A stretch of 61,960 nucleotides of DNA, counting the filler, from Platydemus manokwari (lineage: Eukaryota), in the NCBI GenBank assembly GCA_037951405.1. It is 5 parts of 5 records of this genome, joined end to end, with 100 filler letters (N's around TTAATTAATTAA, not from the genome) between each part and the next. Parts side by side here need not be neighbours in the genome. Positions count along the whole stretch, not along the records: positions 23,000 to 36,484 come from JBBMOY011708066.1; 4 more parts are not named here. The stretch is one strand, 5' to 3'. A model generated the notes under the pieces. It did not search any database. It saw only the letters and a program-made list of their open reading frames with translations, and had not been told where the DNA came from. The position numbers and the translations under genes were made by a program. Of the stretch, positions 1-61,960 are shown in pieces (the stretch's first letter is position 1; the number at the start of each line of letters is the position of its first letter).

Positions 1-702
1 ACCATATATGGGACTAAAAAAACAATATGTTTTACCAACACCAGAGAAACTGAGAGCTTTATTCAAAATCAAGCCAACATACTAGATATTTCATCTACAT
101 TGTGATATATCATTTCAATATCCGCCAACAGTCCATCGACAATAAATAATGAGTTGTGTAATAATATATTAAAGTAATAATATTTTTGCTTAAAATAACA
201 CTTAATATATCACGTCTCTAAATATTATAAAAATTAATGAATAATTAAATTTATTTAATAGTAATAAATCAATGTTATTTTTTTTAGAAATTGAAAACTT
301 AAGTTAATTTACATGACGCGTAACATAAATTTTGATCTGTGCAATAAGTGACCATTTAACGCAAAGCATTTTAATGTGAGATAAAAACATTTATGGTGTA
401 TTTCTATCAAGATTTTTAATTTGATAAATCTTTTTAAACATGTTGAAACTTTGTTAAATTTCCATCAATATCACAAAATACTTTGAGTTATTCGAATTAA
501 AAATTATAAATTACTTTGTAATTAAATTAACCAGAAATTTTGTAAATAAATTATAATTTCAAATAAACTTACACTTATCAATTATATTATATTTTTATTT
601 GTACTTCTAGGTTGTACATTTGAAAATAATATTAATTAGGTACAAAGGTCAGGATTTTATTTGTTTAACTTGTTTGTGAATATTGATTTTTGTTTATCAA
701 AC

Positions 703-1077
703 ATGGGTGTTCAAATTGAAAGAATTAAACCTGGTGATGATAGCACATATCCGAAGAAAGGACAAACCGTTGAGGTTCACTATACAGGGACTTTAACTAG
801 TGGTGAAAAATTTGATTCATCTCATGATAGAAAAAAACCCTTGAAATTTAAATTGGGTTGTGGCGAAGTGAGATTTAAGTTTCTAGAATGGATATTGTGA
901 TTACCTAATTTCTAGGTGATTAAGGGATGGGATGAAGGAGTGGCACAGCTTAGTTTGGGCGAAAAGGCTAAATTGATATGCTCTCCTGACTTTGCTTATG
1001 GAGCTCAGGGAATAAAAGGAGTTATTCCCCCAAATTCTGTGTTGATATTTGAAGTTGAGTTGATCAGCATCAAATAG
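703..1077 (+). CDS. FKBP1A: FK506-binding protein 12 (peptidyl-prolyl cis-trans isomerase), 108 aa, 2 exons
   Basis: Exon 703-867 encodes [12 protein letters not shown]...VEVHYTGTL...KFDSSHDR...LGCGE. A 48-nt intron follows at 868-915 (GTGAG...CTAAT...TCTAG). Exon 916-1077 encodes [53 protein letters not shown]. The spliced length of 108 aa and the motifs match the FKBP12 family. Confidence 0.96.
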
Positions 1078-4037
1078 AATTTAAAGCCATTAAAGTTTTT
1101 TCAATTAAAACTTTATTTATGTTATTTAACTAATTACAAATTCATTGTTTTATTTTGCATTTTGTTTAGAAATTTACGTTACTTTGTTTATATACAGAAA
1201 TAAGTTTTGGTGCTTAGAAAACAGTGTTAATCGCATATTTATATTTAACTGTGGGTTTTTGTATCTATAGTGATCTAAGCATAAACTGCTTGTATTGGCT
1301 GAATTAACTGTTCAAAGATTACAGAATTGTCTAGTTCATTTATATTTGGATTTTGATACAGTATTTGATAATCATTGTTAAAAACTGATGTTGTGTACTA
1401 TCCACTTTGAGTATAATGACAATTTTCCTAAGATTTGTGCTCTGATAGTAAATATTCCTGCTTCGCGAACAATTCTCTGAATTTGTTTATTAGATAATTT
1501 GAACTTTACTTTTACTCGATAATTAGTTATTGAATTAAATGTTTCTTTGTGTGATTCTGAATTTTGAATATTTTCATTAAATTAAATAAAACATTAATAA
1601 AAAAAACCTATCAAAAATTAATGAAATTTAATATAATCATCTTAATTGTCAAGTCTTGATATTTTATTTTAAAAATGATAATACTATTATCGGATTACGA
1701 AATGAACGCATATTTATTTATATTTGTTTTGTGTTTGGAATATTCGCACTTATTAATTTACTTGGTAAATGGCAAATAATCCTATTAAATGATTAGAATA
1801 AACTTCGCTACAGATCTGGACAAATCCGATTCTCATTATAAATTCGGTATCTCAATTAATATAGACATTGTCACTGACTACTAAAATAACCTTAATCATT
1901 CAGTCAACTTTATATCAATATCGAGGTCGCCAATATAAGAAGAGATGGCCAAAGCATTCCTACATGCGGAACACAAACATCAGAGTTGGAGCACAAAGGC
2001 GTTAACAGAAATAGCAATGATTGCAATGGTAAAAGGACAACCTGAACGAAGACAGATACTCAGAAAAAGCACATAAAAAAGTTAAAAACGATAAATCAAT
2101 CGGAGAAGATACAACGTTGTTCAATTACGATTATTTTCGCATTCATCAGGAGATTAGTGATTACCTTGTGATCGATTAATTTCCAGATTGTCATTTAATA
2201 CAAACTACAATATATCTACCAGAATTCATTTTATTTTAGCTTTAACATTTATGTTATGCAGCTATTAAGTAATTTATGTACTTTAATTATGTCCACGTTA
2301 GAAAAATCTTTAAATCTATAAGCGATTATCTTCGTCCATTTTCGTTATAAATGGTTGGTTCTCGGTTTTAGGCAACATCATTCTTTATCTATAAAATATA
2401 TTGCACACTTTACACACGATTAAAAATTGTTGACTCACATGACCTCCACTTCATGTCTTTCAACATAGTTTTCCGAATGAATCATACTGAATTTTATTTA
2501 TTTATTTTAATTATTTCGTATTTTTACTAGACGTTTATTTTTAGAATTTATATTATCATTTTATTTTCCATTATTATGCCACATAGACATTATTAACATT
2601 GAGCATATTTTCAGTTCGTGTTTTACTTTTGGCCTTAGAATTCTATATATATATATATATTTGATAAATTAGAATCTTACAATAAATTCATAATATTGGT
2701 AAGTTTGGAACAACATAAAGTTAACAGGTTAGTTAATTTCATTCTGACTCGTTTCTATGAACTAAGTTCTAACTGAAAGTAAACAAAAACAAAATTTTCT
2801 ATTTATAATTTACACAAGGAATATGATGCAACGACAGAAAATAACTCAGTAAATTTCTTTGTAAGCGAGGACTAAGTCACTTCAGCTGTAATACTAGCCT
2901 ATAAACTCCTTCCACCTACTTGTGTAACAAACTCACGTCACAGATATGGTTATTTCTACTTAAGTAATACAAAAAATTCACTAGTAAACAAGAAAATACA
3001 GCATATTACAAATCATTATTCTCATCTGAATTTTTGTTATCATTTGAATTGGTAAATGACTCGGTCGCAGTATTTATAGCATTTTTGTGATGCCTTTCCT
3101 GGAGAACAACATAAAAACTAAGTTCTTTCGCAGTTTTGTTGTGTAAAAATCGAAAATAAATTCCTACAATCGCAACTGGAAATTATCAATTAATTTCAAC
3201 ATTGATTGGCCATGGTAAAATATCTTTCTCATTCCAAAACCCGTCTTCAACCTGACTTCCACGATAGTGCAAATTTTAAATGTATTAAAAGCTCAATTTC
3301 ATTGTTTCACTCCCAGATCCTTTACTTGAAATCGAAATAAGGTTCTAGAACCATGGAGTTTCAAGTATTCATTATATTCTTTTGTTTTGGGATCAAATAT
3401 TCAGCAATTGCAATGTTTATAATAGTAGTAATCATATTATTATTAATTTTTATTATTATCAATTGACATCGTTTATAAACAAACATATTTATTATTAATA
3501 TTCAATAGATATTTAGTTTATTTAATTCTCTATTGATTTTTCAGTATAATAATTTTTGAGCTATGATTTCGTGGAAATTTAATCAAAACTAGTTAACCAA
3601 GTAATTATCGATGCAGATATGATCCAGTGGAAAAGACCATTATTTGCAAACGGGATCTGAAATCTGTACATACCCAGTATTCTACTGGAATATCTAACAA
3701 TAAGATACTGTATTTTTAAAATTACATATTCCCAAATTTATAATAATCGTATATTCTTCTTATTTATCGAGTTAATTCCAAATATCTTGTGTCTCGGTTT
3801 TACTCTACTGTGGTGATTCTTAACCGTCAACTCTTCATTTTCATTAGAGATGCTTGTCTTGCACCCAGGCACGCCTTTTACTGTTATTTTTAGGTCACTA
3901 TACCTTCACAATAGATTTTTGTATTATCCACTAGCTATTAAAATATTAATCTAATTAATTGAATACATTTAATTGAAGTGTGTCTCGCTGTTGTACCGAT
4001 CGGACTCCAGACAATCGGTTGTGTTTCGCATGAAGTA

Positions 4038-4778
4038 TGTAGGTTGCAATTTAATTATAAATAATAATAATAATATAATAGATAACAATAACGCGAATAT
4101 GCTGCAAAATATAATTATAAATCAAATACAAAATTAGTTATAATACAAAATTAGATAACCAAATGTATTACTATAATTATGTAAAAACAGAACTTGCGAA
4201 GTGTGGCTCACTTAACCAGAGGGTAAGATTCAGGATACGAGTAAACCGTACAATGAATAAAAGCTATTAAAAAGGCAGGAGCAAAACGAAGAGAGTTTTA
4301 TTTAATACTGAATCTATCGACACGGTATGAAAATATCGATACCCCGCTGACTAAATCGATTGGCTTGTGGAGATTTCTATGCTTGTTTTGTAGCTGATTA
4401 ATACTGCTTGCTGTGACTAATTTTCTCTGACTGATATACAATCGTAGTGTTTCTGCTAGGTGACTGACACGTGGTTATTTGCAGTTAACTTTTTGGCGAT
4501 TCGCTCCAAATCTCCAGCTTCTTATATATTATTTTCGTTATGCCTTTAACCAATCGCGATTTTTCTTATTTCTGGGATTTTAAAATCCTATTTTTGTTTT
4601 CTGATCAATTTTTGTTATTAATAAATTCTATTTTTAGTTTCTATTTTATTTTTGTAATTATTAAATTCTATTTTTAGTTTCTATTCTATTTTTTGAATTT
4701 TTAATTATGTGGTTATGTTTGTGGGTGTATCATGTTATTTTGTCGCTTTGTGAGTCACTGTGGGTTCGGATCCTAACA
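4038..4778 (-). mobile_element. LTR-like repeat (left boundary uncertain)
   Basis: On the minus strand it begins TGTTAGGATCC, followed by short degenerate tandem repeats (~4585-4710), a CCAAT-like box, TATATATAAG and a downstream AATAAA. No matching TSD was found. Confidence 0.35.
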
Positions 4779-5397
4779 TCATTATTATTTTAGTATCTAT
4801 ATTTTAAATATTATTTTGATTATAATATTTGAATGATGATTAACGGTAACAACCTTTATCTGTCTGGAATCCAGATAAATAAGCTAAAGATCCTAAAACT
4901 TTCCGATTCAATTTAGTTCCAATATATATATCCGAATATTTTTACACATTGCACGTTGGCACTTCGAACAAAAGCCATAAATTATTATTCTAATTTAGCA
5001 AATCTTTAAAAATCAAATAACCACAGTGACTGTCCTAAAATTCGCATAGAGCGATCGATTAATTATGCTTATGTAAAATATTTTTATTCCTTAATCATCA
5101 AGCTAATCGCAAAATCATCTTTGAAAGGTGCCCGAACCAGTGAACCTACAAATACCCCACTCAAGGTCGGGAAAATGATGGCGGTTGAGTAAATATGAAC
5201 ATCAAATAAAAAAATACTATGTTGGCACCCTGGAACTCTTTATCTTGACGTTTTATAGATAATGCATAATTGGAATAATTAAAATGTGACATAAAAATGC
5301 TCACAAACTTCAAGTAATAATAACGAGGTAGAGATGGCTTAATGCCAGTCGTAAGGTGATTTGAATTATATTTTTACTAGAGTCATGCGTTTATGGT

Positions 5398-5827
5398 TGT
5401 AACGTGTGCTACGCTCGTGCCTTATCAGTTTTATTGTTTTATTAAGATCAATGTCATTCGATACTACTACGGTGTTAATCAGTCTCTATGAGCTCTTGAT
5501 TAAGGCCACGGGTGTAATCTACCTTATGTTGATGTTCCTTCACCTCGCACAGCCTTATTGTGAAAAGACAATAGGTGTGGCAGTAGTGACATACTTTAAT
5601 TAACTTAACTATCAATCTCAAATTGTATAACAACTATAATCCTATTTAAAACTATTATTATGTTAATGCCAATGAAAAATGAATTATAACTAAAATTTAC
5701 TTCTACATATATTTATTAATAATTAGCACCAATACAAAGCTGATTAACAACAATAACAAAATAAAAATTACAAATGGGTTTAACAAACACACTATACATA
5801 AACTTATACTTATAACGGACCTTAACA
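5398..5827 (-). mobile_element. 3' LTR of a decayed LTR retrotransposon with adjacent internal remnant
   Basis: Minus-strand termini are TGTTAA...GTTACA, with two AATAAA signals near the 3' end. It is preceded by a short purine run (CAGGAGT) and a decayed ORF-like stretch at 5830-6020. Confidence 0.45.
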
Positions 5828-7230
5828 ACTCCTGGATAAAAAACGGTAACTTACTCCCACTCGCGGAGCAGAACCAAGATTTTTGATCAACAAACTCGAT
5901 AATAAGAGATAAAACGATAAGATTAGTATTTTACATGAATGGATCTTACTCAAAGGACATCCATTAATACTGGGCATATATGGAATATGGTTCTTCTGCA
6001 CTTGCGATCTTCTATTGTGCACTAGATTGACTTACAAAATAACGTGTCTTCGTATAATTGTGGCAGTGAAAATAATGGGAGTGCTAATTCTCTGCGATTA
6101 AATCTAATGCCAGTGAAATTATTATTTTATCGATAGACTTTATTCATTGGTGAGAGAAATTCTCTCTGAATAAATTTATTTCACAGGGAAAATATTTCTC
6201 GATTAAACTTAAACGAGCGATTATTTTATTCTGTAATAGAATTTACATGCGTGATATCTTATTGCGTGTTAATATTTTATAAACTAATTTATTATTTCAA
6301 GGGATTTCAAGGGATTTGCTCTTGGTGGTTTTATTGATATTATTATTTTACGTATATATATAAATAAAAAATGTCATAAATACCAATATTTCAAGCTGGT
6401 TTTTACTCAAATATTCCAAGAGTAGTTAAAATACAAAAAATACACACAAAAAATTGATACAATAAAAATTAATGCACATTTCTTACGTATGTGACGGATT
6501 GTTGTAAAATGTATACAGTGTTACATATAGTATTTTCAATGTGAATTTAGTTGGGCCAAAACCCCAACACATGCTAAAAAATTTTTGCAATCTTCACATG
6601 TTTGCAACACAAACATATACACCGAATTCGTAAATAAATTACCTAGGCTTACAAATTATCAAGGACAATGTTAAATGATTCTTTTCGAGTTTCGTTTGTT
6701 TGTGAATTGAGTTCGTGATTTGTGTTCTTTGTTAATTGAATAAACAATAATATATTGATTTCGATTTTCAGTTTTTAAAAATAACAGTTACAATGATTAC
6801 ATATATTATTAAATCCCTCAACATTTTGTTACAATATTAGCGATTGTATCAATTAATATCAAATGACGCTACAAGAAAGTATCACTTCAATTTAAAACTT
6901 TATGAAATTATAGTACTATCGCAAACCCGAGAGTAGTAGAAAATTAGTCGATAATCATATATAAAACTATTGAATAATTGAATTTCGCATAAAATGCACT
7001 TACCAATATTTTCTCAAATAACCGGATTCATCAGTACACAGTAATACCAAATTGGCCAAACATGAAAAATTTCCAAAATTATTTCGTCAGCTCAAACACA
7101 TACATAAAAAATACAATAAATTTTAAGGGTACTATTTTAAGTTTAAAATAATGGAGTTAAATTAAATATAAGAGTTAGGAAATTTAATTCAACCGATGCA
7201 AAACAATTTATACAAAAAATATACAATTTA

Positions 7231-10200
7231 TTATTCATCAACTTTTGCAATTTTCTCAACAATTTCTGGTGTAAGATCTTCATCTTCTAGTTTCCTTTTC
7301 ATTGCAACTTTTTCACTGTTTTGTCCACCAATTGTTATTTCACTGAAAGTTTCGGCTTTGATTCCTGTTTCATCAACATTTTCATCGATTGTTTCATTGA
7401 GTGATTTGTTTTCGATTTCTGTTTCTTCAATATTTTCATTGATTGTTCGGTCAATATTTTGATCGATTTTTCCCTCAACATTTTCATTCGTTATTTCCTC
7501 AATATTTTCATTGATTGTTTCGTTGATTGATTTATTTTCGATTTCTGTTTCTTCAATATTTTCATTAATTGTTTGGTCAATATTTTGATCGATTGTTTCC
7601 TCAACATTTTCATTGGTCATTTCTTCTACATTGTCATTGGTTATTTCATCAACATTTTCATTGGTCATTTCTTCCACATTTTCATTGGTTATTTCCTCAA
7701 CATTTTCATCGATTGTTTCATTGTCTAATCTGCTTGTCATTGCCAAAGTCTTGAATGAAGAATAAATGGTGTGAATATAATGAGTCATATGCTGAACATC
7801 TCGTATATAATTAACATTGGGAACATCTATTAAATCAGATTTTCTCATTGACACTTGTTCGCTGTCAAGAGATTTCTCCAAAACTGAATAGTGCTCGCCA
7901 TTCACCAATGCTAAATCGGTTTTACGTTGCATCAGTAAATTGAATGACTTTTGCAATTCTTTACATTGGGAGAAAAGAGAAGTTCGACAAAATATGTAAA
8001 GTCCTAATCTCGCTCTTGATAAGGCGACAACCAACCGACGAATATCTCTTAAGTGTCCCACATTTTTTGTCCGAACCAATGATAGAATAATGTAATCGTT
8101 TTGTTGACCTTGAAATCTATCCACAGTGGTTATTTTCGATGGAAATCCAATCTCACTACATCTCTGTCGAACAATATCACGAATTAAATGCTTCTGTCCA
8201 TTATATGTTGTGAGTATCGATATTTTAGATGCTGGATAACCGATGGCACGCATATACATGTATAAAGCAACACAATATTCAGCTTCAGCCAAATTCTGAA
8301 TGAAATGTGGTGTCGGTTCCGTTTCTCCATGACCCAAATAATCGGGAACATTGATCAATTGATAATCATATAATAATCCCGGATTAGCAATGGAATATTC
8401 ATTACTGTTTGTGATTGTTGGTAAATCTTCAAGCACATCATAACGCCAACTGTACAGATTTCGTAAACTCGATCGTGATCGACCTTGAGCATTGAGTTGA
8501 ACAGCTGGAACACCAAGTTTCACCAGTCTGGCAAACATGGATTGGCTCATGTTACAGTAATTTTGGAAAACCATATTTTTAATGACAGGTGGTAATTGGT
8601 TGTGATCACCAATCATCACCCAACGCTTTAAGCGATTCAAATTCGATTGGTCAGGTTTTTGTAATAACAGTGGAATAAAGGTTTCAATTTCCAATATTTG
8701 AGCTGCTTCTTCAATCAATATATTATCATATGTGAATCCCAATTGAATCAGATTTCGACGTCGAAGAGCAGCATGAGTACAGGTCATGGCAACAATTTTA
8801 GCATGTTGTACCAGCAGACTATTTGCTCTTGATAAACCGTTACGCATCAATTCAAATGAACGGAAATCATCGAGTTGAATAAACATATCTAATATATGAC
8901 GGAAACAAGCTTGAGCAATTTGTAAATCGTCATTTAATGATGTTCCAGGAAATAATTCTCTGATCGTGTTTTCATTTTGGAATTGGACAGGAATGAAGAA
9001 ATTGAGGAAAGGAAAACCAATCAAGAATTGTTGATATGTGAAAATATCTGTATATTCGGTATGATTATTGATACAATCTGATTGGAAAGCAGTCCATCGA
9101 GGCATGATTTCTGACAGAAGGAAATATTCTGCTGTTTCACATGTATAAATGGGATCTTCTTGACTATCTGGAGACAACTGAATGCAACCCAAACAACATG
9201 AAAGATTTTCCACTTCTCTCAACAATTGTAATCGTTTCCACAAAACATAATTCACTCGTCCATATTTCGAGAAATCCTTCGTCGTTTCCAGAGCTTCTTC
9301 TCCATGACCAAGACGTAACAAATGTCGTTCATCAATACCGAGATTCATGATTTTCTCAAACAATTGATTCAAAGCTTGATTACTGTGTGTAACAATTAAT
9401 GTGCGTTGATTGGGATAATTGCGATAGATATTGTTAATGATTTGTACAGCAACATCTGTTTTGCCAGTACCTGGTGGACCAATGACCAATGTTAAACCAT
9501 GTTGCATACCAGATCGAATAGCTTCAATTTGTGTTGGAGTGAATGGGATTTGATTACCAGGAACAATGATTGGTGAATTATGTAATGATGGGAATGATGT
9601 AAATCGTGATGGATCAATGAATTTCTGTGCTAATTTGATTGCTGGTCGATATGGTTCCACTTCGATTGACGGCTTCTCAATATTGGAATCAATTTGACTG
9701 GAATCCGATTTATGCATCTCAATCGGTACGAGAGCTTTATCTTCCATAGGTGGAGGAAATTTTAATCGAAATGGTGGACAGATGTTATGATTATGATTAG
9801 AATGAATGATTTGTGATTGATATTTCAAATGATATTGTGGGAAACTCTGTCGAAGATGTTCCAAACTGAGAAATGTATCACCCCAATTTTGATTCTGAAT
9901 ATATCCGGAATTCATTGTGCTATAATGTGCTGCTTCCGGTTGATCATAACCGAGTAATAAATCTTGTAACCAATTCGGAACAACACAATGATCATTCATT
10001 AGATCACGAATCGTATCCAGAACAGCTTTGAAATTGTTTTCCTTCGGTTTTCGTCTCATAAAGATATTGAATGTGTTGTAAACATCTTTGGTTGGACTGT
10101 CTTCATTGACAACATCATTATAATATTGACAAGGATCCAATTTAACACGCCATGTACGAATCGATCCAGTTAATGATTGGATTTTCACTCGTCTTTCTTC

Positions 10201-12093
10201 TTCCGAAATCACCTTGCCATCATTATCCAACAGACCTTCAATCTCACAACCCCTCACATACATCAAACCCACTTGTGACGCCATCAATTCCTTGTTGTTA
10301 TATTTGTGATTAAAAGAAACTTTTGGACAGACAGTAATGAGAAAACATGGATCATGTTTGGCGAGATTATCCCATTCTTTTCTCACAAAATCCGAACTAT
10401 TGATCACAACTGTGATATCAGCTCGAACAAATTGCGGATAACTGCTCTCGATTTCCGGTTTGCCGATTTCAACAACTTGAAAATTATCAATTGGCATTGC
10501 CATTCGAGACCAACCATTGAATGCGACATCACCTTTCTCGTTTTGAACCGGTTTCATCATGCTTAAACATTGTTCGATATCTTGTTTGATCTCATAAGTG
10601 GCTTCCAAACGAAACAAATCGAAATTCCTCATCAGATAATCATGAAATGATAAGTATTGCACCGACAATTTAGGCATGGCAAAATTTTCCTCCAACGAAA
10701 AATATCCATCAGGAATCAGATTCTCGTCATAAATCAACTCTTCCGTTGGATAAAGAGCTAAATTGTTGATCCTATTCAAAGTAGAAGTTCGTTTTTTATA
10801 CGAATAAGAAAGCATCTAAAATATACATTTATATTTCATTATTTATTGACAATTTAACAAATTTAACCTTAATAATATCGTCTTTGGAATAATTTTCCTT
10901 TTGATTTTCCGAAATGATTTGCATGTCACTGGCCAACACTCGAAGATCGTCTTCCGTTTGATCATTCAAAATATTATAAAAATTGTCACCCTTTTCCAAA
11001 AATCCCATATTGGAAATCCACAATTTCCTCATTGGTTCTTTGAATTTGGAATAAGCACAGAATTGTAACTTTTCCAATTTTTGCCTGTGTCGACATTCCA
11101 ATTCCATATCGCTTAAAGTCGATCCCGTAATTTCATCGATTTCGAAATTTGCATAGAAATCCAACATTTCCAATAGTTGGTAAAACAATTTCGAATCTTC
11201 ACTTAATTTAACTAATTCTGAGTTTTGAGATCTAACGATAACATGCTTATCATCGATTACTGCATTTAAATATCGTCTAGAAACCATCATACTTTCCAAA
11301 TTGATAAAAAGAATGAGACAATTTTCCAGATATCGAATCATTAATGGATCAAACTATACAAAATTCAAAAATTACAAATAATTATCAAACAATTTTCACT
11401 TACTTTCAAAGGATTATTAAAATTTAAAACTTCAAGAAAGCAATCTAACAATTTTGGCAAGAATAATCTTCTAAATTTAATATTGGCTTCTGTTTTACTG
11501 TCTGATTTAAAAATTTTTTTATATTTCTTCTTGTACTCTTCATTTTTTGAAAGCTCTTCTTCTAGTCTGGACTTTGTTAAACAAGCCCACATTCCAAGAG
11601 ATAATAAATATTTTATTTCATCAAATACCATTGGCACTTCAGTTAAAGACAAAAAACAATTGTTCAGAAATTGAATAAGAATTATATTCTCTAACATGTT
11701 TTTCTTTATTTCAACTAAATCACGATTTTCAAAAATAGCTGGAAAATTTGACAGAATCATCTCTAATATTTTTTGAAAAAAATCCGAAAATTTACTGGGA
11801 GAACTTTTAAATGTTTCCCATGGACTAACTTTTTCTGATAATTTAATATTCGCTATTACACAAATTGAAATTATAATTTCTTTCTCGTTATGATTAATAT
11901 TTGTTTCATAATTTGGCCATAAATATTTTTCAAAGTATTGTGTGAATTCTAAAGCTTGTACTTGTCGGTGGGAAAAACCAAATTGTAGCATATGTTCATT
12001 ATAAATACGACTGACTACAGCTTCATCAAATTTTTTAATTTCAACAGACCAATACTTTTTAGCGATGTTCTGTATTTCCCAATTATCAGCCAT
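7231..12093 (-). CDS. AQR: RNA helicase Aquarius (IBP160/EMB-4), spliceosomal intron-binding complex subunit, ~1586 aa, 3 exons
   Basis: Exons are 12093-11404, 11353-10868 and 10815-7231. Both introns are phase 0: 11403-11354 (50 nt, GTAAGT...TATAG) and 10867-10816 (52 nt, GTTAAA...TTTAG). The N-terminal region has LEFTQYFEKYLWPNY. SF1/Upf1-like helicase motifs are present: GPPGTGKT, VTHSNQALNQLFEK, AMTCTHAAL, IEEAAQILEIE, IGDHNQLPP, TVDRFQGQQND and VALSRAR. Confidence 0.97.
7370..7725 (-). repeat. Coding minisatellite (24-nt / 8-aa unit) in the AQR C-terminus
   Basis: The protein repeats (E/D)E(I/M)TNEN(V/I) and TIDQNIDQ-type units. A higher-order duplicate, TINENIEETEIENKS(I/L)NETI, is also present. 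Confidence 0.9.
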
Positions 12094-12138
12094 AAAAATT
12101 TATATTAAAAGATTTTAAACTTAAACCACAATAGATCG

Positions 12139-12238
12139 NNNNNNNNNNNNNNNNNNNNNNNNNNNNNNNNNNNNNNNNNNNNTTAATTAATTAANNNNNN
12201 NNNNNNNNNNNNNNNNNNNNNNNNNNNNNNNNNNNNNN
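12139..12238. other. Artificial contig-joining spacer
   Basis: 44 N + TTAATTAATTAA (stops in all six frames) + 44 N. The identical structure recurs four times in the window. Confidence 0.95.
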
Positions 12239-12469
12239 ATTTTGATAGCTTATGAATAGAGCTTCAAAATGACGTGTATGTTAATGATTTGCTACAGCAC
12301 ACACACAAGTGTTTATATCTGGTGTCAAATTCCGGTTATTAAGTTATAGACCCAATATTTCAAAAAATTAATCACTTAAAATCTAGATCAACATTTAATG
12401 TTATGTACTTGTTTATAATATTTTGGTTCAGTAAAGAAAACGAGATTTATTTATAAATATATTGTAATG

Positions 12470-13030
12470 GTGATAATGGATTGAAAATGGTCAGATTGTA
12501 ATATCAACGGATAATACTAAACCTCTTTTGCACTCATTTCTACTTATAAATATTAAATGAGACCTCGATTTGATTCACCGCGACACCGGAACCTGAATTA
12601 CGAAAAATATAAAATTATTGCAACTGAAATCAGTAAGAAATCACGATTGAACGCCAACCTAAATGTAACCTGTGTCGGTATTCTCGGATCCTGGTAACCA
12701 CAAAATAACAAAGTCCCTTCTAAGATAGGCCTGGACAAATCACAGAAAACCTTCATCTCAGGCTTCCTAATAACTGCCTTGCTGAAGAATGCCTTTGAAA
12801 CATGCAGGGCTCACATCGATCAGAAGAAAATGAAAACCATTCGTACAGATGAGCTTTCAATTCAATTATCAGCACTACGTACCAAAATTAATGATTGAAA
12901 CTAATCTTAATAGAGGAAGCTCCAAATGTATATTGTATATATATAAAGAATTTGATTCTATAAAAGCCGTATGCCGACGTGAGTCCTTGTACCACCGCGC
13001 GCTGAATATATTGATGTTCATGCAAAATAA
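12470..13030 (+). mobile_element. 3' end of an RLE-type non-LTR retrotransposon (R2/NeSL-like), decayed
   Basis: Translation gives QIVISTDNTK...LLINIK*DLD...YEKYKIIATEI...LNVTCVGILGSW*PQNNKVPSKIGL. This matches the PD..D..K..KY...VGxLGSW signature of restriction-like endonucleases. A putative 3' UTR follows. Confidence 0.65.
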
Positions 13031-14002
13031 ATTTTAGTCTTCTTTTTGTTATCGCTTTTTGTTTTGTTGGAATGCACAAGCACTTCACTTAAATATAACA
13101 CTGGACACTGTGTGTTCCATATATTATCAAATCAATCAAAATAATAATATAAAACAGGAATATAATCATTATTTTTGATAAATTCTTGGATTTATATAAT
13201 TTGCATAATAATAATAATAATCAACTTGCATAACAGCAATAATCACAGTATAATAATAATAATATTAAATAATTTATAATAATACGAATTATTATCACCA
13301 TAAATTACAACTACATGTTTCAGTATAGAATGATATGATTATCATTATCAACGATATCGTTTAATAATGGTGAAAATTATGCAGAGCATTTTGTTTGCAA
13401 ATACAACCAGAAAATAAACAATAGCAAACTATTTTTCCAGTTCACTAAAGACGTTCGTCCATTGTTTTGCAGAAGGTACATTGGGAAACAAAATCCAATT
13501 GTTAACTCTGACTCTATTTTCATCGGACTTTCAATAATTTCAATTTTTCCATTATCAATCCATTTTGGTAATAACATGCATCACCTTGGTGATAATATTT
13601 ACTAGCTATTTGTTTTTTTCTTTATTATCAACAATATAGGGGTATAGTGAACAGTATTAGCCAAGTAGTCAGTATAATCATTCAAAAGATATATCAGTTT
13701 TATATAAGTATGCGCACACACACACAAAATATATACACAAATGAAGACGTGAAGTAAAATTTGAATACATTATTTTAAAATACAATTTTTTAGTTTTTTA
13801 CCCCAATCAGACATTCCAGAATTAACAACTGAATTCTGTCACTAGCAATACTTTGCTAAAAATATTCTATATTTTGGTTTTGTTATTGGGTTATTCATCA
13901 TCAGTACTGCAGGTTTCAAGGTCATTGGATTGATTGTCAATGTCCAGTAGCGTAAGGGCTTTCCCGAATTGAATATTGGTTTCCTCTGAGCCACTTGGCA
14001 CT

Positions 14003-14218
14003 NNNNNNNNNNNNNNNNNNNNNNNNNNNNNNNNNNNNNNNNNNNNNNNNNNNNNNNNNNNNNNNNNNNNNNNNNNNNNNNNNNNNNNNNNNNNNNNNNN
14101 NNNNNNNNNNNNNNNNNNNNNNNNNNNNNNNNNNNNNNNNNNNNNNNNNNNNNNNNNNNNNNNNNNNNNNNNNNNNNNNNNNNNNNNNNNNNNNNNNNNN
14201 NNNNNNNNNNNNNNNNNN
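14003..14218. other. Intra-scaffold assembly gap (216 N, no linker)
   Basis: Run of N without the TTAATTAATTAA spacer. Confidence 0.95.
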
Positions 14219-14256
14219 GAAAAGCGGAAATTTTATCAAACTGATACTTATTTTTA

Positions 14257-15529
14257 CAAATTTTTTAAAGGTATATGTTATTTTACACTCATATATTCTC
14301 AAAATGCCGTCCATACACTTCAGAGCAGCATCTTAACCAAGATATTCAAGCTCGTGTAGCGTTTTGAATGATAAGGTATTGTTTCCAGCTCTTACCAAAC
14401 TCGTTTTGGAATCATCAATAGAGTTGATGTCAAGTCGACAATTCTGAAGCTCTGTTAATAACAGGCTTCAAAAGCAGTAACCCATGACATTTAATACTGG
14501 GATTTTGAGAGCCAATCTTTCAGTTCAATGAAATCAGGAGTAGATTACTGAAGAAATTGAACTGAAGCCATTGCTATGTCCATATTAGGCCGTCCATTAC
14601 ATTTTGTATATCACTGAACGTCTGCGGACACATCTCTTCACACTAAACTTATTGGTTTATTGTTTTTTTCTACCTGCCTTCAGGACTCTGATAATACTCG
14701 TCAAGAAATCGAAGCTTCGTTTCGTCATACCATGAAACTGCAGCATAACAAAGAACAGATGGCGGCAAATTGTCATATTTAATCAGCAGATCTTCCTCAG
14801 ATATATCAGTTTTTAGTTGCATTTCTCGCTGAATACGATAATTTTTTGTATTCAAAGGCGGTCGCAATGAACACCTTGTTTTGTCCGAAAACCATGCTCT
14901 CTTACAAGCACAATCTGATTCAAAGCGATTGATCAGTGGTAGCCACTTGATTTGTGCATTTTCCGATGTCGCTCACTGATGAGGTTACATTTTATTTGGC
15001 GATAGCACTTCAGGTCACTTTCTTTGAGAATATCAAACATTGATGTTTTCGATAAATAGAGATGTCGAGCGATTACTCGTTGACTGAAATAATGTCTGGT
15101 CATTGCACCGTTTTGCACAGGTGAAACAGTCAATTGTTTCACTGTGGCGTGTGCCTCGACCCGTTCCTTTATGGCTTGTACCAACTATTTCAGGACCTTT
15201 CCATTTCAAAGTTGCAGCCACATTATTAAACTGATGCCTTGTGATCGTTGAAAAATAAGTTGGTAATACAACTAGGCATTTTTTAGACCCCAAATAGGAT
15301 TTGCACTTTTGAAAAGAATAATCACTTACCTTTAAAAGTTTGAAAACTGAGTCCTGTTCCTTTCCATGATATGGGTATTAAATAGAATCTAAAACAGATC
15401 AAAATAGAAATGAGTAAGTACGCTTTTTATTCATGATCTCATCTGCCACGCAAAGTTTATTATGAAGTGCATGGACGACATTTTGAGCATCTATGAGTGT
15501 AATATAACATATGCCTTTATAAAACTTTG
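14257..15529 (-). mobile_element. Complete but inactivated Tc1/mariner-superfamily DNA transposon, DD37D (maT)-like
   Basis: Imperfect TIRs of ~67 bp lie at 14257-14322 and 15463-15529, flanked by TA on both sides. The transposase pseudogene runs from an ATG at 15367 and contains HTH-like SQRVIARHLYLSKTS, WFSD(K), PPLNTKNYRI, VLCYAAVSWY and a frameshifted W.SKS..LNVM(G/D)YC motif. The second and third catalytic positions are about 112 nt apart. Confidence 0.85.
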
Positions 15530-16269
15530 TATTATTATTAATATTATTGTACGTTTTTTATAATTATATTTTTATTATTTAATTATCACTATTAAGCTTA
15601 CTTAAATTGATAAAGAAATTTGACTGGAGACTATTTTGATAATACCAGGTGAATCTCATTTAAAGTTGCAGTTATTGTTTAACGTCACTGTCCTGTTTGG
15701 GACTTAGAGCAAATTATTGATATAAGAGAGTTTAAATGTCTATGTATTATTAATCGTAATTTCATTATATTATAATAGAACGCTATCGGGTAACAAAATT
15801 TATTTTAGTTTTAATAATGACGCATCATTAAAGTCCTAAAAATAACGGTTTAATAACATCATCACAAAAGATTCTTTAATAGAAATAATAAAGTAGAAGT
15901 TAATTATCGAAACAAAACTATCGATACACTAAAAACGTATCGATAAACTTACCAGCCAAGGTCTGCCTACGCTATATGTTTTAACGATCACCATGTATTT
16001 TTGTTTTATGAGTATTTATATAATAAAAACTGGGTATTTATTTGGATCTATATTGGAACTTTCTATAATAGATTCCTTCGTATTTTGACTAACATACAAC
16101 TGAACGCAATGGAATTTGAAATTTCAGGTACCTTCAGTAAAGTACCTTTCGAGAAGAAACTGCTAGAATACAATTCTCGAAGGACTGTTTGTTGGTATTA
16201 TCAGAAGTTCATTAAGCAGCAAATCAAATTAATTTGTCTAAATAATTCTATTTTAATATAATTTGATGT

Positions 16270-16600
16270 CGTCACTTTTCAGTTCGTTTTCGATGCGTGT
16301 TTTTATAAAATAGTATCGGCTTACACGGTGACCAGGTATCTGGATTCGATTCGGAGAAGATCAGTGAGTGAAAATTCTGGAAAAGAAGTAGAAGATATAA
16401 TGAAGATGGAAAGTAGATATAAAGAAAATATAGAAAAGATAGAAAACAGATAGAAGAATAAGAGTTTTTTATGTAGATCAAAATGTGAGCATTTCATACA
16501 ATGGCAATTAAGAATACAAAGGAAGTCAAAGATTTTAAAGAAAGGGGAATGTAAGCCTTTGAAATTGAAAATAAATTTTCAAAGATTTGATTTTGTATAA
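16270..16600 (+). repeat. Dispersed ~385-bp repeat family copy (ACTTTTCAGTTCGTTTTC motif)
   Basis: Aligns by eye with 21575-21900 through CACTTTTCAGTTCGTTTTC, CGGCTTACA.GG.GACCA, GAGAAGATC and CAAAGATTTTAAAGAAAGGGG. Confidence 0.8.
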
Positions 16601-16834
16601 AATTTAATTCTGCACATACACACAGCATTCAGGAATAATTCAGAATCAATAAAAATAAATCAATTAACTTTAAATTATATATATTGATGTGTGACATACG
16701 ATTTATTTAATTTCGAAAAGAGAAAACATGACTTCAAACTTTATTCTCTAAAACAAATTCTGCTAAATATTTTCAGTTAAATCTGAAATAGGAAATGTTT
16801 TATTAAAAATAGTTTTGATTTATTTTTCAGTTTA

Positions 16835-17047
16835 CTATTTTGCTTTGCTATTAGTCGAATGTTCGATTTTTGAAATTCCAATTTTTAAGATTTGATCGAA
16901 ATATGCCGCATTTTCAACATTATCATTCAATCGTTGAATGTGGCTTGTTTCATTGATAATATTGATTTTCACAAATGAGCTCAATTGATATGTTTGGAGC
17001 CCGTTCAATTGAAACAAAAGATGAACTATCAAAAGAATGTTAACCAT
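16835..17047 (-). CDS. Possible small secreted protein (70 aa) or first exon
   Basis: The ATG sits in CGACATGG context. The N-terminus MVNILLIVHLLFQLNG is hydrophobic and resembles a signal peptide. No homology was recognised. Confidence 0.25.
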   Translation of the reverse strand: MVNILLIVHLLFQLNGLQTYQLSSFVKINIINETSHIQRLNDNVENAAYFDQILKIGISKIEHSTNSKAK

Positions 17048-18103
17048 GTCGAAATAAAATAATGATAAAGATTGATTTTCGTTATTTAATATAGAAATAT
17101 CTGTTTATTATTGGATTCAATGTTTTATCATTCAGCCTATGAGAAATTTAGAACAATTTTCTATCAATTAATGCTTCCTTGGAAATGATAAACATTGGTG
17201 TTGTGTAGTATTAAGAAACGAAACTAAATAAGCAAAAACTATTTCAGTATTTTTAAAATCGATTATATCAACGAGAGCATTCTGATAGGATAAAGATATT
17301 TTCACTATCAATATTGATAAAAATAAAAATAAAAAAGATAACAAGCTAGATTTTTATTGTAATTTAGAATTCGAGAGCATGTCTGTTGTACATCTCGAAG
17401 CCATTTTAGAAATAAAGATAGAATTGGGGTTTATAAAGTTTAAAAACAAAGTAATCTTTGACTTTTAATACATTTCCAGAGCTAATATTTTGAAAAAGCC
17501 AAAAATGAGATTATTAAAATTAAGATGAGAAAACACAAGATGGGCAGAGAATATTGAAAATATAGAGAAAGTAGGAGATATAGATAAGATAAAGGATAAA
17601 TATAGAATTATACTGATAGATATATTAAAAATTTGATTTAGAGAATATAAAGAATATATCGAGAATTCCAGATATGAAGTTCGAAAGCAAGAATATGACG
17701 AAAGTCAAAGACTTTAAAATCAATGACTACTTCGACTCTGATATTGTTGACCTGAGTTGACACTAAGAACTTCAAAATAAATCTTTCGATAAACTATGGT
17801 AACTCTTCCAGAAAAATACCCAAATTTTTTTTCATCAATTATCACATAACTGTTGTATCGCGGAATATATTGATTTTAATGAGAGAGTCTAAAATCTTTC
17901 AATATCCTCCAGTTTGAAAATATATAACTATATCTATGAGATTGAGTTATTGTGTTTGGCATAATTTGGGAATAAGTTAAAATTGATTTTGGAGTAAAAA
18001 TATTTTTAAGGACATTTTAAGGAAACAATCAGGCAATGTTTGGATTCGATCGACCCTTGTGCCATTCAATGGCTGGTGAAAACATCAAAAAATTCTGAAA
18101 TAT

Positions 18104-18565
18104 TGTCGGACTATCAATCAACAATTTAGATCTGAAAATTGTATTTACTAAAATATTACACTCAAACTCTAAACAACAACAGTTCACAATTCACAAAGAA
18201 AATCACTCAAGGTGGGATCAGCGCTCGAAAGTCAAAGACAGAATGAAAAGTAATCAAGAAGACTGATTACTAAAATCACATAAGCTAAGTACTCAAGTTA
18301 CCGAGCAAAAAGAACTGGTCATTGTTGTCAAAATGGGCTCGTTTTATACTATTGCTAGTCACATTATTGCATTGATTAATTTAAACAAATTATTCTAGAA
18401 TATTCTATTTTTATCTTTTGATTTAAACAAATTATTCTAGAATATTCTATTTTTATCTTTTGATTTAAGCAAATTATTAATGATTTTCTTTCAGAATATT
18501 TTTAAGTATGTTTATTTAGAATTTTTTAATTATTTTTTAAAATTTTATTTTTTACCTACTCCACA
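18104..18565 (-). mobile_element. Probable solo LTR containing a 42-bp tandem duplication
   Basis: Termini are TGT...ACA, with flanks ATAT/ATGT (3 of 4 TSD match) and a TATAAAA box on the minus strand. A perfect 42-bp tandem repeat lies at 18379-18462, plus a partial third copy. Confidence 0.5.
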
Positions 18566-21547
18566 ATGTGAATGAATAAGTCGAAATGAACAATTTGTAA
18601 CATTGGAAACAAATTTCAAACAAAATGAGATAAAATTGAAATTATAATGAATTCATTACCTCAATTGTTTACTTTGTTTTCTGTGATTATGTTGTGATAT
18701 TTCTCTGCCTCTATTTCTAATATATACCATTATGTTGATACCTGATACCAATGGAGTCGTTTTGAATTGGAAATTTTATATCAAGTTCAAATAAAATAGG
18801 AGAAAATCAGAATTTCTTATTTCGGTTATTACAGATTTCAGTTCGAGATCTCTTATTTCTGCTGTGTTGATATTTTTCAGAACAAATACTGTTGCGATTT
18901 AGAGTTTAATGGTTTATAAGATAAATTTAAGAATCTAAATGAACTCAAATTGTAGATATATAATTTTAAAAACGTTACATTTAATAAGTAACAACAATCG
19001 ATTATCTATAAGTTAAAAATATAAATGCACCGTGTGTAAAAATATTTTGATAAAGCGTGGACATTAATTTACTAATCCGACTTCAATAGTGGTGTTCGAA
19101 AGAACTTATGGCTCTTTATAAATGAATGAATATATGATAAAATCAATAAAATATAATTTTCAAATAAAATTGATGTAATATATCGATGTAATAATCGATA
19201 ACAAATAACCAGATTTTGATAGATTTAGATGAAAAGGTTTATAATTATATTGATTTTCAGATTCTATTTCGATAGAACTGATTTAATGAACGACTTCTCT
19301 GTAAGCGACACGTAGCTTGAAGGTGATTAAGACAAAGGCTTCCAAAACGGTTTGAAAGAAATTTTAGTATTGATTTCATAGATTGGTTAACGTTTAGATG
19401 GATTGATAAGGATTATCATAAATGATATTACATCAACACTTATAATTTTAATGGTAAGTAACACATAAATAAAATGTTTTTAAGAATAAAAAATTTAAAA
19501 TTTTAAAATACGCTAATCATAACTTTTGGAAGAATCTAAGATTTGGGATTTCGAGTTATTAATTATCCCTCAATAATAATGAGTTCGTCGTAACTGAAAA
19601 GTAGCTCCACCTTAAAAAACAAACAAGCATCATAAATTGATTATACCATTCATTATCCTTTACTGTTTGTTTTAATTGTTTACAAATAGCTAAATGAACA
19701 TTTTTCCAGATGTGATCAACGGGACGTCGCGTTGAGCAAGTATTCTTAAACAGAAGTGACACAATGTGACTTTCATTTCAGGATTGGTTAAAGAAATAAC
19801 TCTACTCCACGAAACCACACAAATCTCGAAGAAATTAAAAGCGAATGTGAGACTTCTTATTTTTCCCACCGAAGGAATCTTTAGTAAAACAGGACTTTCA
19901 ATTACCAAAATTATAATATATTTATGCTTATTCTCCACTAGAGGAGTCAAGTTAGTCAAATACTCTCCCTCGAAATTAACCATCTACATAATAGCTTAAA
20001 AATCGATACAATAAAAGGAAAATGTTACAATGTTGTCATTAAATTCATATTCTCATAGCATAGCCGGGTTCCCTAAGGAATGGCTTTTTATCTCGTTTTT
20101 GTTTTAATCATTTACTGAATAATTTTATATGATGTTTGCTTTTTCGAAATTGCGATAATTTTTTATTGATTTTATATCTTTCTATGTTGTTTATCACTGA
20201 TAAGTTTTCATATTATACGATATCCTTCATATCTCCTACATTTCAAACAGTAATTTAAACAAAAAATTTATTCCATTTCGTTATCATATCATTTGAATAA
20301 TTGTATTTATAAGTTTTATTTCAAAGTGCCAGAGAACATCGGACTTCTTTCTAATATAATTCTCCACTGACCTCTTTTTCACTGGAGTTGGGTGGCATTA
20401 CGTCACAACACTACTTGTAATAATCTTCAAGGAATTGCAACGTCACATAATGAAAATCCTTTGTATTTAGATTGATTTTTTGTAAGTATATGGATTCATC
20501 AATAAATTTTGTCTCTTCACTTATTGGTGTTTATGCATTATATTAATGCAAGCAACTGCTAAGAGTCAGATATTGTTGGAATTCTCCATCCAAATCTTAA
20601 CCCTAGAAGTTGATAATTTATAATCGTCATCAAATTCCCCCCCAATTGTAAGAGATTCATTGTTATTTATAGTAAACTATGTTTGAATAAATGTGATTGT
20701 TATTAATTTAGAATTATAAATCGGAACAATCGACAAACATATCGAATAATTCATTGATTATATTTGTTTTATTTTCCTACCAATTTTCAGATTCTTCATC
20801 TAACTCACTTTCGAGGAAATTTGCTTTCATTAGATTTCTTTAAGTTTTTTCACAATTGAGTTCATCATTATTTATCAAGTCAAATTTATGTTGATCATTA
20901 TTTCATGACTTTGACTCTCGATTTCTTTTCAAAAGTAACTTGAATGATACCATAATCAGTACACCAAGTTCTGTACACAATATTAAATTAAATTTCACCA
21001 CGTATCATCCAACCAAGCTATCATGTTTCAATATATTTTCAATCTCTCCCATCAAGATGATATTTATAAACAATTATTGGTAAACTTTCATTATATTTTA
21101 ATCTTTGAATCCCAATAAAAATATTGAAGAACAAGTTCTCATTATCGATACAATATCTAATGAAAATATAACTTATTCACGTTAATGATTAGGTTTAATC
21201 TAAATATTTACTATATTCTGTTTGCCAACAACCTAATCACAATTTTTGTCAGTTCTATCTATCTACCATAGAGGTTTGTTCTATTAAAATAATGGAGAAT
21301 CATTAAACAACAAGAGAAAGATTATCGAGAAAAAATTATTATTTATTATGTGGTTTGTAATTAATTTTTTGGGTTCTTGAGTATATTTTCAGGATTTCTG
21401 AGTCATTATGGATATTTTCGATTGATAAACTATCAAAAATAAGTCATAAATATTGTGAGAATTTTAAAATTACTTAAATATTTAAAGATATAATTCAAAT
21501 TATATATAAAATTATATTTTATTTAATATTATATTTATTTGTTTAAT

Positions 21548-22015
21548 AATTGTATTTGAGTAGAAAATTTAGTGTAGTGACTTTTCAGTTCGTTTTCAAT
21601 GTGTGGATTATTAAGAAATGGCGGCTTACAAGGCGACCACGCATCTGGATAAGATTCTGAGAAGATCCATGACTGAAAATTATGGAGGAAGATAGTGAAT
21701 CTATGGAGAATATATAAAGAAGTTATAAAGACGTTGTAGCGAAGTTACAAAGGAGATATAAAAGAAGGTAATTAGGGTTTTCGTGTAAATAAATATGTAG
21801 AGTTTTTGATACAGAAATAATTAAGAAAATCAAAGATTTTAAAGAAAAGGGGCGGGTGAGAATTTTTAAATGAATTCAATTTTTAAAGATTTAATTTAAA
21901 TTTCATTTAAAATTATAATTATTTGTTTATATAATTGTATTTGAATTGATAATTTTATTGTGGTGACTTTTCAGTTTGTTTTAAATGCGTGATTTTTAAA
22001 ATAGCCGCGGTTTTT
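21548..22015 (+). repeat. Tandem copies of the ~385-bp repeat family
   Basis: AATTGTATTTGA...GTGACTTTTCAGTT recurs at ~21548 and ~21933, a period of about 385 bp. Confidence 0.8.
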
Positions 22016-22899
22016 AAATATTATAAAAATGAAAATAATTGTAAATATTTCTTAAATAATTTTGTTGAACTCCCTAAATTTGTAATGAAATAGTCAGAGC
22101 TAACATAGGGAATAAGTATTTGCATTCGATTTTATGAAAATCAATACAAGAAAAGTATAGAAAAATATAATTTAAACAGTATAAAGAATCATAAAAAAAA
22201 TTTGAAAGATATGCCGTGCTCGATGTGATTTCAGAAAATTATAAGAAATTCGCAAAGAAAATATAAGATATAGAATGCAGAGAAAACAGATGAATACAAA
22301 TGTGATCAATGTAGATAAATATCGACAAGTCAATAACAAGAAATGTGAAGAAAATCAAAAATTCTTGTAATACATAGTAGTGTGGATATTTAAATGTGGG
22401 TCAAATAATTTTTAAATTATCAATATAGATATAAAAATATCTGAATAAAGAAGAAAATTCGAATTATTTGTTTTAATTTGAAGATAAAATGGACTTTAGG
22501 ATTGGACTAAAAAATTCGTTTTTAATTTTCGTGTGTTGTGAACCAGCAGCAGACAAAAATAACATTAATGACAGTTGTTTGAGATTTATATAATATAAAA
22601 TAAGAATTGAAAAAGAATCTCACAATAAGAGTCAAACAATGCAACTCAAAAATAAATAAACTCTATTTTATAAACGAATACAGATAGCAATAATAAAAAA
22701 GCTGTAAGGAAGAAATAAATAAGAATGTATATCACTAAATCAGATGAAATGAAATCACTTATCTTAGGAGTAAGTGTAGTCTCATAATAGTATATGGAAA
22801 TGAATGCAAAGTTTGTTGGCATTCACGATAAACATCAAAATGTTGTGAGAAAATTAAAAAATTTAAAGGAATAAATATCAAAGAAATATTTTTAAATTT

Positions 22900-22999
22900 N
22901 NNNNNNNNNNNNNNNNNNNNNNNNNNNNNNNNNNNNNNNNNNNTTAATTAATTAANNNNNNNNNNNNNNNNNNNNNNNNNNNNNNNNNNNNNNNNNNNN
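22900..22999. other. Artificial contig-joining spacer
   Basis: 44 N + TTAATTAATTAA + 44 N. Confidence 0.95.
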
Positions 23000-23819
23000 T
23001 AATAATGATATAAATAAGGTGGAATAATAATAAAGATATTGGCAAAAAATGAAAAATAAAAAACCGTAATAAAGTCGATCAAATTAAATAAATAAAAATA
23101 AAATAAAAATTTTAAGTAAATTCCAAAAAATTATTAAGTAAGTCACATTTTGAAAATTAGGCTGAATATCTAGAAACAATAAATAAGATTAATAGATCTA
23201 AGATTGCTCGAATAAAATACACTCAACATTCTCCTTTTTCTATTCCATCGTAAAAATTGGACACACTGTGATAATGGTTTCAATATAATTATGTTTTATC
23301 TATCACATCATAATAAATAAAACATCAATTGACATTATTGATTTCATTGAAAAGCATTAAGTATTATGGGCTAAATTAGTTTTGTTCATACAGTGGGTCT
23401 GCATCAAAAAATTTTTAAACATTTGTGGAATCAAAGGTAACAAAGGTTAATTTGTAAAATATAATTTGCTTGTTTATTTATGGGAAATTTAATTAGAAGG
23501 TATTCTGTAAGAAGGAGTTTCTAGTGGGTATTAACAGAATTGTGAAAGGGCTGAATTTTCTTCTTATTTGATCAATAACTTGCAATCACAGTTTGACCTT
23601 TCGGTGTATTTGACAACGTGTATATTATATTTTAAAAAAAATACATTTTAATTAGAAAAGAAGCTCGCTCATTCCAGGTCCTAGAACATGATAAAGAATA
23701 AGATAATCAAAAACTTAAGTTTGCTGACGGTAAGAAACTTAATAAAATTATTAATGCTAATACTTGAATTGATTGGGTTGGACTGAAAACCATACCACGG
23801 ATTATATATTTGAAGAATT

Positions 23820-24200
23820 ACTGTTGAATTTCAGTATTTATACATCAGGACCAATAGCCCAGTTTTTCCTGGTGCACTTCTTTATCCTTTTGAACTTCCT
23901 ACAAAGTCCTTTACTTCGAATAACATTTTTTTAACATTTTCCAAATACATCCAATCTCTCTTATTTCAATCTTTCTTTCCCTACTTTCTCTTTCAATTTT
24001 CTTTCGTATTTGCTGTGGTCTTAAGATCTAAATCATATTTCTTTAATGCTGCTTTCCTTTTTTTCGCCCTGTATTTGCTTAACATTCTTTCTACTCAGTT
24101 TTTAATTGATCATAGTCCTAATGAGCTCTTATCTTCTTCAAAGCTTCTATTTAGACTCAGATTTGGACTCAGATTTTTTGAAATAGGTCTCCTCAATAAC
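23820..24200 (-). mobile_element. Gypsy-like integrase C-terminal remnant
   Basis: Frameshifted translation KKYD...RDWMYLENV...RSKGLCRKFK...IGPDV*ILK resembles the GDxVxL...KF...GP region of Ty3/Gypsy integrases. Confidence 0.3.
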
Positions 24201-27200
24201 CACTTATTATGAAAAAAATATTATTTTAAAATACTCTTATTATTATCTCACAAAAGTATGTAATATAATGTTTAATTAGTGATTTAGTTGTTTTAAATTA
24301 TTATTATTTTAGGGAATTAAGTGGTAATATTTTATCATGACTATCAATGTTTTAACAAACCTTGACAGCTTTTCTGTCACATAGTTTTGTAATAAATAGT
24401 GAGTTGTGCAAACATGTATTTGAACTAATTTATTTTGTATCCATTTTTGCATTCATGTGTAATATAGAAGAGTCTCATATAAACTAATATTTGCCATATA
24501 TCGATAACTCCAATCGAAAATTTCTAAATAAAAACATCTAATAGAAGTCGATCATATGTAATGCTCTCAAACTCTAAATGTCGAAACAGACATAGATATT
24601 GCATTTAGAAGCCACAAGAAATGTGTTATTATTTATTGAACCTGCTGAATAGCACATGTACAGTACATGAATAGCACATTTGGTCAATAGAATTTATTCA
24701 ACAATTATTTGATGAGCCAGACTTAAAAGAAACTCCGCAGAACCAATGTTTGGAGACATTTACGAACTAGTCTAAAAACCAAATCAACCTCCATTCAGAA
24801 TAGTATAAGCAGGGTATTAAAAAGGTATTCAGAAGTTGGCAGTCTTAGAAAAGTTCGTCAACTTCTTAATGGCTATTTCATATATGCTTCTACCCATCGA
24901 ACAATTATACAATGGTTACATTTTCATTTGAAAGAATGCTTGGCCACAGTAGCTTACAAACACATTGATCGGGGAAACATAAGTCAATAAAAGTGCCTAA
25001 ATGATGCCGTGTCTAAAAAATTTAAGAGTTCAAAACCGTTCAATAACTTTGCTAGCTATACAATTTGTCGGAGATTAATTCCTTAAGGAAGTTCATCATC
25101 ACATTAATGCCGTATTCAATCCGGTGATGAAAGAGATGGATTAAACATATATTATATATTAAATCATTACATCATAATATTGGACCCGGTCATGATGAGT
25201 CATAATGTCATTCTTCTAAATCCATTTTTCCAATTCTTAAACTTAGAGACTCATTAGTTCAATAATATACAATGTGTTTTGCATACCACATATTGTAGAA
25301 TCAGAACTAATGATGATGAGACACATAATGAGACACAGTCAGCATCCAGTCAAGATATATATTCTTCTTGTGGAAATTTCGAACCCCTTGCTAGTTCAAA
25401 TCTATAGAAAATTAAACAGTCTAAGCATTTCATTTCTAAAAGAAAGGTAAACTTTCAGAATGACGAATCAAGGGCTAATCGGAAGCTCTCCCAAAATAAA
25501 AGCACGATTATATGAGAAAAAATTGATCGCTGGATTGAAAGAATAGGAAGTGAAGATTCTAGTAATGTAATTACTGATCTAAATGACTTTGAAATTCAAA
25601 ATTGGAAAAAAGATTGTAGATTCTGTAATATCGGTGATGATAATGTTGATAAAAAATGGGAATACCGTGACGGAGAATTGGAAACTTTTAAATTAATGTG
25701 GAATTAAAAATTATATTCATCAAATTACACCGATTCAGATTTTAAGAAGTAATATAATTAATTTGTATTTCTAGGAGACAATAACCGAAATATTGATTTA
25801 GTAAACATTTTGAGATTTATGTTGAAAATTGAGTAGGAAATTTAATTAAAGTGAAGTTAAATATGTTTTTTAGAGTCCGGGTTATTATTAATAGAAAGTA
25901 GATTTCAGAAGGGGAAAATCAATTTTCGTATCTAAATCAATTTTTATGATTTATGGTATTTTGTCCTAAAATTACTTTTTTGTAAAAATTGAAAATCGAT
26001 GTAAAAAGGAAAAAAGAAATTCCACAGAGATGATGACACATGTAATTACAATTTTAAAAGAAGAATAATCGTATTAGTTTAGAATAATCGTATTTGTTTA
26101 ATGTGCTGCTATTTGATAAATCTATCATTTAATTACAAAATTTTCATATTCCCAAAATGTATTCTGTATAAAAATGATACATTTTAGGCGGTTAATTGTT
26201 TATAAGAGAATTATACGTTTCAATAATATTTTATATAAAATTTTGAATAACAAATATATCTAAAATCCTAACAGTGCGAAAGCGAAGATCTCGTTTTATG
26301 TGTTACAGCAAGAAAACCAGTAAGAAAAAACTATACTTTTGGTTTACGAACATTTTTACAACAATTTTTACTACTTATAGTTACAAATAATAAATTTAAT
26401 GAAACCAGTTAAATATAGCGATAAGAATGTTAATGAAAATCTTTTTGGAAAATTGTTTTTTATATTCGTGAATTTCTTTCACTTAATTAAAAAATTTTAA
26501 TTTACACAAAATAAAAACTAATATTAAAACGAACTAAATAAATTTTATATAAGAAATGTTGTCTGATTAACATTAGTAATGAATATCGATTAATTATTGA
26601 GAATGCGATGGTTTATAAAAGTAAGTAGAGATTAATTTTTTCGCAGTTATTGCAATTTTTATATTCTACATTATTTATGATTCATTCAAGAAAGGGAACT
26701 AGTTTGTTTATTTTGGAGCTGATTTTTATATGTTAAAAAGTTTTTACTGACAATCGAAAACTTTTCCTGATATGTAGATTTACTATTTCATGATTTTGCT
26801 TTAGTTTTTTATTAAGTAATTTTATTGTATTCATTAACTTAAGCTTTCAAACAACTCTGTTGTGTGAATAATAATGAGAATAATATGAAATAATTAAGTT
26901 AGAATTCATTAAATAATCACGCAATAACTGATATCAATTTCAAAATTACGGCTTAATCTCTATCAATATTACTACAGTTAAAGAAATGGTAATTGTTTGT
27001 CTGAAATCTTGTAATCGCAATTAATTCCTTTGTATTAGAAATGATTTTATAAATTTTTGTGTTGTTGATTACAAAGCCCAACGTATAAATATATAAAAAT
27101 TAAATCCGTATCATTAAAATGTTGGTGGTAAGTAATTAAAAGAGTAAATAAAGCATTTACATTTTTTTTTAATTGTTGTGATTGTTGGAAAATTAATCTA

Positions 27201-30200
27201 ATAAAGAAATTATTTATCAAATTATTTAATTTTTTGTAATTTTGTAGTATGTCTTCTATTCAAGTTAAATTTAAATATACTTTACCTGAAATGGTAAAAC
27301 CAGCATTAATAGTACAAATGATTAATTATCACACATATTAAGTAAACTGTAAATGATGAACGACTATAATTAAATTAATTAACCACTAATAGTTATGGTT
27401 ACTAATTAATAAGATTTAATAATGACAAAATTTAAAGTGCTGAATAAAATAAATATTTGTTTTGGAATTTACATTTAAAAATTTTCTTGTCAAATGAGGA
27501 CTTGGTCCTCCATATCACCTTCAATTGAATTTTAAAGAGAAAAAATTAAATTTCAAATTTTTATTCTAGATTATCAATAATAACGGTTTCGTGACTTCCT
27601 TTGTGGATTATTTGAACTCATTTGGTGTTCTGAAATCAGTCAAGAAATTAAACTGGTTTTATGCTATTTATCATCGATTCAATCCTTAAAATAATTATAA
27701 TACAAACCTTTCTTTTTGATAATCTTTTAGAATTATTAAATTCGTTAACATTGATAATTATCAAACTTATTAATTTCAACATTTTGTAAAACTCACATCA
27801 ATTGCATTTAGCTATTTAGATTTATTAAAAGTTGGAAAGAAAAATCACGTTAAAATTGAAATTTATTATATTTTATTAGACTTTTAATATAATCGATTAT
27901 TTCTTTCTTTACGTTCATTCAGATCTTGTAAGTGTATTCTAAATCGAGCTTTCAATATTTAATTATTATTTTAAATAATCTATTCAAAATTAATGGAATA
28001 ATTTTAAAATATTTTCATTTACAAGCTAAATAAATAATTAATATTAATATTTCTCGGTAAACATTAATTGGTAATTCTTTAATTAATCTCATAAACAATA
28101 ATAATCTTCAAAATCATAAACCAAGATAGCTTTAATATATTTTAAGAAATCTATTCGTTTTTTTAATTCGAATATTATCCATCCTGTGAATTAAAGAATG
28201 CCGGTCAAATCTATTTGTTTTAACTCAGGAGTTGATCGAAAATAAGTGTTGATATTTTGAGAAATAATAGTTTATAATAAATTTTCATAAATTGAATTTC
28301 AATTGATATCAAAAGTAAAGAACGATTTTTCTAATTGATTTAATTGGAGAAAATTATTTCATCATCAATTTTAACTTGTTAAAATTTCTGAAGTAGGAAT
28401 CTAGTCGAATAAAATTTTTTAGATACTAAATCATTCCATTTATTTAGAAATTTTATTTTTCCTGTTTCCTATAATTTTCCATCGATAAAAGAAAAAACAA
28501 AACGACGAAAAACTAATGTTTGGTTAATATTTCATAGACTGATTACAATTTTTGGGTGTAGACTAGTTGTTTCACTGATCATTTTCTTGATTTCGCAAAT
28601 GATAAATAATTCATCGACATTGTACAAGTCTTACAAAATTATTTTCTGCCCCTGTGGTATAAATTTTTTTGTTAATTTTCTCATTCGTTTTAATTTTGAG
28701 TTTTTCAAATGATTTTACAAAAATGAATAGATGACTTTAATTTATTAGTTTTGTTCGGATGAAATCAATAAATATGTATTAATTTTTTGTTTTATTATAA
28801 AGCTCGTTTTACAATTACAATCCATACATGATTCCAGTTAAATTATAATGTAAATTTAAATTTGTTTTAGTAGATTTTGTGACTTAAAATTTATAAATAT
28901 TTCAAACCAAATTCAGAGATTATCTGATATCAATTGTTTAATGTTTCTTTGACGGTGGAGTTTAATAATTATTATTATAAAATTTGCAGTAATTATAATT
29001 AATAATAAAGTCATTAATAGAAAATCATTAATAATATATACGCACATTATTATAAAATATTAATAAAAATAATAATAATCTTAATTAAAATGAACGCAAA
29101 TGTACCATAATATATCTTTCAAAATTTTCTCTAAAAAGCATAAAAATTTAAATCATATAAATTTACTTCAAATTACTCTCACTACCTATCAAGCATAATG
29201 ATAATAAAGTACAAATCTATCCATCACTGGGAAATGGAAATTCGAAAACCATTGATTCGAAAAGTTTTCAAATAGTATTTATGATTCCACACATTAAAAC
29301 AAACATTATCACTATCATTTTTTCCCTGTTTCCCATTATGATTAGCGGGTTAATTGTATTCAATGTTTTCCGCGTTGGAAAAATTTGAGGAATTGTGTCA
29401 GTGAAAAAATGAATTACAATTCTACAGTTGCAGAACATAAGAAAGACAACGAAACGACATGCATGATTGAATAATGTATGGGATATCGATTATGGAATAT
29501 CGTTAATTTTTTTAATGAGAATGTGTTTTAAATTCGTTGAGATATTGATTAATAGTTGATAAAATTAACCCATTAATGATTTTAATGGATTGTATTTTGT
29601 TTTTGAATAAATATGTGGTTCAGATTTGAAATTGTGTTTGAAAATCAGAGAGATTTCTTTTCTATTCAACTCTCTGTGTTGACTATAGCATTTCAATAAA
29701 TTATGATGAGAATTAATTTTTATGGGAATTTATCATTCCATTCGTGATTCTGAGATATTTATAATTTAGTGCACAAAATATTCATCTATAGATTTTATTT
29801 ATATTTCTGTATGACCGAAGTAATATTCTTTAACCAAATTTTTATGCCTACTTTCTAAAGCTAATTATAATACTTAATAAAATGGAATTAGTAGAACTAT
29901 TGATCATTTTCATCAGTTTTCTATTGTCATAAGATTTGATTGATTTTTCCAGAAGAAATTAGTGCAGTTGGGGATTATGCTATTTTGTCTATTTATATGA
30001 AACATTTATTGAGATATGCCTTTAATGAATCTCATTAGATTATTGTTGCATTATTTCGTCAAATTACAGGGTGTGGCATCATTATTACAAATCGCTACAA
30101 AAACCTAATGCTGATTTTTATATACTGCCTCTCAGTGTATTAGATGTAAATCTACGATTACATTATGAGGAAAAGCATCAATTCATCTAACTCTACTGAA

Positions 30201-31143
30201 AGTGAAGCGCTGCCATCCATTCGGCTTATCAACAAAGGCTTATTCTATTGACTCGTGGTAAATTATTTCACAATGGCCATTATATCTTCAATAGGTGTGT
30301 CTGTACTTAAATCGATTTTGTAATAATAATTCCTGCAGTCATTTTCAATTCAATCTGTGTTTGTGTGTGTATGTGCTCGCTTCTATGTTTACTGGAATTA
30401 CAATTATTCACAACCGTAATCATCAGACGGTTAACAGGAGGTTGTTGACTGACAATCTATGGTTATTGGATGCAGGCTGAAATCCGCAGTTGAAAATGAG
30501 TGAATTTAGAAAACTGTCGATAGTGGGTGTGCTTGATGATTCATCAATATGTACGCTATAATGGAAGGACAGAGACTGCAATATTGTGTGTCTATAGCCA
30601 GGGAGAGGAAAACTGAGGAAGTTAATCGATCCTGCTTCCTTTCTCCTTCCACGAGTTGAGTGGAGTCTCCTATGAAAATCCATGTGTGGTTAATAATAAG
30701 ATTGGCAGGAATTTTGTGCATATAGGATTGCAAAGCAGAAGGAAAACAACTTCAACGACTAGTTCAATCGCCAGTCACAAAATATTTTATCATTGGTATA
30801 GAATTGTGATTGTTGACTATTAGATGTTAACCAGACTTGAGGAATAAACGGGGTTAGTTTTATTGATTTACCATTTGTACGAAATGTTTCAGCTTTATGA
30901 TTATTAAATTTTCACAAATAATTCAAAAAAAAATCAATATGAATAAATTTGTTTATGGTTGTGCGTTTTAATCAGACATTGTGTAGAGCACAAATCAGTA
31001 ATTATGCTTGTGTGTTGCGCACAATTTTTCATTAAATTTTAATGCTTGAGAAATGTATGAATTTGTTAGGTGCATTTGAAACAACATACAGTCATTTGAT
31101 AATTTATAACATTCGATGATGATGATGATTGCTATTAGAATAA

Positions 31144-31577
31144 ATGCCTAGAAGCGTAATGCAGAGGTCTTACAAATATCGATGTCTCGACCCAGCCTGT
31201 TCCAATATCACGCTGATAGATTCCAAATGGCATCAACATTTACAGAAATCTCATTCAAATGTCGATCCAACTGAAGTGAAATATGTTAAAGTCGAATATA
31301 GATTGGGACCGAATGGACCATGGCAAATGATGCCGCTCGGTTCGGAATTGTGGAATAATAGTTTTTTGGTAACGAATATTGACCATTCGGAAAACGGGGA
31401 CCAAGAAAGCAACACCAATGAATCGTCACCGCAAAACGGTCAGGATGGATCGTATAATCGGAGTGTATTTCTTGGCGAATACAATGGTGATGGGGAAAAT
31501 TCTCAACTCAGCACGGAAAACGTTTCCAGTTCTAAGAACGATGCGATATTTTCAGAAATTTCCAAAATAGAAATGAA
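31144..31577 (+). CDS. C2H2 zinc-finger exon (coding exon 1 of the predicted ZnF-TTF fusion gene)
   Basis: Clean ORF with YRCLDPACSNITLIDSKWHQHLQKSH (C-x4-C-x12-H-x4-H) followed by an S/N/E-rich linker. Its apparent stop codon overlaps a strong donor GTAAGA at 31578 (phase 2). Confidence 0.8.
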
Positions 31578-32930
31578 GTAAGATTTGCGTATATATTTTT
31601 TCGATAATAATTATATTGATTTATTAATTTTAATGATTAAATTGTCTGATGACACGTGAAATTATCGGATAATCTACTGTGTATAGAGTTGATTTATGTC
31701 TATTTTTTGATATTGATTGATGTTCAATTGAAAATAACAATTTTCACATCCATTTTCAAACAATGCTTACCGTGACAGCTTTGAACATTTTGTGATGATT
31801 GATATAGATGATTTCAATACCGAATTTATTTTTGCCGGTTCAATTGCATGACTGTTGTTCATTTAGTTCGTTTTGTTTTTATTATTATATTGAATTGAAG
31901 AAAAATGTCGGGAGAAAATGAATTTTCGCTCATTTCAAATGTTAATTGGTGAGATTATAATGTTAATTATATTTTTATGATTATTTTGAGATTAATTATA
32001 ATTGATTATGGCTGAATTTATTAGATAATGTTTTATTTTTTTATTAATATTAACATTGTTTCTTTATTATTATCAATCAGTAGTGATAGAAGCAGTAGTA
32101 TATTTATGTTGTGTAGCGCTAATATTAACTTGATTATAATAATTAACTTATACAAGGTACGTGTTTTATGTTGTTAATGGGTTGAATTCAATTTATTAAT
32201 CGTCATTAACTATTAAATTTTCTGACACAACCTAAAGACTGTAAAAAAACTGAAAATTATGTTGGTTATATGATGGGTGCTGATAATATGTATTAATAAG
32301 CTTATTATTACAATTTAATTTTATCATCTATTTGTTACCGAGATATGGTTTTCACTTTCTCTCGGAGATAAATTTCGTCACTCATCTTGTCTATTTTTAT
32401 AAATCTATGATATCCACTTATCATCCAATCTTCACATTTTTAGCTGCTGGTGGGTTGTATCATGAATGCGATTTATTTTATAAATAGATTTATTTAGTGG
32501 TGTGTTTGAAAATACGGTAAATTCATCTTAGACGATTTCATGTTCTAGTCATAGATTTAAAAATGATTAAAAGCACATTTAAGCAACTCAATTCAATGAT
32601 AAATCAGCATCAAAATATGAAAATGAGCTATTATTCGTGTGTAGGAATGTAAACATTTATTGGAAATGTATGTTATATATATATTTAAATAAAAATCAAT
32701 TATTTCTGTTGTAATATATAAACACGAAAAAGTATTCTCAAGCTATGATATAAATCAAAGAAATATTTAATAAAAAATTAACTTAACTAATGAGTATGCT
32801 ATAAATCATTTGTTATTGTTTTCAATGATAATTTAATTTTCTACTCAAACCATGTGAACTTGATCTGAGCCGTTAAAGGCCATTAAAGTACCCCATTTTC
32901 TACTTTAAAACAGATTCTTTAATAAAATTA

Positions 32931-33185
32931 TGAGGTTTATATTAAAATTTACATAGAATTAAAATGATTAAAAATTGAGCCAAAAGATATTTTATAAAAA
33001 TTATATTAAAAGTTAATATAGTTAATATATCCTTTAAAAAAACCTTAAACTCTCAGTTTTAAAATTATTAAAAGTAAATTTTAAATTTTTTAATTAAAAA
33101 AATAAAGATAAAATGTAAAAATCGTTGCATTATTATATTAAAATTAAAAATGAAGACAAATCAGATTGAAATAAATTTATATTTA
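32931..33185 (+). repeat. Dispersed AT-rich repeat, homologous to 40350-40628 in inverted orientation
   Basis: Shared blocks TGAGGTTTA, TTGAGCCAAAAGAT, CTCAGTTTTAAAATTATTAAA and ATGAAGACAAATCAGAT. Confidence 0.7.
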
Positions 33186-35200
33186 ATATTTTAAAATATG
33201 TTTCGATATTGATGTATTGGCGAATAGATTTTTTGTTCTGTTGTAAACATGGCTTTTGATTTGAATATTAAAAATGAAGAAATTTTGGCAACCAACAGAT
33301 CTAAGAATATCGATTGTACAACAAACCAATCTTATATAGATGAATAATTTATTTAACCTTCATTCGTATATCCGCTGAAAGTATAATAATCACAAAGGCC
33401 GGTTTTTATAGCTATAAAACAAACCTTCTGATAATTCAATTTTAATTATCAAACGAACAATCCTATCAACGACATTCATCTCAATCTTATTCAATATTTG
33501 ATAAAAGATAACAGTCATGGAAATCTCCATTTCAATATCAGTATAATTATCAAAATAATATGTTCTAGATTTATTATCATTTTTATCAGTTATTAAAATT
33601 TAATTTTGCTGATCGATTTTGATGGTTGTCATCATCATTTCCTATATTGAAGCCAAATTTATAATACTGATATTGTCATTCAGTTCATTACTAAAAAGAC
33701 GAATTCATTTTATCTTCTATTGACAATTTGATGACGTAAAATATAAGATTGCTTTTAATAAATTACTTGATAAATTCCATTTATGAAATCCAATCGATGA
33801 TAACGTTCTTTACAAATGAATTTTTTTATAAATTTATGGCTATTGGAATAACGAAAAAAATTATTTACTTATTCCTGTTAATAGTCAGTTAAGTAATTAA
33901 ATAATTTTTTTATTGGGATTGTTTAAATGAAGTTCAATTTTGTTAAATATTACCTTGAACAGCATAGTATTCACGGTTTATTAAGTTGAAAATATTATAT
34001 ATGAATCCAAAGAAAAATGTTTTCCCTTCAAATCTGTGAAAAATGAAATCCGTGAGAAATGTTTGTGAAGAGATTTTTGTAAAGAAAAAACTGTGACACT
34101 CGGGCATGGTTTAATGAAATTCATCTTCAATCACTTAGGAAACGATTGAACTACTGTGCATATCTCCACATCATGATGGATATGCATCATTTGTTTGGCA
34201 AACCAATTTTCCTAGTGACATCACGAAATTATGACTGTAATTACCAAGAGACAAATGTCGATCTGTATTTGATTAAAATTGCGCTTGTCAATTATATCCT
34301 TGTCAAAATGTTTTTATTTTGCTTTTCATTGTTTCACAAAAAAAACTGTATCCTCTGAACCAGTCAGTGATCATCGATTGGTATGATTTCAAATTTTTCT
34401 GAACACGATCTTTCAATATTTCCTTCATTAGTATACTCGAAGGAAATATCGGTAAATTGTGGTAAATTAATTAGTAGAATATAATTAGGGAATTATTACA
34501 ATATAATGATATTATGGTTCGAATCCGAAAAATTAGAGTTTATCCACTTGATAGTGTGCCATATATATTCTCAATTAAACAGTGAATCCAATGAGAATTA
34601 CTCGTTTTAAATAAATAAAATCACTTGTTCAATTTTACTCTCTAAGATTATTAAGTTTTAAATTATAGTCTCTACCAAAATAAAAGTCATTTTTTCTATA
34701 ACACTAACCCATCTTATTCCCATTCGACAAACACTTTAAATCTATATTTTCCATTACTTCAACCGCTCAATGATTGATGTAAAAATATTTCGTTACTTAA
34801 CCTTAAACTTACTGAATATTTTTCATTTATAACTTCAATTATACCTTCACATTTCGTATGGATTTATTTTTATTTTACACAATAATTGCATAGTAATGTC
34901 GTTGAGAAGTTTGTTAGGAATTTAGCGTACAGTTTTGTTCATATCAGCTTTACAAAGTGTTCTGTGGAGAGGATTTTTCATAAGATTGAAATTTCTATCG
35001 TTATTTGTGTTTCGAACAAAATATTGCTCTGATTTTTATTCTGTTTTCACAGAATTCGATTAAATTTAACACCGAAGGATTTATACTTATCGTTACCAAC
35101 ATTTATGTAGCATAGAAATGCTCAAATGGTACAAGCTAGGCTTATTAAATGTTTATTTTAATATCATTTGGCAATTTTCATTAATATTATTCTTAACTAG

Positions 35201-35702
35201 TTCGACAACTGGTAATTTCGTTAAAACGTTGCTTGGTCAATCAATCAAATCAGAATCAGTTCACCATATTGAACCAAATGATCCATATCAATTAACTCAA
35301 CAAAAAATCACCGCATCTGCCATTAGTCTTCAACTAAAACTGGGACCCATGCAGCCTTCTCCCGCCGAATTTCAGTATCCAAAAACACATAGGCCAACAA
35401 GCGATAGTTTACTTTGCTTTAATCCTACGTGGTTTGAACGGAAATTGGCGGATGGATCTAGCCAGCCTCGCCCATGGCTCTCATACAGCAAATGTCTGAA
35501 TAAAGCATTTTGTATATATTGTATTCTATTTGGTAACAGCGCTAAAGTATCAGAATCATGGACCAAGACCGGATGGGATACATGGAATAATGGAAGTCGT
35601 GATATCAAAAGACATGAAGAATCTCCGCAACACAGAGCTGCAGAATTGGCAAAAGTTAAAGCCATGTCAGGATTTCACAGTCAACACAACAGCTTATTCC
35701 AG
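35201..35702 (+). CDS. TTF-type zinc-finger exon derived from a hAT transposase N-terminus (ZMYM1/THAP12-like); coding exon 2
   Basis: FNPTWFERKLADGSSQPRPWLSYSKCLNKAFCIYCILF...WTKTGWDTW...IKRHEESPQH carries the WLxYS..FCxxCxLF...W...HExSxxH signature. The acceptor TTCTTAACTAG ends at 35200 (phase 2) and the donor CAG/GTAGTT starts at 35703 (phase 0). There are no stops or frameshifts. Confidence 0.85.
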
Positions 35703-36096
35703 GTAGTTATTCATATTTATTAAACGATTTTTTCTGTTTATTTTTTACACATTACTTTCACACACTTTGAAAATAATTTCATAATATTAACAAAATGTCA
35801 TGATTTCTTTTTTGCCTTCACACTTCCATTTATATATATTTTTCATAGCAAATTAATAAAAATAATTTATTTTTTTGGCATTTTTTCATATTTAATCTTG
35901 AAGTAATTGAATGAAATAATTCACTTTTTCTCCATTTTGTTCATAATTATTTGATTTGGAGAAATATATATTGATTTTAGATTTATAAAATATTCCATTA
36001 TCAAGTTACTGGAGGGCTTCTTGTTTTAAATATTACAGCACAATATTATATTGTATCTGAATATTCATGTTTATCCATGTTTTTTCAATAATCCAG

Positions 36097-36186
36097 GGTG
36101 ACAATTATCAGCCAATATTTCAAGAGCTGATCTCACAGAAAACATTTTCACAGGAATCAAATATTATTTATCAATTTGATGACTAA
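36097..36186 (+). CDS. Predicted terminal coding exon 3 of the ZnF-TTF fusion gene
   Basis: Acceptor TTTTTCAATAATCCAG, then a phase-0 open frame GDNYQPIFQELISQKTFSQESNIIYQFDD*. An AATAAA lies at ~36323. Confidence 0.6.
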   Translation, partial: GDNYQPIFQELISQKTFSQESNIIYQFDD

Positions 36187-36392
36187 TTGATGGATTTATT
36201 ATATCATATGGATGATTAGAAAACAATACTTCATTTATATATGTGATTCTTCAAAGATAATTATCATTTTCATGATTCAGATATCATATTTGATTTTTAT
36301 AAGATTGTGTGCATCAAATATTAATAAATATAAATCTGACTTTAAATATGTCGAGAAATAATAATAATAAGTTATGATAAATTTTGACCTAT

Positions 36393-36401
36393 TATTATTA
36401 A

Positions 36402-36458
<57 letters not shown>

Positions 36459-36484
36459 CATCATCATCATTATTATTATTATTA
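36393..36484. repeat. (ATT)n/(ATC)n microsatellite at contig end
   Basis: Long ATT run with a few ATC units. Confidence 0.95.
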
Positions 36485-36584
36485 NNNNNNNNNNNNNNNN
36501 NNNNNNNNNNNNNNNNNNNNNNNNNNNNTTAATTAATTAANNNNNNNNNNNNNNNNNNNNNNNNNNNNNNNNNNNNNNNNNNNN
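36485..36584. other. Artificial contig-joining spacer
   Basis: 44 N + TTAATTAATTAA + 44 N. Confidence 0.95.
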
Positions 36585-37192
36585 CTAAACATATCAACCA
36601 ATTGAATTTGAAAAATAAATTTATTGGTAATAATAGTTTAATAGATATTTTAATATTGATTTTTATCAGATATTTAATTAAATCTTGAAGTTAATTAAAT
36701 TAAAGTTTGAAGACAAGTTTTAAATGGAGACATATTTCCTTTAATTATAATCTAATGTTATGAGATATTCTTCCATAATTCTAATGAGTTTATTCTTAAA
36801 TTTCAAGTGCATTTGCTAAAAAATTGGTTCTTTTTAAAAATAAATCAATTAGCAATAATTATTTAACCATTTAGACTGAACTAATATGTTTAATGAACTT
36901 GAAATCATTTCAGAATATATTGAATTATAAATGGAGATCTTAATTTATTGTTATCGGTTTTATTCGTTTGAGATATAAACTTAAATTTTAAATCTAAAAC
37001 AATGACTTCATATTCTATTTCATGAAAGGCTCATGAACTTTTCAAAAGGACAAAATATTATAAATATATCTAACCAATCACTATACATGTGAGCATTTTA
37101 AATGGAATTAAAAATTGTATAGATTAAATTTTATATAAAATTTAAGTTGGAATAATTTTTTTTTCTTATAAATCAAATTTATTTGTTCAAGT

Positions 37193-37280
37193 AATTGTAT
37201 TTGAATGTAATTGGGTGTCGTGACTTTTCAGTTCGTTTTCAATGAGTGATTTTTAGAAATAGTCGCGGCTTACAAAACAT
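37193..37280 (+). repeat. Truncated copy of the ~385-bp repeat family
   Basis: AATTGTATTTGAATG...GTCGTGACTTTTCAGTTCGTTTTCAATG...CGCGGCTTACAA. Confidence 0.75.
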
Positions 37281-38080
37281 ATTTTTAAAAAAATATTTAG
37301 AGATTAAAAAAATTAAAATATAAAAATTATAGAAAATACTTTTTAACTTGATTTCAATCTTGAAAACTCACTGTTTTTTTCTTTAAAGAAAATGAATCCG
37401 TTTTTTCTAATCTGATAATAACTCATACTTTGTCGAAACTTGGATTTATTAAGTTTAAAATAATAATATTTGAGATACTGCACGTATAATTATATTTAAT
37501 ATTTAGTATAATATCGATTTCCAATTTATTAGAGACATAATTGCTCGTGAAAAATATCCTAAATATTAATTTAAAAAATGAATAAACATAAATGATAATT
37601 CTTCATTTTGAGCATCAACATTAGTTCTAAAAATCTAGTTCTAAAACATTTAAAATTTTAAGCACCAATTAAAATTTATAAAAAATTAACAGAACAACAA
37701 GTTGCACTTAAAATTTGGAGGAGCTACCAGCCTAATTTAATCTACTACCATTATGTCAATAAAAACGGGTTGTGAAGTTGTTAATAAATGGATTATCTGT
37801 GTACATTGAATAATATAAATCGATCAAATCCAATTTTTCGATTTCGAATAGCATGCCTCTGACTTTGCAGCCCTTAAAACAATAGTTAAATTAAAAATAT
37901 AATTTAATCACGCAGGGTACCAATTTTACAACGAAATTGATTTATTTTCAAAAATAATATTGATCCAACAAAAAATTTGTCTCTATTTTGACATGTAAGA
38001 GTTCATTATATTTTTAATTTAGAAAATTAAATATTTATGAAATTGGGAAATAATATTAACGATATGCTATTTATTATTAG

Positions 38081-41000
38081 CTTTACAAAGCATTAATGTT
38101 GAAAACAAAGGAAATATTACTTTTATTGATAATTCGTGCTGCAAGGGGCTGGATGCCAATGATTATAAATCGATGCTCTTGAGTTCTTTCGGAGAATTTT
38201 TCAGTAAGTTTTATAAATGCTCGTATATATGTGTGTGCGTGTGTGTGTGATATAAATTATTAAATGGTCTTGTATTGGGAAAATAAAATATTTCCTTAGC
38301 CTATAAAGGAAATTAGAATCAACTTCATATCTAATGTGACCATATCAGATTATCTTTAAATGAAAGAAAACGTTGTTTTTTATTACAAATGTTGTAAATA
38401 TTCAACCGAGAAGAATGTGTTCGATTTGAAATGCTTTCATTATCTTTTGTATGTGAACAAAGAATTAAACTAAATATTATTAGCAAACAATTATTTCAAC
38501 GAATGAATAAACTTTTCATATCTTTTAAAACAGGAACAAATGATATCTCATAGCAAATGCGAAGTTAGCTATTGTTGACGGATAAAATGACATGGTTATT
38601 GTTTCCTAGCAAACGATATACAAAATTGAATAATTTTATTATCTATGGTTATGCTTACCACTTTACTGTTTTATCTAATAATGTTGCTTTGCATTGGTCA
38701 TGTCGATTGCAGAAGAGTTCAGAATAATGTGAAACACAGTGTATTACTTTATCTATAGAGATATTCTGTTAGTGTGTTTATTGTAATCGATTGTTTTATA
38801 AGATTTAATAGTGGACATATAACGATATATTTTATGTTTATCGTATGACATATATTTGAGGCTATGCTTATTGCTGGAATGTCAAACCAACAACTAATTA
38901 TAATTCCAATAATTTTTTAGTGAATGAAACTCAAATGGTAAAAATAACTAAATTGATTAAAACCTTTTTCAAAAATGTAATAAAAATACAATTGAGGCGT
39001 TGAGTTTATTCAATAGTTTATTGAACCAAATAAAGTTAAGGCCCTTTAACAAAAATTAATTTTTATATCGAAATCTATTACTACGTTTTATAATTGTGAT
39101 TTGCTATCTGAATGAGATTGTCATTTACATTATTTTCTTGTTCATCTGAAAAATCACTTATGAAATGAAGTGCTGATATTCGTGTTCACTTCGACATGTT
39201 TCTATTTCAGTTTATTATACACATTTATGGATCAACCATTACATAGCTTCAAAAATTCTATTATTTTTGATATTTGCGATTCCTTACGTTACGCATAATG
39301 ATTTTTACAGAGTTTTAAAATTTTTCCGTTGTTTAAAGAAAATTTTTTATTTTAATGAAATGAATTTATATTTTAAATGTCATTTTGAACGTAATAACAT
39401 TTTTTTTCAGTTATACCCATAAATTTCTTTCTGGTTGATTTGATCGGCCGAAAAGGAACAATTGCCACATCATGTTTTTTTACATCAATATTTTTCATGC
39501 TGCTCTACAAATGCATGCCACACATATGGGCAACAGTCCTTATGTTTGGTATTCGTGGATTCACATCAGGTATATTCAATATCACTTACATTTATACATC
39601 TGAGGTATTGTTTAGTTATTAATTTATGAAAGGCAACTAATTAACGTTTTTGTTAGGTGTTTCCAACTAGTGTTAGATCTTCTGCAACTGGTATGTGCAG
39701 TTCCTTTGCACGAATAGCAGCCATTCTAACTCCGTTCGTAGCTCAGGTTTTAATTCCGCAATCATCAATGCTTATTGGATTACTTGTATATTCAATTGTA
39801 GCTTTTCTTTGTTTTGTTGCGACGGTGTGTTTACCAATTGAGACGAAAGGTCGTGCTATGCCGGTTAGTTCAAAAAACAAATTAAATTATTTAAATCCTA
39901 CTTATTTATCTTATAATTTTCAAACTTGAAAACTAATTTGAAATATGAGTGTATTTATTGATTTACTGAAAATCTTCTAAAATAGTAATTCATCTTTTTT
40001 ATTTTCCGATTGGATAGTTTATGTCCATGATTTGAGAGATGTGCAACTACAATATCTTTCATGGCCAACTTAAGGTGCTAATAAATATAAGTGACACGGG
40101 GTGTGAGTTCGAATCCACTAATGAAAAAATTATCAATGATAGATTCGAGGTCTTATTCATTACCGATGATTAGACTTTCTGTCGAAATCGACATCGGTGA
40201 AACCACTAAACCCTCAAGCACACAAAATTCACCAAAACATCATGTCAGCATAGTTAGTTAAAAAAATTTCTCCATTCTTGATATTCAAATCAAAAGTCAT
40301 GTTTACAACAGAACAAAAAATCTATACGACAATCATCAATTTTCACACAAATTTAAAATTATTTCCATCTGATTTGTCTTCATGTTTAATTCAAATATAA
40401 ACATGATCATATTATTAATATTACATCTTGTTTTTTTAAATATTTAAATTTTATATTTAATAATTTTAAAACTGAGAATTGAACAATATTTTTTAAGCAA
40501 GATCCTTTTATAATTATCAATATGATATATTTATTTTTAATATAATTTTTTAAACAAATCTTTTGGCTCAACTTTTTATAATTTTAATCATAAGTAAATT
40601 TTAATTATTTATCGTATTTAAACCTCACAAACCTTGTACAATGGAACTGAATATTTTGATTTCAATTATTTTTACAACTTTAAAATTGTGAATATTTTTA
40701 CTTCGAAATGAAGAAATACTTATTTAATAACTAATCTGTTAATAATTAGAATACCTGGACAATCTGAATATTTTACTAAACGAAAGAGAAATTCAATAAA
40801 CAGAGAATAATGTTCATATATTGAAATTATAAACTGAAGATTTGATTTCGGTCATGTTTCTTAGATTATAATATTTTGATCCACATGTTAAACTCTCATA
40901 AATAGTTCGCTTTTTATCTAATCTCAATCCTGATGATCAATTGAGAGAATCGGTTTATAGATTACGAAATTTTCATATTGATCATTTACGTTGACTTGAT

Positions 41001-41683
41001 AAATCACATTTTATTAAATAGTCGTTACATCACCATGGTGAGAGAAAAATTAAGTGAATTAGCTATTCGTTCGAAAATGTTTCATTTATTTGATATTTAT
41101 GTATTTTGAGAAACAATGAATCTCCAATGACCTCAAAATTATCTCTTTTTGCAAAGTCAAAGCTTATTGCATATTATTTATAAAAGATATTTAACAAAAT
41201 ATTCCTTCTAAATTTGCAAATAAAACCTCTAGATTAAATTAATTTTCAAATCTTTGATTATTTATTATTTCTAACATAAATTTCATTTTATAGAAATAGA
41301 CTAATTTACCGAACCTACTCCTCACCTCTTTAATATAATAAAATGAAGACATTTTCACCAGAATACTTTAACAGCTTTGTCATTTTTTGTATGGAACTTA
41401 CTGATATTTATAACTTCGATTATTACAAGCTTTAAAACAAAAAATAAACTTGAAAGCTTTGGGTATTTGATCGAAAGGTGATTTTGAAATTTAAAATGAG
41501 GCTGGGGTTGGTGGAATTTAAGGAAATTATTGATACTGATGATGATAATAATTGGAAGTTTAATTTTTTCATCTCGAATATTATACTGTTTTATATAAAG
41601 TTGTTAAAATTTTAATTATTATTGATTTTGTTTTCGTTCAGCAAAACTTTCAGGAAGTTGAAATTGAAATGGAGAACAAATAA
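38081..41683 (+). CDS. SVOP / synaptic vesicle 2-related MFS transporter, 3' half only (4 exons)
   Basis: Exons: 38081-38203 (SCCKGLDANDYKSMLLSSFGEFF), 39411-39604 (VDLIGRKGT...GIRGFTSGIFNITYIYTSE), 39657-39863 (VFPTSVRSSATGMCSSFARIAAILTPFVAQ...LPIETKGRAMP) and 41642-41683 (QNFQEVEIEMENK*). All introns are GT-AG with compatible phases. MFS motifs DxxGRK, YTxEVFPTxVR and PxETKG are present. The 5' exons are absent from this contig. Confidence 0.88.
40350..40628 (-). repeat. Second copy of the 32931-33185 repeat, inside the last SVOP-like intron
   Basis: The reverse complement shares several exact blocks with 32931-33185. Confidence 0.7.
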
Positions 41684-42886
41684 TCAAAGCAAGATTTAAA
41701 ATATTTTGTTCGTCATTTTCAAGATGAGTTTACGTTAAATTTTACATGTGCGTTATTTTCGCTTATGTCTTTTACTTTATTGTTGTGGATCAATTCTCAA
41801 AAATATATGGGCCTTTTTTATCAGTCAATTTTATTTACCTTGTGACTATTTATGTAAAAGATATTTTTGATGTATTTTTATGACCTTTACTCAATAATAA
41901 ATCTTTTATTAGCACCTATCGATCATATTAATATTAAAAAATGTAAAATATTTTGAATGACAGTATTTTTTTTAAATATATTACTTGGAAATGTTTTTCC
42001 CAGCCATGTACAATTAATATTGGAAATTTGAAAGTGTGCTGAGTTCGATCAATTTTCAGAGATGATTTATTATATCGTTGGGTATTAGACCCCGCTCAAA
42101 TTAAAAGAATAATCAATAGATAAATTTTTATTCAGAAATTTCCTAAAAATAGTATGGAAAAAATTTAGATTAAAAAAAATAGAACAATAAAATAATTATA
42201 TCTACAAATAGAAACGAAAAATAAAGAGGTGTAAATAGCAAATAAAAAAGACAAAAATAGAATAAAGTTTATAATAAGGCAAAAAGTAAAAATATAATTA
42301 AGACTGAAAAATATTAAACAACGCCCAAGACACATAATAGCATTATAAATTCAATTATTGCCTATTGTCAATTTAATCAATAATTTGTGTTGAAGATTAA
42401 TTTTCAAACCGTCACTCGTGAGAAACATTTAAAAAATCAATTCATTATTAATGAAATAGACAAAATTTTTCTTGAAGAATTTTCTACGTCACTTTCAGTA
42501 AAAATTTTGATATTCACAATAACTTTTACCTTTTAAATTTTATGATATAATTCTATTGCAATAATATGACGTCATTTTTATACAATAACTATGATTAACT
42601 TGGGTTAGAATGGATTTGACTCAGTCCAACCCTTTCAGGAGTTAATACTTTAAATTTGAGAGCGAAAAATCATCTAAAATTAAGAGTGGTTTCTTACAGT
42701 AACAGGCTCATTCATAAGTAGGCTCTTCAGCAAACAATGCTCTTACGGCACAAGCATAAGAGACTTAATTTGAATCTTGTAGCAATAGACCCTCATATAA
42801 TAATAATAAGTTCAATAATAATTCTAAATTGTCATTGTCTCATAATTAATAATTGTAACCAACTTCGTATGAATTGTTTTAATAAT

Positions 42887-43382
42887 TGTTGGGGTATTAA
42901 CGAATATCAAACTCTGACTCCTCGGAGGTATATTAATCAATATACAAAACACACTGACAAACCTCGACAAATTAATATACAAAATACACTGACAAAATCT
43001 CGGCAATCGATATGAGCTCTATAACTTTACCAAATATGGTTTCCAACTGGCAGTTGTCTATCTTTACATTACTTTTTATACTTACGATCTGTGTGAATCT
43101 TTCTGTGTTATGATGTACTACAGTTTGATTTGGTGTTTGCCTTTCTGTGCTCTTATTGGATATTTAGGTTTTTACATGAATGGGATTGGTCAATCCCTAG
43201 ATGTGTGTTCAGTGTAGTTATGCCCATTTTTCCCGATTGTAATTTGCTAGCTAGCTTCACTGTAATTGGCCGATTGGCATGCCTGTATGGTCGTGCAGGG
43301 ATGCAAATGCTCAAAGTGCCAAAACAAGGGTTCCAATGTGTAATTTTGTTTTTCTTTTTGCAGAATTTCATCTTACTCAACA
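42887..43382 (+). mobile_element. Solo LTR (Gypsy-type), 496 bp; orientation given relative to its sister copy
   Basis: Termini are TGTTG...CAACA with a 4-bp TSD TAAT on both sides. It is homologous to 56594-56934 and has an internal ~37-bp tandem duplication at 42930-43008. Confidence 0.85.
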
Positions 43383-43477
43383 TAATTATATATTGTGCTT
43401 TCTTTCAACATGTACATAATACGTCATTTAGCTTGAAATTTCAAACTGATGTCCTCAACATGTTGGGTTGTAAGTAT

Positions 43478-44040
43478 TGTTGGGAACCAAAATATAAAAT
43501 AAAATATAAACAAAATATAATAATAATTAATGCAATTAATTAATAGCCCACGTACTACCCACATTACCGAAAAAATAATAATAAAATTCATTATACATCA
43601 CCACGGTAACAATTATAATAATAATATTTATTAAACACATCACCATGGTGATTTAATGTGTCACCATGGTAACATCAAACAACATTCAAAAAAATTAATA
43701 ATCAAACCATCAACGCTCTCATCAAGTGGAAATTTTCCAATGCAAGCGGTAAATTTTTCGGTTAATTACATGGGTATCGTACAAAGTCGCACGAGTTCGT
43801 ACTGATACTCATTCCTAAAATCATATAGCGATACAAAGGCGAAAGCATTTGCACCGAATCATCAGGACGATGTAAAGCCGCAAGGATTTGCAGACGTAAC
43901 ATTTTAATTAAATTAATAAGCTAAAATCAAATCTCATTTAGTTCATCGTCCGAAGTAAGTTGGCACTTAGTTCCTTACGTCGGTTTGTTTTAAAACTCTT
44001 CAGAACACAACACTGCTATCTGTCAAATTGTTACACAACA
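43478..44040. mobile_element. Possible second solo LTR
   Basis: Termini are TGTTG...CAACA and the internal GC content is higher than the flanks, but the flanks do not form a TSD. Confidence 0.35.
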
Positions 44041-45725
44041 CATTCGTTAATTTTTATTATAATAAACGTATCGTATTAACATTTTGTTATTGCTCATATC
44101 ATTATTATATCTATCAGTACTATTATATCTGAATAATTACATGCAACTCAATTACTGATTAAAGTCGGATTATTGGTGGAATCATCATTACTCCGGTTCT
44201 AATCATCATTGAATAGTGCATAGATAATTCATCGAGTTCTGCTAGTTGAATTATCTCTTATAAATACTCACCAGATACTACTGAGCACAGGCTAGTAGGA
44301 TTCCATCAGTATTAATCTATTTATTATAACTATATATGAGTACTGAAAGTTTGATATGATTTGATTCTAATTTTTAATATTACTTATTTAAGATCCTACT
44401 TACGAAGTAATCTGAAAATTTCGAACTGCTAAAATGCCATAATAAAATGGTACAGTAACTCTAAATAACAACTGAACACAATGTTATATTGATCTTCTCC
44501 GATTTTCATTAGCATTGAAACCAAGTATTCTGAATGTCTTTAGTTTCTGCTCCACCCATGTCTCTCATGGTTAACTATTTAATAATCGGATCCTATACCT
44601 GCAATTTATTACACCCTTTATTTTTATTAATAATCAGAAAAGATACTCTGTTCATTTCAATCTTAATTAAACCAACGACTCGAACAAATTTAGCTTGACC
44701 TGATTTCAGAAAACAAGGAAACAAATTAATTCGTAGATAATCTTTGATATTTGCACGCCACACTTTAGTATAGATTTTAAGATATCCAGATTATAATTAA
44801 ATAATAAATTAATAATATGTTAACTACTTCATCGGCTTTCTTTGATTATTGATCTTTGGCGTTATCTTTGGTCATATTTTCTTATTCTTAATTTCTATTA
44901 ATTATTTATTACTTATAATTTAAAATAATTTTTTTTAAATTTATTATCATTATTGCTTGATAACATTTTTTTCTGATGAACATAAAAGTTTGATAAAAAG
45001 GCTTCGGCTGTTTATACGATGGTATACTATTGGAACAAGACCGAAAACTAAAAATTAGTTCTTCATGAACAATTGTAAGTAAGCCTATAGGACAACCGAA
45101 CAGTATCTTCAACAAACAGACACAACCAATTCTTAGTAAACTCGCTATCAAAAAATACCTACATTCTCCAATCCTCAAATCCAACAATACTCACTCAATC
45201 AAATCCAGCAACATCCTCCCAAATCCAATCTTAACAACAATCATCAATACACTTTGTATCCTCACAATCAGTCTTCAAACCCAACCTTAATAATCCAGCA
45301 ACCTTGAGCAGTCAACAATCTCCGATTTCAATAATGATCAGTTAATACTCCCAAATAGCGTGACAATAAAACAATGACATTCTATCTATTGATATTTGCA
45401 TTCGCTTTATTTTTATTTTTTATGATTTAACATTTAAAATTATATTGACAGTTTGATATTTGCTTTATTCGTATGTATGATAGCTTTTCGATTATGATAT
45501 CATCAAAAATCACTTTGAAAAATATATTAACTCTTTTATATTGTAAGTCGGAAAATAGAGATTATTAAGAGCAACACAGTGTTAATTTATAGTTAAATAA
45601 TGAATTACAATATCAAGAATAATAAATATACAAAAGAGAGAATATAGCATTTGGACGGTAGAACAACATAAATAATATTAATAAATAAGAACAGTAAATT
45701 ATGTCGAATAAAAAAATATATAAGC

Positions 45726-45727
<2 letters not shown>

Positions 45728-45775
<48 letters not shown>
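45728..45775. repeat. (AAT)n microsatellite
   Basis: Uninterrupted AAT run. Confidence 0.95.
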
Positions 45776-45776
<1 letters not shown>

Positions 45777-46195
45777 GTAGTGAAACTTATTGATATTCGA
45801 ATTCGCAGTCATTGTTATTTATCAAGCCGATTACATGTTTTATTTAGTATTTATTTGTTGCATGGTTAATTGTTAATGAACTTTAATTAATTTTCTTGAT
45901 TTGGTGTCGCCGCTCCTGTTAATCTCCTTCCGGAACCCGGTATTTTTGGTATCACGTAGTTATCTGCTTGCACAGTGTACTTTATGATTTGCCAAACTTG
46001 TTTTCGTTATTTTTCGTGTTATCTTGTTTTTCGTTTTCCTAAATAAACATTTACTAACAATTTTGCGTTATCTTAATTATTAGATAGACTCTTAATATCA
46101 TTCATATTGCGAATCCTTGTTGCCAAGGTTAACAATATTTTGGGTAAATCATTGCATACCTTTATTCAGTCTATTTCCGAATGCTATGTCTCTAT

Positions 46196-47320
46196 ACTTT
46201 TTAACAGAATTAGCAAAATTTCATCAAGAATATGAGGAAATTAAAAATAGCAAAGACATCAATGAATTATGGGAAGAATACGATTATAGACAAAGAAATC
46301 GAAGCAATATTAACACATTAAGAAAGTTGTTTAAAATAACAATAGATATAAGACCAGGGAATGACAGTATAGGAAATGGAATAATCATGATAAATTGGTG
46401 GAAAGATCGGGATAAAACAAATGAGATAAAGAGAATAAGTGTAATAATCGAAATACTAAGATCAGAATACGTAACTGAAGAAACAATAAGGAAAACAGAA
46501 ATAACATTGCAGCATAAGGATATTAATGTAGAAGGAAATTGGAAAAGACGTCGAAGAAAAATAGATAGGATGATAGAAAATACATACATGTGGTCACGTT
46601 CAAGTTTAAAAATTCAAACAAAATTAATTAATGAGGGAATAATTAAAAACGATGCTTATGGATGGGCTGCTGAGTTGTTAACTTGGAAATATTTAAATTT
46701 ATGTCAGGGATATTGTTTGGAAGGACAAACATATAGGATAAGAAATAAACTACGGGAAATATATATATGCCTGAAATAATAATATATCAATTGGACAAAT
46801 TAATAAAGAATAATGAAGAGGGAAAAAATATCGAATTAAGAAAACTAGAAGAAATTGAACAACTAAAAGAAAAAGATATCATACAATCCGAAATGATGGG
46901 AAATAAATTTGAAGGGGAACTAGGCAAATTTAAATTGGTAATACAAGACATTGAGGGACAACAAATTCACAAAGAACAAATGTTTCCATTAAATACATCA
47001 ATAAAATTATTAAAAAAATTAATTATCCTGGAATGGCCGAAAGAGTTGATAGAAGTGAGAGGAAAAATCAAGATATTACAAGGGAATGAACAAGTAATAG
47101 GATGGAAATATTTAGGAGAATATTATAGTGAAAATAATAGTGAACCCATAGTAATAAAGAATCTACCAGCAATGAATATAACAAAAGCTAGAGAGCAATT
47201 TTTAAAAACCATACACCCCCGAGCAATCATGACATACCAGATACTGACATAGAAAATAACATGGAATCAGAACCTATAGCGGTGAATAATGGTGAAAAAC
47301 CAAGAAGATGGAGATCTTTT
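46196..47320 (+). pseudogene. Fragment of an unknown A-rich polyprotein ORF (repeat-borne) with ubiquitin-like domain(s)
   Basis: ORFs 46117-46779 and 46767-47252 join through a slip in an (AT)n run. The first ~357 bp are homologous to 47327-47682 on the opposite strand. Confidence 0.6.
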
Positions 47321-47326
47321 TCAATG

Positions 47327-49332
47327 GACGTCTTTTCCATTTTCCTTCTACATTAATATCCCTATGCTGCAATGTTATTTCTGTTTTCCTTATTGTTTTT
47401 TCACTTATGTATTCTGATCGTAGTATTCCAATTATTACACTTATTTACTTTATCTTATTTGTTTTATCCCGATTTTTCCACCAATTTATCATGATTATCC
47501 CATTTCTTATATTGTCATTCCCTGGTCTCATATCTATTGCTATTTTAAACAACTTTCTTAACGTGCTAATGTTGCATCGATTTCTCTGTTTATGATCATA
47601 CTCTTCCCATAATTCACTGATGTCTTTGTTATTTTTAATTTCCCCATATTCTTAATGAAATTTTGCTAACTCTATAAAAAGTCTTCCAGATGTTTTTCAC
47701 GAATGACATGCACATATACGCGGTTTTATATTTTACATGAAATTGATTTGAGACATGTTTTTCCTCTTCATCTCTTTTTTTTAATGATTGTAACACGTTT
47801 AATCTCTGTTCTTCGTTATCTTCTTTTTCCCATATTTCTTTCCATGACAGCATCCTTCCTTTTCTTATTGCTTTTGTTATGAACAGTTTTTTATTAATCT
47901 TGCTTCCAAGTCGATTCTCGTTATTATTTCGATTTCTTCACAACTATCCGTTAAATTATTGCTTTCTATTAAACTATTTCCAGGAGATTCCATTAATCCA
48001 AATGATTTGTCTTCACTATTATTGTAACCTTCTTCATATTCATTTTCATATTCCTTATCATTGAGCAATTGTATCCCATTATTATCAGAGTTCATCATCA
48101 GTATTATTCATATTATTTTTATTTCCTAATACCTCAGCTATCAACTGTGATTCTGGTTCAATATGGTGATTTGTGATCATCAAGTTTCCTATTATCCCCC
48201 TTTCCAAGTTTAATTCCTGTATTCCACTTTCCTTACTAACTACACATATTCTTCTACTTTCTATTTCGTCATTTTGGTTAATTTCTTTAATTGGTTTATT
48301 TTCTTTTACATCTTTTAATTGCACATAGATACTGTCTGATTCATATTGTGAGAATCCCAAGTCAATTAGATATTCCTCATCCCCTAGATTCGTTATTTTA
48401 TGTAGTACTACTATTTCCGATGCTATTTGTTGTGCTATTCTTTTCTTAATTTTTTTAATTTTCGTGCATGCATGTGTCGTAAAATTTATTTCATATTCCT
48501 TTTCTCCATGAAATATCCATACATTTATTTTTAGTAGTTTTAGTAATTTAGGATTTTTTCTTATTATTCTTCCACATATTTTTATTGTTTTCCATTCTTC
48601 ATTGTTTATTTGTATTGTGTTTCTTGCGTATTGCTGTACTTGTTGGATTATATTCTTGGCTTTTACAAATTCCTTTTCATTCACTAGTCTTTGTAACTTT
48701 TCCACTTTTTCCGTTAATGTTAATGATTTCTTTTCCTCTAATTTTATGTCATTTTTCTCTTCAATTTCTTCTGTTTGTTTTTCCAATGCATATTTATTCA
48801 TTGCTATTTGATCAATGTATTGTTGTATTATTTGTCGTCTATTAGTGGCTATTGTTCTGTTTTCTCTTCCTTCTTCTTTTTCGCTAATTGGATAGCAATT
48901 CATTGTTGGTCTTTGAGTGTAATCCATATTTTTGCTCTCCCTTCTTTCATTAAATTGCGAATGATCTATCTCCATGTATTTCACTGATTGCAATTCTTCT
49001 ATCTTTTTGATTAATTCCTCTTTTTCTCTTCTTAATCTCTTCATTTCAATTTTATATTCCCATTCAGATTTTTTGGGTTTGTTCTTTTGATTTCTTAAAT
49101 TTATCTTCCAACATTCTTTCTCACAATATCTTTCTTTCTTTTTATATTTGCATTATTCTGTTTTCTTTATAACACCTAACTTCTTTCTTCTTTTTTCTCA
49201 TTATATCCCAATGTATTCGCTCTTGTTCTTCTATTTCTCTTTTTAATTCTGCTTTATATACTGGTCATCATAATTTTTGACACACCTTATAGCTTTTGAG
49301 GTGGTTGTTTTTTTTGTGTGGGGTTTTGATGT
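47327..49332 (-). pseudogene. Second, more N-terminal fragment of the same polyprotein ORF (coiled-coil plus ubiquitin-like domain), frameshifted
   Basis: Consecutive ORFs 49044-48085, 48098-47877 and 47853-47635 continue into the shared segment. The sense strand is strongly purine/A-rich, there are no introns, and the fragment runs off the contig end. Confidence 0.6.
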
Positions 49333-49432
49333 NNNNNNNNNNNNNNNNNNNNNNNNNNNNNNNNNNNNNNNNNNNNTTAATTAATTAANNNNNNNNNNNN
49401 NNNNNNNNNNNNNNNNNNNNNNNNNNNNNNNN
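49333..49432. other. Artificial contig-joining spacer
   Basis: 44 N + TTAATTAATTAA + 44 N. Confidence 0.95.
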
Positions 49433-51241
49433 GTTGTTTTAAATAAATTTATGTACAACAAATTTTTATTTCCAATTTTGTCCGCGAACTTTATTTACAA
49501 CCTAATATTTCGCATGTAATTGATGTTTCAACAGAAGAACTCATTTTCTTAAAATTTACTTAATTACAACACTTAATACAATTTTTAAACAAATTATAAT
49601 TCCAGAAAGTTTTGATATCGATCTTAATCAGGTCTATCTATATAAAACAATATTAAAATAACTTTTTAAATTATCTTATTTTATATAATAAATTTTAAAA
49701 TTCCAAAATTTTAATAAATCTATTATTATATTTATTATTTAAAATAATCTTTTTTTAAAATCATTATTTAAAATAAAGATTTTAAAATTAATTTAAAAAT
49801 TATTTCAAACTATTTTGAAATTTTAAAATTATTATTTAATTAAAATTAATGCTCACAATTTTTATTTTAGTCCCTTGGGGGCGCGAAACAATTTGGACTA
49901 GTAAAATGGGTTGGAACACAAGAAGTGTGAAAACCAGTGATTTAAATAAACATTCATTTAATAGAAGCAAAAAATCATTGAAAAAGTAAAAAAACAAACA
50001 CAATATTCAAATATCGAGTTGGTGAATTGAAAAAGAAAATTTCTTACCTAGAATGTGAAGTTCTGTTTTCTAAAGGTTTCTATCGGAAAACAATCTATTT
50101 CAGGGAAATTTATCTGGTTCAAGGTGAAAGAAAACGTTCGGTTTATAAGAAAAAACTTTTTGTAGTTTTCCTTTAATAATATTGATATCAATAATAATAA
50201 TCCCTAATAATTAAGGCCAATGTACACTAGAAAGTTTTCTCTATTATTATCGTATGAAATTTATGTTGGGTGTCATTCCAAGGTGTTATAAATGAATAAA
50301 ATGTGAAGCAGAAAATTGGTTTAATGTCTTTATACATTTTAATAATTTGATAATGACCTTGACTCATTAACGGAATGATAAAGATTATCTTCAACGTCAA
50401 ACTGACCTAAAATCCGATATCTATAATCAGACTTTGACCTGCTTCGTTATATAGTTTCATATTTTAGTCTATCAAAAAAATACCGTAATTTCGAAATAAG
50501 CGCTGAATCAGTCATAATGATTCTACAAGTGTCTTGGTAATAATTTACACTGCCGAATTGCTCTTACTGTGGACAAATCAAAAACTTTTAAGAAAAATCA
50601 GATTTAAACAAAAGATGTCAGATTGTTTCTTTGAGCTTAAATTGCGTGACAAAATTGATTGCAAGTCATTATATTTTTGATTTCAATAAAAAATCGATAA
50701 AATAAAGCCGTATTGCTTTAAAATCGTTCCGTAAAGACTGTACTCTCATATTGTCATCAAAATCATACCGATATAATATCTAAGTAATTAAAATATGGAC
50801 AATCGAATCTTTGATATTGATTATTTCTGTATGCAGAATTTTCTAGGTTTTTCACCCATATTCTTGTCGATGGAATGTTTTAGTATATCTGGAATTAGAC
50901 AAATTTCTCTGAAATAGTTTATCACAGATTCAAAACAACTACAAGGCCACAACTTCTCAATGTACGTTCTAGACAATAAATTTGCGTTTTCAAGACGTTT
51001 TATATTCTAGTGTGTATCAGTGAGATTTAATTTCCTTAAACAGATCTAGAGCTATCAATTTGGTTTTTTGGTAAAATCGAGAATTAATATTCGATTAACA
51101 GTAAAATAGATGTGTGGTTTTGTGGCGTTCTTTTAAATCTAGCTTTTTTAATGCTTAATCATCATTAGAAATAATCAATTTTACTTAATATCGAAATATT
51201 TATTGATCTATGTGTGAAGTGAGTTGATACATACTGATAAG

Positions 51242-51480
51242 ATTTGCAAATGTGCCATTAGCTAATCAGGTTTTTGCTATATTTTCAATAATCACCCAGT
51301 GCATACCAGCAAAGGGAAATAAAAATCAAGATTTGCCAATGGCACGAGAGGGTTTTTAACAGATCAATGTGTGAACCACTCTATGGAATGAAAGGTAAAG
51401 CTCTGAGACATCGGGTGAACACACATGATAATCCGATAAAAGGAGTCGGATGTCACGAGCATCTGTCAGTATATTTTTCG
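51242..51480 (-). mobile_element. Possible Helitron PIF1-helicase remnant
   Basis: Translation FAGMHWVIIENIAKT*LANGTFA resembles the GxPVMxxxNI...GLxNG motif of PIF1 helicases. Confidence 0.35.
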
Positions 51481-53964
51481 TTGGTAAGCTCTATACTGTG
51501 TGACTTTACGTGATTTTTTCCGACAACCAGTATTCGTGGTTGTCTTCTGTTTTGTATTCAACTTTTATATGCTGACCGCACTCAGAGTGATTTGACAGTA
51601 CCAAAAGATTATCCATGGATAAACTTTTCCATAATAATGAGCAGTGATGCTACATAATAGTATATACAATGTTATTACCCTGAGCAACTCTGATGATTGC
51701 ATTTCCCAGACAAATCTCTAACTATTAACGAAATTAACAAATCAATATCCTATACTGACATGCAATATATAAACATATACAAAATATTTTCACAAGAAAT
51801 CATCAAATCAGGGTTTTGTTTCGAATAACATAAAACTTTAAACATTTTTTCAATCATTCACATCGATAATAAAAAATGTTTCAGAAATTTTTCAAACTAG
51901 ATTTTCTGCTTCGATAACGTGGATTTCATTTTTCATAGCCATTTAATAGACAGTTCGATCCGGTTTCGCAGACATTGTTTCAAATTTTGAATAACGTTTC
52001 TGTTTTCATGAATTATTTACATTTATATATTTCTTTTACTGCATAAAACCTCGTGTCAGTTATATTACTATTCAGTACTTTTCAAAGGCATTGTGTGGTA
52101 GATAAAGACTAACTATTAATTAAAATAAATTAATTAAGTTAGAAAATAAATAATTTCAATTATTATTTTATTGGTGATGATAATTACAAGATTTGTTAAC
52201 GATAATCAATAAAATTGGAAATAAAAATCAATATTATTAAATATTGAAATAATGTTTAATCGATATTATTATCTTGATAGTGATATTAATAATAATTTAT
52301 TGATTATGTATTATATTGGTAGGTGCTGAGTTAAGATTATTATTTTAATGGCTTACATTGAATATGAAATTTTTAAAACACCTATTAACATAATCAAATA
52401 AAAATTCATAGGCTCAAGGTTAAATATGTGTTAAAATCGCAATATTATTATGGTAATATTGGTCCCCCAATACTCTTAAAACTATCAAATATCTTGAGGT
52501 AACTAAATTTCCAACTGTTTTTCAGATCCCTTTGTGGGATTTAACGGTTAATAAAATGAATTAATGAAATAAGTCTTTGAATTTTTATCTTAGGTTAATA
52601 ATTACCATTTATTGGAATATAATAATGCTTCCAGAAGTGAGAGGATTTCAATATTTTAATTAATCTCTGTGAATTCTATTATTTGATTTTGTGTTGGACT
52701 CCCAGGTCAAGTATCAATTTTAAATTTATTTCTAACAATTTTAGTTTATTATCTAGGATGATTAGGACGACTAGCGATATTGTGGTAACAACGATATCAT
52801 CAGAGAGACAGGCTTGGGATAAATTAATATCTCGGATAGAATTTATCAGCAGTGTAGCATATCAGAGCTCAATTTGATATTTTCCTCTTGAAATTTTGTT
52901 TGGACGACGAATTAATATGCATGGGTCACGAATAAATCTCTCAAGCCACCACGACCAGATAATCAAAGAATCGGAAAACCAGCTAAATCCAGTAGCCACA
53001 AACTTAAGGAAATTTGATGCTAAAAAGAGATTGTAGAATTTTTGCTGTCGGAGAAGAAGTTATAGTGAAGAAAGAATCACACAAGGCAATGAAAAACGGA
53101 GATCATTATAAAAGTCCTCACAAAATTTTGAAATTTTTAAGCCCACATTAAGTGTTTCTTGATTTACAGCGACAACCAAAACCACGAAGAATTGAGTGGC
53201 TAAAAAATCTCAAAAATACGTGTGATTTTTAAAATAATAAATATTGACGGAAACAACCAATGTTTTTACTGTAAAAAATGTCATTCGAAAACTTATCTAG
53301 TTTGTTGGATTTGAAAGAGCAGAATTATAATGAAGAGAGAAATACATTTACAACACCAGTTTATAAGCCTTTCTAAATAGAATAGTTATTGATCATATTT
53401 TCTTATTTCTCGATATGAAATGAAGATTAAAAAAGAAATAATAAACAAAAAAATAAAAATACTTTTCAATCCAATATTAGAATAAATAAATTTTCCATTT
53501 ATTATTGAATTTGAGGCGTTGTTAAAATAAAAAATATTTTCTCCAATTTTTTATTAATTTGTTGATATTTTCAAAATTTAAAATTAGCATTTTAAACACT
53601 GCTATCACAGACTAATTGAAATGGATTTAGTATCCGGTTTGAATTAATTTTTGAAACGATGGCCGCTGTGTGAAAATGAGTGTTTCTGTGACTGACTAAT
53701 TTGTTTTAATTAACTTATCTCCTGTCACTCCTGGCCACGGACAATATGGAGTAGATTAATTCGTGTAGATTGACGAATTGTTTTCGTTGTGTTGATAAGG
53801 ATGGACAATGTGTACAAATCATGACAATCTCATCGATGGAGATATTGGATCGGATTTTATGAACCTTTCTGGTGAATATTCTATTGGCTGTGTGGATGTT
53901 TTCACTACTCAAAGCCAACAATATGTGGCCATTAATCTCCATATGATTTGAAAGATCAAAAATA

Positions 53965-54570
53965 ATATTTATAATAATAATAATAATAATTTGGCTTGAT
54001 TATAATATGGTGCCTGGAACCAAAAGAATATTTTAACAGATGTGCCGAAAATATATTGCTAATTTAAAAGTGCGCTTAAAGAGCGGGAGTATCTCTTGAA
54101 ATCACCATTATGTCTTTATTTGGAGTAGTCCATATTGCAGCAAGCGTGATTGCATAAGTTGTATATTTAGAAGTCTTCTTGGTAGAGTTAGTTGATAAAT
54201 AACGTGTGTTGTAATATACGAGCGTGCATAATAGGAGACTCTAGTTTGTGATAATAGACTGAAGTAGTTCCTGTGCTGGTATTTTCATGAGAATTATTGA
54301 AACAGGCGTCTTACCTTACGAGATAAATTTTCTTTATGGTTGTTACCATAAATATTTATTCGTATTCATAATTAATTGATCAATTTAGTGGTAGCCTGTA
54401 CAATGTGAGGGAGTTAGTTTTAGAATGAAAGAGCATGTTAAATTTGAGAAGTTCTAAATCACTTGAGAATATATCTATAAGTACGGACAAATACAACTAC
54501 TCATAGAATCCTTATTGATTCTAGGCAATTAGCAGACACAGTGAAAATTGCTTTGTCTAGGCACTCCATT
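53965..54570 (-). mobile_element. 3' end of a LINE (L2/CR1-like) with (ATT)n tail
   Basis: The decayed ORF2 end YAITLAAIWTTPNKDI...LFKRTFKL resembles IWNxLP...FKxxLK. It is followed by a short UTR ending CAAGCCAA(ATT)n. Confidence 0.4.
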
Positions 54571-56593
54571 TAAATTAATGGAATAAGCAATCGACACTCA
54601 CGTTTCAGACATGGATTTACAGCATTGTAGAAATTGTCATTTGAATTGATTTGTTGTGATGTGATTCTTTTTTTCTCTCTTACTGAATCATAATGATGAT
54701 TTCGAGTCTTGATATTTCTTAAGATTTGATTACAATTATAATTGGTTAGAAAAGGTTGTGATAATAAAAATAATTTGAAAAATACTTCGCACAAAACGAA
54801 TAAAGCATAATATATTGAAGAAATCATTCGATTTTAATATAATAATATCAGTTGACAAGTTTGACACAAAATCTTCCTAGATCTCTTGTGTTTTCTTTTA
54901 TGCTCGTCTGGAGTACGCATATTTTAAAAAATCTAAGCTCAAATTTCAGAGATATTATCTCCATCACTACATTGACAATTCAACTATATCTGAAGTTCTC
55001 ATTCTCGTATTTCCTCATTAACCTCCCTCATTCTGTGTATTCACCATTCTCTCAGTGTTCTCACCCTGAACTCTATCTATTACCATTTATTTTAAGACAG
55101 TACCACAATAAAGCTGTTCTTTCTACGTAAATTGCAGGGTCGCATAACCTTCAATCTTCTATTCTTATTCCTTCATTCATGTTTAGATAGGTCAGGTACC
55201 GATTTTAGAAGCGAGCATAAATTGGCTACCCAAATATCATACCGTTACAACAAGTTCAGTGATTTTTGCGGATATGTTAGGACTAAATCCAATTCAGAAT
55301 TCTAACAACCATCCAATTTCCTCAATCTTCATTACATCTCTAATGCGCAAAGAAACTTTAAAAATCCAGGAAGTCAATGACGGACCGTTGTGCGAACTTG
55401 ACGAGATGCTCTTACCGAGTAAATTTAGAAACTCTAAAGCTCTTAATCAACTACATCATTCATCCTTTCTTACAACTTTTCGTCATTAAAAGAATTCTCA
55501 AGTCTCACCATTATCAATTTCAGTAATGTCAATTCTTGTATTGTTTGGAAGATCAAATAGAAGATATCATATCAGTTCTCAATCAAACACAATTATTGAT
55601 AAGAAAACCATTACATTTAAAGCTAATGTGAAAGAAGTTTCTATCGTGCCGTGCAGATATTGTTTATACGAAATAAATATTATTTTATAATTACATACCC
55701 GTTCAATATCGACCGATTTAATAACCCTTTGTGACTAAGATGAATTTACTTAAAAATTGTTTTCTTTATTACACCAGTTCAATTTATTCAATTTTCTAAG
55801 CTGATATACTAAGCCACATTTATGATGTCAGCATTGGAAGACGAAAATAAAGTTACGGATGAATGCTGTTGCCTGTTTAAAAATCATTTCAATTCCTCAA
55901 ATATTTTCACAATTTTATTCTTAGGTTAGCTTTATTAATTTTTTCATTTTAATAATAATATCTATAAAAGCTAATTCAGCATCCTTAAGTTGTTTATCCA
56001 ATTATCTTCGCGGCCCTTGACAATAGTCAATATCAAGTCGTAAAGAAAAATTTTGGGAAAATCTTTACAAATCATAAGATAGAAAAGAACAACAATTATA
56101 GATATATTTTGTTGGAATGTGATGTTTGAAATTCTGTGAATTGAGATATTATCACGATTGAAGTAATTTTCCAAGTTGTTAGGAATTTTTTCTCATAGTC
56201 CATAACAAGCTTTAAAAATTTTATGATAAATATTGTGTAAAAATTTCTGATTCTCAAATATGTTCCTGGTTGTATGATCATGGACAATAAATATTTGACA
56301 TAAAACTTGATAAATATGAGTTTCGTAACTCTCTCATTTGATTTATAAAGTTCTTTATAAGGTATACGTATGAACCGTCTTCTGGTCGAAAGTGAAAATC
56401 TTTCTAGTCTTACTATATAAACAGGTTAAAAAAATCATTTGTAAATAAATATAATGAGCTACATAAGTTTCCAATAATCACTAATAGGGTATGATATCGT
56501 TTTCAGAGGAGTATGGCTGACTGTAATATCAAATTTTATCGGAAAGCCAAGTTTACATCCCAAAAAATAGAGATTGTGAATATATATATATAT

Positions 56594-56934
56594 TGTTGAA
56601 TGAGATAAAATTCTGCAAAAAGAAAAACGAAAATTATACCTGGAAACCCTTGTTTTGGCACTCGACACACAAAACACACATATAGGAATTGACCAATCCC
56701 ACTCATGTAAAAACTTAAAAACCCAATACGAACACAGAACGAAAAATATCAAATCAAAATATGATAAAACATGACATAAAAAATGCACACGGATCGCGAG
56801 TATAACAATAGATGTAAAGATGGAAGATTACCAGTTGAAAGCCAAGTTTGGGTTAAGACTTTGTAGTTTGTGTATTGATTAATACACCTTTTATTGGAGT
56901 CAGTTGTTTGTTATTAATAAATAAATACCCAACA
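56594..56934 (-). mobile_element. Solo LTR (Gypsy-type), 341 bp, same family as 42887-43382
   Basis: Termini are TGTTG...CAACA with a 4-bp TSD ATAT on both sides. The reverse complement shares TTTTTACATGA.TGGGATTGGTCAAT and CCAAAACAAGGGTT with the 43-kb copy. Confidence 0.85.
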
Positions 56935-58229
56935 ATATATATGTATGTTTGTGTGTTCTTGTGTGTCAGACACATTTGGAACCATTTTTGGTTTAGCAGG
57001 TTTTTTAAACCAAGCTCGACAGAGAGCAAAACACAAATATTTTTGTAACAAATAACATTTTTCGTATACATTTTATGGATTATTTTTTCTATTCGAATTA
57101 GCACACTAATCCAACTAGTATATCGATTAATATAGCGGTTATGAGTAGTAGAATTTTACTTATCCGGTACGCCTTGTATTTATGATAAAGGCGATTCTGA
57201 ATGATCGAGTCAATACAATTTCCGAAAACTAATGATGTTTTCATTGGTAGAACAAAAAATAACTCAAATGAATGAACTCTAAAGCGTTCTATCGATAAAT
57301 TCCGGATATTGGAATTGATAAACAATACTGCATTGATTTACAGATCCATTAATTCATCATCAAATAATTTTGGAATGAGTGTCAGATTTGTATGTATTAT
57401 CGACAATAATCAAACTCGACTAACCACATTTCCTGACTTTTTATTTCTTTTGAAATGATATTAAAGCAAAAGCGCTTTCTTTTGATCTGTAATCACCTTT
57501 CGGTGAGAATAAAGAGAAATTCTAATGAATATTATTATTTGTGAAATGATGTAAAAATTGAATTATATCGAACCGTTATGATATACACTAACAGAGCAGT
57601 GAGAACTGAAAACAATCAGCTTTTGTAAAATATTATTTATAATAACGAGTTGAGTTTTCACAAAACTGATTTGATTCTTGGTTTGATTTTTAATTTTGAT
57701 TTTGTATGACATTATCTTGTCTGCCTATTCAATTGATTCAGATTGTTCCACTTATTCCAGTAGATCCTTTTATACTTTATTCTAAATAGATGCGACCAAC
57801 ATGTAAATACCACTATCTTGTCTCTTCTGGATTTCCCTAATTACCACAGATAATATTAAAATATCCTGTAACCTGAGTTTCAAACCCAATATTCAAGAAT
57901 GGAGTTACATGGAAAAACTTTAGACGCAAGCTCTCCATCAAATCAAATTCCTCTTATCATAATGGTAATCAATCTTAATCAAATATCTGTGTATGAAACG
58001 ATATCTAGCATGAACAGTGATATATTATCCTTAGATTAATCACAAATAATAAATAACGATTCAAACAGCCAACCTCATATTCATAAACAACCAACCCCAC
58101 ACACATAAGCAATTACCTTGTTCCTATAACTCTCCATTAACATATCGACTACTTGCAAAAATTCCAATCACCACACCTAACTCCATTTTAATTACCACTA
58201 TGATGAATATATTGTATCTTTACCCCTAT

Positions 58230-58900
58230 GATGTTGATTTAATCCAGGCTAACAACACCATCTTCTTTGCGTCTTGATTCGTATATTGACTCTGATTCCT
58301 ATTCGATGAAATCTTCTCCGTCTCCAATATAACCTTCTTCCTTCACTTTTACCATATTTATACCTATAGGTTTGACTCAATCTATATTCAAACTTTTGCT
58401 CTCGATGATCGTAACGCTAATTGTAGTGTCTGTATCAAGATATATTTTTTCAAGTTTGCTAAAACAAAGCTTGTAGATAAAGTTTTCTAAACAAAGATGA
58501 TATAGAAATTCATCCTGAATTTGCAGCACATTGTTACTGTAGTTTTGTAGGCTGTGTAACTCCATATAACTATCATTTTGCAACCCATTTCCTTCCAAAT
58601 CATTTATGAATTCTCGCTGACATCCAAAATATCCAAGATATCCAAGTAGTCCAGTCATATATCTTACAAACTCTTCAAATCGTCTAATTCGGAATACAGC
58701 ATTTTAATCAAATTTCAACCTGTAATGCTGGAATCTATATATTGTGAACTTTGAAAAATCTGAATAATTCTTCATCTACCTTTATACCTACTTTATTTCT
58801 GATGACCAAAAAATGTTCTGGATCAAATTTGACTATCTATTTTAGAATTTACTTATCATTAAATAACCCCTCGAATCTAGCCAGTCTGTAATTGTAAATT
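58230..58900 (-). mobile_element. Ty3/Gypsy pol remnant (end of RT to start of RNase H)
   Basis: TFFGHQNKVGIKVDEE (cf. FLGH..S..GIKVD), GLLGYLGYFGCQREFIND (cf. LGxxGYYRRFI) and KIYLDTDT (cf. LxTDAS) occur in the expected order. Confidence 0.5.
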
Positions 58901-59049
58901 TACCAAAGAAGATCAACAACTTGGACTATGGCCTGTTAGTAACCTTTGAGATGATATTAATATTATTCTATTTGGAAAATCAAAACCCAAAAACGAGACT
59001 CTTACTCCTTATTATTGCCATAAATTTTAAACTCCATCAATTCCTATTG

Positions 59050-59400
59050 CACTCTGTCTATGATACACTTCTGTCTATCCATTGACTTCAAGTTCACCTG
59101 TTCCGTTCTTCTAGCTGAACCACCCTTGCTATGTTGATGACATTGTAATTATAAGTACTCACCAAAGATCTTCATCTAAAATTCACTGTTCAAAACTGTG
59201 GATACAATACAATAGCCCTACTAAACACATCGACCTTACCATCTCTGATGAACCAGATCCGTTAGTTGATAGCACTAACATCTGTAAATATCTTGGAATT
59301 CATTTTCGAAAAGCAAAGCTGGCATCAATCACTGAAATTCATCAATCAATCATAATCGACTTTGAAGTTATTTTTAAATTCTGTAAATCTCCTTCCTTCA
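59050..59400 (+). mobile_element. Non-LTR retrotransposon reverse-transcriptase fragment (R2/NeSL-like)
   Basis: In frame from 59115: LNHPCYVDDIVIIS (YxDD catalytic motif)...PLVDSTNICKYLGIHF (KYLG motif). Confidence 0.7.
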
Positions 59401-59524
59401 TTCACGCTTACCTTTGCGTAACTGAATCGAGAAAATCCTTTCAATCAATCAGATATTCACATGTTGTGACTATTATGGTTAATATTATTTATTACTTATC
59501 ATATTTTATTTATTATCTATCGCA

Positions 59525-59528
<4 letters not shown>

Positions 59529-59565
<37 letters not shown>

Positions 59566-59583
59566 GTTATTATTATTATTATT
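59529..59583. repeat. (ATT)n microsatellite
   Basis: ATT run with one GTT interruption. Confidence 0.95.
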
Positions 59584-61494
59584 ACAAATCAAATTGCTAA
59601 GCCAAATTCCTTTTCTAATCATGATAACTCTGTATGATTTTTTGATTTTGTGAATTTAATATGTTTAATGACTTATTTCGTAATTAATAATATATTATTA
59701 TTTGTTCCTATTGAATTATTGTAAAAATTTATAGTTTCTCCCAATTTCGTTCTAATGTTAAAATGGTGTCCTCGACAAATCTCATTAAATTGAAATTTGA
59801 CCTAACCTGACCTGTATTTTAAATAATCAGCTTTCATGTGATTTTAAAATAGAATTTTATTTAAAATTTCATTTCAAACAACTAAAGTTATTTTTGCGAG
59901 CCTATAAAATTCAAAATTATGTTAAATAATTTAGTTAAATAAACTATATAGATTTTTGCAATACGCTCAACAAATGAAATTTTTTAGAACACCTTTTTCC
60001 TAATTTTAGCTAAAAATCAATGAACATATTGAGCTTCTACATGATCCTGTTGTTGTGCTTCCTTCTTATTTGTTTGTTGTATTCTAATGTTCATTCTTAA
60101 ATTTCAAAGTTTTCATTTCCAGAAAATTCCCGATTTCTTAAAATATTTATTGTTTTATTGGTTTTGAAAAATAATTAATTATAGTTGATTGCTTCTTTCT
60201 TAATAATATGAATTAATTGTTTAAGTTTTATATTTTCTACATTATCCTTATTTTTTTCAACAAATAATTAATTTTAATCAATATTTAAAATTTTAAATTA
60301 TCGATTTTTCACATTGAGTATGGCTAAAATTCAAAAACCACTAAATTAAATTAATGAAAAACTAATTATTAAATAATAAAATAATCAATAATAAATTATA
60401 AAAATAAAATAGCATAAAAAATAAAGAAAAATTCGCAAGAAAATAGAATATTGCGAAACACCTTTGATCCATTTACCTTTCTAAATGCACCTTTTCTCAA
60501 TCCCTGGATTTTTAATTTATTAAAATAAATAATTTAATTTGTTTCAAGGAATTTTTAATTTCTTTGATGTACATTTTTTAAAGATAAAATTAAATGTTTT
60601 GCAAATAAAATGTTTTTATTTTGACATACAAAACTACGGAGAACGTAATTTCTTTAATTTCTTTGCATGGGTCGATTTTATTGAAAATCGATAGTGCATA
60701 AATCAATGTTTTATGGATGACAGGGATCTTATATAATGACATTTTGAAAAGTGAATTTTCTGCTATAATTATAGAAACAACTATTCTGTGTTTTATGAAA
60801 GGACTGAAGAGATTATGACGTAATATAGTTGTATAATAATAATTCTTTACCGAAACAAAATTTATTCTAAATGAGATGTAGAAAACAAAGCTAGTTACAA
60901 AATGATAAAAAAATCACTCATCTCGAATATTTAATTTTCATTCATCGATTTTTAATAGTTTTTAAGCAAATTAAGATTTAATGTGTTTGCTTAATCTTCA
61001 CATGATCAACTTTATGAACTAATATTGACCTTACCAGATCATGAAGACATGTTTAATGTCTGATATCTTGAATACGATTAATGAATTTGACAAGATTTCA
61101 AAATTATTTCGTTATTTAACTCAGGGTCATAAAAGGTAAACTTTCCAATGTATTGTGAAGGTTATAATTATAGTTTATATAGTTTTAATAGATTATAGTT
61201 TTAATGATCATATTAAATCGAAAATATATTGATATTAAAAATATCAATGATCAATTAAATTTGTTTAAATGTTTCGATAAAATGTATTTTTATATCTTGA
61301 AGTTCTTCGGTTCGTTTTCAATTCGAATTTTTGAAATAGAATCAAATAACAAGGTAATCAATATTTAAATTCTATACTGAGAAGATCAAAGCCTGGCAAT
61401 TATTAAACTGCAGATACAGAAGATAGATGTTAGAGTGAAAATAGAATATATGTAGGTAATAAATAAAGATTTGAATAAAGTTAATCATATAGGG

Positions 61495-61617
61495 CAGAGG
61501 TGGCCAACTTTTGTGTACGTAAGATCAACTTTTCATTTGAATGACATCTCACGCGATAGACTAAAATTGGCTTCAAGATCGACCAGTCGATCGCGATCGA
61601 CCGGTTGGCCATCTCTG
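61495..61617. mobile_element. hAT-superfamily MITE, 123 bp
   Basis: TIRs CAGAGGTGGCCAAC / GTTGGCCATCTCTG match at 13 of 14 positions. A perfect 8-bp TSD ATATAGGG lies at 61487-61494 and 61618-61625, and there are subterminal GATCGA repeats. Confidence 0.92.
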
Positions 61618-61885
61618 ATATAGGGAATACATAGGCATATAAGGATTATACCGAGAATTTCAGGAAATGAAGAAAAATGAATGGAGTTATCGATGATAGA
61701 AAATGTGTAAAAAATCAGAGAATTTTCAGAAGAATTTAAAATCATTTGATAATGAAATGATTATTTTTAATGGAAAATATATTGATATTAAAAATATAAA
61801 AGATCAATAAAATGTTAGTGAATAATTTTATTAAATATATCTTTGTTAGCCGAAGATCTTAGGTTCGTTTAGTTAATAAAATGTA

Positions 61886-61960
61886 CGAGGGTCGATTGAT
61901 AAATAAGGTCTCCAAGGCCGTAGTTTTGTTTGTAGTGTATGAAAAAAGAAGTTGTAACAC
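61886..61960 (+). mobile_element. Probable left end of a mariner element running off the window
   Basis: TA followed by CGAGGGTCGATTGATAAAT is typical of mariner TIR starts. The partner TIR is not in the window. Confidence 0.4.

Follow-up and report, generated by a model that had tools for sequence, protein, structure and literature searches.

Two open reading frames (ORFs) that lie 3.6 kb apart in the genome of Platydemus manokwari (GCA_037951405.1) can be joined exactly in frame, which raises the question of what kind of gene they would form together. A sequence-only reading had proposed a fusion, in which a C2H2 finger gene is spliced to a captured hAT finger. The window, that is the whole stretch of DNA at its length of 61,960 nucleotides, consists of five joined parts, and the piece analysed here is the 13.5-kb part at positions 23000-36484 (JBBMOY011708066.1). 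All exons discussed below are on the plus strand.

Coding signal and the join between the two ORFs

The first ORF (31144-31581, 145 aa) begins with an ATG that directly follows an in-frame TAA, and the second spans positions 35118-35723 (201 aa). Both far exceed chance length. The stop probability in this DNA of 26% GC is 0.0855 per codon, and over the whole piece in six frames one expects 0.005 open runs of at least 145 codons and 9e-6 of at least 217 codons. The fragments that form exons 1 and 2 (145 and 167 codons) contain zero stops and zero frameshifts, and their GC content of 40% contrasts sharply, at the predicted junctions, with the 21-25% of the DNA between. This 3.6-kb interruption (31578-35200; 25% GC) contains no ORF, Pfam match or repeat structure and may represent intron 1 or else an insertion that occurred long ago.

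A single GTAAG-type donor and a single pyrimidine-preceded acceptor are available for the join, and their phases match, for which the prior is 1 in 3. Exon 1 ends in phase 2 at GAA/GTAAGA (31577/31578), where the stop TAA of the ORF overlaps the donor. Exon 2 begins after the acceptor TTCTTAACTAG/TTC (35200/35201) and ends at the donor CAG/GTAGTT (35702/35703), and a proposed exon 3 has its acceptor at AATCCAG/GGT (36096/36097). The joined model of 434+502+90 nt gives 341 codons plus a stop and reads ...KIEM-N-STTGNF... at the first junction. Re-checking the coordinates, splice-site letters and 341-codon sum of the sequence-only reading found all of them correct. Splicing of the 3.6-kb intron presumably joins the two ORFs. 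A search of sequencing runs for the locus listed one run of DNA type, probably the source assembly, and no RNA run; a contig search for encodings of both ORFs found nothing on record. Pfam searches of the remaining open runs of the 13.5-kb piece, as well as Rfam and tRNA scans, gave no matches.

Origin of the two zinc modules

Exon 2 (35201-35702) encodes the end of a linker followed by a CCHH finger of the TTF or zf-C17orf113 type, with ligand codons at 35511, 35520, 35613 and 35631. A phmmer search with exon 2 returned 656 matches (best E 1.9e-23), and the exon keeps all invariant residues (R90, W92, Y95, S96, C104, C107, G124, H138 and H144), including the zinc ligands C104, C107, H138 and H144. 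Its Atlas placement is with DUF4371/ZMYM1-like clusters (0.97). The score against PF25431 (zf-C17orf113) is 21.5 bits (E 2.2e-4), below the gathering cut-off of 29.5, and this family is matched by 9 of the 18 aligned relatives at E<=0.01. The long relatives P0013, P0015 and the L006 ORFs carry DUF4371 and Dimer_Tnp_hAT. The finger profile had no match among PDB sequences. Judged by this homology, exon 2 encodes the TTF-type finger found at the N-terminus of DUF4371 (ZMYM1/FAM200-type) hAT transposases, and the earlier assignment of a hAT-type TTF finger to this exon is supported.

The first part of exon 1 (31144-31341) encodes an N-terminal CCHH (C2H2-like) zinc module with a beta-hairpin motif (VKYVKVEY..GPW), as indicated by homologue-conserved ligands, phmmer and an AF2 model. 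Its ligands, C14-x4-C19-x12-H32-x4-H37, fit the classical C2H2 pattern C-x2-4-C-x12-H-x3-5-H. The AF2 model of the module (pLDDT 80) predicts strands at residues 8-14 and 23-25 and a helix at 26-36, a beta-beta-alpha arrangement plus extra strands. Exon 1 matches no Pfam family at E<=1, zf-C2H2 models included, and Foldseek of the N-terminal module against the PDB found nothing below E 1. When the model is checked against profiles, exon 2 falls below its cut-off and exon 1 has no match, and both finger calls hold by homology instead.

For exon 1, this homology leads back to hAT elements. The CCHH pattern is kept in the homologues P0002, P0153 and P0154 and in the contigs L002 (517-627) and L004 (265-375), and the module matches the Gordionus protein P0002 by phmmer at E 1.8e-8. 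On four unrelated contigs the module, in the form MPR..KYRC..C..DKW..H..H, is found on the 5' side of full-length DUF4371 transposase ORFs, namely on L002 and L004 at those same positions, L006 (739-846) and L007 (533-640); in L005 it is partial, cut by the contig start. On this sequence evidence the CCHH finger of exon 1 is the conserved native first coding exon of this hAT lineage, MPR start included, and the claim that a C2H2 finger gene had been spliced to a captured hAT finger is contradicted, as the homologues of exon 1 in L002, L004, L006 and L007 are first exons of the hAT family itself. The rest of exon 1 (31342-31577) encodes an acidic, Ser/Asn-rich low-complexity linker that ends at the donor. 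The linker between the fingers is not conserved; in homologues, 70-140 aa of linker stand at the corresponding position. We point out that this first-exon module falls outside Pfam coverage and occurs, ahead of DUF4371 transposase ORFs, on contigs from several unrelated samples. The annotation of hAT elements could therefore be extended by this module.

The closest comparison for the two modules together is P0002 (XP_065318796.1), a 278-aa 'zinc finger MYM-type protein 5-like' from the horsehair worm Gordionus sp. m RMFG-2023. The spliced model is colinear with P0002 over residues 10-304 (E 1e-38), which supports the proposal that both ORFs belong to a single coding sequence. P0002 has the CCHH module and the TTF finger in identical order within one continuous, single-exon ORF, and it stops 8 aa past the finger with no catalytic core following. 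On the other hand, its overall identity to our model is only about 30%, a divergence too great for dN/dS, its linker is uninterrupted where our locus has the 3.6-kb gap, and 2.1 kb downstream of it follows a Dimer_Tnp_hAT ORF (23.9 bits, cut-off 21.4), with no core between. No synteny is shared between P0002 and our locus within +/-10 kb. In the ML tree P0002 is not sister to the finger of our locus, although the AU test does not reject the sister placement (p 0.33). This core-less derivative in Gordionus would be a second DNA-binding-only case, either independent of or shared with the gene described here. Since full-length hAT transposases and the single-ORF Gordionus protein have homologues of both modules in this order, we conclude that their combination is a native architecture and not a fusion.

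The region beyond the finger and competing readings

The sequence-only reading stated that the hAT sequence stops right after the finger. This is true of the 13.5-kb piece: the DUF4371 RNase H-like core (PF14291) gave no signal in any frame of 23000-36484, neither by tblastn with 150 relatives nor with a post-finger HMM, and the hAT dimerisation domain (PF05699) was not found in the piece, whose edge lies 782 nt after exon 2 within a (TAT)n microsatellite (36390-36484). It does not carry over to the whole gene, which may have its catalytic part on further exons past this edge. The claimed lack of TIRs likewise agrees with our search, which found none convincing within the piece; any 3' end would fall beyond it. 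A TIR search in L001 and L002 also gave nothing convincing. In L006 we observed a 17-nt candidate TIR pair without a TSD.

The 341-aa product proposed earlier is sound in its arithmetic and its intact frame; its exon 3 part is without homology support. Exon 3 (36097-36186; 29 codons plus stop) was proposed solely on GT/AG letters and 29 open codons. Joined to exon 2, it gives no rise in score on post-finger HMMs (14.2 vs 15.2 and 13.8 vs 14.2), and the join ranks 448 out of 730 among arbitrary joins. Suggestive BLAST extensions against L005-L007 were considered as evidence of exon 3 homology and rejected, having failed two HMM tests with arbitrary-join controls. If the CAG/GTAGTT donor is unused, exon 2 instead reads through into a tail, VVIHIY, followed by a stop (35703-35723). 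A SUMO site (IKSE) is indeed present at model residues 160-163, but since it sits in the non-conserved linker and the acidic tail lies in the unsupported exon 3, we give no weight to either.

We favor the reading, with a probability of about 0.55, that the locus represents the 5' part of a DUF4371 (ZMYM1/FAM200-type) hAT transposase gene, the part for DNA binding, intact and without the catalytic core; it could encode a repressor-like protein or an exapted one, or be a defective copy of young age. Exon 1 would supply the CCHH finger of the lineage itself and a low-complexity linker, and exon 2 the TTF/zf-C17orf113 finger, which is directly followed by the RNase H-like core in full-length relatives. 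The product would end 6-29 residues past the finger, so that the protein would measure about 318-341 aa and carry two zinc modules but neither a catalytic nor a dimerisation part. If expressed, such a two-finger protein could bind without cleavage either to subterminal sites in related hAT elements or to sites of the host, and could act as a truncated-transposase repressor or as a transcription factor.

Alternatively, the two exons could form the 5' end of a hAT-derived gene of full length, whether this is an autonomous element whose introns are long or a host gene domesticated in the manner of ZMYM1/FAM200, in which exon 3 is spurious, the donor at 35703 splices outside the piece, and the DUF4371 core and hATC exons lie beyond 36484. 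This is the alternative that survives best, and we consider it unlikely. In its favor, family homology extends right up to the CAG/GTAGTT donor, exon 3 has no support, and the intact ORFs and 3.6-kb intron resemble a host-type gene structure, with the piece ending in a microsatellite so soon after exon 2. However, all relatives examined show the finger passing into DUF4371 uninterrupted by an intron, nothing like the core is seen in the 782 nt that follow exon 2, and a core-less relative is present in Gordionus. Somewhat more doubtful is the reading that the locus is a host-exapted, intron-bearing gene retaining only the two hAT zinc modules and serving as a sequence-specific repressor of related hAT elements or as a lineage-specific transcription factor.

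A dead relic, in which two fragments of one hAT transposase ORF were split by a 3.6-kb insertion or rearrangement, cut after the finger, and are now unspliced and unexpressed, appears less probable again. Relatives lack introns both in the linker and past the finger, and their ORF is continuous across the linker. The 3.6-kb gap could therefore stem from an insertion, with the in-frame GT..AG join a 1-in-3 coincidence. Decayed family copies are also common elsewhere: L005 has an in-frame stop, and P0157 and P0158 have lost Cys/His ligands. The lack of the locus from RNA runs fits a silent copy. Against this, 145 + 167 codons have remained without stops or frameshifts although 8.6% of random codons are stops, every zinc ligand and family-invariant residue is retained, the ORF ends exactly on a strong donor, and the interrupting DNA is old-looking and featureless, unlike a recent insertion. 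Finally, it is very improbable that a C2H2 zinc-finger exon of the host captured the hAT TTF finger by splicing to form a lineage-specific fusion, as the exon structure itself and nothing else argues for it, whereas the homology of exon 1 to the first exon of the hAT family, with a conserved MPR start, and the intron-less occurrence of both modules in one Gordionus ORF argue against it. The apparent two-finger splice join is how this hAT lineage builds the N-terminus of its transposase, which corrects the earlier over-reading.

Comparison with known systems

DUF4371 hAT proteins combine a ZnF_TTF with an RNase H-like domain and usually carry extra N-terminal zinc fingers (Majorek et al. 2014, PMC3985635). 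Our locus agrees with this arrangement in having an extra N-terminal zinc finger and a low-complexity linker between the fingers, and its TTF/zf-C17orf113 finger has all family-invariant residues, at 28-40% identity to the fingers of 17 aligned relatives, five of which are 800-960 aa long. It differs in that the DUF4371 core and Dimer_Tnp_hAT are absent from the 13.5-kb piece and in that the linker is interrupted by 3.6 kb. Furthermore, the extra finger is of the CCHH type, whereas THAP and zf-FCS fingers are listed for the family (PMC3985635).

A SETMAR-like exon-capture fusion was considered and rejected: the partner exon is not host-derived and matches the first exon of full-length hAT transposases. 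The domesticated hAT genes ZMYM1, FAM200, ZBED5 and C17orf113 (Pfam names PF25431, PF27073 and PF14291) keep the DUF4371/RNase H-like region. Our locus shares their type of finger and possibly a host-like exon-intron structure, but shows no DUF4371/RNase H-like region.

Truncated transposases can repress transposition, as exemplified by the P-element 66-kDa protein (PMC5443660). The product predicted under our favored reading resembles that protein in keeping the N-terminal DNA-binding part without catalysis. By this analogy, as the DNA-binding part is kept and catalysis is absent, repression would be the likeliest mode of action if the protein is expressed. The P-element protein belongs to another superfamily and is truncated by intron retention, whereas here the predicted truncation would be due to loss of DNA or to a 3' end outside the piece. 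Intact, core-less derivatives with only the DNA-binding part appear in at least two AT-rich animal-like genomes, and if expressed they are candidates for self-regulation of hAT elements or for early exaptation.

Open reading frames and splice sites

Two open reading frames stand out on the plus strand of the AT-rich piece at 23000-36484 (JBBMOY011708066.1; GC 26%), namely ORF 1 (31144-31581, 145 aa), whose ATG lies immediately 3′ of an in-frame TAA, and ORF 2 (35118-35723, 201 aa). With the base composition of the piece a stop falls at 8.55% of random codons, and over six frames 0.005 open runs of at least 145 codons and 9e-6 of at least 217 codons are expected by chance. The sequence-only reading had joined these frames in a three-exon model (31144-31577, 35201-35702 and 36097-36186). 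Its junction letters are correct, that is GAA/GTAAGA at 31577/31578, TTCTTAACTAG/TTC at 35200/35201 with an acceptor rich in pyrimidines, CAG/GTAGTT at 35702/35703 and AATCCAG/GGT at 36096/36097, and our script reproduced its product of 341 codons plus stop (434+502+90 nt). Only one of nine GT sites in the final 180 nt of ORF 1 is a GTAAG-type donor (31578), and only one of seven AG sites upstream of the ORF 2 stretch that has homologues follows a pyrimidine tract (35201); their phases match, for which the prior is 1 in 3. Both large exons have a GC content of 40% vs 21–25% in the intervening and trailing DNA.

The 1.1 kb directly 5′ of exon 1 (30000-31143) has a GC content of about 34–38% vs about 22–25% farther upstream, contains no ORF, Pfam or Rfam match, and could be a promoter, 5′ UTR or subterminal region of the element. 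An open run of 132 codons at 23814-24212 (+), on a T-rich strand and with a Phe/Leu-rich low-complexity translation, is most likely a composition effect and not a gene.

The two zinc-finger modules

Exon 2 gave a sub-threshold Pfam match to zf-C17orf113 (PF25431; 21.5 bits, E 2e-4, cut-off 29.5), while phmmer, run exhaustively against 1.8 billion representatives, returned 656 proteins at E ≤ 1e-3, of which 71 reached E ≤ 1e-10 (top E 1.9e-23), with 30–50% identity across residues ~20–158. A language-model atlas grouped it with DUF4371 / "ZMYM1-like" clusters at 0.97. Aligned with 17 relatives, the window finger retains all invariant columns (R90, W92, Y95, S96, C104, C107, G124, H138 and H144), and PF25431 matches 9 of the 18 aligned sequences. 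The longer relatives bear DUF4371, the RNase H-like catalytic core, plus a hAT dimerisation ORF where the contig extends far enough. These matches, the retained columns and the DUF4371 of the long relatives identify exon 2, in agreement with the earlier proposal, as the TTF-type finger belonging to a DUF4371 hAT transposase.

Exon 1 has no Pfam match, but its residues 1–60 match the N-terminus of the Gordionus protein P0002 (phmmer, E 1.8e-8). Its CCHH module, MPR-x(5-8)-(F/Y)K(Y/L)-x-C-x4-C-x(9-10)-DKW-x2-H-x4-H, is covered by no Pfam model and recurs on unrelated contigs, where it forms a short exon ahead of full-length transposase ORFs: at L002 517-627 before the 814-aa P0013, at L004 265-375 before P0015, at L006 739-846 before a 771-aa DUF4371 ORF and then a Dimer_Tnp_hAT ORF, at L007 533-640 before a DUF4371 hAT transposase ORF, and partially in L005, where the contig start cuts through it. 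Exon 1 and its relatives share the Met-Pro-Arg/Lys start, four zinc ligands and then a "K.I......G.W.(P)Y" hairpin motif; in L002, L004, L006 and L007 an intron directly follows 'H(G/A/S)F(K)'. AlphaFold, with an 8-sequence alignment, predicts a beta-beta-alpha core with extra strands (pLDDT 80), for which Foldseek found no PDB match.

DUF4371 proteins combine a ZnF_TTF with an RNase H-like domain, usually with more N-terminal zinc fingers and the C-terminal dimerisation domain hATC (PMC3985635). Given this architecture and the presence of the module on transposase contigs and in P0002, what had been read as a C2H2 finger joined by splicing to a captured TTF finger is the native N-terminus of the lineage, and the homology of exon 1 to the first exon of full-length DUF4371 transposases speaks against a host exon as foreign partner. 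We consider it well supported, with a probability of about 0.9, that the locus corresponds to the DNA-binding N-terminus of a DUF4371-type hAT transposase and has native architecture.

Some relatives are decayed: L005 has an in-frame stop at ~1515 between finger and core (LQW*KG), and in P0157 and P0158 Cys/His ligands have disappeared from the N-terminal finger. In L006 a 17-nt inverted repeat (306-322 / 4679-4695, 94% complementary), a candidate TIR with no flanking 8-bp target-site duplication, encloses the three-ORF hAT gene over ~4.4 kb.

The 3′ end of the locus and the Gordionus relative

Searches of every frame across the 13.5-kb piece gave no trace of DUF4371 or hATC, whether by tblastn with all 150 relatives or with an HMM of the 130 residues after the finger (67 relatives). 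Family homology stops at ~35700, and the piece ends 782 nt after it in a (TAT)n microsatellite about 32 repeats long (36390-36484), which is probably why the contig stops. The claim that the hAT sequence ends after the finger thus holds for the DNA in hand and does not extend to the whole gene.

For exon 3, BLAST alignments to L005-L007 extended a few residues into it. Exon 2 was joined to each AG-preceded downstream start, then to each possible start, and scored against broad and clade-specific HMMs of the post-finger region. Adding exon 3 lowered both scores (broad HMM, 14.2 vs 15.2 for exon 2 alone; clade-specific HMM, 13.8 vs 14.2, rank 448/730), and the homology was dropped; the proposed exon keeps its splice letters, which are its sole support. 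Without it, the ORF terminates six codons past the donor at 35703.

P0002 (Gordionus sp. m RMFG-2023, XP_065318796.1, "zinc finger MYM-type protein 5-like") is a 278-aa ORF on a 54.6-Mb chromosome, colinear with the entire spliced model (residues 10–304, E 1e-38) and ending eight residues past the finger. It is core-less, with CCHH and TTF modules in the same order as at the window locus and no DUF4371 within ±10 kb; unlike the spliced model, P0002 is a single exon, and a Dimer_Tnp_hAT ORF (12974-13189 of L001, its locus on OX940785.2; 23.9 bits vs cut-off 21.4) lies 2.1 kb 3′ on the same strand. As no core lies in between, the layout looks like that of an internally deleted hAT element, with the RefSeq 'ZMYM5-like' gene as its front end. 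In an ML tree built from 92 finger domains the window finger fell in a 32-member clade (support 87/96) with P0013, P0015 and P0008, elements bearing the CCHH first exon, and P0002 fell outside; the AU test did not reject a window+P0002 clade (p 0.33), and tblastx found no flanking genes common to the two loci. A common truncated ancestor is thereby neither supported nor excluded.

Readings of the locus

We lean towards a truncated derivative reduced to DNA binding, whether exapted or just young. That such a spliced gene may be functional is suggested by two intact exons in stop-rich DNA with every ligand retained, the sharp composition step at the predicted junctions, the termination of ORF 1 precisely on its sole strong donor, and a 3.6-kb gap that resembles old background DNA rather than a recent insertion; the relatives, however, lack an intron at either position. 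With the contig edge so close, a longer gene continuing past it is a lesser possibility, and an unexpressed relic, set against the intact exons, is rather less probable again. The fusion of a C2H2 gene with a captured hAT finger can hardly be right, as the same module precedes transposase ORFs and opens P0002.

At the sequence level the finding is real; in kind it is ordinary, another N-terminal fragment derived from a hAT transposase, and its significance is modest unless transcripts or orthologues indicate exaptation. The predicted product, with two fingers but neither core nor dimerisation domain, would, were it expressed, most plausibly compete with related hAT transposases for their binding sites, as the truncated P-element transposase does (PMC5443660).

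Follow-up and report, generated by a model that had tools for sequence, protein, structure and literature searches.

Opposed copies of a decayed repeat with two likely ubiquitin-like domains, plausibly from the cargo region of a Burro-like element

Results

Organisation of the locus

The window, which is the whole stretch of 61,960 nucleotides of DNA that was analysed, carries at 46196-49332 one repeat in two partial copies, which occupy opposite strands and meet tail to tail (Table 1). The first 367 nt of copy B and the end of copy A are identical at 331 of 367 nucleotides (90%), and the clean match stops at the palindromic hexamer GACGTC, which is likely the junction between the two copies. 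The coding strand is purine-rich in both pieces, in line with the A-rich strand noted in a preliminary description of this DNA, and the bounds 46196..49332 given there agree with the overlap of the repeat. The peptides quoted for units U1 (48534-48310, reverse strand) and U2 (46926-47162, forward strand) were also found in place.

The single ORF of roughly 900 codons that had been described is absent. It is a join on paper of two copies from opposite strands: the longest stop-free frames in the region are 355, 227 and 167 codons, and a reading as one protein requires about six frame changes. With each base counted once, the region amounts to about 2,700 nt or about 900 codons, so the described length estimates this ancestral coding part reasonably well. 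The reported lack of introns carries little weight, since the host Aquarius gene of the same window is nearly intron-free too, with an uninterrupted frame of 1194 codons and no more than two apparent introns, each about 50 nt long.

The 355-codon frame produced no meaningful Pfam match. At its start (49152-49100, reverse strand) a cysteine spacing is present, without a Pfam match, which we take to recall a degenerate MYND-type zinc finger. Segment C, on the other side of copy B, has a perfect (AAT)16.7 tract at its end. It gave no credible match in Pfam or PDB, and neither a reverse transcriptase nor an endonuclease; a short peptide in it presumably recalls, by eye, the C-terminal region of a gypsy integrase, with no database match.

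Table 1. Positions of the features discussed, counted along the whole window.
Feature	Position	Strand	Remarks
Segment C, repeated decayed coding-like piece	45780..46195	-	adjoins copy B head to head; ends at (ATT)n
Copy B	46196..47327	+	partial, decayed copy of the repeat of copy A; faces copy A
Middle segment	46324..46776	+	includes the third unit of the preliminary description; unlike U1 and U2
U2, likely MUB/Rad60-SLD_2-type ubiquitin-like unit	46926..47162	+	no Gly-Gly end; modest support
A-B tail-to-tail junction (likely)	47327..47332	.	palindromic hexamer GACGTC; clean A-B match stops there
Copy A	47327..49332	-	partial, decayed; 5' side meets gap filler at 49333; several frame changes
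Longest open frame, 355 codons	48085..49152	-	coiled-coil-like charged N-terminal half, then U1
U1, likely ubiquitin-like unit	48310..48534	-	no Gly-Gly end; weak support

Decay of the copies and size of the repeat family

Over 342 gap-free nucleotides, 31 differences were counted between copies A and B. They fall evenly on the three codon positions (11, 10 and 10), so both copies look dead, and copy A carries two premature stops within its overlap with copy B. The pN/pS ratio was 0.84 (p=0.32) when transition bias was allowed for and 0.49 (p=0.04) without this correction. These values fit a mostly neutral decay of both copies with possibly some past selection, and 46196-49332 itself likely makes no protein.

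The region belongs to a large repeat family. In the public run X1, 947 contigs matched 45800-49330, of which 581 were below 95% identity; 230 contigs were at least 99% identical, 136 fell between 95 and 99%, 251 between 90 and 95% and 330 below 90%. The summed contig depth exceeded 1000 in 19 of 30 bins of 45800-49330, and segment C is repeated as well (depth 1727 in one bin), while a 403-nt contig identical to the locus had a depth of 12.6. Internally deleted variants occurred among the contigs of the repeat. Summed depth is not copy number and the counts come from one run, possibly the source sample itself, so they are read as many copies only, some mutually near-identical and some internally deleted. 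The near-identical contigs of high depth suggest that the family still has young members. With the contig counts and the neutral divergence of A and B, the repeat-borne nature given in the preliminary description was supported. Next to the gap, in the final bin (49222-49330), the summed depth rose to 44,345, far above the remainder of the element; a different, very abundant repeat or the end of the element is perhaps located here.

Ubiquitin-like units

Three cuts of unit U2 matched the Pfam family Rad60-SLD_2 (PF13881), with E-values of 0.0091, 0.0025 and 0.0012. The highest score, 19.4 bits, lies under the curated cut-off of 23 and covers profile positions 8-45 of 111; Rad60-SLD_2 was the only Pfam family matched in both domain cuts of U2. 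In the PDB, entry 1se9 was the second of two matches (E=0.52). Four of the six Atlas rows listed for U2 were ubiquitin-type clusters (0.88-0.90), the best of them with 136 common features against 170 typical of true family members. As in the MUB/UBL3 family (PF13881, PDB 1se9), the region of the first half with the FP-N-TS and LKK-II-EWP motifs is found in U2. The unit differs in lying inside a longer frame and in having no terminal cysteine motif, a feature of the MUB family. On these sequence matches, U2 is quite probably ubiquitin-like.

The single-sequence model of U2 consists of a strand, strand, helix, short helix, strand, strand and short helix, at a pLDDT of 61.7 and with the last strand lacking a confident placement. 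Searches with this model returned nothing at a Foldseek E of 0.001 or lower or at a Z of 5 or higher, and no chain described as ubiquitin-like was among the matches listed in the four fold searches. Model and searches thus appear to speak neither for nor against a beta-grasp fold.

For U1, three of the seven Atlas rows listed were of ubiquitin type (0.84-0.85), which below 0.9 are leads only. There was no Pfam match, and the PDB sequence search yielded a chance match to a zinc finger, as did a profile of U1 and U2 together, whose PDB matches included no ubiquitin chain. The score of the U1-U2 alignment was equalled by 14 of 2000 shuffles, this being one of 15 pairs tested, and of the 56 segments of the element compared, each unit matched the other best, self-matches aside. 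Chance Pfam matches with an E-value of about 0.008 were also obtained on neighbouring pieces (Ependymin and Terpene_synth_C), so that a single score of that size proves little and the evidence lies in the agreement of several weak tests. Taken together these lean, with less assurance than for U2, towards a ubiquitin-like nature of U1.

Neither U1 nor U2 is followed by Gly-Gly, as had been noted. The described ubiquitin pattern has modest support for U2 and weak support for U1, and the proposed integral, non-conjugatable ubiquitin-like domains are likely for two units, the third being unsupported. Directly after U1, the stretch 48250-48100 on the reverse strand had no Pfam match and resembled neither U1 nor U2; judged by eye, it could be a further ubiquitin-like unit that lacks its last third.

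The third unit, in the middle segment, is as similar to U1 and U2 as shuffled sequences are: 1016 of 2000 and 1624 of 2000 shuffles equalled its scores (z of -0.1 and -0.8), and it had no Pfam match. By eye the middle segment is possibly MATH-like, with no match to MATH in Pfam or PDB. Pfam, PDB and the protein libraries returned nothing informative for this segment, and its predicted fold was poor (pLDDT 32.8), with a meaningless outcome of the fold search. A single match was obtained against 1.84 billion representatives, to a repeat-rich protein of bacterial type, and was judged spurious. The MATH domain is reported to be absent from bacteria in the available part of one study (PMC8195603). 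A Bcl-2-like character of the middle segment, considered from sequence motifs, was dropped for want of a match of any sort.

Searches for relatives and element hallmarks

No relative was found for the 355-codon frame among 5134 candidates, in a comparison with longer proteins only, nor for the 167-codon frame among 72 candidates. Viral, metagenome and prokaryote genome contigs and phage records contained no relative, and NCBIfam and PHROGs returned rows at chance level only. In six-frame Pfam scans of 36585-61960 no gag, protease, reverse transcriptase, RNase H, integrase or env family was detected, nor any transposase, polymerase or capsid family. Rfam yielded no hammerhead and no other match in 42000-54000. 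Within the window no LTR was recognised and no long direct repeat surrounds the locus.

A Burro-like element was defined by a Gag with CCHC knuckles opening a polyprotein of about 5,000 aa and by an Env between the cargo and a gypsy-type Pol with PR-RT-RH-IN. The lack of Pol and Env at the locus is expected, because copy B is a fragment that ends at the junction; copy A is cut by gap filler at 49333 on the Gag side. With no gag, pol, env, LTR or true protein relative found, we can only infer the class of the element.

Discussion

A Burro-like cargo region as the best reading

The order seen at the locus, a coiled-coil-like stretch followed by U1, the middle segment (possibly MATH-like, by eye) and U2, fits the cargo region of the Burro elements, and a Burro-like class is the best reading. 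We put at roughly 0.55 the probability that the locus consists of two tail-to-tail copies, diverging neutrally, of a repeat that likely formed the cargo part of the polyprotein in a giant Burro-like Ty3/gypsy element and that has two likely ubiquitin-like domains. The class assignment is plausible and draws on the domain content, the host and the literature.

According to the sections available of PMC6431247, Burro/GYPSM1, giant Ty3/gypsy LTR retroelements of planarians, are present in thousands of copies. Their single ORF1 encodes Smc, MATH_TRAF_C, a Ubi2/SUMO-like motif and BCL-2, placed after Gag and before Env and Pol; decayed Burro fragments with stops and frameshifts are reported there from another planarian, Dugesia japonica. 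The repeat is similar in its high copy number, its AT-rich and likely flatworm genome, its coiled-coil-like stretch and the SUMO/ubiquitin-like motif within a long coding region, possibly with MATH just before it, and its decay resembles that of the Dugesia japonica fragments. It differs in that Gag, BCL-2, BIR, ankyrin, Env, Pol and LTR were not seen at the locus, Burro being compared by description only. In the described part, Burro has one named Ubi2/SUMO-like motif (PF11976), whereas two likely units with a match to PF13881 are found here. Several ubiquitin-like units in one Burro polyprotein were not found in the literature covered, from which Grohme 2018 and supplements were outside the scope.

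Other flatworm elements can be placed beside the repeat. Smed_errantivirus_1 and _2 are given, in the part of PMC13524379 at hand, as GAG-ENV-POL errantiviruses of Platyhelminthes, from Schmidtea, of about 14.8 kb, with 45 and 215 copies listed. These gypsy elements resemble the repeat as multi-copy flatworm elements and differ in that no env or pol is present at the locus. Ubiquitin and Bcl are unmentioned in the accessible main text of that paper, and Burro is merely named in the accessible portion of PMC11410931.

The giant-LTR, planarian-type mobile element of the preliminary description therefore remains as a plausible best reading, with no gag, pol, env or LTR linked to it within 36585-61960. 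Its 'accessory ORF' is probably wrong, as the SUMO-like motif of Burro sits in the main ORF1 polyprotein, and the word 'unknown' overstates the novelty, a SUMO-like motif and a MATH domain being published in Burro (both from the available sections of PMC6431247). By this comparison, the repeat is likely a further instance of an element type already described with ubiquitin cargo.

The flatworm host was examined with the Aquarius gene. In a tree of 41 rows, 40 of them chosen from the 120 matches listed and none named as a triclad, the sequence of the window falls in a set of three rows with Macrostomum (98% SH-aLRT) on a branch of 2.88. This placement could agree with a flatworm host and is no proof, the branch being very long and attraction possible.

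Alternative explanations

A different retroelement, non-LTR or Penelope-like, with the ubiquitin-like units in its first or an accessory ORF, appears unlikely. On this view, the 3' end of the element and its (ATT)n tail would be represented by segment C, and its 5' part, inverted by twin priming and inserted into the older copy A, by copy B. An inverted 5' part abutting a 3' segment is the geometry of twin priming, and copy B is indeed inverted with its 5' end against C, which ends in the AAT tract and is repeated too. AAT tracts recur across the window, however, and the B-C link is absent from the 15 contig joints listed of 45. Moreover, C holds no reverse transcriptase or endonuclease match and presumably recalls, by eye, an integrase end, 42000-54000 is without an Rfam match, and no paper was found on such cargo in non-LTR or Penelope-like elements. 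A DNA transposon or endogenous viral element, Polinton-like or similar, with a cargo gene for ubiquitin mimics is improbable. Its multi-copy nature, the purine-rich coding strand and the failure to find a cellular homolog would suit it. Against this stand the absence of a viral, metagenome or phage relative and of a credible PHROG (in collections that are poor in animal viruses) and of any transposase, polymerase or capsid family in 36585-61960, and the only inverted termini around the unit are the A-B overlap itself.

It is very improbable that the copies are pseudogenes from a host gene family that expanded and whose members have ubiquitin-like and perhaps MATH domains. The summed depth runs into the thousands, compared with about 12 for the locus itself, and deleted variants occur; together with the rearrangement and fragmentation of the locus and its setting among other repeats, this fits a transposon better. 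A and B also diverge near-neutrally. Nearly intron-free host genes in the window and the lineage-specific MATH expansions known in animals speak for the pseudogene reading. It is also doubtful, in a way that overlaps with the alternatives on element class, that the ubiquitin resemblance of a real repeat arose by chance from a composition rich in Lys, Ile and Glu. All scores are weak, chance Pfam matches reached like E-values and the PDB search with the U1+U2 profile came back without a ubiquitin chain; yet both units draw ubiquitin-type Atlas clusters and match each other best, and a MUB-type family is matched by U2 in Pfam and PDB alike.

Proposed mechanism and meaning

Under the Burro-like reading, the stretch would in active copies be translated inside a long Gag-Env-Pol polyprotein as a coiled coil, U1, a possibly MATH-like part and U2, and the protease of the element might release or trim this cargo. 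Ubiquitin-like modifiers cannot be conjugated without a Gly-Gly end. Since U1 and U2 have none, they may provide binding surfaces for host proteins that read ubiquitin or SUMO, or serve as decoys for them, in keeping with the untested 'tinkering' idea of PMC6431247. The A-B join likely arose at the palindromic hexamer, where the position of the junction points to template switching or recombination between two copies.

The locus itself matters little, as a dead and rearranged relic of a kind that is likely already known to carry ubiquitin-system cargo. As the protein libraries searched contain no relative of the family, its intact copies could show that Burro-like elements occur in a new lineage and reveal the number of their ubiquitin-like modules. 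Interference of the cargo with host ubiquitination or apoptosis was raised as a question in the available sections of PMC6431247; this question is not made more testable by the locus. It is unlikely that an undescribed class of large elements (non-LTR, Penelope-like or virus-derived) independently acquired a cassette of two to three non-conjugatable ubiquitin-like units and a MATH-like one. If so, several unrelated elements would converge on the ubiquitin/SUMO system of the host.

Other features of the window

The gaps at 12139, 22900, 36485 and 49333 consist of a common artificial filler of 100 nt, runs of N around TTAATTAATTAA, and are not genomic. The host Aquarius (AQR) helicase gene lies at 7231-12099 on the reverse strand; it is strongly divergent, residues 20-330 having an identity of at most 57% to the 120 relatives listed, and has an acidic tandem-repeat tail. 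Exons of a host major-facilitator transporter were located on the forward strand at about 39400-39900 (Pfam MFS_1, E=0.0008).

Two further frames on the forward strand resemble mobile elements. The frame at 35070-35723 has a weak match to zf-C17orf113 (E=0.0004) and, we assume, likely begins a relic of a hAT-type transposase. At 59115-59600 a frame of 161 codons with a YVDD motif is followed by an AT-rich triplet tract; it had no Pfam match and is likely a decayed reverse transcriptase. Other families of dispersed repeats, 72-86% identical, were found at 32941-33286/40263-40605, at 43030-43393/56582-56851 and at 16221, 21454-22029 and 37088-37290, and two of these families are in inverted orientation.
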